Source of the DNA: Pseudomonadota bacterium
GTDB lineage: Bacteria > Pseudomonadota > Gammaproteobacteria > UBA4575
DNA length: 49,878 nt
NCBI GenBank assembly: GCA_039030355.1
Contig: JBCCEI010000001.1
Coordinates: 1-49,878, forward strand
Reading direction: 5' to 3'
Shown: positions 1 to 49,878 of the stretch, in pieces
Layout: each line of letters starts with the position of its first letter
Numbering within the stretch: the first letter of the stretch is position 1
Notes under the pieces: generated by a model
What the model saw: only the letters and a program-made list of their open reading frames with translations
What the model was told of the DNA's origin: nothing
Database searches by the model: none
Made by a program: the position numbers and the translations under genes

Positions 1-668
1 CCGGCTAAACGCTGTTGCCATTGAACTGATAATTCTTCTTGTTCCAGTGGTGTTAGTGCTGATGGTTTAGCTGCTAATTCTTGATCCAAATCAATTCCAT
101 TATCATCAAGGTTTGCATTTACATCGTTTTCATTTGAAGACTGTGTCTCTTGGCTATCATCGCGACTCGAATTTTGCTTTTCACCTGCACCTTGATCAGG
201 CTGATCCGGATCTTGCTCTTGATAATTTTCTTTATCAAGTTCTGAGTCTTCATTATCTAAATCATCAATATAATGGTAAATCTCTTCCGCTGTCATACCT
301 TCAAATCCATCATCAATTAATGTTTCTGGCGGTGCTTTCAGACCATCATTTATGAGTAGAGGGTTCACTGCGTAATCACAGGCTAAATCCCAGCGATGTT
401 TAATACGATGTTGGCGACGCGCAAAATGAGATAGCGCGCAATGCAAAGCCTGTTTTGCTAAGACAAATTGCGTTTGATGAATATCGAGCGTGTGAATGTA
501 GTCTTGGTTGTAATACAACTTTTTCGCATCAGTAAATGCGCCTTGACACCACTCAGGATTTGCTGCAACCAAAGGAAGGCGCAAAACAAGTGCGCCTAAA
601 AATGGTTTATCTAGAATCAGCCGCGTTCGCGCAGCAGCAAGTTTGTTTTGTAGTTCAGAAGCATCCAC
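1..668 (-). CDS. VWA/DUF2201-type putative metallopeptidase-domain protein, N-terminal part only (gene runs off the window start); partner of the upstream MoxR ATPase
   Basis: Not in the ORF track because it has no stop inside the window. Manual reverse translation from GTG at 668 gives VDASELQNKLAAARTRLILDKPFLGALVLRLPLVAANPEWCQGAFTDAKKLYYNQDYIHTLD...HRWDLACDYAVNPLLINDGL, then an acidic low-complexity linker. The frame stays open to base 1. It starts 9 nt after the stop of the AAA ATPase gene. Confidence 0.55.
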   Translation of the reverse strand, partial: MDASELQNKLAAARTRLILDKPFLGALVLRLPLVAANPEWCQGAFTDAKKLYYNQDYIHTLDIHQTQFVLAKQALHCALSHFARRQHRIKHRWDLACDYAVNPLLINDGLKAPPETLIDDGFEGMTAEEIYHYIDDLDNEDSELDKENYQEQDPDQPDQGAGEKQNSSRDDSQETQSSNENDVNANLDDNGIDLDQELAAKPSALTPLEQEELSVQWQQRLA

Positions 669-676
669 CTGAAAAA

Positions 677-1738
677 TTAAGCATGATCAAAAATCATAAT
701 GTCCGCAATTTTATCCGCCCACGTGGCAAATTCCGGTAAAGCAAATAAATCTTCGCCAATAGCGCGATGCATGTCTGAAACCATCATCACACCCATTTCG
801 CGTTGTGGAAACTTGTTTGCATAATTTAAGATATTGCCTTGCACCTTAGCAGGTTCTGTTTCTTGATTTTTCACTTTTTGGGCACGAATAGCGTGACCTA
901 CTAAAGCAGAAGCAACTGCATATTGCAGATCAATTTCTTTAGGTGCTGCGATGTCGTCTCCACGAACGATCGCTTCAAGATCTGGCATTTGTTCAAGATT
1001 TGCAATAAATGCGTTGAGCTCCACCCCTGCCGCAGGGCCAACACAAGCTTGCAATGCACCAGTTAATAAATCAGGACGATCGGTAAATTTTTTCAATGCG
1101 CGATGTGCAAATTCCCACGAACGTGGCGAAGGAAAAGCAACAGGATTGTGTGCAGGATCAAAATCAAATAATAAGTCAGGACGAAAACGTAAAAATGCAA
1201 TGATGCGCTCATCAATTTCATTTGCGTATGCCCATGCAACCCAATCATCTAAATTTAAATCGACTTCAAAATGAGAAAATCGATTCGCAAGAGGCGCAGG
1301 CATGGTGTAAGTCACACCTCTGTCACCTTGCCTATTACCTGCAGCAAAAATAGCCCATCCATTTGGCACTTCGTACTGGCCAAGTCGACGATCAAGAATA
1401 AGTTGATAAGCTGCTGCAGAAACACTTGGGGCAGCTGAAGTAATTTCATCTAAAAATAAAATTCCAGTTGTACCATGGCGTTCTACATTTGGCAGCATCG
1501 CTGGAATCGCCCAATCAACCGAACCATCATCTCGAAACGGAATGCCTCGTAAATCACTTGGCTCCATTTGTGATAAACGAATATCAATCACTTCAACATT
1601 ATTTTTTCCAGCAACTTGAGCAACCATTTGTGACTTGCCCACACCGGGTGGGCCCCACAACATCACTGGCGTGTGATGGCCAGAGGCAGCGCCGTTAAAT
1701 TCTTTTTCTAAAACAACTGAAAGATGTGCAGGTCGCAT
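677..1738 (-). CDS. MoxR-like AAA+ ATPase
   Basis: 353 aa. Walker A GPPGVGKS, Walker B ILFLDEIT and arginine-finger region PLANRF. Followed by a VWA/DUF2201-type gene, which is the usual MoxR pairing. Confidence 0.85.
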   Translation of the reverse strand: MRPAHLSVVLEKEFNGAASGHHTPVMLWGPPGVGKSQMVAQVAGKNNVEVIDIRLSQMEPSDLRGIPFRDDGSVDWAIPAMLPNVERHGTTGILFLDEITSAAPSVSAAAYQLILDRRLGQYEVPNGWAIFAAGNRQGDRGVTYTMPAPLANRFSHFEVDLNLDDWVAWAYANEIDERIIAFLRFRPDLLFDFDPAHNPVAFPSPRSWEFAHRALKKFTDRPDLLTGALQACVGPAAGVELNAFIANLEQMPDLEAIVRGDDIAAPKEIDLQYAVASALVGHAIRAQKVKNQETEPAKVQGNILNYANKFPQREMGVMMVSDMHRAIGEDLFALPEFATWADKIADIMIFDHA

Positions 1739-1740
1739 TT

Positions 1741-2184
1741 CTATAATTCTTCAGGATTAAAACCAGCTTTTGAATACCATTGTTTTGCCTTAGCAGCATC
1801 TTTTTCAATGCCTGCTGTTCCTTGCTCATACATCATACCTAAAGTTGTTTGCGAACCCTGCAAGCCTTGTTCTGCTGCAGCCGTAAACCACTTCACTGCA
1901 AGTTCACCATTTTGTTCAACACAGTCTCCTTCCATATACATAAACCCCAAACCATGTTGTGCAAGTTCATGCCCCGCTTCAGCAGCTTTTTCCATCCATT
2001 TATATGCCGCCTCTTTATTCACTGCAACACCTAAACCATTTTGATACATGATGGCACAACGATGCATGGCATCCGTGTTACCTTTCTCTGCAATCGGTGA
2101 GAGTATTTGCATGGCGCGTGAAAAGTGTTTGGCCTCAAATGCCATCATGCCACTGTTAAAATCCATTTCGTCTTGTGCGGACAT
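1741..2184 (-). CDS. Sel1-repeat (TPR-like) protein
   Basis: 147 aa. Three to four tandem Sel1-type repeats (AxxWfxKAAEqGhxxAQxxLGxMY pattern, e.g. AYKWMEKAAEAGHELAQHGLGFMY, AVKWFTAAAEQGLQGSQTTLGMMY). Its stop lies 2 nt before the MoxR start. Confidence 0.8.
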   Translation of the reverse strand: MSAQDEMDFNSGMMAFEAKHFSRAMQILSPIAEKGNTDAMHRCAIMYQNGLGVAVNKEAAYKWMEKAAEAGHELAQHGLGFMYMEGDCVEQNGELAVKWFTAAAEQGLQGSQTTLGMMYEQGTAGIEKDAAKAKQWYSKAGFNPEEL

Positions 2185-2382
2185 TGTTACTCCAGTCGTA
2201 GCTCAACTTAAATCATCATTGACGTTTCATGATACGCGAAACGCTGAAATAGTAGGAATAACCCAATATTCCTCAAGGCCTTAAGGATCAATAATTACTT
2301 TGTACCCAGGTAGGGATATATAGGCATAAATACCACCTTTTGTATCCTGCCAGCCCATTCTTAAAGTGGCATTATTCAATCC

Positions 2383-3519
2383 ATGTCTGCTGCAGCCAAA
2401 GAAATCAATCCCGATGCCAAGTTAGCAATGCGCTCTTATATACAGCGTGTTGCAACCGGCCCGGAATATAGTAAAGACATTTCATTTGAAGAAGCACGTG
2501 ATGCCATGCGCCAAATTTTGAATGGCTCTGCAGATCCTGTGCAAGCCGGCATCTTTTTAATTGCCTTGCGAATGAAGCGTGAAACGCTAGATGAAAACGG
2601 TGGTTCACTACAAGCCATTATCGATGCTGCCAATATTGTTACCGCAGATGTAGATCATGTGATCGATGTTGCTGACCCTTACGATGGTTACACGCGTGGT
2701 TTACCGGTTTCACCATTTATACCAGCTGTGCTCGCAGCGTGTGGCATGCCTGCTGTTTCACATGGTGCTGAAGCCGTTGGCCCTAAATATGGAGCAACAC
2801 ATAGAAAAGTATTACGTGCCGCAGGGATCAATGTTGATTTAGATATGCAACAAGCTGTAACACAAATTAATAATAAAGAAGTGGCTTGGGCATATATAGA
2901 CCAAAAAGCCATTTGCCCATCTCTACATAATTTAATTCCACTACGCACACAAATTGTAAAACGCCCAGTGATCACTACAGTAGAAGTGTTAATTGGTCCT
3001 GTGCGTGGCAAAAAAACGACTACATTAATGACTGGATATGTTCATAAGCCTTATCCACCTGTTTACGAACATCTAGCCAAAATTTCGGGTTTTAATTCAG
3101 CCGTTTTGATACGTGGTGTTGAAGGCGGCGTTATTCCATCTTTAAAACAAGAATCAAAATATTTTCAATACTTAGATGGTGGCGATCTTCAAGAAATAGA
3201 AATTCATCCAGATCATGTAAACATTCAACAAGATGTTCGCGCAGTTCCACTACCAGAACTGGATTCTGCGAAAAGTGCTGGAGATGAAACAGCGGCTAAA
3301 ATTGACACTGACCAACTAGCAGCAGAAGCAGCGAAAGTGGGTATAGCTGCACTAGAAGGCAAACAAGGGCCAGCACGCGATAGCTTGATTTACTCAACAG
3401 CCATTATGCTCACACACATGGGCATGGAAAATAATTTACATGCTTCTTCTGAACTAGTGAAAGATGCAATCGATTCAGGCAAAGCATTAACACATTTTCA
3501 AAAAAACCAATTACATTAA
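2383..3519 (+). CDS. Glycosyltransferase family 3 / anthranilate phosphoribosyltransferase (TrpD)-like paralog with divergent active-site motifs
   Basis: 378 aa. The N-terminal helical domain (ARDAMRQILNGSADPVQAGIFLIALRMKRET) and core align by eye with TrpD, but the GTGGDG motif reads ADPYDG and KHGNR reads SHGAE. Confidence 0.65.
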   Translation: MSAAAKEINPDAKLAMRSYIQRVATGPEYSKDISFEEARDAMRQILNGSADPVQAGIFLIALRMKRETLDENGGSLQAIIDAANIVTADVDHVIDVADPYDGYTRGLPVSPFIPAVLAACGMPAVSHGAEAVGPKYGATHRKVLRAAGINVDLDMQQAVTQINNKEVAWAYIDQKAICPSLHNLIPLRTQIVKRPVITTVEVLIGPVRGKKTTTLMTGYVHKPYPPVYEHLAKISGFNSAVLIRGVEGGVIPSLKQESKYFQYLDGGDLQEIEIHPDHVNIQQDVRAVPLPELDSAKSAGDETAAKIDTDQLAAEAAKVGIAALEGKQGPARDSLIYSTAIMLTHMGMENNLHASSELVKDAIDSGKALTHFQKNQLH

Positions 3520-3547
3520 ATAGTATTTTTTTATATAAGGAGAAACC

Positions 3548-3742
3548 ATGGACCAAGCATACAGAGATGCAATTACAAAGATGGAAACCGCAAACGTAGA
3601 CCCAGAATATGTACTAGGCTGGCAAGGCGGCTACTTAGGCCACCCTGAGCGCGAAGAACAACGCGTAACCGATGCCTACACAGCGGGCTTCGAAGATGGC
3701 CAAGCTAAAAATGACAGCAACTTTGATAGTTGGAAAAAGTAA
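3548..3742 (+). CDS. Small acidic hypothetical protein (64 aa)
   Basis: Strong RBS (AAGGAGA) 6-7 nt upstream of the ATG, directly downstream of the TrpD-like gene. No recognisable motif. Confidence 0.5.
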   Translation: MDQAYRDAITKMETANVDPEYVLGWQGGYLGHPEREEQRVTDAYTAGFEDGQAKNDSNFDSWKK

Positions 3743-4126
3743 CTAGCCCAAAACTTTGACCGCTAAAAACGCAAAAAAGAATCCAACTGCATAAATTAAT
3801 ATAGAAAGTATAAACACCCATTTGTTTATGCTTCGCATCCGCATGCATGACACCGCCAAGTCCGGATCAACCGGACAAGGCGCATTTCTCATCTTCCATT
3901 GAATAAAGCCTGTTAACAGTAGCAATAATCCTGCAACGACAAAGACCTGTGCTTTATACGTTGATAACCATATTAGCTGTGGCACGGTAGATACCAGACC
4001 CGCTAGTGCAGCGCCTGCGCCAATGGTGACAAGTAATGCAGGCAAAGCACAACAAATTAAAGTTCCTGCACTCGTAAATAAACTTAAAAAAGGCAGTAAA
4101 TAACTTTCGCTTGATACTGTCTTCAT
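3743..4126 (-). CDS. MerT-like heavy-metal transport membrane protein
   Basis: 127 aa with three predicted TM helices. CC pair in TM1 (GTLICCALPALLV, compare MerT CCLGPLVL) and a second Cys pair in the loop before TM3 (PCPVDPDLAVSC). ATGA overlap with the upstream HMA-domain gene. Confidence 0.55.
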   Translation of the reverse strand: MKTVSSESYLLPFLSLFTSAGTLICCALPALLVTIGAGAALAGLVSTVPQLIWLSTYKAQVFVVAGLLLLLTGFIQWKMRNAPCPVDPDLAVSCMRMRSINKWVFILSILIYAVGFFFAFLAVKVLG

Positions 4127-4467
4127 TGTTCAGCCACTGATCTAGATCTATTTATTTCTTTTATGTCATAACCAGAATCGGTCACAAGTTTTGTGATTTC
4201 TTCATCAGCCAATTGTTTACCTTCTTTTAATGCGATCAGAATATGATGTTTATCTAGACTTACATCAATTCCAGAAACCTCATCTTTTCGCATGAACACT
4301 TTTTCAATTGCATTTGCACAAAAATCACAAACTAATCCAAATGCTTTCACTGTGACGACTTCACCATTTGGGTCTACCTCACCTACTTTGACGCTAGGCA
4401 AATCACTTGCTATAACATTAAAATTACTTAAAAAAATAATTAAAAAGGTAACTATTAATTTCTTCAT
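4123..4467 (-). CDS. Periplasmic heavy-metal-associated (HMA, MerP/CopZ-like) metal-binding protein
   Basis: 114 aa. Signal peptide, then an HMA fold with CxxC metal site (GLVCDFCANAIEKVF). Confidence 0.7.
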   Translation of the reverse strand: MKKLIVTFLIIFLSNFNVIASDLPSVKVGEVDPNGEVVTVKAFGLVCDFCANAIEKVFMRKDEVSGIDVSLDKHHILIALKEGKQLADEEITKLVTDSGYDIKEINRSRSVAEQ

Positions 4468-4481
4468 TCCTTTCTCCTTTT

Positions 4482-5123
4482 TTAAAATCGATGCACAAAA
4501 TTAAACAGCACATCTCCTTGATCACTTACGCCGGCCTCAAAAAGATCAGCGCCTTTAAATAAACGTACTAATGGGGTTGCTACAAACTGGTCTTTTGATT
4601 CAGGTGCATGACGGACTTCCATCATCAACCACGTATGCCAATTTCCATACTCCGTAACATAGGGTGCAAAACCAAACCGTGCTTTTTGGCGGAAACTATC
4701 TGCTATGTTGCCTGCATCCGTGTACCGGTTTGCATAAGAAAAAAAGACTTTTCTAGTTTCCCAATCTGCGGCTATGCCGCCATATGCAGCAAGTTCGGCG
4801 CGGTTGTCGAAATCACCTTCATCTGAATGTGCAAATCCAATTCCAGACATAAGGTAAAAATTTCCTTGAGACGCTTCTGCATTCCAACGCTTGATTAAGT
4901 TATTTATATGGAGCGCATGGATTTGATAATCACGGTCGCGCCAATACTCAACGTGATAACCAATGGAGTAGAACGCAGTTGGAGAATAATGAATAAAACC
5001 GGAATACCGATCTGCATCATTAAATGTAGACACGGTCCATCCACCTGGATAAGACACAGGTCTTGCATGTGCTTGTATCGTTGCTGAAATAATCAACAAC
5101 AGTATTATTCGAAATAACATCAA
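4482..5123 (-). CDS. Exported hypothetical protein, possibly a small outer-membrane beta-barrel
   Basis: 213 aa. Cleavable signal peptide (..SATIQAHA/RP), an aromatic-rich alternating pattern, and a C-terminal F (NFVHRF). Confidence 0.5.
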   Translation of the reverse strand: MMLFRIILLLIISATIQAHARPVSYPGGWTVSTFNDADRYSGFIHYSPTAFYSIGYHVEYWRDRDYQIHALHINNLIKRWNAEASQGNFYLMSGIGFAHSDEGDFDNRAELAAYGGIAADWETRKVFFSYANRYTDAGNIADSFRQKARFGFAPYVTEYGNWHTWLMMEVRHAPESKDQFVATPLVRLFKGADLFEAGVSDQGDVLFNFVHRF

Positions 5124-5184
5124 CGTAACTCCTTACGTTTTAAAAAACAAACGCGTGTAAGCCGATAACGGCTTAAATTAGGAG

Positions 5185-5568
5185 TTAGCTATTTGGTGGT
5201 GGAGTGGGAATTTTTTCGTGGATTGAAGGAAGCGCAAACAACACACTTTGCGTATAGCTTTTAGTGGATGTTTGGCCAAATTTATCTGGTTGCGAATTGA
5301 ATGTTGCGGTGACACTAATACAAGAATCACATTCTAAACCGCAACACGAATCATCTGTTTCTTGTTCTGGAGCGACCTCATCTCCCATTGAATGGCACGG
5401 GGCCTGCTCATCAGACATGTTCATAGGCGCTTCTTGCTGCATATTTTGCATATCCATATGCGCACAATAATTCATACTGGCCTGTAATGAGCCAATAGAA
5501 AACATTGTAATTAACAGATATGTAAAAAGTGTTTTCACGATGTATGCTTCAGTGATGCTTGGTATCAA
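5185..5568 (-). CDS. Exported Cys/Met/His-rich putative metal-binding protein
   Basis: 127 aa. Hydrophobic N-terminus, then CAHMDMQNMQQEAPMNM, CHSMGDE and CCGLECDSC. First gene of the minus-strand metal module. The exact start is uncertain. Confidence 0.45.
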   Translation of the reverse strand: MIPSITEAYIVKTLFTYLLITMFSIGSLQASMNYCAHMDMQNMQQEAPMNMSDEQAPCHSMGDEVAPEQETDDSCCGLECDSCISVTATFNSQPDKFGQTSTKSYTQSVLFALPSIHEKIPTPPPNS

Positions 5569-5793
5569 TCTACTCTTATGACTGAACTGTGTCTAGATAG
5601 TTCATCTTTGATTTTTGACATCGTATCGTGATCGATTTCCACATTCATATAGTTAGTTGCTTTCACAATCTAGTTTGCAAACACCTATAAGTTATTGTTA
5701 GCAAGGCATATTCCTAAAGTTACTAGTAAATTTGCCGATATTTACACATGGCCATTATCCAGTAGAACATGCTTAGCTTTGAGCAGTACGACC

Positions 5794-6516
5794 ATGAAGA
5801 ATAAAAAAACGTATTATCAAATCCTACACGTCCAACCCGATGCGCCTTTGGAGGTGATTCGTTCAAGCTACCGAACAATGATGCAAAAACTTAAAATGCA
5901 TCCCGATCTAGGTGGATGTCATGAAAATGCCGCGGAAGTGAATGAAGCATATAATGTGCTTACAAACCTAAGTAAACGAACCGCTTACGACGCTAGCTTG
6001 TTAGCAAGTGAAAATACAATTGAACCAGGACATACTCAAGAAAACAAAAAGGCTAAACCTAAGCAATCAACACAAAAATTCTATAAAAAAAATAATGAGG
6101 AAATTTGCACCTTTTGCAATCAACCTCATTTTATGGGAATCAATATTGAACCAAATGACGTCTGCCCTAAATGTGAAAGCCCACTTTTCGCAGCAACCAA
6201 ACAAACCGTAGAAATATGCGGTAAACGCACTATTCAAAGAATTAATAAAGAATGGCCACTTAGGTTTTACACATCATGGCCACACGAAGAATCATTTTCT
6301 GGGAAAACGAGAAATGTTTCATTAAATGGGATGCAACTCGTTACAACAGCAGAACTTGAAATGAACCAGGTAATAAAAATTGATAGCAATGAATTATATG
6401 CTGTTGCAAGAGTCGTGAATCATCAGCAATTCGATCAAGAATGGCGTTATGGTTTGGAATTTTTAACATTACGCTTTCATCAAGCACATGGAACATTTGT
6501 GTCGCTTGAGATTTAA
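5794..6516 (+). CDS. J-domain (DnaJ-like) protein with zinc-ribbon and C-terminal PilZ domain
   Basis: J domain with HPD (KTYYQILHVQPDAPLEVIRSSYRTMMQKLKMHPDLGG), CxxC..CxxC (CTFCNQ...CPKCES), and PilZ motifs RTIQR and NVSLNG. The start was moved to the ATG at 5794 (MKNKKTYYQ) from the ORF-track 5695. Confidence 0.7.
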   Translation: MKNKKTYYQILHVQPDAPLEVIRSSYRTMMQKLKMHPDLGGCHENAAEVNEAYNVLTNLSKRTAYDASLLASENTIEPGHTQENKKAKPKQSTQKFYKKNNEEICTFCNQPHFMGINIEPNDVCPKCESPLFAATKQTVEICGKRTIQRINKEWPLRFYTSWPHEESFSGKTRNVSLNGMQLVTTAELEMNQVIKIDSNELYAVARVVNHQQFDQEWRYGLEFLTLRFHQAHGTFVSLEI

Positions 6517-6594
6517 TAAATCCGCTTCGACCGCCATGGATGGTGGAAGTACAGAAATTGCAGGAGCAAACTTCTGTCGGCCAATTAGTGAGCC

Positions 6595-6615
6595 CATGGA
6601 TGGGCGAATATGAGT
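6595..6615. repeat. Left copy of a 21-bp inverted repeat (catggatgggcgaatatgagt) bracketing the AT-rich islet
   Basis: The reverse complement of 9038-9058 is catggatgtgcgaatatgagt, a 20/21 match. It is preceded at 6574-6594 by a degenerate hairpin-arm-like sequence (ctgtcggccaattagtgagcc). Confidence 0.7.
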
Positions 6616-6658
6616 AACAACAGGGAAGTTGTTTCAGATTAAAGTTAGATGATTTCAT

Positions 6659-6689
6659 AATGTCCGCTTTCGGCCAGAAGCAGACATTT
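6659..6689. repeat. Single hairpin unit of the islet repeat family
   Basis: ATGTCCGC (6660-6667), 12-nt loop TTTCGGCCAGAA, GCAGACAT (6680-6687). It lies 12 nt downstream of the stop of ORF 6701..7306. Confidence 0.75.
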
Positions 6690-6700
6690 AAATTATTGCT

Positions 6701-7306
6701 CTATTTTGTGATTTTGATTGTATTAACGACTTCACTAATCTCCTCTCTCGTTCCGGTTCTTTCGTCTTGTCGAGTCCCAGCACCTATCATGTAATAGTGA
6801 TGCTCTCTTGGAACAATCCATAACTCTGATGTAATTGGAAATGATTTTCCATCTGCTGATGCAATCGTATAGTTAAATCGAGTATACGCAGCATTGATAC
6901 TGGATATTTCAGTATCAGATGGCTCTTGTACCATCTCAAAATCACTAAACACATTACTAAACTGAGGTATCAGGATATTGAGAATTTCTTTTGGGCCAAT
7001 ATCCTGAAATTCGGCCATAGGCCTAGTATTCACCTTTATACTTGGATTAATGTCACCAAATGTTGGATCGTGTTTTACCATTACGACTAATGGAGTACTC
7101 GAGTATTTAAGAACTAGGTTTTTAAAATTTTCGTCATCTAACTCAATTTTTTCGAAATTTTTTAAATTCTCTTCAGCGGTCATATAATGCCAAGAACTTG
7201 GCTTTGTAATTTCAAAGCCCACAGCATTATTCTGAAAGTTATCTGACGACTCTGAAAATGAATTAGTTGAGAACGTAAGAATGATGAGCAGTAAAAGAAT
7301 TTTCAT
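6701..7306 (-). CDS. Exported hypothetical protein (201 aa)
   Basis: Clear signal peptide (MKILLLLIILTFSTNSFS). No motif recognised. AT-rich. Flanked by repeat units on both sides. Confidence 0.6.
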   Translation of the reverse strand: MKILLLLIILTFSTNSFSESSDNFQNNAVGFEITKPSSWHYMTAEENLKNFEKIELDDENFKNLVLKYSSTPLVVMVKHDPTFGDINPSIKVNTRPMAEFQDIGPKEILNILIPQFSNVFSDFEMVQEPSDTEISSINAAYTRFNYTIASADGKSFPITSELWIVPREHHYYMIGAGTRQDERTGTREEISEVVNTIKITK

Positions 7307-7343
7307 TGGATTTCCTAAAATTTGTTGATTAACTTATTGACAG

Positions 7344-7450
7344 AAAATGTCCGCTTTGGGTCGTTACCGGACATTTTAAGTTTGTAGTTCATTGATTCCA
7401 ACCTGATTCGCTCCAAATTACGTCTGCTTACGGCCAATAGCGGTCATTTT
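7344..7450. repeat. Full (two-arm) copy of the ~110-135-bp islet repeat
   Basis: Left arm AAAATGTCCGC-TTTGGGTCGTTA-CCGGACATTTTA (7344-7378). Conserved central CCAACCTGA box. Right arm ACGTCTGC-TTACGGCCAATA-GCGGTCATTTT (7420-7450), which abuts the stop codon of ORF 7450..7836. Confidence 0.8.
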
Positions 7451-7836
7451 CAATTTGCATATTTATTTGATAATGCTGAAAAAGCTACAGAAGATAAAAA
7501 TCCAAAAACTATCGAACTTAAATAAATTGGTATCAAATTAGGCCAAATAACATCGCCGTATATGGTACTTGTTAAATCAAGTAACAAGGTAAAACTTAAT
7601 CCAACTATTGGGACAATAAAACCATACATAGATACACTTAGCTTTTGTTTCCAGCCAAAAATTGCTCCTCCAACTATTGAACCTGCTTCAGCAGGATCTG
7701 GAATAAAGTAGCAATAGATTGGTGAACTATGTAGCCACCCACACAAGTTTATGTAAATCTTCCACCCAATTACATAAATTATGAGAAATACAAAAATAGC
7801 AATTAACAACTTTACAATTGGCAATTTTTGAATCAT
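7450..7836 (-). CDS. Small integral membrane protein (128 aa, about 4 TM)
   Basis: Four hydrophobic segments. No motif recognised. Bounded by repeat units. Confidence 0.55.
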   Translation of the reverse strand: MIQKLPIVKLLIAIFVFLIIYVIGWKIYINLCGWLHSSPIYCYFIPDPAEAGSIVGGAIFGWKQKLSVSMYGFIVPIVGLSFTLLLDLTSTIYGDVIWPNLIPIYLSSIVFGFLSSVAFSALSNKYAN

Positions 7837-7851
7837 TGATTTTTCTACTCA

Positions 7852-7882
7852 ATATGTCCGCTTTGGGTCGTTAGCCGTCAAT
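7852..7882. repeat. Single, partly degenerate hairpin unit of the islet repeat family
   Basis: ATGTCCGC (7854-7861), loop TTTGGGTCGTTA, GCCGTCAA. It sits between the stop of ORF 7892..8311 and the start of ORF 7450..7836. Confidence 0.7.
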
Positions 7883-7891
7883 TATCTAGGA

Positions 7892-8311
7892 TCACCAAGG
7901 ACCTCTTAAATTTATATCTACGCCCTCGCCAGCAGGAGTCATTTTTATTGTATATGCGACTTTTTGCCCATCTACCCTTTCAACAATCCAAGTTTCAGTA
8001 ATAGAAGTAGTATCTTTCTTCAATAAACGTGTTTCAATAATTTTTCCACTTGCTTTTCCTTCTCCCAACTCGGCTTTTGTTATTAAATCTTCAATATCTT
8101 TTCTTAGCGTAGGATCTGCTACTGTGGGGGTAACTCTTCCAAGTGGGTATTTTTCCATTATTACACCACCATTCACATCTTTTGATGTCCACCGATAAGG
8201 CGAACCATCTTGCTCTAACTTGTCATTTAGATCATTGACAGCATTGTGAACTGATGTATTCGCACATCCATATAGTGTAAAAACGAAAAATAGAGATAAT
8301 AAAAATTTCAT
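7892..8311 (-). CDS. Lipoprotein, function unknown
   Basis: Lipobox FTLYGC after a signal peptide (MKFLLSLFFVFTLYGCAN). The start was moved to the ATG at 8311; the ORF-track start at 8341 is a TTG. Confidence 0.6.
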   Translation of the reverse strand: MKFLLSLFFVFTLYGCANTSVHNAVNDLNDKLEQDGSPYRWTSKDVNGGVIMEKYPLGRVTPTVADPTLRKDIEDLITKAELGEGKASGKIIETRLLKKDTTSITETWIVERVDGQKVAYTIKMTPAGEGVDINLRGPW

Positions 8312-8359
8312 ATATGCCCCACGAGAAAAATAAATTAACAAACTTACTTGACGATAACT

Positions 8360-8477
8360 AAAATGTCCGCTTTGGGTCGTTAGCAGACATTTTAGAAGTG
8401 TTGTTCAGAGTTTCCAACCAGACTTCCCCTTATTTAACCTTCATTATGACCTCTTTCGGCCAATAGCGGACATTTTA
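8360..8477. repeat. Full (two-arm) copy of the islet repeat
   Basis: Left arm AAAATGTCCGC-TTTGGGTCGTTA-GCAGACATTTTA (8360-8394). Central TTTCCAACCAGACT. Right arm ATGACCTC-TTTCGGCCAATA-GCGGACATTTTA (8446-8477). The outermost 12 nt of the two arms are perfect inverted repeats of each other. Confidence 0.8.
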
Positions 8478-8480
8478 CTA

Positions 8481-8930
8481 TTATTTGTTATTTCTGAGAG
8501 TCTTATTATATCTGCCTGCAATTAAGTACCAACAACAATAAGAAGTCACAACAGCAATTATAGGTAATAGCAGAAAAAGAAAATACTCAATCCAATCTCG
8601 AAAACTTTCAGGAAGTTTGTAATTTAATGAATATATAAAAAAAGCAAAAGTTAAAATAATAGATAATAAAATTGGGGTTCTCACAAACATCCAAAAATTT
8701 AAGCAGTCGTTAATTGAAAACTTTTTAGCACGGTCTATTACAGTAGCAATGAATACGCTAGCAAATACAGAATAAACCAAATAGATAATGACTAAGATAG
8801 GACCCCATCCTAGACAGCCAGGCCCAATGTCACATAACGTTCCTAAGTAGTGGTAAATTAAGTAAACAGCGATAAATCCAATGATAGGTGCGAGCAATGT
8901 TGCTACCCATTTCCGGTACTTATCTGACAT
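8481..8930 (-). CDS. Integral membrane protein (149 aa, about 4 TM)
   Basis: Hydrophobic segments throughout. No motif recognised. Bounded by repeat copies. Confidence 0.55.
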   Translation of the reverse strand: MSDKYRKWVATLLAPIIGFIAVYLIYHYLGTLCDIGPGCLGWGPILVIIYLVYSVFASVFIATVIDRAKKFSINDCLNFWMFVRTPILLSIILTFAFFIYSLNYKLPESFRDWIEYFLFLLLPIIAVVTSYCCWYLIAGRYNKTLRNNK

Positions 8931-8943
8931 GATTCTCTATTTT

Positions 8944-9078
8944 ACATTTGTCCGCTTTGGGTCGTTAGCAGACATTTTACTCTTGAGCATTGATCTAACC
9001 AACCTGACTCTAATCAGTACGCGTCATCCAAGACGCGACTCATATTCGCACATCCATGTGCTTACCCAAAGGACATGG
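8944..9078. repeat. Third full, expanded copy of the islet repeat; contains the right copy of the 21-bp inverted repeat (9038-9058)
   Basis: Left arm TTGTCCGC-TTTGGGTCGTTA-GCAGACATTTTA (8948-8979). Central CCAACCTGACT (8999-9010). An inserted CGCGTC..GACGCG hairpin (9021-9038). Then actcatattcgcacatccatg and an inverted arm ATGTGC-TTACCCAAA-GGACAT (9056-9076). Confidence 0.7.
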
Positions 9079-9110
9079 GGAGAAGAATGATGAAATCATT
9101 CTTCTCCCCA
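9076..9110. repeat. Perfect 16-bp-arm palindrome overlapping the stop codon of ORF 9096..9707
   Basis: tggggagaagaatgat (9076-9091), loop gaa, atcattcttctcccca (9095-9110). The right arm encodes the last residues, WGEE-stop, of the minus-strand gene. Confidence 0.85.
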
Positions 9111-9707
9111 TACACCACTCTCAGGTATTGGTGGTGGTGCAAAATCGGTTTCATCTAAAGCTGCACTTTGTCCTTTAAACACTCGTTTAAGTGCTAACAA
9201 CATTTTTGGAATCTCGGAATCAATTACGTAATCAGGAATCCATTTGTTATCTTTTTCACCCATTACTTCTTGCACATGGTTTCCTGCTATGCGTCGCATG
9301 GAATAACTTGGTCCATCTTCGTTTGTAAAACCACAGTCGGAATATTCGTTCATTCGTTCGTTTAATAAATTAATAAAATTGGAACGATATTCGCCTTCTT
9401 GCACATCGGAACGGTTACTTTGCATGGTGTCGGCTAAATGTTGACCCAATGCATTAATGAAAATTTCACGTTCGGTTGCGGTCATGTCATCAAATACCAT
9501 GCGATCAGCCACATGTGCGCCAAAGGCCACAAACTCTGCAATGACATCTAAACGCTGAAAACGCGATACGGTTTCAAACCCTTCATTTTCTAAAAATAAG
9601 CAGGACTCCCCTGCTAATACCCATAGATTAAAACCAATCACCCCAGCAATTTCTTCTGGCTTGCGCTTTCTATCCGCCTGATTCCATTTGGTTTTTAATC
9701 GTGCCAT
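9096..9707 (-). CDS. Conserved-looking hypothetical cytoplasmic protein (203 aa)
   Basis: Long ORF with normal codon texture, divergent from ORF 9777. No motif recognised. Confidence 0.6.
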   Translation of the reverse strand: MARLKTKWNQADRKRKPEEIAGVIGFNLWVLAGESCLFLENEGFETVSRFQRLDVIAEFVAFGAHVADRMVFDDMTATEREIFINALGQHLADTMQSNRSDVQEGEYRSNFINLLNERMNEYSDCGFTNEDGPSYSMRRIAGNHVQEVMGEKDNKWIPDYVIDSEIPKMLLALKRVFKGQSAALDETDFAPPPIPESGVWGEE

Positions 9708-9776
9708 TTAAAGTTTGTGCAAAAATTTTAACAATCTAGTTTTAGAATCGTAGCATAGACCCCATATAATAGAATC

Positions 9777-10820
9777 ATGAATAAAACGACCCACCCACTT
9801 TGCGAAACCGTGCAAAAGAATTGTGATATTTCTGATGCGCATCATGCTGCGAATTACACCTTATGCGTTTACCTACTTAAAATGCGCGAATACTATCGAT
9901 GGGAAAATGGTTTTTCTTATAGTGACAACTTGCCAAAAGAAGATGTTGGTAACTGGGTGCAAGAACGCGAAACTCTTTGGGAAGAAATTGAGAATCAATC
10001 ATTTATTCCATTAAAGATTGATAACAAAGAATACGACCCGTTTGATACTGAGAATATAAATAAAGCACTCGCCCCCAAAGGCTACGTTTATAGTGGCGGT
10101 ACAGGTATGCGCTCCGCACCGCATTTCTTTTTAGCCAAGCTTGAAGAAAAACAAGAGTATAACGATTTCACCATGTACGTTTCGGCTGATGAATGCGCGC
10201 GCGACCTCACTGCACCTCCCGCAATGACTCAAGGAAAAAATGTTTTCATCAGGCGTGAAGCATTAAGACGCTATTTATGGGAAAAGTTTACAGAATGGCA
10301 ATGGCACAAGTATGAAAATGCCATGTCACGAGCCTTATCTTTTTATGATTTTGAAAACGATGTGGATCATGCGCTTGATCAAATGACCGATAATGAACTG
10401 GAAGCGGTCACACTGCACGAAATTGGCGAATTTATTGCCACCAAAGAATTAGGTGACGATTGGCGCGAAATGATCGTAAACTTACCTCGCTCACGCGCAG
10501 AATTTTTAGCAAGAGCGGTAAAAGATTTACTTGCAGACTGTTTGTCTACTCTTCCCGGTTTAATTGAAAATTATAATCCTGCTTCATTACATTTTTATGC
10601 GGCAAACTTGGTTACAATGCGAAAGGAGTTATTCCCTAGCTTTCATAACGCTTACCAAACCTGGGTAGAAACTGATGACCTCAAACCATTAAAGTCTCTT
10701 GTTGCCAAAGGCACACAACATTGGAGATCGCTCGCGAATGAAATGCTTGCAAATCATCGAAGCAATAATGAATTTGATTTAAAAAAATTAGAAGATCTTG
10801 TACAAAGTAATACACTATAA
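9777..10820 (+). CDS. Hypothetical protein (347 aa), translationally coupled to a 2OG-Fe(II) oxygenase
   Basis: Long ORF. Its stop lies 2 nt before the next ATG. No catalytic motif recognised by eye. Confidence 0.6.
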   Translation: MNKTTHPLCETVQKNCDISDAHHAANYTLCVYLLKMREYYRWENGFSYSDNLPKEDVGNWVQERETLWEEIENQSFIPLKIDNKEYDPFDTENINKALAPKGYVYSGGTGMRSAPHFFLAKLEEKQEYNDFTMYVSADECARDLTAPPAMTQGKNVFIRREALRRYLWEKFTEWQWHKYENAMSRALSFYDFENDVDHALDQMTDNELEAVTLHEIGEFIATKELGDDWREMIVNLPRSRAEFLARAVKDLLADCLSTLPGLIENYNPASLHFYAANLVTMRKELFPSFHNAYQTWVETDDLKPLKSLVAKGTQHWRSLANEMLANHRSNNEFDLKKLEDLVQSNTL

Positions 10821-10822
10821 AT

Positions 10823-11416
10823 ATGTCTTCCAAACCATTACAGACCATCCAAGAGGTCAAAGCGAATAGTTTTGTTTTTGAAAAACATGATGCACTCAGT
10901 GATGATTGTTGCACAGATATCGTTAAACGTTTTGAGCAAGACGAAGAAGGTCAATATAAAGGTCGCATTGGCCAACATGCTAATGAAGATAACAGTATTA
11001 AAAAATCCACTGACCTTGTGGTAAGTGGTAAAGATCATTGGAAAGATATAGATAAAGCATTATTTCAATCATTAGGAAAAGCGGTTTTAGAATTTAGAGA
11101 AACCTATCCTTTTTTTAAAGGCCCTTTCAAAGACATGGGCTATGGGGTGCAACGCACCAATGCAGGCGAACACTATCATTGGCATATTGATGGGGGCAGC
11201 CATGAATTTAGTCATCGTCAGCTTGTCGCCATTTGGTATTTAAATAATGTTGCTGGTCCAGGCGGGGAAACTGAATTTTTATTTCAAGATATCAAAATTA
11301 AACCTGAAGTTGGCAAACTAGTTTTATTCCCCCCTTTTTGGACCCATGAGCATCGTGGGGTAACGTTGAAGACAGGCGTAAAATATATTGCTACTACATG
11401 GGTCGTATTCGCATAG
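10823..11416 (+). CDS. 2OG-Fe(II) oxygenase superfamily protein (prolyl-hydroxylase-like)
   Basis: 197 aa. HxD facial-triad motif (HWHIDGG), distal His (WTHEHRG) and a basic residue downstream (VKYIATTW). Confidence 0.7.
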   Translation: MSSKPLQTIQEVKANSFVFEKHDALSDDCCTDIVKRFEQDEEGQYKGRIGQHANEDNSIKKSTDLVVSGKDHWKDIDKALFQSLGKAVLEFRETYPFFKGPFKDMGYGVQRTNAGEHYHWHIDGGSHEFSHRQLVAIWYLNNVAGPGGETEFLFQDIKIKPEVGKLVLFPPFWTHEHRGVTLKTGVKYIATTWVVFA

Positions 11417-11421
11417 TTTTT

Positions 11422-11871
11422 ATGTCAATTGTTTATCGATCCCCAAATACAAACGATGAATTTGAAAAATATTTTAAATTTCGCTGGGAAATACTGCGCA
11501 AACCTTTAGGGCTTGCACTTGGCAGTGAACAAGATAGATTTGATACTACTGCTTTTCATATAGCTGCTTTTAAAAATCAAAATATTATTGGCGTTGGGCG
11601 AATTCAAATTGAGAATGACAAAACTTCTCGCATTCGTTATATGGCAGTAGATGAAAAATTTAGAATGCAAGGAGTTGGCAGCTGTATGCTAAATGAATTA
11701 GAAGCAATTTCTTACAATCACAGCATTCAGATTTGTTGGCTATACGCGCGAGATAAAGCTGTGAAATTTTATTTAAAAAATAATTATGAAGTTAATGGTA
11801 TCGCTGATTCTGAGCTAGAAATTCCACACCAGCGCATGCAAAAAACACTTAGCCCATCACTAGCTCTGTAA
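11422..11871 (+). CDS. GNAT family N-acetyltransferase
   Basis: About 149 aa from the ATG at 11422. Acetyl-CoA motif A region (MAVDEKFRMQGVGSCMLNELE). The start was moved from the ORF-track 11398 to avoid overlapping the preceding gene. Confidence 0.7.
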   Translation: MSIVYRSPNTNDEFEKYFKFRWEILRKPLGLALGSEQDRFDTTAFHIAAFKNQNIIGVGRIQIENDKTSRIRYMAVDEKFRMQGVGSCMLNELEAISYNHSIQICWLYARDKAVKFYLKNNYEVNGIADSELEIPHQRMQKTLSPSLAL

Positions 11872-12172
11872 GCGTCATATCTCCAGATGTATCAATATCT
11901 ACAGCCTGAATACCAGGTATTTTATTTAAAATATACGCCGCCATTAGTCCTACGGTAGCCGTTTTTTCTTGCTGAATTGCAGTCAACATTTTATCCGCAA
12001 CAATTTGACAACGCTGAGTAGTATTTGGCGATTCCACCCAAGAACGGCTCATTTGCCAACCTTGATCCATGTCAGCGTCCATTTTTACAAACATTTCCTG
12101 GCCACTTGCAATCATGTCTTCCTCTATTTCAAGTGGAAATGTTTTTTCATCAATCGTTACTTTAAGTATCAT
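11849..12172 (-). CDS. Hypothetical protein (107 aa)
   Basis: ORF convergent with the GNAT gene (23-nt 3-prime overlap) and divergent from the PKHD hydroxylase gene. No motif recognised. Confidence 0.45.
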   Translation of the reverse strand: MILKVTIDEKTFPLEIEEDMIASGQEMFVKMDADMDQGWQMSRSWVESPNTTQRCQIVADKMLTAIQQEKTATVGLMAAYILNKIPGIQAVDIDTSGDMTLTELVMG

Positions 12173-12230
12173 CTGCCTGGTTTTCTATGTAATGTTGAAA
12201 ACAGTATAACGGGTTAATTGAGAACTAAAA

Positions 12231-12902
12231 ATGTTAGTACAGATCAGGCATATTCTTGGAGATACTGAGCTCAAAAATGTTAATGAATTATTAGAAACAG
12301 CTAAGTACCGAGACGGTCATCTTTCAGCTGGCATGGTGGCCAAACAAGTCAAAAATAATCAAGAAGTTTCTGATGAAAATGTTATTTCGACTTTAAACAA
12401 CATTGTAATGAACAATGTTGTTCGTCATCCAACATATCAACAAGCTGCCTTACCACATCGTATTGCTGCACCATTTTATGCTCGTTACGAAACAGGAATG
12501 GAATATGGCGAACACATTGATGACCCTGTAATGGGCGCGGCGAATGAACGTTACCGCTCTGATCTTGCGATGACGATTTTTTTAAATTCACCCGAAGAAT
12601 ATGAAGGTGGTGAGCTCATTGTCAAAACGCCCTATGATGAACAAAGTATTAAATATAATGCAGGTGATGCTGTTTTATATCCCGCAACTATGCATCATCG
12701 TGTTGCCAAAATTGAAAAAGGTGTACGTTTGGTTGCAGTGACATGGATACAAAGTCTGGTACGTGATAATGAACAACGAGATTTGCTATATCAACTGAGT
12801 AAAACGCGTGAAAAGATGTTACGTACAGATCCTACATCTGAGGATACGAAAAGAATTGATAATACTTATGTCAATTTAGTACGCATGTGGAGCGAACTTT
12901 AA
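12231..12902 (+). CDS. PKHD-type Fe(II)/2OG hydroxylase (PiuC/YbiX family)
   Basis: 223 aa. N-terminal MLVQIRHILGDTEL...DGHLSAGMVAKQVKNNQEV, typical of YbiX/PiuC. HxD (EHIDD), distal His (MHHRV) and RLVAVTWIQS. Confidence 0.8.
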   Translation: MLVQIRHILGDTELKNVNELLETAKYRDGHLSAGMVAKQVKNNQEVSDENVISTLNNIVMNNVVRHPTYQQAALPHRIAAPFYARYETGMEYGEHIDDPVMGAANERYRSDLAMTIFLNSPEEYEGGELIVKTPYDEQSIKYNAGDAVLYPATMHHRVAKIEKGVRLVAVTWIQSLVRDNEQRDLLYQLSKTREKMLRTDPTSEDTKRIDNTYVNLVRMWSEL

Positions 12903-12967
12903 GTTCCATAAATGCAACTAGCAATATTTAATATAAATTAAATATTGCACATAAAGTTATCATGCAT

Positions 12968-12996
12968 AAAAAAGCCACTCATGTGAGTGGCTTTTT
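12968..12996. terminator. Bidirectional rho-independent terminator between convergent genes
   Basis: AAAAA-AGCCACTCA (12973-12981)-tg-TGAGTGGCT (12984-12992)-TTTTT. The A-run and T-run flanks let it work on both strands. Confidence 0.8.
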
Positions 12997-13018
12997 CAGA
13001 TTCTTAATTTTTTATATT

Positions 13019-13222
13019 TTATCGTTGCGAGCCTTTTTCTTCGTGTGCCGCATCTACAACTTCATTAGCAAGCTTTGAATATTCTTCTTTAAAACCATCC
13101 AAGTCGGCTCCATCTTCGGGTGCCCAATATGATTCTGCAGTGATTTGTCCACTTTGCTCAAGCTCAATGAACTTTTTTTGCATTTCAAGCATTCTTTCAA
13201 TCTTTTCTTGTTTGGAACTCAT
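13019..13222 (-). CDS. Small acidic hypothetical protein (67 aa)
   Basis: ORF ending just before the bidirectional terminator. Predicted helical, with no motif recognised. Confidence 0.45.
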   Translation of the reverse strand: MSSKQEKIERMLEMQKKFIELEQSGQITAESYWAPEDGADLDGFKEEYSKLANEVVDAAHEEKGSQR

Positions 13223-13315
13223 ACCAAATCCTTGATGTAATGTTACATATTAATTTAATGATTTAAGCCCCTCAGTCTGTATGCCGAATTGGGTGCGACA
13301 CATTCCAAATTTGGT

Positions 13316-13645
13316 TTAGTAACCACCTTTTCTGCGACTTTCTGGCAAACCACCTATGCGGCCCGCCTGCTTACTAGGATCTCCAGGAAACAAATCATAA
13401 AGTACTTTTGCGTCTATTTTCTTCTCACCCCAAGCTTTTGCCATCGCTTTAGTCATATTACGGGTATTTGGTTGGTTACCTGCATTGTTAATGAATTCAT
13501 CTCTGAGATAATTGATGACATCCCAATGTTTCTCACTAAGCTCAACACCTTCTTCTATAGCAATTTCTAGTGCTATATCTTCAGACCAGTCTTCGATATT
13601 TACTAAAAATCCGGATGGTGTTTTTTCGATATCACTCAAGCTCAT
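13316..13645 (-). CDS. DsrC/TusE-family protein lacking both conserved C-terminal cysteines
   Basis: 109 aa. Aligns along its whole length with the canonical DsrC in this window (GFLVNIEDWSEDIALEIA..LSEKHWDVINYLRDEF vs GYLANLNDWQPDLAEAMA..LSENHWEVINFLREYY). Its C-terminus reads PSKQAGRIGGLPESRRKGGY instead of PAKQACKYAGLPKPTGCV. AGGAG RBS. Confidence 0.8.
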   Translation of the reverse strand: MSLSDIEKTPSGFLVNIEDWSEDIALEIAIEEGVELSEKHWDVINYLRDEFINNAGNQPNTRNMTKAMAKAWGEKKIDAKVLYDLFPGDPSKQAGRIGGLPESRRKGGY

Positions 13646-13735
13646 ATTTCTCTCCTAATCTGCGATATATTTTATTACTCGTTTATAAAGTTATTGCAAA
13701 CCTAGCAGTATTTTTATTCCCATAAAGGGAGATTT

Positions 13736-14437
13736 TTACGACTCTTGTGCCTCACCGACAGCGTCGATCCCCTTATGTGGCATAAATAAGCCACATCCAT
13801 ATAACCTGCCTTCACCCAATCCATGCTGTTGTAAGTGCACAGATTCCTCAACTTCTAATCCATCAATCATCAGACTGCGTGTTAGCAAGTCATCACCTGG
13901 CATGCGCAGAATATGCGCTCTCCCACACATCATCTTTTTAACGGTTATTCCCTGTTCTTCTAGTAACTGAGCAGCATGATTTAAAAATGCCTCTTCGTCA
14001 TCCATATTATCTGTTGCGACATAGCGTGCAAAGATCGTGGTTAATGCAGAAAGTGGCTTCATATGTGGTGCACTAAGCAACAAGTCATTCCCTGCAACAT
14101 TAAGTGCCTTTCCAGCTAGATTTGATGTGTCATCGATGCGGTTTTTTGGAACACGTAACATAAAACGAGTGCGCCGAGATAAACTTAAAAGCGCATCAGG
14201 TTCCTCGGGGCGAATCCAACCATTGCCAGACTCTGCACCATGAATTAGATGAATGCCCGTTTGTGGTTCCTTTGCAAACCAAGGCAAAACCGCTTGGATA
14301 ACTTGAGATAATTCATAAGCATGATCCAATGGAAGTTGTTTGCATTGCACCTTAAAAGAAATATCAACAATATCATCAGGCACTAAATAATGTTTTTGCC
14401 TCTCTTCTTGATCATTCCAGTACATAAATCTATTCAT
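13736..14437 (-). CDS. Stand-alone Cas6/Cmx6-like (RAMP superfamily) protein
   Basis: About 233 aa from the ATG at 14437; the ORF-track start at 14440 is a TTG. C-terminal glycine-rich loop GLGEGRLYGCGLF fits the Cas6 G-h-G-x5-G-h-G signature. The N-terminal VDISFKVQCKQLPLDHAYELSQVI and the overall length resemble my recollection of the Cmx6 (type I-MYXAN Cas6) family. No other cas gene or CRISPR array is in the window. Confidence 0.5.
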   Translation of the reverse strand: MNRFMYWNDQEERQKHYLVPDDIVDISFKVQCKQLPLDHAYELSQVIQAVLPWFAKEPQTGIHLIHGAESGNGWIRPEEPDALLSLSRRTRFMLRVPKNRIDDTSNLAGKALNVAGNDLLLSAPHMKPLSALTTIFARYVATDNMDDEEAFLNHAAQLLEEQGITVKKMMCGRAHILRMPGDDLLTRSLMIDGLEVEESVHLQQHGLGEGRLYGCGLFMPHKGIDAVGEAQES

Positions 14438-14630
14438 CAATTTTATTTGCTGAAGTAAACACAGCTTCTAAAATATCTTCCCAATTTTCGGGTGTATCTT
14501 GAAATGGTGGCCGAACATCCATACGAAAAAACATTTCACCTTGTTTAACTTGTTCAGTGAGCTTGTTTTTTAACTCCTCGAAAGATTTAAGCTCATGATG
14601 CTCCATAAGCAATTCACTTAACCACAACAT
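14430..14630 (-). CDS. Small hypothetical protein (66 aa) coupled between the TauD-like and Cas6-like genes
   Basis: Its ATG overlaps the TauD-like stop (TGATG). Its stop overlaps the Cas6-like start by 8 nt. Confidence 0.5.
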   Translation of the reverse strand: MLWLSELLMEHHELKSFEELKNKLTEQVKQGEMFFRMDVRPPFQDTPENWEDILEAVFTSANKIDE

Positions 14631-15511
14631 CAGTGGTTTACCTCATTTTTAAAGATATTTGAACAATTCACACGATTATAAAATCGACCACGATATAACA
14701 ATCGTTTTTGCTTTTCATCATCTTCATATGATGTGCGTTTATGCAAAACGTTATTACAAATCACACCTTCTTTTGCATTTAATCGATAATTAAACATATA
14801 ACTGTTCTCATGCAGAATTTCAGTTAAACATGCTATTGCGTTTTCCACTTGTTTGTCTTTTTTCCAGTTTATGTTGCGCTTGCGCGCTGTATAACGCATG
14901 CATAAGTGTTCGTCGTTATCGAGATAAAACACCGGCCCAGTTTGTACTGGGCGATCATCTTCCTCATTTGCCGGAATGGTCATCACATCATCTTGCATTA
15001 ATGCACGTATGTAATCCGAGTTTTCATCGCGCAGTAAAATGTAAGCGATTTCCGGATCGAGATAAGTATTTTCACCACCACTCTTTGCAGGTCGAACACA
15101 ATGCATTAAAAACGAGTGAATACGTTGTTGTGTTGCATTGTAATAACCATCCGTATGCCAATTAAGCGCTTTACTTGTGTATGGAATGTAATTTGAGTTC
15201 TTCCCTTTGGTGTCTTCAATTGCCGAGAGGTGATCTTCGTCCGCACATATATTTGCGTCTAGTTGTTGTAGTCCTAATTGTTGAGCTAAAGCCAATATGG
15301 TTTGCCTAGGATCTGATGCTTTTTTACAGCGATAAATAACCATATTGGCTTTTTCGCAAACGCCTTTTAAACTGCTAATCTCTTTATCCACTAATTTTAT
15401 AGGGTTATTTAGCTCAATAATTAGCTCATTTTCCCGACAAGGAAAACGATTTAATTTTTGCTCACGCCATGCTTGATAAGCATGCACGTCATTTAAGAGA
15501 TAGGGCGGCAT
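14630..15511 (-). CDS. TauD/TfdA-family Fe(II)/2OG dioxygenase
   Basis: 293 aa. HxD motif in LNWHTDGYY, distal His in NNVLHKRTSY, and Arg in RLLYRGRF. First gene of the operon divergent from dsrA. Confidence 0.7.
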   Translation of the reverse strand: MPPYLLNDVHAYQAWREQKLNRFPCRENELIIELNNPIKLVDKEISSLKGVCEKANMVIYRCKKASDPRQTILALAQQLGLQQLDANICADEDHLSAIEDTKGKNSNYIPYTSKALNWHTDGYYNATQQRIHSFLMHCVRPAKSGGENTYLDPEIAYILLRDENSDYIRALMQDDVMTIPANEEDDRPVQTGPVFYLDNDEHLCMRYTARKRNINWKKDKQVENAIACLTEILHENSYMFNYRLNAKEGVICNNVLHKRTSYEDDEKQKRLLYRGRFYNRVNCSNIFKNEVNH

Positions 15512-15829
15512 GTCTTATGAGCTATATGAGCAAAATGGCTTAAATCCATGGTTCTATTATCAGTTATGGACATGGATCAAGACTACTCGCAAACCCCTAA
15601 AAATTACTTATCTCATGACTGTAATAAATCGTATCTCTGTTGGGATAAATAGTTTTTTGGGTGGCACCCAATGGTAGGGATTTAGCCTTTTTAGCCCTAC
15701 TTCTACACTTCTAACATTATGTTTTTAGGACTTTTCTGTTAAGTCCTGTTAGGTATCTATCGATTCAGATTCGTCCAGCGAATCAAGGATTTAACATTTT
15801 TCTGGTAACTAATTTTAGGAGATTCCACT
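15512..15829. promoter_or_regulatory. Divergent intergenic control region between the TauD-like operon and dsrA, with several inverted repeats
   Basis: 318 bp non-coding. Perfect palindrome TTGGGTG-g-CACCCAA (15657-15671). GTAGGG..CCCTAC (15674-15700). AGGACTT-n7-AAGTCCT (15727-15747). GATTCG-n5-CGAATC (15768-15784). AGGAG RBS before the dsrA ATG. Confidence 0.5.
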
Positions 15830-17092
15830 ATGGCTGATAAGCATCATCCTACCCCCATGCTTGATGAGCTAGAGAAAGGCCCTTGGCCAAGTTTCATTTC
15901 TGGTTTTAAACGCCTTCGCGACAACCACCCAGATGAAAGAATTAACGGTGTCGCTAATTCACTATTAGGTCAATTGGAACACTCTTATGAAACACGTAAA
16001 GGTTATTGGAAAGGTGGAACCGTATCAGTGTTTGGTTACGGTAGTGGAATCATTCCTCGCTTTTCAGAAGTTGGCGCAGCGTTTCCAGAATCAAAAGAAT
16101 TTCACACACTTCGTGTGCAACCACCTGCAGGCAACTACTACTCTACAGATATGTTGCGTCAATTAGGTGACAGTTGGGAAAAACATGGCTCTGGGCTTGT
16201 TACTTTCCATGGTCAAACCGGAAACATTATGTTTATCGGTGCAACGACAGACAACACACAACATTTCTTTGATGAAATTAACGAATACGGATGGGATCTT
16301 GGGGGTGCAGGACCATGTGTACGAACAGGAATGTCATGTGTAGGTGCGGCACGTTGTGAAATGTCTAACGCAGATGAAATGAAAATTCATCGTACGTTAT
16401 TAAATAATTTCACTGATGACGTTCACCGTCCAGCGCTACCTTACAAATTCAAATTTAAAGTTTCAGGCTGTCCAAATGATTGCATGAATGCGATTGAACG
16501 TGCTGACTTTGCCATCATCGGCACATGGCGTGACGACATGAAGGTTGACCAAGAAGAAGTTAAAAAATTCGTTAAGCGCAAAGGCCGTCAATATGTAATT
16601 GATAACGTCATCACACGTTGCCCAACAAAAGCGCTAGCGCTGAAAGATGACGACACATTAGATGTGAATAACAAAGACTGCGTGCGTTGCATGCATTGCT
16701 TGAATGTGATGGTGAAAGCGTTATCACCAGGTGATGACAAAGGTGTTTCAATCCTTATGGGTGGTAAACGCACTCTTAAAATTGGTGACTTGATGGGAAC
16801 CGTCGTAATTCCTTTCATGAAACTAGACACTGAAGAAGATTATGAAAAGATCGTTGAACTTGCAGAAGAAACCATAGACTTCTGGGCAGAAAATGGTTTA
16901 GAGCACGAACGTTGCGGTGAAATGATCGAACGTATCGGCTTAGTCAACTTCCTTGAAGGTGTTGATGTAGACGTTGATCCAAACATGGTGAACGAGCCGC
17001 GTCAAAGTTCTTATATTCGAATGGATGGTTGGGATGAAGAAGCCAAAGAATGGTTCGATAAAAAAGCTGAACGTAAGCAAGCTGTAGGTTAA
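15830..17092 (+). CDS. dsrA: Dissimilatory sulfite reductase (reverse type) alpha subunit
   Basis: 420 aa. TPMLDELEKGPWPSFISGF N-terminus, siroheme/FeS Cys clusters (CVRTGMSCVGAARC, CPNDC) and ferredoxin insert (CVRCMHC). Gene order dsrAB-EFH-C. Confidence 0.95.
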   Translation: MADKHHPTPMLDELEKGPWPSFISGFKRLRDNHPDERINGVANSLLGQLEHSYETRKGYWKGGTVSVFGYGSGIIPRFSEVGAAFPESKEFHTLRVQPPAGNYYSTDMLRQLGDSWEKHGSGLVTFHGQTGNIMFIGATTDNTQHFFDEINEYGWDLGGAGPCVRTGMSCVGAARCEMSNADEMKIHRTLLNNFTDDVHRPALPYKFKFKVSGCPNDCMNAIERADFAIIGTWRDDMKVDQEEVKKFVKRKGRQYVIDNVITRCPTKALALKDDDTLDVNNKDCVRCMHCLNVMVKALSPGDDKGVSILMGGKRTLKIGDLMGTVVIPFMKLDTEEDYEKIVELAEETIDFWAENGLEHERCGEMIERIGLVNFLEGVDVDVDPNMVNEPRQSSYIRMDGWDEEAKEWFDKKAERKQAVG

Positions 17093-17138
17093 TTAAAAGT
17101 ATTTCAATCTTTGTAAGAATTAAGCGTAGGAGAATATA

Positions 17139-18212
17139 ATGGCGCAAGAGCATCGCCCACCCATAGAGTCAGGTGTACCTGACGGATTCCAATACATGCA
17201 TCCAGTGATGCGCAAAAACTATGGTATGTGGAATTATCATGAACATCCACGACCAGGCGTTTTACTTCACGTTGCTGATAATGGCGATAAAATCTGGACT
17301 GTACGTGCAGGTACACAACGTATTCTAGATGTTTTCACACTTCGCACGTTATGCGACATTGGTGACGAGTTTGCTGACGGATATGTGCGTTTCACAATTC
17401 GTAGCAACATCGAATACATGGTGGCTGATGAAGCAAAAGTACAACCAATGATTGATAAACTCGAAGCTGAAGGTTTTGTGGTAGGTGGAACAAAAAATTC
17501 AGTCGCGATGATTTCGCACACTCAAGGTTGGTTACATTGTGATATACCAGGCACAGATGCATCAGGTGTTGTTAAAGCAATGATGGATGAACTTATTGAC
17601 GAGTTCAAAGAAAACAACATGCCTAACCGTGTACATATTACAACTTCTTGCTGTCAAATTAACTGTGGCGGTCAAGGTGATATCGCAATTAATGTGCAAC
17701 ACACCAAACCACCTAAAATAAATCATGACTTAGTCTCTAATGTTTGTGAGCGACCTTCAGTTGTAGCGCGCTGCCCCGTTGCAGCAATTCGACCTGCTAT
17801 GGTAAATGGCAAACCTTCGCTGGAAGTAGATGAGAAAAAATGCATCTGTTGTGGCGCTTGTTTCCCACCTTGTCCCCCAATGCAAATTAATGATGCGGAA
17901 CATACTAAACTTGCAGTTTGGGTTGGCGGTAATCACTCAAATGCACGTGGCAAACCAACATTCCAAAAATTAGTTGCTGCTGGCATTCCAAACAACCCAC
18001 CACGTTGGCCTGAAGCCACTGCAATTGTTAAACGCATCCTTCGTGCTTATCGTGATGATGCAAAAGATTGGGAACGCATTAACGATTGGGTAGAGCGAAT
18101 TGGCTGGCCACGTTTCTTTGAAGTTACTGGACTACCATTCACTAAGTTTCATATTGATAACTGGCGTGGTGCACGTCGCAGCTTAAATGCTTCGACTCAT
18201 ATCCGCTTCTAA
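17139..18212 (+). CDS. dsrB: Dissimilatory sulfite reductase (reverse type) beta subunit
   Basis: 357 aa. CCQINCGGQGD cluster and ferredoxin-type CICCGACFPPCP. Directly follows dsrA. Confidence 0.95.
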   Translation: MAQEHRPPIESGVPDGFQYMHPVMRKNYGMWNYHEHPRPGVLLHVADNGDKIWTVRAGTQRILDVFTLRTLCDIGDEFADGYVRFTIRSNIEYMVADEAKVQPMIDKLEAEGFVVGGTKNSVAMISHTQGWLHCDIPGTDASGVVKAMMDELIDEFKENNMPNRVHITTSCCQINCGGQGDIAINVQHTKPPKINHDLVSNVCERPSVVARCPVAAIRPAMVNGKPSLEVDEKKCICCGACFPPCPPMQINDAEHTKLAVWVGGNHSNARGKPTFQKLVAAGIPNNPPRWPEATAIVKRILRAYRDDAKDWERINDWVERIGWPRFFEVTGLPFTKFHIDNWRGARRSLNASTHIRF

Positions 18213-18229
18213 GTACATTAGGGGTTAAT

Positions 18230-18622
18230 GTGAAATTTGGAATCGTAATTAACGAAGGACCGTATACGCATCAAGCTTCGGATTCTGCATTACAATTTAC
18301 AAAAGCTGCTTTAGAAAAAGGGCACGAAATTTTTCGTGTGTTTTTCTACCACGATGGCGTAAACAATGGCACCAGTCTTGGTGTTCCTCCGCAAGATGAT
18401 CGCAACTTACCTGACGAATGGTCAGAGCTTGCTGAAAAACATGGATTAGATTTAGTTGTATGCGTTGCTGCTGCACAACGTCGCGGAATGTTGGATGAAG
18501 ATGAAAGTAAACGTAACGGCAAGACATCTAACAATCTAACCAAAGGTTTTCGTATTTCAGGCTTAGGTCAATTAATTGAAGCCGGCATTCAGGCGGATCG
18601 CCTGATTACATTTGGAGATTAG
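18230..18622 (+). CDS. dsrE: Sulfurtransferase DsrE (TusD-like)
   Basis: 130 aa with a GTG start. MKFGIVINEGPY... DsrE fold with the conserved Cys in LVVCVAAAQRRG. Position after dsrB. Confidence 0.9.
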   Translation: MKFGIVINEGPYTHQASDSALQFTKAALEKGHEIFRVFFYHDGVNNGTSLGVPPQDDRNLPDEWSELAEKHGLDLVVCVAAAQRRGMLDEDESKRNGKTSNNLTKGFRISGLGQLIEAGIQADRLITFGD

Positions 18623-18624
18623 GT

Positions 18625-19041
18625 ATGTCAGATGAAGGTGTAGTTAAAAAGTTTTGCTATATGAACCGCAAGGCACCTTACGGAACAATTTACGCGCTCG
18701 AATCACTTGAAGTTGTATTAATCGCAGCCGCATTTGATCAAGATATCAGCCTTGTATTTGCTGATGATGGTGTATATCAGTTGACTAAAAATCAAGATAC
18801 AGACGGTATTGGCATGAAAAACTTTTCTAAAACATATACAGCTTTAGGAGATTACGACATTAAAAAGATTTATGTAGAAAAAGAATCACTAGATGAACGT
18901 GGTCTATCTACAGATGATCTTCAAGCCTTGGTTTACGAAGACGAAGATGATGATTGGGCAGAAAAAAATTCATTGTTTGTCGTTGAGCGCAAAGAGCTAT
19001 CTAAAATTATTGACGAACAAGATGTCGTTTTAAGTTTTTAA
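18625..19041 (+). CDS. dsrF: Sulfurtransferase DsrF (TusC-like)
   Basis: 138 aa. DsrE/F-family fold. Starts 2 nt after the dsrE stop. Assigned by position in dsrEFH. Confidence 0.85.
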   Translation: MSDEGVVKKFCYMNRKAPYGTIYALESLEVVLIAAAFDQDISLVFADDGVYQLTKNQDTDGIGMKNFSKTYTALGDYDIKKIYVEKESLDERGLSTDDLQALVYEDEDDDWAEKNSLFVVERKELSKIIDEQDVVLSF

Positions 19042-19055
19042 CTGGAAATATAGTC

Positions 19056-19364
19056 ATGTCAACTTTACACATTGTTAATAAATCTCCATTTGAAAGAAAT
19101 TCTCTAGATTCTTGCATCAGACTTGCTGCGAAAGGCAGCTCAGTGTTGTTGTTTGAAGACGGCGTTATTGCTGCGATGCAAAACACAAAACACAGTAACG
19201 CGGTAACCGAAGCAATAGCGGATGTTTCGTTTTATGTCTTAGGTCCCGATATCAAAGCCCGTGGACTTAGTGATAGTAACGTGATTGATGGCATTAATGT
19301 CATTGATTATGACGGCTTTGTGGACCTTACGACTGCGCATGAAACTGTTCAGTCGTGGTTATAA
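19056..19364 (+). CDS. dsrH: Sulfurtransferase DsrH (TusB-like)
   Basis: 102 aa. MSTLHIVNKSPFE... TusB/DsrH-type N-terminus. Assigned by position in dsrEFH. Confidence 0.85.
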   Translation: MSTLHIVNKSPFERNSLDSCIRLAAKGSSVLLFEDGVIAAMQNTKHSNAVTEAIADVSFYVLGPDIKARGLSDSNVIDGINVIDYDGFVDLTTAHETVQSWL

Positions 19365-19407
19365 CTTTTTTATATTTTTTATAATTGTAGGTAAATAGGA
19401 GAGTCAT

Positions 19408-19740
19408 ATGCCTTTAGAAGTAAATGGTCAGTCTTTTGAAACTGATGAAGAAGGTTACTTAGCAAACTTAAACGATTGGCAACCTGACCTAGCTGAAGCA
19501 ATGGCTACAGCTGATGGTGCAGAGTTAAGTGAAAACCATTGGGAAGTCATTAACTTTCTGCGTGAGTACTATGAAGAGTATCAAATTGCTCCAGCAGTTC
19601 GTGTATTGACTAAAGCAATTGGTAAAAAACTTGGTAAAGATAAAGGTAACAGCAAATATTTATATGAGTTGTTCCCATATGGTCCTGCAAAACAAGCATG
19701 TAAGTATGCAGGCCTACCAAAACCAACTGGCTGTGTATAA
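19408..19740 (+). CDS. dsrC: DsrC, sulfur-carrier substrate of DsrAB
   Basis: 110 aa. The C-terminal arm has both functional cysteines (PAKQACKYAGLPKPTGCV). Confidence 0.95.
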   Translation: MPLEVNGQSFETDEEGYLANLNDWQPDLAEAMATADGAELSENHWEVINFLREYYEEYQIAPAVRVLTKAIGKKLGKDKGNSKYLYELFPYGPAKQACKYAGLPKPTGCV

Positions 19741-19805
19741 ATTAAAGAACCTCTAATTTATTTTGTAGCCACGTTACACGCTAAATTAATCGTTCTATAA
19801 GAAAT

Positions 19806-19835
19806 TTCAAGAAGTGGCATAAGCTGCTTCTTGAA
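19806..19835 (+). terminator. Stem-loop after dsrC (possible partial terminator or mRNA-stabilising hairpin)
   Basis: TTCAAGAAG (19806-19814), 12-nt loop, CTTCTTGAA (19827-19835). The downstream U-tract is weak, so it is probably not a full terminator. Confidence 0.35.
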
Positions 19836-19886
19836 TTACAAACATACTAAGCGATATGTTCAGTATGTATATACAAGACCCAACAT

Positions 19887-20645
19887 ATGTCTGCATTAAC
19901 CGTAACATTCACCATATTATTTTATATAGCTACTGCTGTATTTCTGATATTTGTTGCGCGTAAAGTATGGATCTATAAAAAAACACCCGCTCCTCTAAAG
20001 ATTCCTACAACACCTGCTCCAACAACAACTGCAGGTGTCGCTTTTAGAATGGTAAAAGAGGTAACCATTTTTGAAAGTTTATTTAAATCCAGCAAATGGA
20101 CTTGGTTATTTGGCTGGATTTTTCATTTTGGTTTGTTGCTCGTGTTACTCAGACATTTGCGTTACTTCATTGACCCTGTCTGGGGATGGGTTACCTTTTT
20201 ACAACCATTTGGAAAATATGCTGCATTCATGATGCTCATTGGCTTAGCGGGCCTATTCGCACGTCGTATTTTTGTGGATCGTGTACGTTACATATCTGCA
20301 CCTTCTGATTACTTAATGCTGTTATTGCTGATCGCAATTGGCGCAAGTGGTGCGCTCATGACCTTTGTTGAACATACAGATATTGTCGCACTGAAGTCTT
20401 TTCTCATCAGTTTGATGACGCCTTGGCAAGTAGGTGGTATCACACCTATGCCAAATGATTTATTACTTATTGTGCATTTAAGTTTAGTCATTTTACTTAT
20501 GATCATATTTCCATTTAGCAAACTACTGCATGCACCGGGAGTATTTTTCAGCCCAACACGCAACCAAGTCGACAATCCACGCGAACAAAGACATCTCGCT
20601 GACTGGGCTACTAAACTAGAATCTAACAAGGCTAATGCGAGTTAA
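19887..20645 (+). CDS. dsrM: DsrM, NarI-like di-heme b membrane subunit of DsrMKJOP
   Basis: 252 aa with 5-6 TM helices carrying conserved His residues (FHFGLLLVLLRH). Followed after 2 nt by dsrK. Confidence 0.9.
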   Translation: MSALTVTFTILFYIATAVFLIFVARKVWIYKKTPAPLKIPTTPAPTTTAGVAFRMVKEVTIFESLFKSSKWTWLFGWIFHFGLLLVLLRHLRYFIDPVWGWVTFLQPFGKYAAFMMLIGLAGLFARRIFVDRVRYISAPSDYLMLLLLIAIGASGALMTFVEHTDIVALKSFLISLMTPWQVGGITPMPNDLLLIVHLSLVILLMIIFPFSKLLHAPGVFFSPTRNQVDNPREQRHLADWATKLESNKANAS

Positions 20646-20647
20646 TC

Positions 20648-22201
20648 ATGGCTGCTGCAGAATTTGATACTCCTGTTCTTAATGAATATCCGCTTATTCC
20701 TCGTCTGCAAGATGATGTGATGAAACACAGCCAGCCTTATGTTGCTAAACCTGAGTTTCAAGAGAAACTTGGGTTCCCGGGCGAACTAGTTGATAACTGG
20801 GAACAAGTTGCCATCGATAAGATGGGTGAGCTCAAAGACAGATATCGCTCATTACAAGTTTTTTTAGATTCTTGTGTGAAATGTGGTGCGTGCACTGATA
20901 AGTGTCACTACTATCTTGGAACAACCGATCCAAAAAATATGCCGGTTGCGAGACAAGATTTATTTAGAAAAGTATATCGTCGTTATTACACACTCTCTGG
21001 AAAATTGTTTCCTAAATTGGTTGGCGCAGAAGACATGACCAAAGAAGTATTAGATGACTGGTATAGTTATTTTCATCAATGCTCACAATGCCGACGTTGT
21101 TCCGTGTATTGCCCATATGGAATTGATACTGCAGAAATCTCTATGGCTGCTCGTGAAGTAATGGATGCTGTTGGCCAAGGCCAAAAATACTGCAACGAAA
21201 TTATCGGTAAGGCACAAACCATTGGAAACAATCTTGGTTTACCCGAACCTGCGCTCATCGACACACTTGAAGGCCTAGAAGAAGACGTTGAAGAAGACAC
21301 GGGTGTTAAGGTTCGTTTTCCAGTGGATGAAAAAGGTGCTGAAGTATTACTTATTACCCCTTCTGCAGATTTCTTTGCCGAACCACATATCGATGGTTTG
21401 ATTGGTTATGGAAAAGTATTTCACCAAGCAGGGATCTCCTGGACATTAAGTTCTTATGCAAGTGAAGCTGCAAACTTTGGCATGTTTATCGGTAGTTATG
21501 AAAATATGCAAAAACTTGCACTACGAATTCGTCAAGCTGCGATCGATCTTGGGGTTAAAAGAATTGTATTTGGTGAGTGCGGACATGCATGGCGTGTTGC
21601 TTATTCTTTTTTAAACACCCTTGCCGGCCCGTTTGATTTTCTGAATCCAAACTATCCTGTGCCACAACATATTTGCGAAGTAACACATGGATTAATTCAG
21701 GAAGGTAAACTCACATTAGATCCATCAGAAAATGATGACATGGTAGTGACCTACCATGACTCTTGCAATGTCGCACGCGCATCACGAATGGGAGACACTC
21801 CTGGAGGTCAATTCGAGATACCAAGAGAAATAATTAAGGCGGTGTGCAACAACTATGTCGACATGCCGAGTTACGCAATTAAAGAAGGTACTTACTGTTG
21901 CGGTGGCGGTGGCGGTCTTTTAACCGATGACTTAATCGAGCTGCGTGTAAAGGGTGCGATGCCGCGCATGGAAGCCCTTAAAAATGTAGTTGACGATTTT
22001 GGGGTAACTCATATGGCTGCAATATGTGCCATTTGTAAGAGTCAGTTTTCCAAGGTTTTCCCTTACTATGACTTCAGAATGGACCAGATTGTGAGCCTAC
22101 ATCAGCTGGTTAGCAATGCGGTTGTCCTAACACCGGAGAAGACAATTGAGGGTGACGAAGAAAACGATTCTAATCATGATAGCCAAGCAGAAGCGGCTTA
22201 A
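20648..22201 (+). CDS. dsrK: DsrK, HdrD-like FeS catalytic subunit
   Basis: 517 aa. Ferredoxin motifs CVKCGACTDKC and CSQCRRCSVYCP. CCG-domain cysteines (YCCGGGGG). Confidence 0.9.
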   Translation: MAAAEFDTPVLNEYPLIPRLQDDVMKHSQPYVAKPEFQEKLGFPGELVDNWEQVAIDKMGELKDRYRSLQVFLDSCVKCGACTDKCHYYLGTTDPKNMPVARQDLFRKVYRRYYTLSGKLFPKLVGAEDMTKEVLDDWYSYFHQCSQCRRCSVYCPYGIDTAEISMAAREVMDAVGQGQKYCNEIIGKAQTIGNNLGLPEPALIDTLEGLEEDVEEDTGVKVRFPVDEKGAEVLLITPSADFFAEPHIDGLIGYGKVFHQAGISWTLSSYASEAANFGMFIGSYENMQKLALRIRQAAIDLGVKRIVFGECGHAWRVAYSFLNTLAGPFDFLNPNYPVPQHICEVTHGLIQEGKLTLDPSENDDMVVTYHDSCNVARASRMGDTPGGQFEIPREIIKAVCNNYVDMPSYAIKEGTYCCGGGGGLLTDDLIELRVKGAMPRMEALKNVVDDFGVTHMAAICAICKSQFSKVFPYYDFRMDQIVSLHQLVSNAVVLTPEKTIEGDEENDSNHDSQAEAA

Positions 22202-22247
22202 AGATTTATTAACTTAAACATTATTTTTTTAAGAACAGGAACAAGAC

Positions 22248-24200
22248 ATGGCAACTCCTAAAGAAGAAATGACACACAAACTTACGTTTAGAAAGTTTGA
22301 AGATGGTGACTATACCTGGGGTAATTTTGGTGATCAGATTTTTAGAGAAGACACTTCTCACAAATGTCCTACCTATGTACACCGCACACCTCCGTGCCAA
22401 GGTAGCTGCCCCTCTGGTGAAGACATTCGGGGCTGGTTGCAGATTGTTCGTGGAATTGAAAAACCACAAGTTGAAGGCATGAGTATGCAAGAGTATGCAT
22501 TCTTACGTTCAACCGATGCGAATCCATTTCCTTCCATGATGGGTCGTGTTTGCCCAGCGCCTTGTCAAGATGGCTGTAATCGTAACCACGTAGAAGATTT
22601 TGTTGGAATTAATGCAGTTGAACAATACATTGGTGACACAGCTTTTGAACAAGGATTCAAATTTGAATCACCTGCCGAATTATCTGGCAAAAAGGTAGCA
22701 ATTATTGGCGGCGGTCCAGCAGGACTCGCAGCAGCTTACCAGCTACGTCGCATGGGCCATGCGAGTGTTATTTTTGATGATCATGAAGAGCTCGGTGGCA
22801 TGTTCCGTTATGGCATTCCTGGTTATCGCACACCTCGACCACATCTAAACCATGAAATACAACGTATCCTTGATATGGGCAACATCGAAACGCGTATGAA
22901 AACGCGTGTTGGTAAAGATATTTCTGTAGAAGAAGTTGAAAAAGAATTTGATGCAGTGTTATGGGCACTAGGATGTCAATCTGGTCGTGGCTTACCGGTT
23001 GAAGGCGGTGATGCGCCTAACTGTGTTGCGGGCGTGAAATTCTTGGAAGCATTTAATACTGGACGCTTACAAGTTACAGCAGATCGCGTGGTCTGTGTTG
23101 GTGGTGGTGACACCTCAATTGACGTGGTATCGGTCGCACGACGTTTGGGGCGCATTGAAAAACTCAATAAAGAAGAAGCACCTGAACATGTCATTGGTGG
23201 CTATGTTGCACATGATGCTGCATATGCGGCAGCACGCGAAGGTGCGGAAGTGACGCTAACTTCGTTATTCCCTAAATCAGAAATGACTGCTGCGGAACAT
23301 GAAGTACATGATGCACAACGTGAAGGTGTAACCATTAAAGATGGAGTCATGCCTGTGAAAGTCATTTTAGGCGATGATGGACGTGCCACAGCATTGCGCA
23401 TGGCAGAATGTAAAATGGAAGATAATCGACCTGTTCCGGTGGAAGGCACAGAATTTGATATTGAATGTGATTTGATCGTTTCTGCTATTGGTCAAGGTGG
23501 CGATTTAGAAGGTCTTGAAGAATTCGATAACGGTCGTGGCTTAATCGATGCGGATAAGTTTTACGCCGTACCTGAGCGCGAAGGCCATTTTGTTGCTGGC
23601 GATATAATTCGCCCACACTTACTAACTACTGCAATCGGACAAGCATCTATTGCTGCTGAAAGTATTGATTATTATTTCAATGACACTGAAATCAAAAAAC
23701 GACCAAAAGTGGATGTGCACCATTTTGATTTATTAGAAAAATTACAGGAATCTGGTCTTGAGCCAGAAGACTACAAACCTGGTGAATATCGTGGTACCGA
23801 TGAAGCAGAATTCTCAGTGCATAATTTTGAAGATCGTGCCGCACAAGAAATTATTTCATACGATGAATTATTCCTAGGACATTTTCCATTCACGCCACGT
23901 AATTTGCGTGAAGAACATGGTCCCGATGCTGAGGAAGTACTTGGTCACTTTGAAGAACGAATGAAAAACTTCAGTGATGAACAAGCAGTTGAAGAAGCAG
24001 AACGTTGTATGAGTTGCGGTATGTGTTTTGAATGCGACAACTGTGTGGTTTATTGCCCACAAGATGCAGTATTTCGCGTGAAGAAAGATGAATCAACCAC
24101 AGGTCGTTATGTAGACACTAATTATAATAAGTGCATTGGTTGTCATATTTGTGCCGATGTTTGTCCGACTGGATACATCGATATGGCCCTCGGTCATTAG
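22248..24200 (+). CDS. dsrL: DsrL, NAD(P)H:acceptor oxidoreductase (GltD-like) with C-terminal ferredoxin domain
   Basis: 650 aa. N-terminal FeS Cys motifs (CPTYV..CQGSCP, CPAPCQDGC), FAD/NAD Rossmann motifs (IIGGGPAGLAAA; CVGGGDTSID), and C-terminal 2x[4Fe-4S] (CMSCGMCFECDNC, CIGCHICADVCP). Confidence 0.9.
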   Translation: MATPKEEMTHKLTFRKFEDGDYTWGNFGDQIFREDTSHKCPTYVHRTPPCQGSCPSGEDIRGWLQIVRGIEKPQVEGMSMQEYAFLRSTDANPFPSMMGRVCPAPCQDGCNRNHVEDFVGINAVEQYIGDTAFEQGFKFESPAELSGKKVAIIGGGPAGLAAAYQLRRMGHASVIFDDHEELGGMFRYGIPGYRTPRPHLNHEIQRILDMGNIETRMKTRVGKDISVEEVEKEFDAVLWALGCQSGRGLPVEGGDAPNCVAGVKFLEAFNTGRLQVTADRVVCVGGGDTSIDVVSVARRLGRIEKLNKEEAPEHVIGGYVAHDAAYAAAREGAEVTLTSLFPKSEMTAAEHEVHDAQREGVTIKDGVMPVKVILGDDGRATALRMAECKMEDNRPVPVEGTEFDIECDLIVSAIGQGGDLEGLEEFDNGRGLIDADKFYAVPEREGHFVAGDIIRPHLLTTAIGQASIAAESIDYYFNDTEIKKRPKVDVHHFDLLEKLQESGLEPEDYKPGEYRGTDEAEFSVHNFEDRAAQEIISYDELFLGHFPFTPRNLREEHGPDAEEVLGHFEERMKNFSDEQAVEEAERCMSCGMCFECDNCVVYCPQDAVFRVKKDESTTGRYVDTNYNKCIGCHICADVCPTGYIDMALGH

Positions 24201-24279
24201 TAAGGGTCATTAACAAGAGCCACCAAGAACATTACATTTATGTTCTTAGTATTGCGATTACAATAAAAATAATTTTCTA

Positions 24280-24774
24280 ATGCGGGAATTTATAGTAAAA
24301 AATTATATTTACATACTACTCGCAGTAGTGCTTGTTTGTTGCGTCATTGGCATCACAATTGTATACGCCGACAGTCCAGCTGATATACCACCACCGAAAC
24401 AAAAATATAATGAAGAAACAGTTTGCGTTGAACCTGTAGAAGTCATGCGCAAAAAACACTTTGATTTTGTTTTAGATCATCGTGACAAAACCGTAATAGA
24501 CGGCATACGCACTAAAAAGCATAGTTTAATTGAATGCATTGATTGCCATATTACTGCAAGTGCTGAAGGTGAATATGCACGTTATTCGCAAGAAACACAT
24601 TTTTGTGCCAGCTGCCACCAATATGCCGCAGTAACCATTGACTGTTTTCAGTGTCATGCGGATCGACCAGAGGAAGCAATTCGCAAGAAAATGAACCCTA
24701 ATCAAACAGTTGGGCGCACTCAAGAACAAAAAATAAACTCTTATTTGCACCTCAGTAGTGTGAAGCATCATTAA
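24280..24774 (+). CDS. dsrJ: DsrJ, periplasmic tri-heme cytochrome c
   Basis: 164 aa. Signal anchor and three CxxCH motifs (CIDCH, CASCH, CFQCH). Confidence 0.9.
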   Translation: MREFIVKNYIYILLAVVLVCCVIGITIVYADSPADIPPPKQKYNEETVCVEPVEVMRKKHFDFVLDHRDKTVIDGIRTKKHSLIECIDCHITASAEGEYARYSQETHFCASCHQYAAVTIDCFQCHADRPEEAIRKKMNPNQTVGRTQEQKINSYLHLSSVKHH

Positions 24775-24783
24775 CGTATAATT

Positions 24784-25605
24784 ATGACCATGCGCTATAA
24801 ACTCGATATTGATACCAATATAGACAACGTTTTAAACGAATCTTCAGCTGATATCGTTTATGAAGTTGAGCAAGATATAGATCATAGCAAACGTAATTTT
24901 CTTAAAGGTGCTGCTACCGTTGGTGGTTTAAGTATTGCTCCTGGGGTCATGCTGTATCAAACCGCCTCTGCAAAACCTAATGAGCAAGCAGTGAGTAACC
25001 AGCAACGTTGGGGTATGCTGATTGACACCAATCTATGTCAGGAAGATTGTGATGCCTGTGTAACTGCATGTAATGAAGAAAATGGTCTGTGGGATCTAGG
25101 TCGTCCCACCACAGATGCGCAATGGATACGCAAGCTAAATATAAAAGACAAACAAACTGGGCATGTCACTTCTTTACCTATGATGTGCCAGCATTGCGAG
25201 CACCCGCCCTGCGTTGATGTCTGCCCAACTGGCGCTTCTTTTAAACGTGCTGATGGCATCGTTTTAGTCAATGCCCATACTTGCATTGGTTGCCGCTACT
25301 GCATGATGGCCTGCCCATACAAAGCACGCTCTTTTATCCATGAGCCACTTGTAGATCAACTACCACATGCACCTCGTGGCAAAGGTTGTGTAGAAAGTTG
25401 CACGCTGTGTGTACACAAAGTGGATCGTGGTGATAATAATACTGCTTGTGCTGAAGCATGTAACAAAGATGGTCACAAAGCACTTCTGTTTGGTGATTTA
25501 AATGATCCAAACAGCGATATTTCAAAACAATTAGAAAAACATGGTGGCGTTCAAATACGAGCAGATTTGAACCTAAATACCGGTGTGCGCTATCAAGGTT
25601 TATAA
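24784..25605 (+). CDS. dsrO: DsrO, periplasmic FeS ferredoxin-like subunit
   Basis: 273 aa. Tat-like KRNFLKGAA motif. Multiple 4Fe-4S motifs (CQHCEHPPCVDVCP, CIGCRYCMMACP). Confidence 0.9.
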   Translation: MTMRYKLDIDTNIDNVLNESSADIVYEVEQDIDHSKRNFLKGAATVGGLSIAPGVMLYQTASAKPNEQAVSNQQRWGMLIDTNLCQEDCDACVTACNEENGLWDLGRPTTDAQWIRKLNIKDKQTGHVTSLPMMCQHCEHPPCVDVCPTGASFKRADGIVLVNAHTCIGCRYCMMACPYKARSFIHEPLVDQLPHAPRGKGCVESCTLCVHKVDRGDNNTACAEACNKDGHKALLFGDLNDPNSDISKQLEKHGGVQIRADLNLNTGVRYQGL

Positions 25606-25607
25606 GT

Positions 25608-26819
25608 ATGGAAACTACGCGATTTAGTTCTCTTGAAGCAAAATCATTTCAGTACTGGATATTATTAGGCGCACTAGGTTTAGCCGCTCTAATTGGTTAT
25701 TTATCTTCACACCACATGGATGTTGAAGGTCATCATATTTCCGGCATGAGTAATCAGATTGTGTGGGGCTTTCCTCATGTAATCGCCATCTTTTTAATCG
25801 TTGCTGCATCTGGTGCACTTAATGTAGCCTCGATTTCATCAGTATTCGGCAAAGTAGACTACAAACCATTGGCAAGACTCTCAGCTTTGTTGGCGATCGC
25901 TTTATTAGTGGGTGGGCTAGCAATTTTGGTCTTAGATTTAGGGCGACCCGATCGCTTAATCATAGCAATGACGTATTACAATTTTAAATCCATCTTTGCT
26001 TGGAACATTTTCTTATATACCGGCTTCATTATTATCACTGGTATTTATCTATGGATGATGATGGAACGCAAAATGAACAAGTTCACAAAACCTGCAGGCT
26101 TTTTTGCATTTATCTGGCGACTCATTCTAACAACTGGTACCGGATCAATTTTTGGCTTTCTTGTTGCTCGTCAGGCATATGATGCTGCCATCATGGCACC
26201 AATGTTTATCATCATGTCATTCTCGTTTGGGCTTGCAGTATTTATATTAGTTCTCCAAACAAGTTATGCATGGAGTGGGCGGAATCTGGGTGATGCAATC
26301 ATGAGCAAGTTACGTAAATTACTTGGAATCTTTATTGCCGCAGTGTTGTATTTCGTGATAGCTCAACACTTAACAAATTTATATGCCACCGAACACCATG
26401 GTGTAGAAGCATTCATATTATTGTATGGCGGTATTTACACTTTCTTGTTTTGGGTTGTACAAATAGTTATAGGTTGTGCAATTCCACTTGTTTTAATTTT
26501 TTTCAAACCTTTTAGCCAGTGTCGAAACTGTTTAAGCATCGCTTCCTTGCTCGTTATCATAGGTGGTCTGGCACAACTCTATGTAATCATTATTGGCGGC
26601 CAAGCTTACCCACTAGATATGTTCCCCGGATACGAAGTTACAAGCAACTTCTTTGATGGCGTAGTCGCCGAATATACGCCAAGTGTTTGGGAAATTTTGC
26701 TGGGCATTGGTGGAACTTGCATTGCATTGTTGATCGTAACCGTCGCAGTTGCTGTATTGGACTTCTTACCAGAGAGTCTTTCCGATAACGCATTAGCGCT
26801 TAGTTCAACAAAAGCCTGA
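25608..26819 (+). CDS. dsrP: DsrP, NrfD/PsrC-like integral membrane quinone-interacting subunit
   Basis: 403 aa with about 10 TM helices. Starts 2 nt after the dsrO stop. Confidence 0.9.
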   Translation: METTRFSSLEAKSFQYWILLGALGLAALIGYLSSHHMDVEGHHISGMSNQIVWGFPHVIAIFLIVAASGALNVASISSVFGKVDYKPLARLSALLAIALLVGGLAILVLDLGRPDRLIIAMTYYNFKSIFAWNIFLYTGFIIITGIYLWMMMERKMNKFTKPAGFFAFIWRLILTTGTGSIFGFLVARQAYDAAIMAPMFIIMSFSFGLAVFILVLQTSYAWSGRNLGDAIMSKLRKLLGIFIAAVLYFVIAQHLTNLYATEHHGVEAFILLYGGIYTFLFWVVQIVIGCAIPLVLIFFKPFSQCRNCLSIASLLVIIGGLAQLYVIIIGGQAYPLDMFPGYEVTSNFFDGVVAEYTPSVWEILLGIGGTCIALLIVTVAVAVLDFLPESLSDNALALSSTKA

Positions 26820-26853
26820 TACCTTAAATAGCACAGTTGTGCTTTAAAACATC

Positions 26854-28212
26854 TTGGCCCATTTACTCTTCTCTGCCGCTAATAAATCTTCTGGCAAAAC
26901 TGTTCTTAGTGTTGGCATTGCAGCTGCATTACGCGCCAAAGGGCTCACAGTACAAGCTTTTAAAAAAGGCCCCGACTACATTGACCCAATGTGGCTGGCA
27001 AAAGCTACTCAACGTAATTGTTACAACTTAGACTTTTGGACCCAATCCGAAAACGAAATTCTCGCAACACTTAGTCAGCACAGCCAAGATACAGACATCT
27101 GCATCATTGAGGGCAACAAAGGGTTACATGATGGTTTGGCTGCAGATGGCAGTAACAGTAATGCCGCACTAGCAAAGCTTACCGGCTCACCAGTCATTCT
27201 AATACTCGATACACGTGGCACGATCCGTGGAATTGCACCTCTTGTTTTAGGTTATCAACAATTTGACCCACAAGTGAATATTACTGGCGTAATTTTAAAT
27301 TTTGTTGGTGGCGGCCGACATGCTGCGAAACTCAGAACCGTGATCGAGCGTTATACTGATATTCCAATTGTGGGTGTTGTGCAACGCAATCAGCAACTTG
27401 AGCTAGTCGAGCGTTACTTAGGATTAATGCCCAGCAATGAAGACCAATATGCAGAAGAAAAAGTTAACAGTATTGCTAACATTATCACTGAGCAAGTTGA
27501 TTTAGATGCCCTAGGCAAGCTTGCCAGTACTGCTAAAACATTTGCAGAAGCGACACTCGACAATCCGAAACAAAACTTCAATTTAAAAATTGCTTATGCA
27601 AAAGATGAAGCGTTTGGGTTTTATTATGCTGATGACCTAGATTACTTTTCTCAATTAGGCGCACAGCTCATTCCTTTTGATACATTGCATGACTCAAACC
27701 TTCCTGATGCAGATGCACTATTTATCGGTGGTGGTTTTCCAGAGAAGCGCTTGGAAAAACTCAGTGCAAATACAAATATGAAGCATGCCATATACAACGC
27801 CATAGACAATGGTATGCCAAGTTATGCCGAATGTGGTGGACTAATGTATTTATGCAATTCAATTAAAAATACTGAACAACAAGCAGAAATGGTCGGGATT
27901 ATCGACGCTGATTGTGAAATGCATGAAAAACCAATTGGTCGTGGTTATACCTTACTGGAAAAAACATCCCAGCATTTATGGGGAAACACCAATAAAGATG
28001 AAATACCTGGGCATGAATTTCATTATTCAAAACTAGTACAGACCCCCCTGCAAACTCAATATGCATACCAAGTAAACCGTGGCTATGGAATCGATGGCGT
28101 AAATGACGGTATCGTGTTTAAAAATTTACTGGCCTGCTATGCGCATCAACGAAATACACAACAAAATCAATGGATTCCTAACTTTCTTAATTTTGTGAAA
28201 AGTCACAAGTAG
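26854..28212 (+). CDS. dsrN: DsrN, CobB-like glutamine amidotransferase (siroheme amidation)
   Basis: 452 aa with a TTG start. CobB/CbiA N-terminus (LLFSAANKSSGKTVLSVGIAAAL) and C-terminal GATase with ECGGLMYL. Confidence 0.85.
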   Translation: MAHLLFSAANKSSGKTVLSVGIAAALRAKGLTVQAFKKGPDYIDPMWLAKATQRNCYNLDFWTQSENEILATLSQHSQDTDICIIEGNKGLHDGLAADGSNSNAALAKLTGSPVILILDTRGTIRGIAPLVLGYQQFDPQVNITGVILNFVGGGRHAAKLRTVIERYTDIPIVGVVQRNQQLELVERYLGLMPSNEDQYAEEKVNSIANIITEQVDLDALGKLASTAKTFAEATLDNPKQNFNLKIAYAKDEAFGFYYADDLDYFSQLGAQLIPFDTLHDSNLPDADALFIGGGFPEKRLEKLSANTNMKHAIYNAIDNGMPSYAECGGLMYLCNSIKNTEQQAEMVGIIDADCEMHEKPIGRGYTLLEKTSQHLWGNTNKDEIPGHEFHYSKLVQTPLQTQYAYQVNRGYGIDGVNDGIVFKNLLACYAHQRNTQQNQWIPNFLNFVKSHK

Positions 28213-28258
28213 ATGTAATACAATTATATATAAGAAACAATAAATACAATTAACACTT

Positions 28259-28585
28259 ATGAGCATTGAAGTATCTGAAGCTGCGGCAGAGCAAATTAAA
28301 AAAGCCGCGCTCGAATCTAAGTTAGAAAACACGCCACTACGCATTGCTGCAACTAAGCAAGCCGATGATTCACTACATTATGGATTGGGTTTTGATGATA
28401 TTGGCAGTGGCGATGAAAATGATCATATATTTGAATCCAATGGCGTTGAAGTTGTGGTTGCTGATTCAAGTCTAAAATTACTAACAGGCACAACACTCGA
28501 TTATATTGAATTAGAACCAAAACAATTTCATTTTATTTTCTTAAACCCAAATGATCCAAATTACTCGCCTCCAACTGAGGTGTAA
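28259..28585 (+). CDS. dsrR: DsrR, IscA/HesB-like protein lacking the FeS-ligand cysteines
   Basis: 108 aa. IscA fold pattern (IEVSEAAAEQIKK...LRIAA...GLGFDD...GVEVVVADSSLKLLTGTTLDY) with no Cys at all. Position after dsrN. Confidence 0.8.
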   Translation: MSIEVSEAAAEQIKKAALESKLENTPLRIAATKQADDSLHYGLGFDDIGSGDENDHIFESNGVEVVVADSSLKLLTGTTLDYIELEPKQFHFIFLNPNDPNYSPPTEV

Positions 28586-28673
28586 CGCAGATTAATAAGG
28601 AATGATAATGAACGCTAAAAAATCCACTTATTTATAAAAATAGATCTGCTTAATTTTAGATTAAAAAAATCCA

Positions 28674-29198
28674 GTGAAAAAATTTCTAAGTTTTATGCTT
28701 CTTTTACTCATAATCCTAGGAGTAATTGGATATTTTCTACCAACAAATTATTCTGTTCATAAAACCAAGACGATTTCTTCTAGTACAGAGCATATTCATG
28801 AATACGTAGGCGATCTGAAAAAGTGGCAGGAATGGACTGCCTGGAAAGGTGATGATCCTGAAATTGAAATTATGCTTGGTGAAACAACCACTGGCATTGG
28901 CGCAAGTCAAAGCTGGATTGACTCCCATGGTGGAGGGGCACTCATATTTACATCTTGGTCACCTGAAAATGGTATTGAATATGACCTGGTATTTGATGGC
29001 GGGAAATTCAAAAGCATAAGTACCATTCAATATAAAAAAGCTTCAAATACACGTACACGTGTTCATTGGAACCTGGAAGGTGACATGAAGATTCCAATCA
29101 TAGGTGGCTATATGGCTCTCTACTTTAAGTATTTTATTGGCGACATGTTTCAGCAAGGGCTAGATCAACTAAAAGTCATAGTAGAAAACAACCAATAA
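28674..29198 (+). CDS. SRPBCC (START/polyketide-cyclase-like) protein with N-terminal membrane anchor
   Basis: 174 aa. TM/signal anchor, then YSVHKTKTISSSTEHIHEYVGDLKKWQEW, typical of SRPBCC family members. Confidence 0.55.
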   Translation: MKKFLSFMLLLLIILGVIGYFLPTNYSVHKTKTISSSTEHIHEYVGDLKKWQEWTAWKGDDPEIEIMLGETTTGIGASQSWIDSHGGGALIFTSWSPENGIEYDLVFDGGKFKSISTIQYKKASNTRTRVHWNLEGDMKIPIIGGYMALYFKYFIGDMFQQGLDQLKVIVENNQ

Positions 29199-29342
29199 CC
29201 GCATTTTCATTTTTTAACCTTGCTACTTGAGATCCAGACCATACGTGCATTTTAGTGCACAAACGGTCGCTCAACTTATTCGGCTTCTTTCATGAAGTCG
29301 CTACACTCTTATATATATGTGTTTTCAAACAGGGGGCAGCTT

Positions 29343-30080
29343 ATGCCACAAGCTCATTTTTATCTAGCTCACATTGCAATGTTTAGTTTATTACTGCTGA
29401 TAACCGCATGCGCAACACAATATGAAGCAGATGCTGATGCTGATCAGTTAGTTGCAGCAATGCAGGAACTACCAGAGGTAAAACCGTATCTTGCAAATGT
29501 TCATTTTTATCCTAAAACGCGCAGCTCAAGTACTAAAATTGAAGTTGATAATGGCGATGAGCGTAATCTACATAAAATTGTAATCCCTGAGGATGAGATG
29601 TTAAATCTTGCAGGTCATGCAAGTATATTTCGATGGTTTCAAGATGACGGAAAACATACAGATTTACCTTTACTGAATATTCATGCACGTATTTATAAAT
29701 TGGACCATTCGATCCGTATCGTAAATGGTCGTATGCAGCCGATTGCAAAAACTAAAATTGAAGTTTTTCTAACCGATAAAAATGATAAACGTATTTATGA
29801 AAGCGTCTTCACCGCACAAGGCGAAGGCCAAGAAGGTAAAATTTTAAGAAACAAACGTGAAACTCAAGACATCTATGGCCAAGCGATTTACAAAGCAATG
29901 GTACTTGCATTTGAAACCGCTTTTGCAGACATCTCAAACGACTTAAATCTTCGCCCAATAGACTTTGATATTGATAAAATAAAATTAGAAGAAGATATAG
30001 AGATCGATGATATACAGAATCAAAAAAATGCTGATAAAAGTATCGAAAATATACCTGATGCAACTGTTGAGGATACTTAA
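29343..30080 (+). CDS. Lipoprotein, function unknown
   Basis: Lipobox LLITAC (MPQAHFYLAHIAMFSLLLLITACATQ). The start was moved to the ATG at 29343 from the ORF-track 29292. Confidence 0.55.
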   Translation: MPQAHFYLAHIAMFSLLLLITACATQYEADADADQLVAAMQELPEVKPYLANVHFYPKTRSSSTKIEVDNGDERNLHKIVIPEDEMLNLAGHASIFRWFQDDGKHTDLPLLNIHARIYKLDHSIRIVNGRMQPIAKTKIEVFLTDKNDKRIYESVFTAQGEGQEGKILRNKRETQDIYGQAIYKAMVLAFETAFADISNDLNLRPIDFDIDKIKLEEDIEIDDIQNQKNADKSIENIPDATVEDT

Positions 30081-30089
30081 GATTTAACC

Positions 30090-30449
30090 TTATCCAAGAT
30101 ATACACTGTTCACTTTTTTATTTCTTCTATCACTCCCTAGTCGACGGTTCTTTTCTCCACTAAAGTGAATTCCACTTGCATTGAATGCATCTCGCCTATC
30201 CTCTTGACGGCGATCTTCATAGTGTTTGAAGGTACATTCGCAGTGCTGGTCGCAACCTGCTAGGGGAAGTTGTGGTGCCTCTGCTGATAAAAAACGCTTG
30301 CCATGAAGTTGCATCACAGCATCACAGGCATCATAAGGAACATTCACTGCTACACAGTGATATGGACTAATACTCGCTTTAGTATTCCGCGCTGATTTAT
30401 TCGTTTTGTTCTTTGTGCGTTTGTTAGAACGCGATGACCAAATTGCCAT
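30090..30449 (-). CDS. Cys-rich, Arg-rich hypothetical protein (119 aa)
   Basis: Basic N-terminus, a C..C..C..HCEC cysteine set, and a C-terminal DRR-type repeat (EDRRQEDRRD ... GSDRRNKK). Confidence 0.45.
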   Translation of the reverse strand: MAIWSSRSNKRTKNKTNKSARNTKASISPYHCVAVNVPYDACDAVMQLHGKRFLSAEAPQLPLAGCDQHCECTFKHYEDRRQEDRRDAFNASGIHFSGEKNRRLGSDRRNKKVNSVYLG

Positions 30450-30687
30450 AACCCAACTCCAAATTCATCTCTTTTATTATTCGACTGACTCTGTCACGAA
30501 AGTTCAGAATGCAGAGGATTGAGCGTGTTCCACACTCGATACACTAATTTAATTGTAAATTAAAGTATCTGATTTTTCGACTATAAATTACTTATAGCAA
30601 AGATCAAATGAACTCGTGCGAGATTATTGTTGAGACAACCCATCATTGAGCACAATGAGTTATACAAGCTGAATTTTGAGTCAAATA

Positions 30688-31032
30688 TTATTCTGATTTA
30701 TTACAGAATAATTTCCCTTCAATATATGGGTATTTATTATCGGAATAATCTTTACCACGAAATTCTTCTTTGTCGATCTCATGATCGAATTCGCGCGACT
30801 TGCACAATTTTTCCGCTTTTGCCAACCACTTTTCATACGCAGTATCCAAGCTCATTTCTAATACACCACTATAGGCCAGGTAATGTTTGCCAGCACTCAA
30901 TTCCGTATGACTATATTTTGCATCTACTTGATGCTTTGATTTTGGCAATGTTAAACATGCCGTAGACGTAATTGTGCATAACAAACTAAGCACGATTGCT
31001 TTTAAAGCTATTGAATTCAAAAGTGAACCCAT
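30688..31032 (-). CDS. Small lipoprotein or exported protein (114 aa)
   Basis: Signal peptide with a possible lipobox (ITSTAC). No motif recognised. Confidence 0.5.
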   Translation of the reverse strand: MGSLLNSIALKAIVLSLLCTITSTACLTLPKSKHQVDAKYSHTELSAGKHYLAYSGVLEMSLDTAYEKWLAKAEKLCKSREFDHEIDKEEFRGKDYSDNKYPYIEGKLFCNKSE

Positions 31033-31120
31033 TGGGAAAATTGAAAATTGATTGAGAGATTGATTATCTGCGACTGAGGCGCGTATGAATACCGCGCCCA
31101 GTACAGAAATAGGTCGGCGG

Positions 31121-31210
31121 TTAAAATTTGCCGATAACAGCTACGATTAAAACAATGCAAGGAATGACCATGGCGGCTACTACTAACATTGTCTTTACGA
31201 ATTCATTCAT
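31121..31210 (-). CDS. Candidate 29-aa single-TM micro-protein (not in the ORF track)
   Basis: Manual translation MNEFVKTMLVVAAMVIPCIVLIVAVIGKF. AGGAG RBS about 7 nt upstream of the ATG. Confidence 0.35.
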   Translation of the reverse strand: MNEFVKTMLVVAAMVIPCIVLIVAVIGKF

Positions 31211-31482
31211 TTCCTTACTCCTGTGAATATTACTTCTAAGTATAGTTGGACACCTATATCGATGGACGTGGGTCCATGAGGCAGGTTCTGCCAGGAGGCA
31301 ATTATAGCATCGAGCACATGCATGCTAAAGCCAAACTGGGCCACAAAAATAACCAATATTGCAGGTTTTAGAGCACATTCAATCACAAATTATTCAGATA
31401 ATAGGATAAACCAGAGTTTTTGAATAAGCAGGTAGAATAAGCATCAAAATAATAATTGTATTCAATTCATCCTCCACAATTT

Positions 31483-32265
31483 ATGAGCCTACATATCTAT
31501 ACTGAACGAAGAAAACCAAAGCGCAAATCGAGAAGAAAATCTGCTGCTGAAAAAAGCCCGCTATCTTCTCCTCGTAATCTGATTAAATTCATATTCAGAT
31601 GGCTGAGAAATATAATTCTAATTTTTATCGCTTTTACTCTTTTAATCACGCTATCGGTTCGTTGGATCAATCCGCCATACACTAGCTTTATGATCATACA
31701 AAGAATGGAGACAAATTTTGTGCCATATAAAATTAATTGGGTATCAATTAATGAAATTTCATCAAATTTATCCATAGCAGCGGTTGCTGCAGAAGATCAA
31801 AAATTTCCCATGCACTACGGTTTTGATCTGAAAGCAATACAATCGGCAATTGAAACGAATAAAAATAAAAAATCTATTCGCGGCGCCAGCACAATTACAC
31901 AACAGGTAGCAAAAAATGTATTTTTATGGCCAAAAAAGAGTTTATTTAGAAAAGGGCTAGAAGCTTACTTTACAGTATTGATTGAAACGCTTTGGCCAAA
32001 ATGGCGAATTCTGGAAGTATATTTAAACGTTGCAGAATTTGGACCAAATATATTTGGTGCAAAAAATGCTTCTTATACACATTTTAAAAAACATGCATCG
32101 CAACTTACACAACAGGAAGCTGCTCTTTTAGCTGCAGTATTGCCTAACCCACATAAAATGCATGCATCTAACCCATCTGACTATGTCCAACAACGCGCAG
32201 CATATATTCGCTCACAAGTAAGCTCTCTTGGGGGGAGTAATTATTTAGCGACTATCTGGGATTAA
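31483..32265 (+). CDS. mtgA: Monofunctional biosynthetic peptidoglycan transglycosylase
   Basis: GT51 motifs AAEDQKFPMHYGFD, RGASTITQQVAKN and RILEVYLNVAEFG. N-terminal membrane anchor. Start uncertain: TTG at 31456 or ATG at 31483. Confidence 0.85.
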   Translation: MSLHIYTERRKPKRKSRRKSAAEKSPLSSPRNLIKFIFRWLRNIILIFIAFTLLITLSVRWINPPYTSFMIIQRMETNFVPYKINWVSINEISSNLSIAAVAAEDQKFPMHYGFDLKAIQSAIETNKNKKSIRGASTITQQVAKNVFLWPKKSLFRKGLEAYFTVLIETLWPKWRILEVYLNVAEFGPNIFGAKNASYTHFKKHASQLTQQEAALLAAVLPNPHKMHASNPSDYVQQRAAYIRSQVSSLGGSNYLATIWD

Positions 32266-32332
32266 CTACTCAGATATTTATAGATGCTATGCGTATAATT
32301 ACATTAGAGCGTTCCTATAACGATATTATTTC

Positions 32333-33733
32333 ATGCAAGATAAAAATAACCTTTCAACAGAGCAAAATTTGCGCGCCTTTCTTGACTCATTACGTCAGTG
32401 GACACAAAAAATCCGCGCTGGCGAACTGACTGCGCGTATTGCAAACTCACAGCATCCTGAATTTAATGAACTTAGCCAAGATATAAATTTCGTTGCAGAA
32501 ATGTTGAACTCCTTGTCTCGTGATGCCGAGTTACAGTTACAGCACCATACCAAACATATTGCACAAAAAAATAAATCATTAGAAACACTTTATGATGTTG
32601 TCAGCAGCATCAATATGACACGTGATATTCATTCACTTCTCACGCATTTTTTACATACCATGACAGAGATTGCCAATGCTTATGCAGCTACGGTTTATTT
32701 AAAAGCAAATGATGAGAGCTGCTCGCTGATTTCTGAAATTGGATTGAACCAGGATTTCAACAAACGCCATCCACAACTTCCAGATCAAAATAGTGGTGAC
32801 ACTGAAGAACAGAATATCCCAGTAAGCATCATTAATTGTCCAAATGATATTGCTGACCAATATTTTGATGGCATGAAACTTTCTATATTAGTCGTTCCAC
32901 TACAATATCGTGGCAATATTTTAGGCGTCTATAATCTTTATATTAACCGCGACCAGTTCGCAAACAATAGTGAATATCATAACTTATTTACCAGTATAGG
33001 CAGGCATCTTGGTATCGCCGTGGAGAAAGCACGATTAGATAATGAAGCAAATTTAATTAATATTGTTCAAGAACGCACAAACTTTGCAAATGAATTACAT
33101 GACTCTCTTGCTCAAACACTTGCAAGTGTAAAGTATCAAGTGCGTGTGCTGGATGAAACTATTCACCAAGGAGATGAGGCCGCTACCTGGCAAGAACTGG
33201 AACGCATTGAATCAACGATTGATGAAGCACACTCAGAATTGCGCTCATTGATTGCCCATTTTCGCTTGCCGGTAGGTGAGCATGGTTTACTTGTCTCAGT
33301 TGAACAGATCGTTGAACGATTTAAACAGGATAGTGGTGGCATGCAAATTTTTCTGCAACGAGAATGGCCAAATACAAAACTGCCCACTGCGGTAGAACTA
33401 CAAGTTTTACGCATCATCCAAGAAGCACTAACCAATGCACGCAAGCATAGTGAAGCAACTGCAGTGCGCGTCTGGATGCATGGTGATGACGTTGGTCATT
33501 ACACAGTGTTGATAGAAGATGATGGCATAGGTCTATCTGAACGACAAAAAAGCAACACTGTTGGGGAGCATGTGGGTATGAGTGTTATGCAGGACCGCGC
33601 AAATAGAATTGGTGGTACACTAAGCGTAGAAGGCGACACTGGTGAAGGTGTACAAGTTCGATTAGAATTTGATTATCTTCCCAAGACCTCACAAGACAGT
33701 ACAATCAACAAACCAATAAGCGAAAATTTATGA
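32333..33733 (+). CDS. Sensor histidine kinase, NarX/HisKA_3 type, with GAF-like sensor region
   Basis: 466 aa. H-box ELHDSLAQTL, N-box EALTNARKHS, and G-boxes IEDDGIG and GEGV. No clear TM segment in the N-terminus. Confidence 0.8.
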   Translation: MQDKNNLSTEQNLRAFLDSLRQWTQKIRAGELTARIANSQHPEFNELSQDINFVAEMLNSLSRDAELQLQHHTKHIAQKNKSLETLYDVVSSINMTRDIHSLLTHFLHTMTEIANAYAATVYLKANDESCSLISEIGLNQDFNKRHPQLPDQNSGDTEEQNIPVSIINCPNDIADQYFDGMKLSILVVPLQYRGNILGVYNLYINRDQFANNSEYHNLFTSIGRHLGIAVEKARLDNEANLINIVQERTNFANELHDSLAQTLASVKYQVRVLDETIHQGDEAATWQELERIESTIDEAHSELRSLIAHFRLPVGEHGLLVSVEQIVERFKQDSGGMQIFLQREWPNTKLPTAVELQVLRIIQEALTNARKHSEATAVRVWMHGDDVGHYTVLIEDDGIGLSERQKSNTVGEHVGMSVMQDRANRIGGTLSVEGDTGEGVQVRLEFDYLPKTSQDSTINKPISENL

Positions 33734-34407
33734 CCCCGGAAACTCCTCTACGCATCGTAGTTATCGATGATCACACCCTATTTCGTGAAGGCTTACAGAG
33801 TCTATTGGGCCGCCATGGTATTGAAGTAGTCGCCTCCGTTGACGATGGACGTGAAGGAATACGCCTGGCTCAAGAACTCCGACCTGATATTGTGCTGCTT
33901 GATATGCGCATGCCAAATATGAGTGGTTTAGATGTACTCAAACAATTCCAACAAGTTAAATTTGAATCACCAATTGTAATGCTCACCACTAGTGGAGACG
34001 AACGTGATTTGGTAGAAGCATTACGTAATGGCGCTAAAGGTTATTTGTTAAAAGATATGGAACCAGATGATGTCGTGGCTGCACTACGCGAAATTATTCA
34101 GGGCGAAACAGTTGTCGCACCAAATTTGACGCAAATACTCGCTAAAGTAGTAAAAGGCGAAGACCCATTAGAGCCCGAACCCAGTCCGCTTGATAATCTC
34201 ACACCTCGCGAACGTGAAATCCTAAGCTTGTTGGCCGAAGGTCAAAGCAATAAAGTAATTGCAAGAAACCTTGGCATTTCTGATGGCACGGTTAAACTTC
34301 ATGTAAAAGCAATTTTACGAAAATTAAATATACATTCACGCGTTGAAGCTGCAGTTATTGCAGTGGAACAAGGCTTAAGAGCAAATAAGACTTTTCCTGA
34401 TCGCTGA
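33730..34407 (+). CDS. NarL/FixJ-family response regulator (receiver + LuxR-type HTH)
   Basis: 225 aa. Receiver (VVIDDH..DIVLLDMRMP..K) and HTH (LTPREREILSLLAEGQSNKVIARNLGISDGTVKLHV). 4-nt overlap with the kinase gene. Confidence 0.85.
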   Translation: MTPETPLRIVVIDDHTLFREGLQSLLGRHGIEVVASVDDGREGIRLAQELRPDIVLLDMRMPNMSGLDVLKQFQQVKFESPIVMLTTSGDERDLVEALRNGAKGYLLKDMEPDDVVAALREIIQGETVVAPNLTQILAKVVKGEDPLEPEPSPLDNLTPREREILSLLAEGQSNKVIARNLGISDGTVKLHVKAILRKLNIHSRVEAAVIAVEQGLRANKTFPDR

Positions 34408-34458
34408 TTTATCTCGGTTAACCCTTGCGTTAACTAAATAAGCACTCATATAAAAGAA

Positions 34459-34920
34459 ATGAAAAGTTTCCAAGACCTGGTTGATGAAAATACCAAGCGT
34501 GTTTCTGAAATTATGCCTTGGGACTTGGATGAAAAACTTAAACAAAACAGCTCCCTTCTCATTCTAGATGTTCGTGAAACATTTGAATTTGAAAACATGC
34601 ATATTCGAGGCTCGTTTAATATTCCCAGAGGCATTTTAGAAATTGCTTGTGATTACGATAATGAAAAAGATGCTCCAAATTTAGTAGGTGCGCGTAAGCA
34701 AGAAGTAGTAGTTGTTTGCGGATCAGGTAAGCGTAGCATTATGGCGGCAAATAGCATGAAAGAAATGGGATACGAAAAAGTATGCTCACTTAAAACAGGC
34801 ATAAAGGGATGGAACGACTACGAGCTACCTTTATTCAATAAAGGCGGTGTTCAAGTCGATGCTGATAAAGTTGGTGGATACCTAAGCTTTAGCACCACAC
34901 CATTACAATTCAATAAATGA
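34459..34920 (+). CDS. Single-domain rhodanese-like sulfurtransferase
   Basis: 153 aa. Active-site loop VVVVCGSGKRS (CxxxxR[ST]). Confidence 0.75.
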   Translation: MKSFQDLVDENTKRVSEIMPWDLDEKLKQNSSLLILDVRETFEFENMHIRGSFNIPRGILEIACDYDNEKDAPNLVGARKQEVVVVCGSGKRSIMAANSMKEMGYEKVCSLKTGIKGWNDYELPLFNKGGVQVDADKVGGYLSFSTTPLQFNK

Positions 34921-35087
34921 GACCTTGGCAACGTAACAGAATAGCGTTGGTTATAGTGATTTTACTCTCTGTAGTAATTATTAATCTACCGATGCTGACG
35001 CTTGCACAAGCCATTTCTCTGATCATTTTATTGGTAGTTTTATTTGCAGCTTACGTTTTATTTTGGAACTCTTATAAAAGTAAATAA
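34917..35087 (+). CDS. Candidate 56-aa two-TM membrane protein (not in the ORF track)
   Basis: ATGA start/stop overlap with the rhodanese gene. Manual translation MRPWQRNRIALVIVILLSVVIINLPMLTLAQAISLIILLVVLFAAYVLFWNSYKSK. Confidence 0.45.
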   Translation: MRPWQRNRIALVIVILLSVVIINLPMLTLAQAISLIILLVVLFAAYVLFWNSYKSK

Positions 35088-35088
35088 T

Positions 35089-35874
35089 TTATAGCCAAGG
35101 TTCACATTTCTTAATTAACTCAGCCTGATTGCTTGCATTTAATCTCAGCCTTGCATGTCTGAGTTGATTTTCTATGGTTCGTACAGACTTGCTAAGTTGT
35201 TCCGCAATTTTTTTATAGCTCAACCCTTCTGATGCCAGTCGAATGGCGTCTAACTCAGATTCACTGGGCTTTTTGAACATTTGGTGCATCGTTGGGTTGT
35301 GCCAATAGTTACTAATCCCAGCTAGTGGCGCAAAAAATTCTGTGCAAAATTGATGCATAAATTCCACCTCTGTCTCTGTCCACGTATGCTCTTTTTGTGC
35401 ATGGTCAACACATGCAATGCCAATCGGTTCTTTATCCCAAATCAAACGTTGAAGCATCATTGATTTACAATGAATCGTATCAAGTATCTCGCGAACTTCA
35501 TCAAGTAGAGGATTACTTGCAACCGCTTCATATGTTACCGGGGTACGACTTCTCCACACACGTTGCATCACTTCGTGCTGATTGGATATAACAAAATTTT
35601 CCACTGATGGTGGTTGGGTTTGCGGGCTGCAATATTCGGATAATGGCGTATATTCGCGATCGGTAGGAACTGCAAACCCTGCATCCGCCCTGCATGTATC
35701 TAAATGACTACCCAGATAGCTTAATGCAATGCGCACAGTCTCTGTTGGATTTTCAATAGCCAAAATCATATGCGCGACACAATCCAACATGTTTCCAGGA
35801 GTGGTTTGGTAATTACCATCTATAAAGTGCAGTTTTAATGCCTTGGTGGATGGCGGCTCTTGTTTAAAGTTCAT
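35089..35874 (-). CDS. LuxR-family transcriptional regulator with uncharacterised (GAF-like?) N-terminal sensor domain
   Basis: 261 aa. C-terminal HTH (LSYKKIAEQLSKSVRTIENQLRHARLRLNASNQAELI). Divergent from the cupin gene. Confidence 0.7.
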   Translation of the reverse strand: MNFKQEPPSTKALKLHFIDGNYQTTPGNMLDCVAHMILAIENPTETVRIALSYLGSHLDTCRADAGFAVPTDREYTPLSEYCSPQTQPPSVENFVISNQHEVMQRVWRSRTPVTYEAVASNPLLDEVREILDTIHCKSMMLQRLIWDKEPIGIACVDHAQKEHTWTETEVEFMHQFCTEFFAPLAGISNYWHNPTMHQMFKKPSESELDAIRLASEGLSYKKIAEQLSKSVRTIENQLRHARLRLNASNQAELIKKCEPWL

Positions 35875-35996
35875 GCAAGTTATTCATATTTGATTAGAAA
35901 ACCAAAATTTACTTTTTCTGTTAGGGGTTTATTGTCATGTATTAGCTTAGCAAATCTCTTTACTATGATTTCCATCAAGAATAACAGAGAAAACCA

Positions 35997-36431
35997 ATGT
36001 CAAAACTTAAAATTACTCGCTTTATAACTATTTCAATAGTTTTATTCTTCACAAGCATTATTTCGGTTCATGCACATGATGCGTTAATGAAACATCATCC
36101 GAACGCACAGGAAAAAGATATTGCCTCATTAAATGTAGATGGCGTAAACGCATTTTTAGAAGATATCGTCGCTTCAAACGATCCAAATGCACCAATAAGC
36201 TGTGGGCTATTTCGTATGGAGAAAGGTAATCCACTCGAATATACCTATAGCTATGATGAAGCAAAGATCATCCTTGACGGCGAAATGACTATTTCTGAGG
36301 TTGGTGGTGAAACAATAGAAGCTAAAGCAGGTGATATTTTGTATTTTGAAGAAGGTGCAAAAATAACATTCACAAGCAAATCGAGTGGGCTTGGTTTTTA
36401 TTGCGGACAACGCGACGCGGCAGGCCTATAA
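35997..36431 (+). CDS. Exported cupin-domain protein
   Basis: 144 aa. Signal peptide (..ISVHAHD), then a cupin beta-barrel pattern (GLFRMEKGNPLEYTYSYDEAKIILDGEMTI..GDILYFEEGAKITF). Confidence 0.6.
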   Translation: MSKLKITRFITISIVLFFTSIISVHAHDALMKHHPNAQEKDIASLNVDGVNAFLEDIVASNDPNAPISCGLFRMEKGNPLEYTYSYDEAKIILDGEMTISEVGGETIEAKAGDILYFEEGAKITFTSKSSGLGFYCGQRDAAGL

Positions 36432-36455
36432 AAAACCTTTTTGGCAAAGAGGTAG

Positions 36456-37925
36456 ATGGAGAAATTAACCATGCAAAAATTATTTTTAGTTTTAATTGCA
36501 TTACTACTTAGCGCAACAATTGTATATGCAGATGAAAAAACCTTGTTACCGATTGAAGGTGACCTTACCGATATCACTGGCAATGATCCTTACTATTACA
36601 CGAGAGACCAAATAATCGATGAGGAACATCCTGAAAAAGAAGTTATTGGTGTTGGACGGGTAAAAACAACCCACTCAAAAATTCCCCATCTACCTATTTT
36701 TTCGGGTTATATGAACACGAATTACACGTACCGCTTTGTAAATGTTGTAGAACAAACTTTTACAATGGTCGGAGAAGGTAAACATGGTTTATGGCGAGTG
36801 CAAGATAATGGAATGATTCGTGAGTACCGAAAAAAGAATACAAAAGGGATTATGGATGGCGCTGATATCTTTGCTGAAGAAAATTTAGCAACAATTGCAA
36901 ATCAATACAGTCATTACATTCCAGAAGAAAGTTGGGATGGTTACAAGCATCCACATCAACGTATAGCACTAGATGGCAGTTTAAATTTTATAGATTTACC
37001 ACTTGATCATCCTAAATATGGAGATAAGTACTCACAGCATGTGCCAATAGATTTACCTCACTTTTATTGCACCATGTCCGCTAACCGCTACCCGTATGCA
37101 AAAAAGGCCATTGATTATGCATTTAATCAATCGGGTGCCGGTGAAGTGGGTCCTTTAGGTAAACGTGCGGGTTTAGATGTAAATGAGCTATACACAAAAG
37201 TATTGCGAATTGATCTTTTCCCAGATGCGCGTGCCTGGATTAATGTTGGTGGTGAAGATGAGTCCACCGTTAACTGGCAAGCCGTAGATGTAAGCAAAAC
37301 AGACACAGAGTTTTATTTAATTGAAAGGCCCTTTTTTAATGAGCCATATTTATTCATCACTGCGGTATTTAATAATAAAGACAACCAGGATTTTCAATAC
37401 GTACGCCCTGATGGTGCTTATTATGCGTCACTGGAAGACATGGCTAAGCAAGTTAAAACTGAGGTAACCCATGAGCCAAGATTTCATTTAGAAAATGGCG
37501 AACTCGCCGCAGCGAAAGGGTTGCCAATTTACGGCGTACATCATCCAAATCGTGCTGCTTTTGGTGGCGGTGGCGCATGCCCTTTAAAAGGTGGCGACTG
37601 GAGTAACTATCCAAAAACCACAGGTGCAGCGGGCTGGCCAACCAACTACGAAGAAATAACACCACTCTGTGATGGCGTTTTAGTAGACATTAAGTTTTAT
37701 GCAAATCTTGATGGTAAAAGCTGGAATGATCCAAACAAGTACTTAGCCAACGCGGGCCATGGCTCTGAAGAAGTAGTATACAAAGTAGAACCTGGTGAAT
37801 ATGGCGTATTCACAGATCCGTATAACGTAGAACGTGGCGTAAAAAATCCAGATGCAGAAGCCCTAAGCGGCGAAGTAAAACTGAAGTACCCAACAGTTGA
37901 GCCCCCCGTTACACCAATACATTAG
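36456..37925 (+). CDS. Exported hypothetical protein (489 aa)
   Basis: Signal peptide (MQKLFLVLIALLLSATIVYADE). No family recognised. Gly-rich segment FGGGGACPLKGGDW. Lies between the cupin and peroxidase-like genes. Confidence 0.6.
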   Translation: MEKLTMQKLFLVLIALLLSATIVYADEKTLLPIEGDLTDITGNDPYYYTRDQIIDEEHPEKEVIGVGRVKTTHSKIPHLPIFSGYMNTNYTYRFVNVVEQTFTMVGEGKHGLWRVQDNGMIREYRKKNTKGIMDGADIFAEENLATIANQYSHYIPEESWDGYKHPHQRIALDGSLNFIDLPLDHPKYGDKYSQHVPIDLPHFYCTMSANRYPYAKKAIDYAFNQSGAGEVGPLGKRAGLDVNELYTKVLRIDLFPDARAWINVGGEDESTVNWQAVDVSKTDTEFYLIERPFFNEPYLFITAVFNNKDNQDFQYVRPDGAYYASLEDMAKQVKTEVTHEPRFHLENGELAAAKGLPIYGVHHPNRAAFGGGGACPLKGGDWSNYPKTTGAAGWPTNYEEITPLCDGVLVDIKFYANLDGKSWNDPNKYLANAGHGSEEVVYKVEPGEYGVFTDPYNVERGVKNPDAEALSGEVKLKYPTVEPPVTPIH

Positions 37926-38047
37926 ATTAATTTTGCGCAAGCAAAAATCCCCTATAAGCACTGTGTTATAGGGGATTCAATTACTGCTCACAACTATGCC
38001 GAACTGCATATTTAAGTATTAATAGTCATCATTACTATTTAGAGCTT

Positions 38048-39733
38048 ATGAGACTACTCGTCATATTTGCTTTGTTTTTCGCAGCGCATTCTTATTCACA
38101 CGCAGAAGAATTAGACCCACCTGAAATTTTATTAGGTGAACGTTTATTTCTAGAAACTCGCTTTGCACAATATTTTGCAGTCCAGCTTGAGAAAAATTCC
38201 GATGTAAATGTACCATTGAAAAAAGGTGACCCAGCACTTGATAAAACTGCAAGATTTTTTGGTCTACCGCCTTATCAAATACCGTTCGCCGATGGCCCCT
38301 ATGCTGGACAAAGCTTCAATTGCAGAGCATGTCATTTAGTTGACGAACATCTGGAGCAATCCGAATTGGGCATGCGCTCTTACTCTGATTATGCTTCACG
38401 CAGTCCATTACCCGTTCGCAATGATGGTATGACTGTCACAGTAAGAAATTCGCCTGCATTGGTTGATGCATCATTGCCAAGAAGAAATTTTATTTTGCAT
38501 TTTGATGGTGAGTTTAATTCTTTAGAACAACTTGTCGGCAGCACACTTACAAATCGAAACCTTGGTTGGTTGCCCAGTGAAAAAGAACAGGCTATTGAAC
38601 ATATTTGTAAAGTAATGCGCGAAGATAATGGTACAAGTGAGTTAGCGGAAGAATTTGGAGGCTTTTCTTATAACGAAGTTTTTGCAGGTAAGACTAAAGA
38701 TGGTGAAATTATAGGAAAGGATTATATACTACCTGAATCATTGCGAATCAATTTACGGAATAGTGATTGCGATGCTGTTTTTAACTCTACAGTAAAATTA
38801 ATTGCAATTTATACCGAAGACTTGGTTTTTGCGCAGGATGAATCGATCATTTCTCCATATGATTTATTTCTAAAAATTAACAAGCTACCTGCACAAGCAA
38901 ATGAAAATGAAACGCATCTTGCCTACAGCAAACGACTGATACAAGAAATCGATGAGCTCGAAAAACAGAAAAAATTACAATTTGTTAAACAAAACCCAAA
39001 CACTGGCGATGAAACCTTTCAATTCCATGATCAGGTATTTGAGTTTGATAGTAAACAACTTGCCGGTATGCGTATATTCTTTTCAAGTGCAGACGATAGT
39101 GAAGAAACAACGACTGAAGCTTCAACAGGCAACTGCATTGCGTGCCACGCGGCACCGCATTTCACTGATTTTGGCATTCATAACATAGGTATTACACAAG
39201 TAGAATTTGATGCCCTGCATGGAGAAAATGCATTTAATAGATTAAGTATTCCTAATCTTTCCCAACGAGAGAAAAAAGCCGATCTCTTCCTACCTGCATC
39301 AAATAAAAATCCAGAACGTAATGGTGTGTTTAGAAAAATTCCGTCAAAAATGAATCCGATGGCAACTGACTTAGGCGTTTGGAATATATTGTTCAACTCT
39401 GACTTTCCATTGTCGCAAGAGAGTTTATATAATTTAATTTGCATAAAAGAAGGCGAAGTTTTATGTAAATCTAGAGATGACACACTAAAGAAAAGTATTG
39501 CTCTATTTAAAACACCTGGGTTGCGTAACTTAGGTCATTCCGCCCCATATATGCACAATGGACAAATTAGCGATTTACATGCGGTGATTAGCTTTTACCT
39601 AGCCATTTCAATCAATACTAGGCAAGGACTGGTTAGAAATCCTGATCAAGACATCGCTAACATCAATATCAAACCAAGCGACATCGGTCCATTAGCAGCA
39701 TTTTTAATTTCTTTATATGAAGACTATAACTAG
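38048..39733 (+). CDS. Di-heme cytochrome c peroxidase / MauG-family protein (long form)
   Basis: 561 aa. Signal peptide, two CxxCH motifs (NCRACH, NCIACH) and the family motif PGLRNLGHSAPYMHNG. Carries a large insertion between the heme domains. Confidence 0.75.
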   Translation: MRLLVIFALFFAAHSYSHAEELDPPEILLGERLFLETRFAQYFAVQLEKNSDVNVPLKKGDPALDKTARFFGLPPYQIPFADGPYAGQSFNCRACHLVDEHLEQSELGMRSYSDYASRSPLPVRNDGMTVTVRNSPALVDASLPRRNFILHFDGEFNSLEQLVGSTLTNRNLGWLPSEKEQAIEHICKVMREDNGTSELAEEFGGFSYNEVFAGKTKDGEIIGKDYILPESLRINLRNSDCDAVFNSTVKLIAIYTEDLVFAQDESIISPYDLFLKINKLPAQANENETHLAYSKRLIQEIDELEKQKKLQFVKQNPNTGDETFQFHDQVFEFDSKQLAGMRIFFSSADDSEETTTEASTGNCIACHAAPHFTDFGIHNIGITQVEFDALHGENAFNRLSIPNLSQREKKADLFLPASNKNPERNGVFRKIPSKMNPMATDLGVWNILFNSDFPLSQESLYNLICIKEGEVLCKSRDDTLKKSIALFKTPGLRNLGHSAPYMHNGQISDLHAVISFYLAISINTRQGLVRNPDQDIANINIKPSDIGPLAAFLISLYEDYN

Positions 39734-39739
39734 CGAGTA

Positions 39740-40213
39740 ATGAATATATTCGTATTAGATCGAAATATTGAAAAATGTGCCCAATATCACTGCGATCAGC
39801 ATGTTTCAAAAATGATCCTCGAAAGTGTGCAGATGTTATGCACCAGCCTAAACAAAAAAGGCTTTCAAACCCCATATAAATCAACTCACGTAAAACACCC
39901 TTGTGTATTATGGGTTGAAGAAAGTTACAGTAATTTTTTATGGCTAAAGAAACTTGCGATCGAACTTAATCGAGAATTTACTTATCGATACGATAGAAAC
40001 GAAGATCACGCTTCCATTAAAGTCATCAAAAATATTGAAAATCAAAAATTTCCAGATATTGGTCTAACTGAATTTGCACAGGCCATGCCAGATGAGTATA
40101 AATTTAAAAATAATCCTGTAAGAGCATATCGCAATTTTTATCGTGGCGAAAAAAGTAAGTTTGCAAAATGGACAAAACGCCCTATACCTAAATGGATGAA
40201 CAGTCGTAACTAA
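39740..40213 (+). CDS. Conserved-looking hypothetical protein (157 aa)
   Basis: MNIFVLDRNIEKCAQYHCDQHVSKMILESVQMLCT. I remember this N-terminal pattern from an uncharacterised family but cannot name it reliably. Confidence 0.55.
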   Translation: MNIFVLDRNIEKCAQYHCDQHVSKMILESVQMLCTSLNKKGFQTPYKSTHVKHPCVLWVEESYSNFLWLKKLAIELNREFTYRYDRNEDHASIKVIKNIENQKFPDIGLTEFAQAMPDEYKFKNNPVRAYRNFYRGEKSKFAKWTKRPIPKWMNSRN

Positions 40214-40246
40214 AAAAAAGCCCTACTATATTGTAGGGCTTCAAAA
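40212..40246. terminator. Rho-independent terminator hairpin, stronger on the minus strand
   Basis: AAGCCCTAC (40218-40226), 6-nt loop, GTAGGGCTT (40233-40241). The A8 run on the + strand gives a U8 tract for minus-strand transcripts. Only a weak tcaaaa follows on the + strand. Confidence 0.65.
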
Positions 40247-40301
40247 TACGCAGGGGGTTAAATGAAGAATCTGCGTACTAATCCATTATGGATAGTAATT
40301 G

Positions 40302-40412
40302 TTAAAAAATTAATAACATTAGACCAAATACAGCTGTCGTTACTACTGTAAACAACAACAAGTCTGGTAGTAATATATTGTATGCGAATGCATTTTCAGC
40401 ATTAGTTGTCAT
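40302..40412 (-). CDS. Candidate 36-aa single-TM micro-protein (not in the ORF track)
   Basis: Manual translation MTTNAENAFAYNILLPDLLLFTVVTTAVFGLMLLIF. GAGGA RBS about 8 nt upstream. The minus-strand terminator lies about 55 nt downstream. Confidence 0.35.
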   Translation of the reverse strand: MTTNAENAFAYNILLPDLLLFTVVTTAVFGLMLLIF

Positions 40413-40864
40413 GGTTAAATCCTCTAGATTTTAAAGTTATGGGTTAAAAAAGTCCTGCTTAAAACATTGCATCCAAGCTTAGTGTTAGATGGGGCCAACC
40501 ACATTTAGTTCAAGCTATCGATATGAATCTTTTCTATATGAAAGAATTAATATCTTTATTTGCAATCGGGCTCAAACAGCTCTTTGCTTAATGATTTGCA
40601 AATGCTATGCCAATTCCACATTAACAAAGAATTCATATACTTACTCGAGCATACGTTTCACGATTGATATTGCTGCACTTTCATTGTGCGAAAAGTGTTT
40701 CATTTTTGAGCAAGCAATAGCCTCTGCTAGCCGAATGCATTCATTTAAGTCTCAAAATTAGATTAGCTAGCGAAAATTAATAAATTATTACCGCGTAATG
40801 ACGTTTTTATAACAAATGACGTATTGCCGAACAGCAACACAAAATTCTAATACTCAATTACACC

Positions 40865-41254
40865 TTAAACATAATGTTTGTGGTCTTTGCGCCTCGTACC
40901 AGCACGCTGCACAATAACCCCTCTAACCGCATCTTTATTCTTTAGAGGTATTTCTTCATATCCTTGCTTAAGGGCACGCAAATAATAACGGTCATTCTCA
41001 ATTATAAGCTGACGAAAAATATATTCTTCATCCACCATAGCCAAAACATAGCTTCCACTTTCTACAGCAGCGGCAGAATCGATAATAATGATACAACCGT
41101 CTTTAAACTCTGGCTCCATACTGTCACCCATTACACGAAGAGCAAACGGTTCCGAGTTTGCACAGCCTCCATGATCTGACAAATCTGCTTGTAGAATTTG
41201 CTGTTTAACTTCGTCTTTTGAATCACTCATCATTGCTATTGTACGTACATGCAT
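40865..41254 (-). CDS. S24 (LexA/UmuD-like) peptidase-fold protein without an HTH domain
   Basis: 129 aa. Ser motif MGDSMEPEF. By-eye alignment to LexA places Arg (EYIFRQL) where the catalytic Lys (VTVKRL) sits. Starts 4 nt after the ABC exporter stop. Confidence 0.65.
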   Translation of the reverse strand: MHVRTIAMMSDSKDEVKQQILQADLSDHGGCANSEPFALRVMGDSMEPEFKDGCIIIIDSAAAVESGSYVLAMVDEEYIFRQLIIENDRYYLRALKQGYEEIPLKNKDAVRGVIVQRAGTRRKDHKHYV

Positions 41255-41258
41255 ACAA

Positions 41259-43076
41259 TCACACTAGAGAACCATCCTTGGGATTTGCTTCCTGACTAAG
41301 GCGCTCTTCTTGTTGCAAAGCCCACATGTTGGAATATATGCCATTTTGAGAGAGGAGATCACGATGGTTTCCGGTTTCCACCACACGACCTTGATCAAAA
41401 ACATAAATTGAGTCAGCATCCACAATAGTAGAAAGTCGATGCGCTATCACCAAAGTAGTCACACCTTTAGTCACTTCTTTCATGGCATTCAGAATCATAC
41501 TTTCTGATTGCGAATCCAGACTGGATGTGGCCTCATCAAATATAACGATTCGAGGTTTTTTTAATACTGCACGTGCAATCGCTATACGCTGTTTTTCACC
41601 TCCCGATAACTTTAAACCTCGTTCACCCACAACTGTTTCATACTGTTGTGGCAATTGTTCAATAAAATCGTGGATATTTGCTAATCGTGCTGCTTGCTCA
41701 ATTTCTTCTTTACCTGCATCAGGTCTTGCATACTGAATGTTGAAATAAATGCTTTCATTGAACAGCACGGTATCTTGCGGCACCACTGCAATATTTTCAT
41801 GTAAGCTTTGTTGGGTACATTCACGCACATCCTGCCCATCAATTCGCACTGCACCCTCACTAACGTCATAAAAACGGAAAAGTAGTCGGGCAATCGTTGA
41901 TTTACCTGCACCCGATGCACCGACTACCGCAACTTTATGACCAGAAGGTATGGTAAATGATACGTCTTTTAGAATTTCCCGATCTTGATTATAAGAAAAC
42001 GAAACGTGATCGAACTCAATCTGTGCTGCAGTTACATTCAATTGTGTTGCATTTTCAGAATCTTTAATCTCAGTATCTTTTTCTAACAACTTCACCAACA
42101 TATCCATATCAGCAAGTGAATAAGTGATTTGTCGATACACAATACCTAGCGTATTGAGCGGCACAAACAGTTGCAGCATAAGTGCATTGACTAACACCAA
42201 GTCACCTAATGTCATCGAGCCATCTGTCACACCATCGGCAGCAAAAATCATAATAATGGTGACTCCGATCGCAATGATAAAAGCCTGACCAAAATTCAAC
42301 ATCGACATAGTAGTGATACTTTTAACCGCTGCATTTTCCCAATGCGAAAGTGTTTCTCCATAACGCGATAACTCATAACGTTCATTATTAAAATATTTCA
42401 CCGTTTCATAATTCAACAAACTATCCACTGCAATTGAATTAGCTTGTGAATCCAAGCGGTTCATTTCATGGCGATACTTCATACGCCAATTCGTCACTAG
42501 CAAGGTAAAACCAATGTATAAAATCACTGTCGCCAACGTTGCGAAAGAAAACTTCAACGCATAAGCGCCTAGTAAAATCGCTGCTACCAAGCCTAGCTCG
42601 ACAAAGGTAGGCAAAATGATAAAAACCATATAATTAATGATTGAAGACAGACTTTGCGTACCGCGCTCCAGGTCACGAGTAATTGAACCGGTCTGCCGTT
42701 CTAAATGAAAACGCAATGGCAGATTATGTAAATGCTCTAATACACGCGTAGAAAGTTTTTGAATTGCGCGATAGCGCACACGTGCAAATAAAACATCACG
42801 TAATTCATTAAACAATGCCGTTGTAAGACGTAAAGCGCCATAAGCCAGCAACAAGCCCAACGGTAATATCAACAAACTCGCTTCTACATCGAGTGTGTCA
42901 ACAATACGCTTTAAAATGAGTGGAACTGCAACCGTTGCGACCTTGGCAATAATCAAACAACCCAGTGCAATGAGTACGCGCCAGCGGTAGGCCCAAACAT
43001 ACGGAAACATGCGCAATATATTTTTAAAATCGGCACGTTGTTTATGCGGTTCTTCAGTGCGTGGATGAAATGGCAT
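41259..43076 (-). CDS. ABC exporter, fused permease-ATPase, Atm1/HMT1 type
   Basis: 605 aa with six N-terminal TM helices. LNYETVKYFNNE motif, Walker A GASGAGKST, signature LSGGEKQR, Walker B IVIFDEATS. Confidence 0.85.
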   Translation of the reverse strand: MPFHPRTEEPHKQRADFKNILRMFPYVWAYRWRVLIALGCLIIAKVATVAVPLILKRIVDTLDVEASLLILPLGLLLAYGALRLTTALFNELRDVLFARVRYRAIQKLSTRVLEHLHNLPLRFHLERQTGSITRDLERGTQSLSSIINYMVFIILPTFVELGLVAAILLGAYALKFSFATLATVILYIGFTLLVTNWRMKYRHEMNRLDSQANSIAVDSLLNYETVKYFNNERYELSRYGETLSHWENAAVKSITTMSMLNFGQAFIIAIGVTIIMIFAADGVTDGSMTLGDLVLVNALMLQLFVPLNTLGIVYRQITYSLADMDMLVKLLEKDTEIKDSENATQLNVTAAQIEFDHVSFSYNQDREILKDVSFTIPSGHKVAVVGASGAGKSTIARLLFRFYDVSEGAVRIDGQDVRECTQQSLHENIAVVPQDTVLFNESIYFNIQYARPDAGKEEIEQAARLANIHDFIEQLPQQYETVVGERGLKLSGGEKQRIAIARAVLKKPRIVIFDEATSSLDSQSESMILNAMKEVTKGVTTLVIAHRLSTIVDADSIYVFDQGRVVETGNHRDLLSQNGIYSNMWALQQEERLSQEANPKDGSLV

Positions 43077-43440
43077 TCTTTTACTTTACTTAATATCGAC
43101 TCATACGCTCATGTATGAATTTGCATGTAATTTAATTTATTAATCATCTAGAAAAATGATCGCTAAAATACATAAAGCACCAGCCTGAAAACGCCTGCAG
43201 GAATCTTCATACTTAAAACGGCTTTATGAAAAAATAAACGGTCGTTTTGAGGCTTAATTTTTTACTATCGATCAATTTTGAACAAAAAATTTATAAAACT
43301 TTTCTATCGATTCGATCGAAAGATTTTAAGTCAGATTGAACAAAAAAGGCTTGCAATTTAGCAACCCCACAAACGTTTGGGATATTTTTCGTTAATTTGC
43401 ATGGTTAAACCGTTTATCCACAGGATTTCCCGCCTAATAC

Positions 43441-43456
43441 ACACAAGATGTTGTGC
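43441..43456. promoter_or_regulatory. Candidate NrdR box upstream of nrdA
   Basis: ACACAAGATGTTGTGC fits ACAC-n8-GTGY of the 16-bp NrdR palindrome, about 150 nt upstream of the nrdA ATG. No convincing second box was found at the usual spacing. Confidence 0.3.
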
Positions 43457-43602
43457 TTGACGGAAATCACACCCCAATTTATAGTATTCCCTGTTCACCG
43501 CTGTCCACTTCAGTCTTACCTGAAGCTAATAAAAACAAATCCAAGGGCACGTGAAAAAGGGATTTTAAAACAATAACTTACAATACTAAGCTGAGAGACC
43601 AG

Positions 43603-46506
43603 ATGCAGCCAGAACTTACTACTATTGCCAACGAAAAAGCCCCTAACCCAAGTCATGAGAATAATGCACCTACCAAGCTGGAAATTGCTGCCACTGCACC
43701 TGGGCAATACCGTGTAATTCGCCGTAACGGCAAAGTCACCAGCTTTGATCGCGAGAAAATCAAGGTTGCCGTTACCAAAGCCTTCCTCGCAGTAGAAGGT
43801 GGCCATGCTGCCGCTTCCTCTCGAATTCATGAAATGGTCAATGAAATCTCCGAAACAGTGTTTTATGCACTTTCGCGTAGTCGTCCACAAGGTGGCACCT
43901 TCCATATAGAAGATATTCAGGATCAGGTTGAACTGGCATTGATGCGCAGCGAGCACCATAAAATTGCGCGAGCGTATGTCCTATATAGAGAAGAGCGCCA
44001 TAAAGAACGCGAACAAATTGAAAAAGTAGCACAAGAAACACAGCAAACTAGTGATACACCTAGCCTACACGTAAAGGATGAGGCAGGTGAATTAAATCCA
44101 CTTGATGTGGAACGTATGGCACGCATGATTGAAGAAGCCTGCATTGCAACAGCTGATGTAGAAGCTAAGCCGATCATTGATGAAACGCTACGTAATTTAT
44201 ATGACGGCATTCCTGAAGATGAAGTGGGCACTGCAGTAACCATGAGCGCACGCACACTAATTGAACAAGAGCCCAACTACACGTATGTAACTGCACGAAT
44301 ATTGCTAGACAGTTTGCGACGTGAAGCACTTAGTTTTGTATACGGTATGCCGTCAGAGGCAACATTCAAAGAAATGGCATATCAGTATGCCGACTACTTT
44401 GAAAACTATATTCAAAAGGCAATTAAACTTGAACTGTTAGATGCAAAACTTGCAAGTGAATATGATCTAAAAATATTAGGTAAAGCACTGGATCCAAAAC
44501 GTGATCACCAATTCACCTATCTTGGCATGCAAACCTTATATGACCGTTACTTTATTCAAAGTGAAGGCACACGCTTTGAATTACCACAAGCATTTTTCAT
44601 GCGCGTAGCAATGGGCCTTGCGCTAAATGAAGTTGAACGCGAAGCACGCGCAATCGAATTCTATAATTTGTTGTCCTCATTTGATTTCATGAGCTCAACT
44701 CCAACCTTGTTTAACTCTGGCACCTTACGCCCACAGTTATCTTCATGTTACTTGACCACTGTGCCGGATGATTTGCACGGTATCTTTGAAGCCATTCAAG
44801 ACGATGCCATGTTATCTAAATTTGCTGGCGGCCTGGGCAATGATTGGACTCCTGTTCGTTCAATGGGCGCGCACATCAAAGGCACCAATGGTAAATCACA
44901 AGGTGTGGTGCCATTTCTTAAAGTTGCCAATGATACTGCAGTGGCCGTGAACCAGGGCGGCAAACGTAAAGGAGCAATGTGCGCCTACTTGGAAACCTGG
45001 CACTTAGATGTAGAAGAGTTTTTAGATTTACGAAAAAACACGGGTGATGATCGCCGTCGTACCCATGATATGAATACTGCCAACTGGGTGCCTGATTTAT
45101 TCATGAAGCGTGTTACAGAAAACAAGCCTTGGACGCTGTTCTCACCACATGAAACACCAGACCTGCATGATCTTAGCGGCAGAGCGTTTGAAGAACGTTA
45201 TATCGCCTATGAGCAAATGACAGAAACCGGTGAAATTAAAAACTTTAAGAAAGTTCAAGCCGTAGACCTGTGGCGAAAGATGTTAGGTATGTTGTATGAA
45301 ACAGGCCATCCTTGGATCACATTTAAGGATCCTTGCAACTTACGTTCTCCGCAACAACATGCAGGCGTGGTGCACTCATCAAACTTGTGTACAGAAATTA
45401 CACTCAATACTACTAAAGATGAGATCGCCGTGTGTAACTTAGGTTCGGTTAATCTTCCTGCACACATTGATGAAAATGGCATTAACCTTAAAAAGTTGAA
45501 ACAAACTATTTCAACTGCCATGCGCATGTTGGATAACGTAATCGAATATAACTACTACAGCGTAGACAAAGCTAAGCGTTCGAACTTGCGTCATCGCCCT
45601 GTAGGTCTGGGCATGATGGGTTTTCAGGATGCATTATATAAACAGAACATCACCTATAGCAGCCAGGAAGCAGTTGAATTCGCTGATCGCTCAATGGAGG
45701 CCATCAGTTACTTCGCTATTCAGGCATCAACAGATTTGGCTGAAGAGCGTGGCACTTATGCAACCTTCAAAGGATCATTATGGGATCAAGGTGTTTTGCC
45801 AATCGATTCCATCGACTTTTTAGAACAAGGTCGTGGTGATTATCTAAAACAAGATCGTAGTCGCACAATGGATTGGGACAGTTTGCGCCAACGCGTACAA
45901 ACAACTGGCATGCGCAACTCAAACACAATGGCGATAGCACCCACCGCAACCATCTCAAATATATGTGGTGTCACGCAAAGCATAGAGCCCACCTACCAAA
46001 ACTTATTTGTTAAATCGAATTTGTCTGGTGAGTTCACCGTCAGCAACCCATATTTAATTGCAGACCTTAAAAAGCGTGACCTTTGGGATGAAGTGATGGC
46101 AAATGATCTCAAATATTACGACGGAAGCGTGCAATCGATAGATCGCGTTCCTGAAGATTTAAAAAGTTTATATGCCACTGCCTTTGAAGTGGATCCACGT
46201 TGGTTAGTTGAAGCAGCTTCTCGCCGGCAAAAGTGGATCGATCAAGGTCAGTCGTTGAATTTATACATGTCAGAACCCTCTGGGCAAAAGCTAGATAACT
46301 TATACAAACTAGCTTGGGTGCGTGGTTTAAAAACTACGTACTACTTGCGTTCCATGGGTGCTACACATGTAGAGAAAAGTACCGTTCAAGGTCGAGAAAG
46401 CAAACTGAATGCTGTAAGTAACGCTAGCAGCAATGGCGAAAGCGTTGGCAGCGAAGCACCAAAAGCTTGCTCGATTTTGGATCCAGATTGTGAAGCCTGC
46501 CAATAG
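43603..46506 (+). CDS. nrdA: Class Ia ribonucleotide reductase alpha subunit (long, Pseudomonas-type with extended N-terminus)
   Basis: 967 aa. ATP-cone (YRVIRRNGKVTSFDREKIKVAV), catalytic NLCTEI and C-terminal CEAC redox pair. Confidence 0.95.
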   Translation: MQPELTTIANEKAPNPSHENNAPTKLEIAATAPGQYRVIRRNGKVTSFDREKIKVAVTKAFLAVEGGHAAASSRIHEMVNEISETVFYALSRSRPQGGTFHIEDIQDQVELALMRSEHHKIARAYVLYREERHKEREQIEKVAQETQQTSDTPSLHVKDEAGELNPLDVERMARMIEEACIATADVEAKPIIDETLRNLYDGIPEDEVGTAVTMSARTLIEQEPNYTYVTARILLDSLRREALSFVYGMPSEATFKEMAYQYADYFENYIQKAIKLELLDAKLASEYDLKILGKALDPKRDHQFTYLGMQTLYDRYFIQSEGTRFELPQAFFMRVAMGLALNEVEREARAIEFYNLLSSFDFMSSTPTLFNSGTLRPQLSSCYLTTVPDDLHGIFEAIQDDAMLSKFAGGLGNDWTPVRSMGAHIKGTNGKSQGVVPFLKVANDTAVAVNQGGKRKGAMCAYLETWHLDVEEFLDLRKNTGDDRRRTHDMNTANWVPDLFMKRVTENKPWTLFSPHETPDLHDLSGRAFEERYIAYEQMTETGEIKNFKKVQAVDLWRKMLGMLYETGHPWITFKDPCNLRSPQQHAGVVHSSNLCTEITLNTTKDEIAVCNLGSVNLPAHIDENGINLKKLKQTISTAMRMLDNVIEYNYYSVDKAKRSNLRHRPVGLGMMGFQDALYKQNITYSSQEAVEFADRSMEAISYFAIQASTDLAEERGTYATFKGSLWDQGVLPIDSIDFLEQGRGDYLKQDRSRTMDWDSLRQRVQTTGMRNSNTMAIAPTATISNICGVTQSIEPTYQNLFVKSNLSGEFTVSNPYLIADLKKRDLWDEVMANDLKYYDGSVQSIDRVPEDLKSLYATAFEVDPRWLVEAASRRQKWIDQGQSLNLYMSEPSGQKLDNLYKLAWVRGLKTTYYLRSMGATHVEKSTVQGRESKLNAVSNASSNGESVGSEAPKACSILDPDCEACQ

Positions 46507-46534
46507 CAGACATTAAATAGAGGAGAAAGGGATT

Positions 46535-47878
46535 ATGCAAAGCTGGGAAGATCCAATTGCCGATGCGCGCGTCATGACCAGTGCCGCAGCACCTGCTGTA
46601 TTCACAGAACCAGATGTTGCTCAAGCCAAACCGCCTGCATCTGTGGCAAGCGCTATTGCAGCTAATGCACCATCGACAACACATACATTTGAAGAAGTGG
46701 TAGCGAAGCCAACGGATACCGCCATTGTTGAAGCAACAGAAGCACTAAATAAACTACGTGCAGAAGTTGAGGCCGAAGAAGCTCAGTCACAAATTCAAGC
46801 TAAAGCTGAGGACAAAGAACGCCATGATGGCGTGACAGGCTTAGAAAGCATTGAAATGGGTGCGAGTCGAATTCAAGTAGATGATAAAAAAATCATCAAC
46901 TGCCGTGCGGACCTCAATCAACTTGTGCCATTTAAGTATGAATGGGCATGGCAGAAGTATCTCGATGGTTGCGCAAACCATTGGATGCCTCAAGAAGTGA
47001 ACATGAATGCAGACATCTCACTTTGGAAAAACCCGGATGGTTTAACCGAAGATGAGCGTACTGTAATCAAACGTAACTTGGGCTTTTTCTCTACTGCAGA
47101 TTCATTGGTAGCCAATAATTTAGTGTTAGCAGTTTACCGCCATATTACCAATCCTGAATGCAGACAGTATTTACTAAGACAAGCATTTGAGGAGGCGGTG
47201 CATACACATGCATATCAATATTGCATTCAATCACTCGGCTTAGATGAAGGCGAAGTGTTTAATATGTACCGTGAAGTCCCTTCCGTTGCTAAAAAAGCAG
47301 AATGGGCACTGCCATACACAAACAGCTTGGGTGATCCAGATTTTCATACGGGCACATTAGAAGACGATCAACGTTTACTACGTGATTTAATTGCATTTTA
47401 CGTTGTATTTGAAGGCATCTTCTTCTACGTAGGCTTCGTACAAATTCTTTCCATGGGTCGTCGCAACAAAATGACCGGTGTTGCAGAACAGTTCCAATAC
47501 ATTCTGCGTGACGAATCCATGCATATGAATTTTGGTATTGATGTTATCAATCAAATTAAACTCGAGAACCCACACTTATGGACAGAGGCATTCCAACAAG
47601 AAATGATTGAACTCATTAAGAGCGGAGTAGAACTTGAAACAAGATATGCCTACGACACAATGCCTCGCGGTATTTTAGGGCTGAACGCACCAATGTTTGA
47701 AGAATATCTACAGTTCATTGCGAATCGTCGTTTCTCACAAATTGGTTTGCCGCAACAATATCAAAATGCAAATAACCCATTCCCTTGGATGTCTGAAATT
47801 TTAGACCTCAAGAAAGAAAAGAACTTCTTTGAAACACGTGTTACAGAATACCAAACAGGCGGTGCACTGACTTGGTAA
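46535..47878 (+). CDS. nrdB: Class Ia ribonucleotide reductase beta subunit with about 100-aa N-terminal extension
   Basis: 447 aa. Di-iron ligand motifs ([17 protein letters not shown]). [22 protein letters not shown] as in the Pseudomonas-type NrdB, from memory. Confidence 0.9.
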
Positions 47879-47946
47879 TCCATTCTAGGACAAACGTGTT
47901 TTAAAAAACCGGCGTTATGGGGCCACCACTATGGTGGTTATATTAA

Positions 47947-47973
47947 GGGAGCAACCTCTGCTCCCTTTTTTTT
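47947..47973 (+). terminator. Rho-independent terminator of nrdAB
   Basis: GGGAGCA-acctc-TGCTCCC followed by T8. Confidence 0.85.
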
Positions 47974-48013
47974 ATTCTAAAAAGCATCTATAAAATAAAC
48001 AAAGTTAAAATTA

Positions 48014-48553
48014 TTAACTAATCACTTTTTGCAATAATTCTTGATAGCATCGTTTGGCTCTATCCCCAAACATCGGGTCTTGAGCAAACTCCAGCTTTCT
48101 AATAATGTTATTCCAATCCCTGTCGCTGAGCGTTGAGTCTATTACAGGATAAACCGGATTTTCCTCCTTGTTCATGTGTTCTTTTTGTGTGCTGATATAA
48201 TCTGTTAAATATTTATAAAGCTTTTCTCTATCTTGAGGTTCGCTTGCTGATGCAGCCTGTATCATTTCAATTAGCTTATTCGTTAGCTCGGGTAATTCAT
48301 CATGTTCATGCAAAAGAAAAACTAATTCATTATGCACTTCATCAAAGTGCTCAAGAACATATTTGTATACAACATCTTCAAGTGGATGATGAATAAAATC
48401 TGGATACTCTCGCATATAACGAAGCGAATCTAAGATCAATTCAAGATCGATTCGATCACAATCTTTGAGAAATTTTGCCTGCTGCTCTAGATATTCTAAA
48501 AGCATGAAAAAATTTTTATGGTCTTTATGTAACTTTTCCAATATGGGTTGCAT
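48014..48553 (-). CDS. Hemerythrin-like (HHE cation-binding) domain protein
   Basis: About 179 aa from the ATG at 48553 (MQPILEKLHKDHKNF...). His/Glu pattern HKDH, HHPLED, HEHDE and KEENPVYP. Confidence 0.6.
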   Translation of the reverse strand: MQPILEKLHKDHKNFFMLLEYLEQQAKFLKDCDRIDLELILDSLRYMREYPDFIHHPLEDVVYKYVLEHFDEVHNELVFLLHEHDELPELTNKLIEMIQAASASEPQDREKLYKYLTDYISTQKEHMNKEENPVYPVIDSTLSDRDWNNIIRKLEFAQDPMFGDRAKRCYQELLQKVIS

Positions 48554-48578
48554 AATAATAAGATCAATAATATTTAAT

Positions 48579-48992
48579 TTAAGTTTTTGCTTCTTCCAGC
48601 ATTTTTTCAATCTTTTCTTCTACTTCCTGCGCAGTATTTTCAAGTATTTTATTATCAGAAAGAGCAGATAAAATGCTTTCAGGCCTGATAAATCCAATCT
48701 TAGTAGATGCAAGTTCTGTATAGACAGATATACGACAAGGTAATGCCATATTTAATCACATATCGGCAGAAAGGACTTTAGCCGCCTCCATTGGATTACA
48801 TACTTCAAATATTTTACATTCTTCTTTAAATGCAACACCCTTGCTACGAAGTGTTTTACCTAGATCATGAATATGTAAAATTCCAAAGCCATTATTTTTT
48901 ACTGCAACTTCTAAATCACTAACAGCTTGATCAAATGATTTCTCTGTCTCTACTATGTAATACATATTTGGAATTGTTTCAGAAGCATTCAT
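48579..48992 (-). pseudogene. DUF302-family gene interrupted by a single in-frame TGA (48756-48758)
   Basis: The N-terminal part, MNASETIPNMYYIVETEKSFDQAVSDLE...FEVCNPMEAAKVLSADM, stops at TGA. The same frame continues LNMALPCRISVYTELASTKIGFIRPE...EKMLEEAKT-TAA, which supplies the conserved LPCR core of DUF302. AAGGAG RBS before the ATG at 48992. Confidence 0.6.
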
Positions 48993-48993
48993 T

Positions 48994-49878
48994 TCAAAAC
49001 TCCTTTGACCAACCAAGCCCAAACTCAAATTGGTTCATTTTGATACGAATTTCTTGTGTGGGATCAAATGCACTTGCTCCTTTTACTGAATTATGCAAAG
49101 CATGCATTGCTTCAAGATTTATCGCACCCATGTTTTTTGTCTTAATCGTTGCGCCAAGCGTAATATGGTCTTCTACTACACCTGGTGCGAGAATATTAAA
49201 AAGAACTTGATCACTATCAATTGGGTTATCAGAATGACTATAACCAAACCGCATTGTGACATCAGGATGAGATTGCCATTGCAGACCTATTTTAAATATA
49301 TCGATATTATCCCATCCAAAACCGCCACCATTGTCTCCACCTAAACAACTATCCAAATCTGCACCACCCATTCCTGCTGTAGGACAAGCATATAAATTCT
49401 GGATATCGTTACTAATTGAATCTACTTCCTCATACCAAATCTTTTGATAATCCGCGACGAATGTAATTTTTTCAAAAAGGTCTATTGCAAATCCCACCCA
49501 TAGGGTTGGTGGCACATCAAAATCCCCATCTTCTGCAAATAAATCAGAATAGTCATCAAATTCATCCATCCAAATTTTTGAGCGGTAGGAAATTCCAAAA
49601 TCTGCAGTTCCAATTACATCTTTTACTAATGCACCAATTTGAAAACCTCCACCATAGGAATATTCTTGCCCATTACTGGTTAAATTTGTTGGCATGACTG
49701 TGCCACCACTTTCCGCAAACGTTTTGGTAAATCCTGCAAACGTTTCTAGACCATTACTTCGAAAAGATTGAATGGTAAAAATTGGACTAATCCCAACAGA
49801 AAACTTTTCAGAAAATTTATGTGCATAAGAGAAATTAAAGAACAGTTGAATAAGATCAACACCCGCGGTACCAGCACC
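48994..49878 (-). CDS. FadL/TodX-family outer-membrane transport protein, C-terminal part (5-prime end off window)
   Basis: The frame is open from the window end. The Gly/aromatic-rich beta-strand pattern ends in the terminal F (FEFGLGWSKEF). The ORF track shows only the part from an internal Met (49695). Confidence 0.6.
   Translation of the reverse strand, partial: GAGTAGVDLIQLFFNFSYAHKFSEKFSVGISPIFTIQSFRSNGLETFAGFTKTFAESGGTVMPTNLTSNGQEYSYGGGFQIGALVKDVIGTADFGISYRSKIWMDEFDDYSDLFAEDGDFDVPPTLWVGFAIDLFEKITFVADYQKIWYEEVDSISNDIQNLYACPTAGMGGADLDSCLGGDNGGGFGWDNIDIFKIGLQWQSHPDVTMRFGYSHSDNPIDSDQVLFNILAPGVVEDHITLGATIKTKNMGAINLEAMHALHNSVKGASAFDPTQEIRIKMNQFEFGLGWSKEF

Follow-up and report, generated by a model that had tools for sequence, protein, structure and literature searches.

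Organization of the islet

The 49.9-kb stretch of DNA that we analyzed (the window) contains an islet of four minus-strand ORFs interspersed with seven copies of one 28-nt palindromic unit, all of them intergenic and confined to 2.5 kb, with a further element at each end. The features are as follows.

6523–6645, plus strand: end element, full copy of ~125 nt, with palindrome CCGCCATGGATGGTGG, hairpin CAGAAATTGCAGGAGCAAACTTCTG, a degenerate B-like site (6570–6592), and palindrome GCCCATGGATGGGC followed by GAATATGAG; inverted partial copy at 9006–9078
6588–6615: terminal inverted repeat arm, 28 nt, pairing with 9038–9065 (89% over 28 nt)
6660–6687, plus strand: B-type site, ATGTCCGCTTT CGGCCA GAAGCAGACAT, 13 nt past the ORF1 stop
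6701–7306, minus strand: ORF1 (putative cassette 1), exported protein of 201 aa, from a conserved hypothetical family
7347–7447, plus strand: composite element; A site 7347–7374, spacer with CCAACCTGA box (7398–7406), B site 7420–7447
7450–7836, minus strand: ORF2 (putative cassette 2), 128-aa predicted membrane protein
7854–7881, plus strand: single A-type site between ORF3 and ORF2
7892–8311, minus strand: ORF3 (putative cassette 3), 139-aa lipoprotein; alternative TTG start at 8341
8363–8473, plus strand: composite element; A site 8363–8390, spacer with variant CCAACCAGA box (8414–8422), B site 8446–8473
8481–8930, minus strand: ORF4 (putative cassette 4), 149-aa predicted membrane protein
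8948–8975, plus strand: A-type site lying 17 nt before the start of ORF4; CCAACCTGA box next (8999–9007)
9006–9078, minus strand: end element, partial inverted copy, 84% identical to L133 895–950; small hairpin (9020–9037), inverted repeat arm (9038–9065), degenerate inverted A-like site (9056–9076)
9075–9111, minus strand: 17-bp perfect hairpin at the end of flanking gene 9096–9707

Each unit consists of 11-bp inverted arms (ATGTCCGCTTT and AAAGCGGACAT) around a 6-bp asymmetric center, which reads GGGTCR in type-A sites and SGGCCA in type-B sites (assigned by direct reading). Scanning the window for the 28-mer with ≤3 mismatches gave four matches versus 0.00 expected, and a degenerate loop pattern gave seven versus 0.16 expected, six of which were sites and the seventh, at 6990 within ORF1, a chance match. 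No copy of the unit was found in the window beyond 6570–9110, leaving the other ~47 kb empty. Homologs of the end element occur at array ends in loci L133, L031, L109, and L086, and the hairpin at 9075–9111 is the outer boundary, outside the array proper.

An initial annotation of this DNA had described the unit as an 8-bp stem closing a 12-nt loop, which the 11-6-11 structure replaces as the better description. Its five repeat positions were all found in the sequence, the single arms placed at 6659–6689 and 7852–7882 being the B site at 6660–6687 and the A site at 7854–7881, respectively; one degenerate B-like arm (6570–6592) had been missed. Three full two-arm elements had also been proposed. 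Those at 7344–7450 and 8360–8477 stand, but the one at 8944–9078 does not, as its second arm (9056–9076) is degenerate, inverted, and A-like, unlike the other two elements. We measured sites 2–13 nt past every stop codon and 17–51 nt ahead of every start, in agreement with the described placement of one arm at a stop and the other before the next start. The islet is indeed more AT-rich than its flanks, but the contrast is modest (GC 0.34–0.35 versus about 0.40–0.43).

None of the four ORFs matched a Pfam family, as expected from the earlier statement that they belong to no recognizable one. ORF1 has 72 homologs at 32–53% identity, and in Marinobacter its family is a true integron cassette, flanked by attC sites. 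ORF3 has homologs at 80% and 75% identity, the second of them in the L288 array described below. A search of 1.84 billion library proteins gave nine homologs of ORF4, the best being 47% identical over its full length.

On the minus strand, the spacers of both composites contain a promoter-like match, TTGGAA-17-TAAAAT, at 7401–7373 and 8417–8389. These boxes are conserved in seven low-GC elements and are not common to the high-GC subfamily; in the islet overall, the number of promoter-like matches was not above that in shuffled sequences (16 versus 11.2 ± 4.2). When both strands were folded, a check proposed in the initial annotation, the long imperfect hairpin was recovered on the plus strand (z = −5.1 for 7347–7447 and −4.85 for 8363–8473), but attC-type R and L boxes could not be assigned. 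Because folding of the composites scores better on the strand opposite the ORFs (z = −4.9 and −5.1 versus −3.4 and −1.7), a single-strand mechanism is conceivable.

Distribution and conservation of the sites

An 18-mer from the unit matched 133 times in a genome collection, with 83 matches followed by GCRGWC (about 0.001 by chance) and 91 preceded by AT, and at least 120 more metagenome contigs with GC contents of 30 to 60% contained the site. The family is very large: Alpha- and Gammaproteobacteria and other phyla have nearly the same 28-mer core. It abounds in Alphaproteobacteria, where the 11-bp arms are perfectly inverted, and no Rfam family matched the unit. The sites are extragenic (only 3 of 158 copies lie inside ORFs), and many MAGs carry copies on several contigs, including at least four each in Pseudolabrys SMAG_U1162 and MFD04850.bin.2.70.

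Read on the TTTSGG strand, the arrangement follows a fixed grammar in which A is followed by B at ≤175 nt and ORFs occupy B-to-A intervals on the opposite strand. Short site pairs had A before B in 44 of 44 cases, were direct as judged by their asymmetric centers, and showed discrete spacings, of which the 83 nt between site starts in 8363–8473 is the commonest class. Among 90 single-ORF intervals (median 705 nt), 43 were B-to-A, 32 were A-to-A, and only 4 were A-to-B. Among high-GC Alphaproteobacteria, the sites seem scattered and follow no clear orientation rule, which is REP-like behavior and counts against a cassette reading.

Position frequencies of the unit were taken over 380 copies. 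Stem position 4 was mismatched in 72 of these and carried a compensated pair in 10, and stem position 6 was altered on one side only in 100 copies (70 C.A and 30 T.G) and doubly compensated in 6. Because stem changes are so seldom compensated, these counts indicate that the sites are kept by sequence recognition rather than by structure.

Exchange of gene modules at the sites

When unrelated contigs are compared, homology stops at the sites: of its 20 internal ends, 9 fell ≤12 nt from one, compared to an expectation of 2% of sequence (P about 9e-11), and loci L159 and L233 have 643 nt in common, bounded by a site. ORF3 and its 3′ A site recur in another genome, at positions 10045–10500 of locus L288, with 72.5% nucleotide identity over 462 nt. 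This second array contains at least 12 cassettes and lies beside rpoD-tRNA, and the other three ORFs of the window are absent there. ORF3 and the A site being arranged alike at L288, the site at 7854–7881 travels with ORF3. Cassette content thus varies between genomes, as judged from these sequence comparisons, and comparing the four ORFs across genomes, as the initial annotation had suggested, left ORF3 as the only one in common with L288, at another locus with other neighbors. Its description of the islet as cassette-array-like and as the accessory part of the window is borne out by the recurrence of ORF3 with its site, the Marinobacter attC cassettes of the ORF1 family, and the breakpoints at sites.

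A relative, L137, also speaks for mobility, with a solitary A-ORF-B unit inserted in otherwise syntenic DNA. Two points count against the cassette reading. Simple integration at a single site would not yield solitary units of this kind, and breakpoints at repeats of 28–110 nt could result from homologous instead of site-specific recombination. The Logan contigs of the same strain break at 6606 and begin again at 8950, and the islet ORFs are not on record past these breaks.

Comparison with integrons

The islet has much in common with sedentary chromosomal integrons and with CALIN clusters (e.g., Vibrio VCR arrays): small, mostly same-strand, AT-richer ORFs of unknown function alternate with a repeated imperfect palindrome of about 60–140 nt, the intervals are cassette-sized, gene content varies between genomes, part of the gene pool is held in common, as the ORF1 family illustrates, and a tyrosine recombinase is the suspected agent. 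One explanation is therefore that the ~110-nt composites are atypical attC sites in a CALIN, recombined by an IntI encoded elsewhere. The 110–135-nt palindromes between the ORFs and the better folding of the strand complementary to the ORFs, as in attC bottom strands, speak for this explanation.

The sites themselves argue against it. The outer ends of the three composites, by reading and alignment, are AAAATGTCCGC and GCGGACATTTT and lack the canonical RYYYAAC and GTTRRRY cores, as the initial annotation had noted. The only AAC, in GCTAAC, lies inside the 3′ arm in the ORF orientation of the A site, where R′ (GTT) belongs, and is thus on the wrong arm. Lone 28-bp sites also serve as junctions (at 7854 and in the L288 array), and the islet element consists of two autonomous sites that are found singly as well. 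attC sites are conserved in structure and not in sequence across classes, the opposite of what we observe. Searching with IntI1 by tblastn, we found no IntI in the window, confirming the earlier observation, and none in 1.35 Mb around 240 related loci, where the lone match (L109) was XerD and was rejected as an IntI. Finally, Alphaproteobacteria, in which the sites are plentiful, are reported to be wholly without integrons (PMC9668308). We reject attC identity, which the initial annotation had entertained, because of the missing cores, the lack of IntI in the window and the 240 loci, and this abundance in Alphaproteobacteria, and consider a CALIN highly improbable. Further differences are that the candidate recombinase described below contains only a catalytic domain and that the islet cassettes may carry their own promoter.

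Comparison with REP elements

The initial annotation had regarded REP/BIME repeats as at least as likely as cassettes. On this explanation, the sites would be REP/BIME/REPIN-type non-autonomous repeats spread intergenically by a trans-acting transposase (RAYT or another enzyme), affecting RNA by forming 3′ stem-loops that stabilize or terminate the upstream mRNA segment, and the cassette-like appearance would come from their build-up in poorly constrained accessory DNA. The resemblance to REP/RAYT systems of Enterobacteria and Pseudomonas extends to several features but is superficial. Like REPs, the sites are short extragenic palindromes in multiple copies and are often paired as one long hairpin, the composite being REPIN-like in this respect; they lie just past stop codons (every one in the window), assemblies break at them, and an associated enzyme gene lies between inverted copies. 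IS110-family transposases, which are known REP-targeting elements, are adjacent to sites in L019, L044, L099, and L162.

Classical REP/RAYT was rejected because our searches gave no RAYT, bacterial classes have the sequence in common, and compensated stem changes are rare. Neither a RAYT nor an IS200-like gene (E ≤ 1e-3) was present in the window or in the 1.35 Mb around the 240 loci, so that the search outside the window for a RAYT/TnpA(REP) or intI gene, which the initial annotation had recommended, yielded neither. The sites have no GTAG head, and paired sites are in direct rather than inverted orientation. Unlike this family, REP/RAYT systems are specific to their lineages and are inherited vertically (PMC3337134; RAREFAN preprint). 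All seven copies in the window fall within 2.5 kb. Passive repeats would not be expected to obey a strict grammar of A then B with ORFs in B-to-A intervals or to accompany ORF3 in two arrays; here the copies are grouped in variable arrays and mark off gene modules that can be exchanged. Even in its broad form, spread by some other enzyme, we regard the REP-type explanation as rather unlikely.

A minimal tyrosine recombinase is bounded by the same sites

Inverted copies of the 28-bp sites bound the gene of a minimal tyrosine recombinase (PF00589), which we call YR208, in place of the HUH Y1 transposase of REP systems. YR208 has 208 aa, is essentially a catalytic domain only, and comprises at least 8000 clusters; among solved structures, the XerD and XerH catalytic domains are closest to it, and its NCBIfam matches are weak, to tyrosine-type invertases. 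The gene lies between inverted A sites in L162, L197, and L230 and at every locus of two YR208 proteins, P0004 and P0059, which occur as identical copies in at least 24 and in 19 contexts, respectively. At these loci, similarity between copies stops inside the terminal A sites, and L260 and L261 have the same left flank and YR208 and differ past the right A site. Five YR208 genes occurred in 1.35 Mb of site-selected DNA, compared to 0.07 per Mb in PLSDB. Site-like sequences also flank YR208 homologs on Agrobacterium, Acetobacter, Paraburkholderia, and pMOL30 plasmids. Counting against the link, some independently sampled YR208 loci had only degenerate sites or none (P0091 and P0103 contexts; Vibrio and Acidovorax plasmids).

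In its size of about 200 aa and its position between inverted repeats, YR208 resembles the FimB/FimE-type invertases. Unlike these, however, identical copies stand in dozens of unrelated contexts, which indicates that the unit moves, beyond inverting a fixed switch. Neither the window nor the DNA up to 10 kb from the L288 array yielded a YR208 homolog, which also counts against the link; the window carries only the non-autonomous part of the YR208-bounded system. By analogy with IS110 elements at REPs, YR208 elements could merely target the sites and not spread cassettes.

The closest parallel in site design is provided by the pdif modules of Acinetobacter plasmids and the dif/IMEX sites used by XerC/XerD, with 28-bp sites of 11-bp arms and a 6-bp center, small gene modules bounded by sites in different contexts, and a recombinase supplied in trans, as we infer for the islet. 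XerC/XerD bind a dif consensus, e.g., TTATGTTAAAT, to which the arms of our sites bear no resemblance on direct comparison. Unlike pdif, the cassette-flanking sites are direct, on the same strand, rather than inverse, fall into two center classes, A and B, and form chromosomal arrays, and a dedicated small recombinase family goes with them.

Recognition by sequence would also fit operators of a conserved dimeric transcription factor, in which case the small genes of the islet would be regulated together and mobility would play no part. The inverted repeat, its fixed spacing, its conservation by sequence over pairing, and the overlap of A sites with the predicted −10/+1 region of the spacer promoters are compatible with operators, but the sites also lie directly past stops and between convergent genes, mark homology breakpoints, bound a multi-copy recombinase element, cause assembly breaks, and neighbor unrelated accessory ORFs instead of a conserved regulon. 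We give this explanation very little credence.

Discussion

The islet resembles an integron but has other sites and probably another enzyme. Its 28-base site, common to many unrelated bacteria, marks where swappable gene modules are joined. More specifically, our sequence comparisons lead us to propose, at about even confidence, that it is an integron-analogous array of four cassettes built on a different, apparently undescribed system of sites and recombinase. The sites would be double-stranded core recombination sites of the dif/lox type, in which the two arms bind recombinase and the 6 bp between them are the crossover region. A YR208-type recombinase, encoded at another place in the genome, would act on them in trans. 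Two like-centered sites would recombine to release a cassette as a circle, which would insert at a further copy of the element; in this way the ~110-nt A-spacer-B element would take the role of attC. In the low-GC subfamily, which includes the window, the elements may have a secondary role. The spacer would provide a sigma-70-like promoter that ends at the A site (TTGGAA-17-TAAAAT), and the B site just past the stop codon would form a 3′ stem-loop, making each cassette a self-contained expression unit.

A wider proposal is more doubtful, and we advance it only tentatively: that these sites belong to a pan-proteobacterial cassette system, parallel to integrons and of separate origin, with 28-bp dif-like 11-6-11 sites of heterospecific A and B classes and, as its recombinase, a minimal tyrosine recombinase of 208 aa that is also a mobile unit of ~1 kb in its own right. 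Such a system would work in groups that have no integrons, such as Alphaproteobacteria.

Sites and ORFs of the islet

Direct reading of positions 6300–9800 together with a repeat finder located seven copies of a 28-nt palindromic site on the plus strand (at 6660, 7347, 7420, 7854, 8363, 8446 and 8948), accompanied by four ORFs on the minus strand, so that the repeat-plus-four-ORF layout described in the initial annotation was borne out. The sites fall into two centre classes, A (GGGTCR) and B (SGGCCA). The ORFs are as follows.

6701–7306, minus strand, ORF1
7450–7836, minus strand, ORF2
7892–8311, minus strand, ORF3
8481–8930, minus strand, ORF4

In the window, the full 28-mer with up to three mismatches gave 4 matches compared to 0.00 expected, and a degenerate loop pattern gave 7 compared to 0.16 expected; no site copies were found in the rest of the 49.9 kb. 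None of the ORFs (0/4) matched a Pfam family, and a tRNA scan of the window found no tRNA. The GC content of the islet is 0.34–0.35 versus ~0.40–0.43 in the flanks, a moderate AT excess. At three junctions of the islet a CCAACCTGA box lies between two units. The initial annotation had listed these as three full elements; the two-unit junctions around the box stand, but the third ends in a degenerate, inverted A-like site (9056–9076), which sits inside a partial inverted copy of a ~125-nt array-end element. The full copy of this end element occupies 6523–6645, and the 28-nt inverted repeat common to both copies (89% identity) is the only notable long-range inverted repeat in the window. An additional degenerate arm is present at 6570–6592. 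An exact 15-nt repeat, TATTCGCACATCCAT, occurs at 8257–8271, within the lipobox-coding part of ORF3 (LYGCANT), and again at 9043–9057, in the end-element palindrome; it might be due to chance or be a trace of end-element origin.

The flanking genes of the window are nearly identical on two Logan contigs from one sample (SRR22824298). These contigs end at window positions 6606, inside the end element, and 8950, inside an A site, which is the expected assembly effect of multi-copy or variable DNA. The neighbours include dsrAB, dsrEFH and dsrC, indicating that the host is a sulfur oxidiser (GC ~40%). Among dsrC-like, TauD-like and 2OG-Fe(II) oxygenase genes adjoining dsrAB/dsrEFH, a gene for a 233/234-aa protein with a Pfam Cas6 match (PF09559) is found both in the window (13736–14440, minus strand) and in sampled locus L001 (5271–5972); no CRISPR array and no other cas gene were noticed near it.

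Distribution and anatomy of the site family

A scan with an 18-nt degenerate core, using one genome per species, gave at least 133 matches. GCRGWC follows 83/133 of the matches listed (chance ~0.001) and AT precedes 91/133 of them (chance 0.06), and because of these flanking excesses we take the matches to be homologous sites rather than noise. Among the matches listed were many Alphaproteobacteria (Pseudolabrys and others), Woeseiaceae, Thiotrichales, Coxiellaceae and other Gammaproteobacteria, with sporadic occurrences in other phyla. When metagenomes were scanned with the window's own variant, contigs among the matches listed had GC contents of 30–60%, and many ended at a site. The sites are nearly always intergenic (3/158 within ORFs). 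Rfam had no match for the repeat, either at gathering thresholds over the whole window and 15 related loci or in E-value mode over 6400–9300, and exact-sequence and keyword searches of the open-access literature returned no description of the site, which does not prove novelty.

The consensus over 380 non-redundant copies is ATGTCCGC TTT SGGYCR WWA GCGGACAT. In Alphaproteobacteria the unit takes the form TTT GGGTCA AAA, whose two 11-bp arms are perfect inverted repeats of each other on either side of an asymmetric centre of 6 bp, the same 11-6-11 layout as in dif-type core sites of tyrosine recombinases. Among the 380 copies, stem position 4 is mismatched in 72 and a compensated pair in 10, and stem position 6 is changed on one side in 100 and on both sides in 6. 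Compensatory change is thus rare, which indicates that the sequence is conserved as such and points to protein recognition over selection for pairing. A structured-RNA explanation was dropped as the primary one, given this rarity and a mild strand bias of wobble pairs (136 vs 88). The two-site composite (an A site, a spacer with the box and a B site) is nevertheless predicted to form one long imperfect hairpin, with the better fold on the strand opposite to the ORFs (z = −4.9/−5.1 vs −3.4/−1.7), and a single-stranded substrate for recombination is conceivable on these predictions. A coding reading of the unit, ATG TCC GCT AAC GAC CCA AAG... (MSANDPKRT), was rejected, since the copies lie between genes in either orientation and their variation does not follow codons.

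Three further observations concern alphaproteobacterial loci. In high-GC examples (L018, L073, L093 and others), spurious ORFs run through tandem sites and yield peptides such as MSALGQKRT, VRFGSKADI and VRFTPESGH. Loci of this type also have a second site variant, with the same arms and a different centre (TTTACCCCCGAAA), interleaved with the A and B sites. Two chrB-b RNA motif matches (RF03086) in L111 (7640–7692 and 7809–7862) score above the gathering threshold and are unrelated to the repeat.

Arrangement of sites, ORFs and promoters

The sites follow a grammar. Read on the TTTSGG strand, short pairs (≤175 nt) ran A then B in 44/44 cases, with discrete start-to-start spacings (45/47, 57/59, 82–84, 91, 101–104, 163 nt and others), the commonest of which, 82–84 nt, is also that of the window pair 8363/8446. 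Single-ORF intervals between same-strand sites (n = 90; median 705 nt) ran B-to-A in 43 cases, A-to-A in 32, B-to-B in 9 and A-to-B in 4, and the ORF was opposite to the site strand in 25/31 cases from low-GC loci. These pair and interval counts therefore give the general layout (A-spacer-B)-ORF-(A-spacer-B), with single sites allowed, and the window has the same layout.

The 82–84-nt class comprises a high-GC and a low-GC subfamily. The low-GC subfamily, which includes both window composites, has AAGGGGAAgTCAGGTTGGAA-N17-tAAAAT, on the ORF strand a sigma-70-like −35/−10 pair whose −10 element reaches two bases into the A site. A promoter scan reported this match upstream of ORF3 and of ORF1, and the match TTAAGA-17-GATAAT upstream of ORF2; promoter-like matches in the islet as a whole were no more numerous than in shuffles. 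In this subfamily, the spacer may provide each cassette with its own promoter, and the B site may serve as a 3′ stem-loop.

Mobility of site-bounded modules

Five lines of evidence from sequence comparison indicate that the site-bounded units are mobile modules. In a breakpoint test covering all pairs of site-selected contigs with at least 150 nt in common at ≥88% identity, internal homology ended within 12 nt of a site in 9/20 cases, compared to the 2% of sequence that lies that close (P ~9e-11), which places the sites at the joints of modules. In contigs L159 and L233, a common 643-nt segment begins exactly past the outer arm of a site and ends at the CCAACCT box, and the boundary site has its centre inverted between the two.

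The cassette content between sites varies. ORF3 had only two homologues in 5.8 billion clusters; a homologue with 75% identity lies on a 1.3-Mb contig (locus L288), in a series of 12 or more small ORFs on one strand that begins ~125 nt past the tRNA gene following dnaG-rpoD and in which every ORF is flanked by A or B sites. Between the window and L288, nucleotide similarity extends over ORF3 and over the lone A site found after it in each genome, and no further; ORF1, ORF2 and ORF4 are not present in the L288 array. In a relative syntenic with the window over 12.7–16.8 kb (L137), ~3.3 kb of non-syntenic DNA containing one A-ORF-B unit interrupts the synteny. One protein family (~160 aa, N-terminal transmembrane helix, without a match in Pfam or NCBIfam) has 18 copies in 13 loci (L040, L088, L125, L126, L161, L166, L179, L187, L202, L207, L213, L216 and L231), all of them site-flanked and often in tandem; it is the commonest array cargo in mid-GC (~50–55%) contigs. 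ORF4 has a few full-length homologues, which argues that the ORFs are genuine genes; by exact look-up, neither ORF1 nor ORF4 is on record in public assemblies. Genes for small RNA-binding proteins adjoin sites in several loci unrelated to one another: RRM-type in five (L010, L129, L171, L190 and L229) and cold-shock protein genes in four (L037, L159, L167 and L233).

ORF1 has 72 homologues, and that of Marinobacter sp. is a textbook integron cassette preceded by an attC site.

4927–4985 in L276–L279 (region ~3000–5700), attC of the Marinobacter cassette, GCCTAAC...GTTAGAT

A group II intron reverse transcriptase gene lies immediately upstream of this cassette and Rhs toxin/immunity genes lie downstream; in one Marinobacter strain an IS21 element is inserted after the ORF1 homologue. 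In L280 (1594–3851), a small same-strand ORF array that includes an ORF1 homologue has a different 45-nt repeat (AAATGTATAACGTGACACGGGGTCTCGTTAATTCAACTGTTA, 4 copies), which may be a short attC or a further junction family. No A or B sites occur around the ORF1 homologues in Marinobacter, L280 and L281, where attC, the 45-nt repeat or nothing is found instead. For the islet itself, the cassette-array reading of the initial annotation survives in its exchangeable modules (ORF3 with its A site in L288, breakpoints at sites), but attC cores are missing and no IntI was found in the window or around 240 site-bearing loci. A true integron cassette array (CALIN) is highly unlikely, as it would have to lack its defining cores and as the site family is abundant in Alphaproteobacteria, which are reported to be entirely without integrons (PMC9668308).

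A minimal tyrosine recombinase associated with the sites

We searched for enzymes in the window and in 1.35 Mb around 240 site-bearing loci. No homologues of IntI, RAYT or IS200 were found in this DNA, which speaks against the RAYT-linked REP alternative raised earlier, although for RAYT and IS200 the negative result is weak where very distant relatives are concerned. The single IntI1-like match (L109) was discounted as a housekeeping XerD beside dsbC. Five of the 240 loci encode a 208-aa protein, YR208, that has little beyond the tyrosine-recombinase catalytic domain (PF00589) and that is most closely related, among solved structures, to the catalytic domains of XerD and XerH. Its density is ~3.7 per Mb in site-selected DNA versus 0.07 per Mb in a plasmid collection. 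The family comprises at least 8000 clusters at E ≤ 1e-20, mostly from ~1-kb contigs and annotated merely as 'integrase'.

YR208 elements are physically associated with the sites. One variant (P0004) occurs as the identical protein in at least 24 contigs, whose neighbouring genes are unrelated, and a second (P0059) in 19. Wherever a copy has enough flank, the gene has an A site to its left and an A site in inverted orientation to its right, and inside each of them lies a second site. The copies cease to be similar within the sites. There the outer arm differs from copy to copy, as though it came from the target, and the right-hand site keeps its centre and inner arm unchanged. L260 and L261 have the left flank and YR208 gene in common and diverge once the right A site is passed; the DNA beyond it starts a cassette of the ~160-aa family in L258 and L261. 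Site-like flanks also accompany YR208 homologues on plasmids of Agrobacterium, Acetobacter, Paraburkholderia and C. metallidurans (pMOL30), and the homologue's gene on an IncY plasmid of E. coli has the half-arm ATGTCTGC on one side and GCGGACAT on the other. Counting against the link, the P0091 and P0103 contexts and Vibrio and Acidovorax plasmids have degenerate sites or none. No YR208 gene was found in the window or near the L288 array.

The window spacer box TCCAACCTGATTC (7396–7409) also occurs ~60 nt upstream of the YR208 start in L247, L248 and L250–L254; this match to the CCAACCTGATTC box is a 13-nt identity in an unrelated high-GC context. IS110-family (DEDD) transposase genes adjoin sites in L019, L044 and L099 and lie downstream of the recombinase element in L162, an adjacency that fits the known insertion of this family into palindromic repeats.

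Discussion

We rate the islet as a candidate cassette platform of the site-specific-recombination kind. Integron arrays and pdif modules resemble the islet array in their working, and REP/BIME elements resemble its repeats in look, but judged by defining features the islet belongs to none of these groups. With evenly balanced confidence, we propose a cassette system in which YR208-type enzymes, acting in trans, would use the 28-bp sites as their core recombination sites, recombination between sites with like centres would excise and insert cassettes, and the A-spacer-B composite would take the role of attC. That this is a distinct, widespread system in its own right is a more tentative proposal, which we consider possible. 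The main rival, a REP/BIME-like repeat that acts at the RNA level and looks like a cassette array only secondarily, seems rather unlikely to us. Searches of the open-access literature gave no report that connects REP-like repeats with a tyrosine recombinase, which does not prove novelty. An operator or regulon reading is very improbable, as the breakpoints, the post-stop positions and the mobile recombinase unit would go unexplained.

Even a modest reading is useful, as it describes a highly abundant family of repeats that neither Rfam nor the open-access literature searched contains. To our knowledge, integrons are regarded as the one general bacterial platform for stockpiling and shuffling single-gene cassettes, and why Alphaproteobacteria lack them is still a puzzle. 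If the proposed cassette system is real, its compact recombinase and 28-bp site, with two site classes that do not cross-react, would be a candidate genome-engineering tool, many assembly breaks in MAGs would be explained, and the annotation of accessory small-ORF islets would change. It would constitute a second cassette platform, defined by sequence and so easily scanned for, linked to a family of tyrosine recombinases (at least 8000 clusters) for which databases give no label other than 'integrase', with cassette genes common to it and to integrons, and spanning Alpha- and Gammaproteobacteria as well as plasmids of Betaproteobacteria and enterics.

What the first reader, a model, noticed from the sequence alone, without database searches (positions are those of the whole stretch)
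13316..15511. Orphan Cas6/Cmx6-like protein in a TauD-dioxygenase operon, divergent from dsrA and followed by a Cys-less DsrC paralog
Seen in sequence:
- Three translationally coupled minus-strand genes: a TauD/TfdA-type dioxygenase (HTD...H motifs), a 66-aa protein, and a 233-aa protein.
- The 233-aa protein ends in GLGEGRLYGCGLF, which fits the Cas6 glycine-rich loop G-h-G-x5-G-h-G. Its N-terminus and length match my recollection of the Cmx6 branch of Cas6.
- 90 bp further on lies a DsrC/TusE homolog without either redox cysteine.
- The window has no CRISPR array, no other cas gene and no leader-like sequence.
- The operon shares a 318-bp palindrome-rich control region with dsrABEFHC.

Inference: an RNA-binding or RNA-cleaving RAMP protein has been recruited outside CRISPR immunity. 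It would be wired to an oxygenase and a non-catalytic DsrC-like (HTH-containing) protein next to the sulfur-oxidation operon. I do not know of a described function for this four-gene combination.

Speculation: possible roles are post-transcriptional control of dsr mRNA (the dsrA leader has several hairpins) or processing of the hairpin repeats at 6.6-9.1 kb.
Basis: partly seen in the sequence, partly recalled or inferred. Interest (0 to 1): 0.75.

Follow-up and report, generated by a model that had tools for sequence, protein, structure and literature searches.

The report
CRISPR-free Cas6 relative beside sulfur-oxidation genes
A protein with the fold of the CRISPR RNA-cutting enzyme Cas6 is encoded, with no CRISPR system nearby, in a gene cluster that sits next to the sulfur-oxidation (dsr) genes in about 90 loci from sulfur-oxidising Gammaproteobacteria, so it has probably been re-used for a job in sulfur metabolism that nobody has described.

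Summary
On the minus strand, a TauD-type Fe(II)/2OG dioxygenase (15511-14630), a 66-aa protein (14630-14430) and a Cas6/Cmx6-family protein (14437-13736) are translationally coupled. A Cys-less DsrC paralogue (13645-13316), a fifth small gene (s67, 13222-13019) and a terminator follow.

The Cas6 call holds by profile (PF09559, 208 bits; TIGR02807, 142 bits against a cut-off of 98.85) and by predicted fold (TM 0.73-0.80 to the type I-B Cas6 in PDB 8FCJ). I found no CRISPR array and no cas8/cas7/cas5 gene in the window or in 94 related loci.

The cluster lies divergent from dsrA in nearly every locus, down to 33% Cas6 identity. The dsr-linked proteins form their own subfamily:
- acidic (median pI 6.2, against 9.25 for CRISPR-linked Cmx6)
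- a conserved xGNGWxRP insert
- a C-terminal PHK motif
- His63, Arg95, Arg138 and the glycine-rich loop retained

The palindromes in the control region match NarL-type 7-2-7 operators placed next to promoters. They are not Cas6 targets. The repeats at 6.6-9.1 kb occur only in this window.

Most likely function (inferred, about 45%): a CRISPR-independent RNA-binding or RNA-processing factor of the dsr system. I found no prior description.

The parts
14630..15511 (-). TauD/TfdA-family Fe(II)/2-oxoglutarate dioxygenase (293 aa), first gene of the operon
   Evidence: PF02668, E 9e-20. The HxD...H triad and 2OG-binding Arg (H119, D121, H257, R270/R274) are invariant in 36 orthologues. Closest solved relatives are TmpA (6npb, E 2.6e-8) and gamma-butyrobetaine dioxygenase. 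Present in most loci.
14430..14630 (-). s66: 66-aa acidic protein (pI 4.6), translationally coupled to both neighbours
   Evidence: Its start shares base 14630 with the TauD stop, and its stop overlaps or abuts the Cas6-like start. It has no Pfam or NCBIfam family. It is 45-86% identical across loci with a conserved FFRxDxKPPxPDTPxNWED core. In Inmirania an unrelated DUF6967 protein takes its place.
13736..14437 (-). dsr-linked Cas6/Cmx6-family protein (233 aa from ATG 14437; 229 aa from ATG 14425)
   Evidence: PF09559, 208 bits; TIGR02807, 142 bits against a cut-off of 98.85. AF2 model pLDDT 83, pTM 0.81. Foldseek top hits are 8fcj_B/8fcu_B, E 4e-16, TM 0.73-0.80.
13316..13645 (-). Cys-less DsrC paralogue (RspA type, 109 aa) ending in an invariant RKGGY
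   Evidence: PF04358, E 5e-31. The alignment to DsrC 1yx3 shows both redox Cys replaced. All 71 orthologues end in RKGGY.
13019..13222 (-). s67: 67-aa acidic protein, fifth conserved gene, apparently with its own promoter
   Evidence: Conserved downstream of the cluster. It stays in place when the DsrC-like gene is inverted. An operator plus a -10 box at fixed spacing lies upstream of it.
12968..12996 (-). Terminator-like hairpin (AGCCACTC-ACAT-GAGTGGCT followed by a T run) that closes the unit
   Evidence: Read directly from the sequence.
13252..13296 (-). s67 promoter region: a degenerate NarL-type element (GCACCCAATTCGGCATA, 13296-13280), then a -10-like TAAATT (13257-13252)
   Evidence: nhmmer hit at 13294-13273. 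In 36 loci the element is followed at 22-23 nt by a TAnnnT box such as TATAGT, TATAAT or TATATT.
15632..15647 (.). Distal 16-bp palindrome TATCTCTGTTGGGATA in the dsrA/TauD intergenic region, read as a NarL-type 7-2-7 site
   Evidence: Conserved in about 40 loci at about 71 nt upstream of the dsrA -10-like box. It matches the NarL high-affinity site TACCCCTAAAGGGGTA (PMC4549865).
15665..15709 (+). Inferred dsrA promoter: proximal element CACCCAATGGTAGGGAT (15665-15681), -35-like TTAGCC (15682-15687), -10-like TACACT (15704-15709)
   Evidence: The layout CACCCCAWGGGTAGGRT, then a weak -35, then 16-17 nt, then CTAGACT/CTAGAAT is conserved across loci. No transcription start data are available.
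9096..12902 (.). Conserved neighbours, with linkage by synteny only: p203 (9096-9707, -), DUF6866 (9777-10820, +), 2OG oxygenase (10823-11416, +), GNAT (11398-11871, +), p107 (11849-12172, -), PKHD-type 2OG hydroxylase (12231-12902, +)
   Evidence: Pfam hits. Co-occurrence across loci. A p203 homologue lies directly after the Cas6-like gene in the distant locus L010, and near it in L092 and L093.
15830..28585 (+). Divergent dsrABEFHCMKLJOPNR operon (reverse dissimilatory sulfite reductase pathway)
   Evidence: ORFs. Pfam annotation.

Best explanation
**What it is (well supported).** This is a member of a distinct, CRISPR-independent subfamily of Cas6/Cmx6 proteins. In sulfur-oxidising Gammaproteobacteria it is fixed next to, and divergent from, dsrAB. 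The usual operon is TauD-like dioxygenase, s66, an optional ~235-aa protein, then the Cas6-like protein. A Cys-less DsrC paralogue with an RKGGY tail and the small protein s67 follow.

**How it most likely works (inferred).**
- The protein keeps the two-RRM Cas6 fold.
- It keeps the residues it shares with CRISPR-linked Cmx6: His63, Arg95, Arg138 and the glycine-rich loop.
- I therefore expect it still to recognise, and perhaps cut, a specific RNA stem-loop.
- I propose that it acts as a complex with s66 to adjust the stability or translation of transcripts of the sulfur-oxidation system. Candidates are the long dsrA leader and its own polycistronic mRNA.
- A subfamily-specific conserved loop (AESGNGWxRP) sits directly after His63 and would retune specificity or partner binding.
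- The three neighbouring O2-dependent 2OG oxygenases suggest that the module links dsr function to oxygen. This last step is speculation.

**What it does not use.** Transcription of dsr and s67 appears to be driven separately, by a NarL-type response regulator acting on 7-2-7 operators.
For: **Family and fold**
- HMM membership.
- AF2 model pLDDT 83. The top Foldseek matches are Cas6 or Cse3 structures; the best is 8fcj_B, E 4e-16.

**CRISPR independence**
- No arrays in 878 kb from 96 sequences.
- No Cas8, Cas7, Cas5 or TniQ homologues.
- No cas Pfam families around the gene in six annotated loci or in the window.
- For contrast, the Cmx6 gene of Rippkaea PCC 8801 sits beside TniQ, DevT, two further genes at the Cas7/Cas5 positions and a three-repeat array.

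**Conserved linkage to dsrA**
- Seen in about 90 loci, down to 33-36% identity.

**Selection and retained residues**
- About 55 invariant columns among close homologues.
- Residues conserved at 80% or more in both the dsr-type and Cmx6 groups include D25, D38, H63, R95, R138, Q203, G206, G208, G216, F218 and P220.

**Coupling and possible targets**
- Overlapping stop and start codons link TauD, s66 and the Cas6-like gene.
- dsrA leaders are 77-197 nt long and fold slightly better than shuffled sequence (mean z -1.04, P 1e-4).
Against: - The subfamily is acidic to neutral (median pI 6.17; 5.4 for this protein). CRISPR-linked Cmx6 has median pI 9.25. This argues against a broad RNA-binding surface.
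- I found no conserved RNA hairpin that could serve as a substrate. The intergenic regions inside the operon fold no better than shuffles.
- The only recurrent stem-loop-like motif is explained by NarL-type DNA operators.
- The catalytic role of His63 in Cmx6 is assumed, not documented.
- No expression, binding or genetic data exist.
- Whole genomes could not be scanned for CRISPR-Cas systems.
Confidence: 0.45

Rival explanations
1. The Cas6 fold has been re-used as a protein-binding or ligand-binding module with no RNA role. Examples would be an adaptor or chaperone that works with s66 and the TauD-like oxygenase on the DsrC-like protein (for instance on its invariant RKGGY tail), or on DsrAB/DsrEFH.
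For: - Acidic pI, unlike Cmx6.
- The partners are small acidic proteins typical of protein-protein networks.
- The most conserved subfamily motif, xGNGWxRP, is a low-confidence loop in the monomer model, as expected for a partner-binding element.
- The DsrC-like tail is strictly conserved, 71 of 71.
- No RNA substrate was found.
Against: - The glycine-rich loop and the His/Arg residues shared with RNA-binding Cmx6 are retained under selection.
- No interaction was tested. AF2 multimer was not available, and the TauD model failed.
- The DsrC-like gene and TauD are missing from some loci that keep the Cas6-like gene.
Confidence: 0.3
2. The Cas6-like protein is itself the factor that recognises the CCC-N4-GGGATA palindromes, either as DNA or as transcribed hairpins. 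It would thereby control dsrA and s67.
For: - The palindromes have the shape of a Cas6 substrate: a 5-6 bp G/C stem with a tetraloop, like the Rippkaea repeat hairpin UGCC-GUUA-GGCG.
- They occur in every locus type, including the minimal Inmirania cluster.
- The s67 site lies inside any read-through transcript of the operon.
Against: - The sites sit at a fixed 22-23 nt upstream of a conserved -10 box and abut the -35.
- They match the NarL 7-2-7 consensus. NarL activator sites occupy -38 to -49 (PMC4549865).
- A NarL-type regulator and a HisKA_3 kinase are encoded just after the dsr operon.
- Loci where the cluster is not next to dsrA lack the site upstream of TauD (L067 and L072).
- The protein is acidic.
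Confidence: 0.08
3. It is an ordinary cas6 displaced from a type I-B2/MYXAN CRISPR-Cas system encoded elsewhere in the genome.
For: NCBI and JGI name it as such, and it passes the TIGR02807 equivalog cut-off. The rest of this genome is unseen.
Against: - Fixed synteny with dsrA across about 90 loci and many genera.
- Only 24% mean identity to CRISPR-linked Cmx6, with subfamily-specific motifs: xGNGW in 288 of 314 against 0 of 100, and PHK in 267 of 314 against 0 of 100.
- Opposite charge.
- No cas genes or arrays within 8-10 kb in any locus.
Confidence: 0.03

Closest known systems
Type I-B2 / I-MYXAN Cas6 (Cmx6), e.g. the Cas6 subunit of the type I-B CAST Cascade (PDB 8FCJ/8FCU chain B) and cyanobacterial Cmx6
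   Same: - Same Pfam/TIGRFAM family.
- Same two-RRM fold (TM 0.73-0.80).
- Same glycine-rich loop.
- Shared D25, D38, H63, R95, R138 and Q203.
   Different: - No CRISPR array or cas8/cas7/cas5 nearby, and always in a dsr context.
- Mean identity only 24%.
- Acidic rather than basic.
- A 9-residue xGNGWxRP insert after His63, an N-terminal MxWQE, a DHA motif where Cmx6 has DNG, and a C-terminal PHK.
[quoted passage not shown]
   Same: The adjacent 109-aa protein has the DsrC fold family and lacks both C-terminal cysteines. The family naming is in PMC8477390.
   Different: This orthologue group has an invariant RKGGY C-terminus and a fixed position next to a Cas6-like gene. I know of no function assigned to it. 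DNA binding by A. vinosum DsrC (Grimm et al. 2010) is my recollection and was not checked here.
Other Cas-derived proteins working outside adaptive immunity (CRISPR-associated transposons, type IV systems with Cas6-like proteins)
   Same: Re-use of a Cas protein fold for a task other than defence.
   Different: Those systems still use crRNA and repeats. Here no repeat, guide or partner Cas protein is present. The comparison rests on general knowledge, not on a test.
NarL/NarP 7-2-7 operators and NarX/NarL-type two-component control
   Same: The control-region palindromes (for example TACCCCATTAGGGATA and TATCCCGAACGGGATA) resemble TACCCCTAAAGGGGTA. They lie where NarL activator sites lie, about -37 to -52. 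A HisKA_3 kinase and a GerE-type regulator lie after the dsr operon.
   Different: The target is the dsr operon and s67, not nitrate-respiration genes. The sensor has a GAF domain and sits beside a rhodanese. Binding has not been tested.
Post-transcriptional control of dsr expression by DsrR/DsrS in Allochromatium vinosum
   Same: A precedent for regulation of dsr after transcription (my recollection of Grimm, Franz and Dahl 2011; not read here).
   Different: Unrelated proteins. dsrR and an ORF at the dsrS position are also present in this window.

Membership tests
Cas6/Cmx6 (PF09559, TIGR02807) | Profile score above the curated cut-off | tested here: met
   PF09559, 208.4 bits (cut-off 26.7). 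TIGR02807, 142.4 bits (cut-off 98.85). PADLOC Cas6 models also hit.
Cas6/Cmx6 (PF09559, TIGR02807) | Two tandem ferredoxin-like (RRM/RAMP) domains | tested here: met
   AF2 pLDDT 83.1, pTM 0.81. Foldseek: 8fcj_B E 4.4e-16, TM 0.73/0.78, followed by Cas6, Cas6e and Cse3 structures.
Cas6/Cmx6 (PF09559, TIGR02807) | C-terminal glycine-rich loop | tested here: met
   GLGEGRLYGCGLF aligns with GIGGKRKMMCGIF of 8fcj_B. G206, G208 and G216 are conserved in both groups.
Cas6/Cmx6 (PF09559, TIGR02807) | Encoded with a CRISPR array and cas8-cas7-cas5 (type I-B2/MYXAN) | tested here: not met
   No arrays in the window plus 95 loci, 878 kb. No Cas8, Cas7, Cas5 or TniQ by tblastn. No cas Pfam families in the annotated flanks or the window. 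The whole genome was not available.
Cas6/Cmx6 (PF09559, TIGR02807) | Basic protein with an RNA-binding surface | tested here: not met
   pI 5.43 for this protein. Subfamily median is 6.17 (11% above 8), against 9.25 for Cmx6 (84% above 8). Local basic patches were not assessed.
Cas6/Cmx6 (PF09559, TIGR02807) | Site-specific cleavage of repeat RNA | not testable with these tools
   His63, Arg95 and Arg138 are shared with Cmx6, but their catalytic role is assumed.
DsrC (functional sulfur-trafficking DsrC) | Two conserved cysteines in the C-terminal arm | tested here: not met
   The alignment to 1yx3 shows QAGRIGGLPESRRKGGY in place of QACRFAGLPKPTGCV. All 71 orthologues end in RKGGY. Eight have a Cys within the last 15 residues, at a non-canonical position.
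DsrC/TusE/RspA superfamily | DsrC-like domain | tested here: met
   PF04358, 107.7 bits. TIGR03342, 95 bits against a cut-off of 53.5.
TauD/TfdA Fe(II)/2OG dioxygenases | Profile match plus the HxD...H iron triad and 2OG-binding Arg | tested here: met
   PF02668, 72 bits. H119, D121, H257 and R270/R274 are invariant. The substrate is unknown, and scores are far below the equivalog cut-offs for BBOX, TmpA and TMLD.
NarL-type 7-2-7 operator | Inverted heptamers (TACYYMT-like) separated by 2 bp, near a promoter | tested here: met
   TATCyC-N4-GrGATA and TACCCC-N4-GGGATA variants occur in about 40 loci. They abut the -35 of the s67 promoter and lie about 71 nt upstream of the dsrA -10. The reference site is TACCCCTAAAGGGGTA. 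Regulator binding is not testable here.

The most novel reading that the evidence does not exclude
A whole subfamily of Cas6 has left CRISPR immunity. It would be a dedicated RNA-binding or RNA-cleaving regulator of dissimilatory sulfur oxidation, working with a small partner protein and O2-dependent oxygenases to couple rDsr expression or activity to oxygen, in free-living and symbiotic marine sulfur oxidisers.
Probability: 0.3. Interest if true: 0.85.

Novelty: new variant of a known kind. Interest (0 to 1): 0.68.

Why it matters
- **For CRISPR biology.** It would be a clear case of a Cas6 endoribonuclease fold recruited into core energy metabolism, with no repeats, guides or partner Cas proteins.
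- **For sulfur microbiology.** It points to a conserved accessory module next to dsrAB that is not described in the literature I could search. The module holds the Cas6-like protein, s66, an RKGGY-tailed DsrC paralogue, s67, three 2OG oxygenases, DUF6866 and p203. The carriers identified here are marine and sediment sulfur oxidisers and invertebrate symbionts.
- **For dsr regulation.** It gives testable candidates: NarL-type operators and a GAF-domain kinase/regulator pair beside a rhodanese.
- **For annotation.** Databases label hundreds of these proteins 'type I-MYXAN CRISPR-associated', which inflates CRISPR-Cas counts in sulfur oxidisers.

Tried and rejected
- **Conserved RNA hairpins inside the operon.** The Cas6L-DsrCL and DsrCL-s67 spacers fold no better than shuffles (mean z +0.14 and -1.2). 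The one recurrent motif turned out to be a promoter-proximal operator.
- **G-U versus A-C asymmetry, to tell RNA stems from DNA palindromes.** The stems are only 3-6 bp and the script was uninformative.
- **A conserved TauD-side promoter downstream of the distal palindrome.** No fixed geometry emerged.
- **AF2 of the TauD-like protein.** The single-sequence model was unusable (pLDDT 39.7), so no fold search was run.
- **Profile or sequence searches against PDB.** The optional 235-aa protein, DUF6866 and p203 gave nothing significant. PADLOC found nothing for the neighbours.
- **Natural s66-Cas6 fusions.** The long cluster members are frameshift or gene-calling artefacts.
- **Literature.** Searches for Cmx6, Cas6 with dsr or DsrC, PF09559/TIGR02807, DUF6866/DUF6967, solo or orphan Cas6, and Alvin_1248-1250 found no description.
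The repeat is absent from all 95 loci.
- **DsrC-like protein as the operator-binding factor.** This was considered and downgraded once the NarL 7-2-7 match and the nearby NarL-type regulators were seen.


Full report
**1. The observation**

The minus strand between 15511 and 13019 carries five genes:
- a 293-aa TauD-family dioxygenase (15511..14630)
- a 66-aa protein, s66 (14630..14430)
- a 233-aa Cas6-like protein (14437..13736)
- a 109-aa DsrC-like protein (13645..13316)

A hairpin plus T-run terminator follows at 12996..12968.

The first three genes are translationally coupled. The TauD TGA shares base 14630 with the s66 ATG. The s66 TAG (14432-14430) is overlapped by the Cas6-like ATG at 14437, or is followed 4 nt later by ATG 14425, which gives the MYWQ start used by most homologues.

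Family assignments hold:
- TauD-like: PF02668, E 9e-20.
- Cas6-like: PF09559, E 1.2e-61 (208 bits), and TIGR02807 cas6_cmx6, 142.4 bits against a curated cut-off of 98.85.
- DsrC-like: PF04358, E 5e-31.
- s66 and s67 match nothing.

The divergent operon from 15830 is dsrABEFHCMKLJOPNR.

**2. The protein has a genuine Cas6 fold**

The only solved relative by sequence is the Cas6 subunit of a type I-B CRISPR-associated transposon Cascade (8fcj_B, E 1.5e-11). The glycine-rich loops align. An AF2 model built on 30 homologues has pLDDT 83 and pTM 0.81. Foldseek against the PDB gives 8fcj_B/8fcu_B first (E 4e-16, TM 0.73-0.80), then only Cas6, Cas6e and Cse3 structures down to E about 1e-4.

**3. 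It is not part of a CRISPR-Cas system**

In the window:
- no tandem or CRISPR-like repeats
- no Rfam family
- no other cas family among the large ORFs

Across the window and 94 related loci, the Cas8 (DevT), Cas7, Cas5 and TniQ proteins of a real Cmx6 locus find nothing. The Cmx6 of that locus finds the Cas6-like gene in all 95.

The real locus, from Rippkaea PCC 8801, looks as expected. It has TniQ, Cmx6, DevT, two further genes at the Cas7 and Cas5 positions, and a three-repeat array.

The rest of this genome is unseen, so a distant CRISPR system cannot be excluded from this contig alone.

**4. The gene set is conserved next to dsrA**

The protein has 1831 homologues in the word-indexed search. 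It has 1014 representative clusters at 50% identity.

I fetched loci from three sources: species genomes (7 loci), metagenomes (80 loci) and single look-ups. I annotated them by tblastn with the window's proteins.

Nearly every locus long enough to show it has this order. dsrB and dsrA sit on one strand. On the other sit TauD-like, s66, Cas6-like, DsrC-like and s67. Usually there follow a PKHD-type 2OG hydroxylase, p107, a GNAT, a second 2OG oxygenase, DUF6866 and p203.

About 24 loci have an extra ~235-aa gene of unknown family between s66 and the Cas6-like gene. The window lacks it.

Representatives at 33-36% identity are still beside dsrA:
- Inmirania thermothiophila has DUF6967, the Cas6-like gene and DUF6866.
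- L093 has s58, p229, the Cas6-like gene and the DsrC-like gene.
- L094 has TauD, s66, p232, the Cas6-like gene and a radical-SAM gene.

Named sources are Thiothrix, Candidatus Thiodiazotropha, Sedimenticola, Thioalkalivibrio, Inmirania and symbionts of Lamellibrachia and Bathyaustriella. In a few loci the cluster is not next to dsrA (L049, L060, L067, L072).

**5. A distinct subfamily**

I compared the dsr-linked proteins with 100 cyanobacterial Cmx6 sequences.

| Feature | dsr-linked | CRISPR-linked Cmx6 |
|---|---|---|
| Mean identity within group | 40% | 64% |
| Mean identity between groups | 24% | 24% |
| Median pI | 6.17 (11% above 8) | 9.25 (84% above 8) |
| xGNGW motif | 288 of 314 | 0 of 100 |
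| C-terminal PHK | 267 of 314 | 0 of 100 |

This protein has pI 5.43.

Further differences appear in the alignments. The xGNGWxRP motif is a 9-residue insert directly after the strand that carries His63, and it is the low-confidence part of the model. The subfamily also has an N-terminal MxWQE and has DHA where Cmx6 has DNG.

Both groups keep D25, D38, H63, R95, R138, Q203, the glycine-rich loop, F218 and P220 at 80% or more. So the core of the presumed RNA site is retained, while the overall charge and several loops have changed.

NCBI and JGI label these proteins 'type I-MYXAN CRISPR-associated protein Cas6/Cmx6'. On context, that label looks like over-annotation.

**6. The control region**

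Aligning the dsrA/TauD spacers of close relatives showed conserved blocks. I built a short nhmmer profile from 23 motif instances upstream of s67. Over 829 kb it hit almost only two places: the dsrA/TauD spacer, on both strands, and the region just upstream of s67. In all, 90 of 120 hits lie in 3.5% of the sequence (binomial P about 6e-104; 23 of the hits are the seeds themselves).

Upstream of s67 the motif (yCCC-N4-GGGATA) is followed at a near-invariant 22-23 nt by a -10 box such as TATAGT, TATAAT or TATATT. It therefore abuts a weak -35.

Upstream of dsrA, three features are conserved from SUP05-like loci to Inmirania:
- a perfect palindrome (TATCCC-N4-GGGATA; window 15632-15647) about 71 nt before a -10-like CTAGACT/CTAGAAT
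- a second element (CACCCCAWGGGTAGGRT; window 15665-15681) that abuts the -35
- the -10 box itself

These sequences closely resemble the high-affinity NarL 7-2-7 site TACCCCTAAAGGGGTA, and NarL activator sites occupy -38 to -49 (PMC4549865).

Just after the dsr operon the window encodes four relevant genes:
- a GAF/HisKA_3 kinase (32333-33733)
- a NarL/LuxR-type response regulator (33730-34407)
- a rhodanese (34459-34920)
- a GAF-LuxR protein (35089-35874)

Inmirania has a LuxR-type regulator 3 kb from its Cas6-like gene.

My reading, which is inference, is that a NarL-family regulator activates dsr and s67. The palindromes would then be DNA operators, not Cas6 substrates. In loci where the cluster is detached from dsrA, no such site lies upstream of TauD (L067, L072). 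The sites therefore belong to dsrA and s67 rather than to the Cas6-like operon.

**7. The partners**

- **TauD-like enzyme.** It keeps the iron triad and the 2OG arginine in all 36 orthologues. Its nearest solved relatives are TmpA and gamma-butyrobetaine dioxygenase, at low similarity. The substrate is unknown.
- **DsrC-like protein.** It lacks both redox cysteines, which puts it in the RspA class (PMC8477390). All 71 orthologues end in RKGGY. This is a strictly conserved arm where DsrC carries its cysteines.
- **s66, s67, p107 and the DsrC-like protein.** All are acidic.
- **Oxygenases.** Three O2-dependent 2OG oxygenases lie in the conserved neighbourhood.

**8. Mechanism**

Shown:
- family membership and fold
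- lack of CRISPR context
- conserved linkage to dsr
- purifying selection
- retention of the Cmx6 core residues
- subfamily-specific changes
- translational coupling with s66

Inferred, and my preferred model at about 45%: the protein still binds, and perhaps cuts, a specific RNA. It would act with s66 as a post-transcriptional factor for the sulfur-oxidation system. dsrA leaders are long (77-197 nt) and slightly more structured than shuffles (mean z -1.04, P 1e-4), which is compatible but weak.

The main rival, at about 30%, is a protein-level or ligand-level role with no RNA. The acidic charge and the failure to find any conserved RNA element favour it.

Less likely readings:
- direct recognition of the palindromes by the Cas6-like protein, about 8%
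- an ordinary displaced cas6, about 3%

**9. The 6.6-9.1 kb repeats**

Seven copies of a ~36-nt palindromic repeat (AATGTCCGCTTTGGGTCGTTAGCAGACATTTT) separate small, unrelated minus-strand ORFs between 6654 and 8977. The motif occurs in none of the 95 loci. It is not the conserved partner of the Cas6-like protein.

**10. Novelty**

Ten full-text searches returned no description of this association or subfamily. The search covers open-access papers and bioRxiv only. I file it as a new variant of a known kind: a Cas6 fold exapted outside CRISPR.

Noticed in passing
window 6654-8977: Seven copies of a ~36-nt palindromic repeat (consensus AATGTCCGCTTTGGGTCGTTAGCAGACATTTT), partly in inverted pairs 73-83 nt apart. 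They separate small unrelated minus-strand ORFs for putative membrane proteins and lipoproteins with no Pfam family. The layout looks like a cassette array or REP-like islet. The repeat is absent from all 95 related loci.
   Followed up: partly
window 32333-35874: Directly after the dsr operon lie a GAF/HisKA_3 sensor kinase (32333-33733), a NarL/LuxR-type response regulator (33730-34407), a rhodanese (34459-34920) and a GAF-LuxR protein (35089-35874, minus strand). These are candidate regulators for the NarL-type 7-2-7 sites upstream of dsrA and s67.
   Followed up: partly
window 13316-13345 (C-terminus of the DsrC-like protein); 71 loci: Every orthologue of the Cys-less DsrC paralogue ends in RKGGY. 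This is an invariant tail in the position of DsrC's cysteine-bearing arm. It may be a recognition or modification site, and the GG-plus-one-residue ending is reminiscent of sulfur-carrier proteins. Untested.
   Followed up: partly
L018:7258-7965 and about 23 other loci (absent from the window): A ~235-aa protein of unknown family is inserted between s66 and the Cas6-like gene in about a quarter of loci. It has a conserved core (GQGIWLxVTFPxDP...DSDGAAVAA...RRHS) and no Pfam, PADLOC or PDB match.
   Followed up: partly
window 9096-12902: A conserved neighbour set: p203, DUF6866, a 2OG oxygenase, GNAT, p107 and a PKHD-type 2OG hydroxylase. With the TauD-like gene this makes three O2-dependent oxygenases beside dsr. 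A p203 homologue directly follows the Cas6-like gene in the most distant locus examined (L010:626-1144).
   Followed up: partly
window about 15716-15829 and the equivalent regions of 31 loci: The inferred dsrA 5' leaders are long (77-197 nt) and fold slightly better than dinucleotide shuffles (mean z -1.04). Several carry an ACGCGT-like motif after a hairpin. This was not analysed further.
   Followed up: partly
database annotation (P0001, P0033, P0263, P0345 and others): NCBI PGAP names the dsr-linked proteins 'type I-MYXAN CRISPR-associated protein Cas6/Cmx6', because they pass the TIGR02807 equivalog cut-off. JGI names some true Cmx6 proteins 'Cas3'. Both are likely annotation errors.
   Followed up: no
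window 5695-6516: A 273-aa protein combines a DnaJ (J) domain with a C-terminal PilZ domain and a Cys-rich segment between them. This is an unusual architecture.
   Followed up: no
window 9075-9111: A perfect 17-bp inverted repeat with a 3-nt loop (ATGGGGAGAAGAATGAT / ATCATTCTTCTCCCCAT) overlaps the 3' end of the p203 gene. It is probably a terminator.
   Followed up: no
L011:13208-15586 and L013:7402-7896: In some close relatives, an extra DsrL-like flavoprotein gene and a further DsrC-like gene are inserted within the conserved neighbour set.
   Followed up: no
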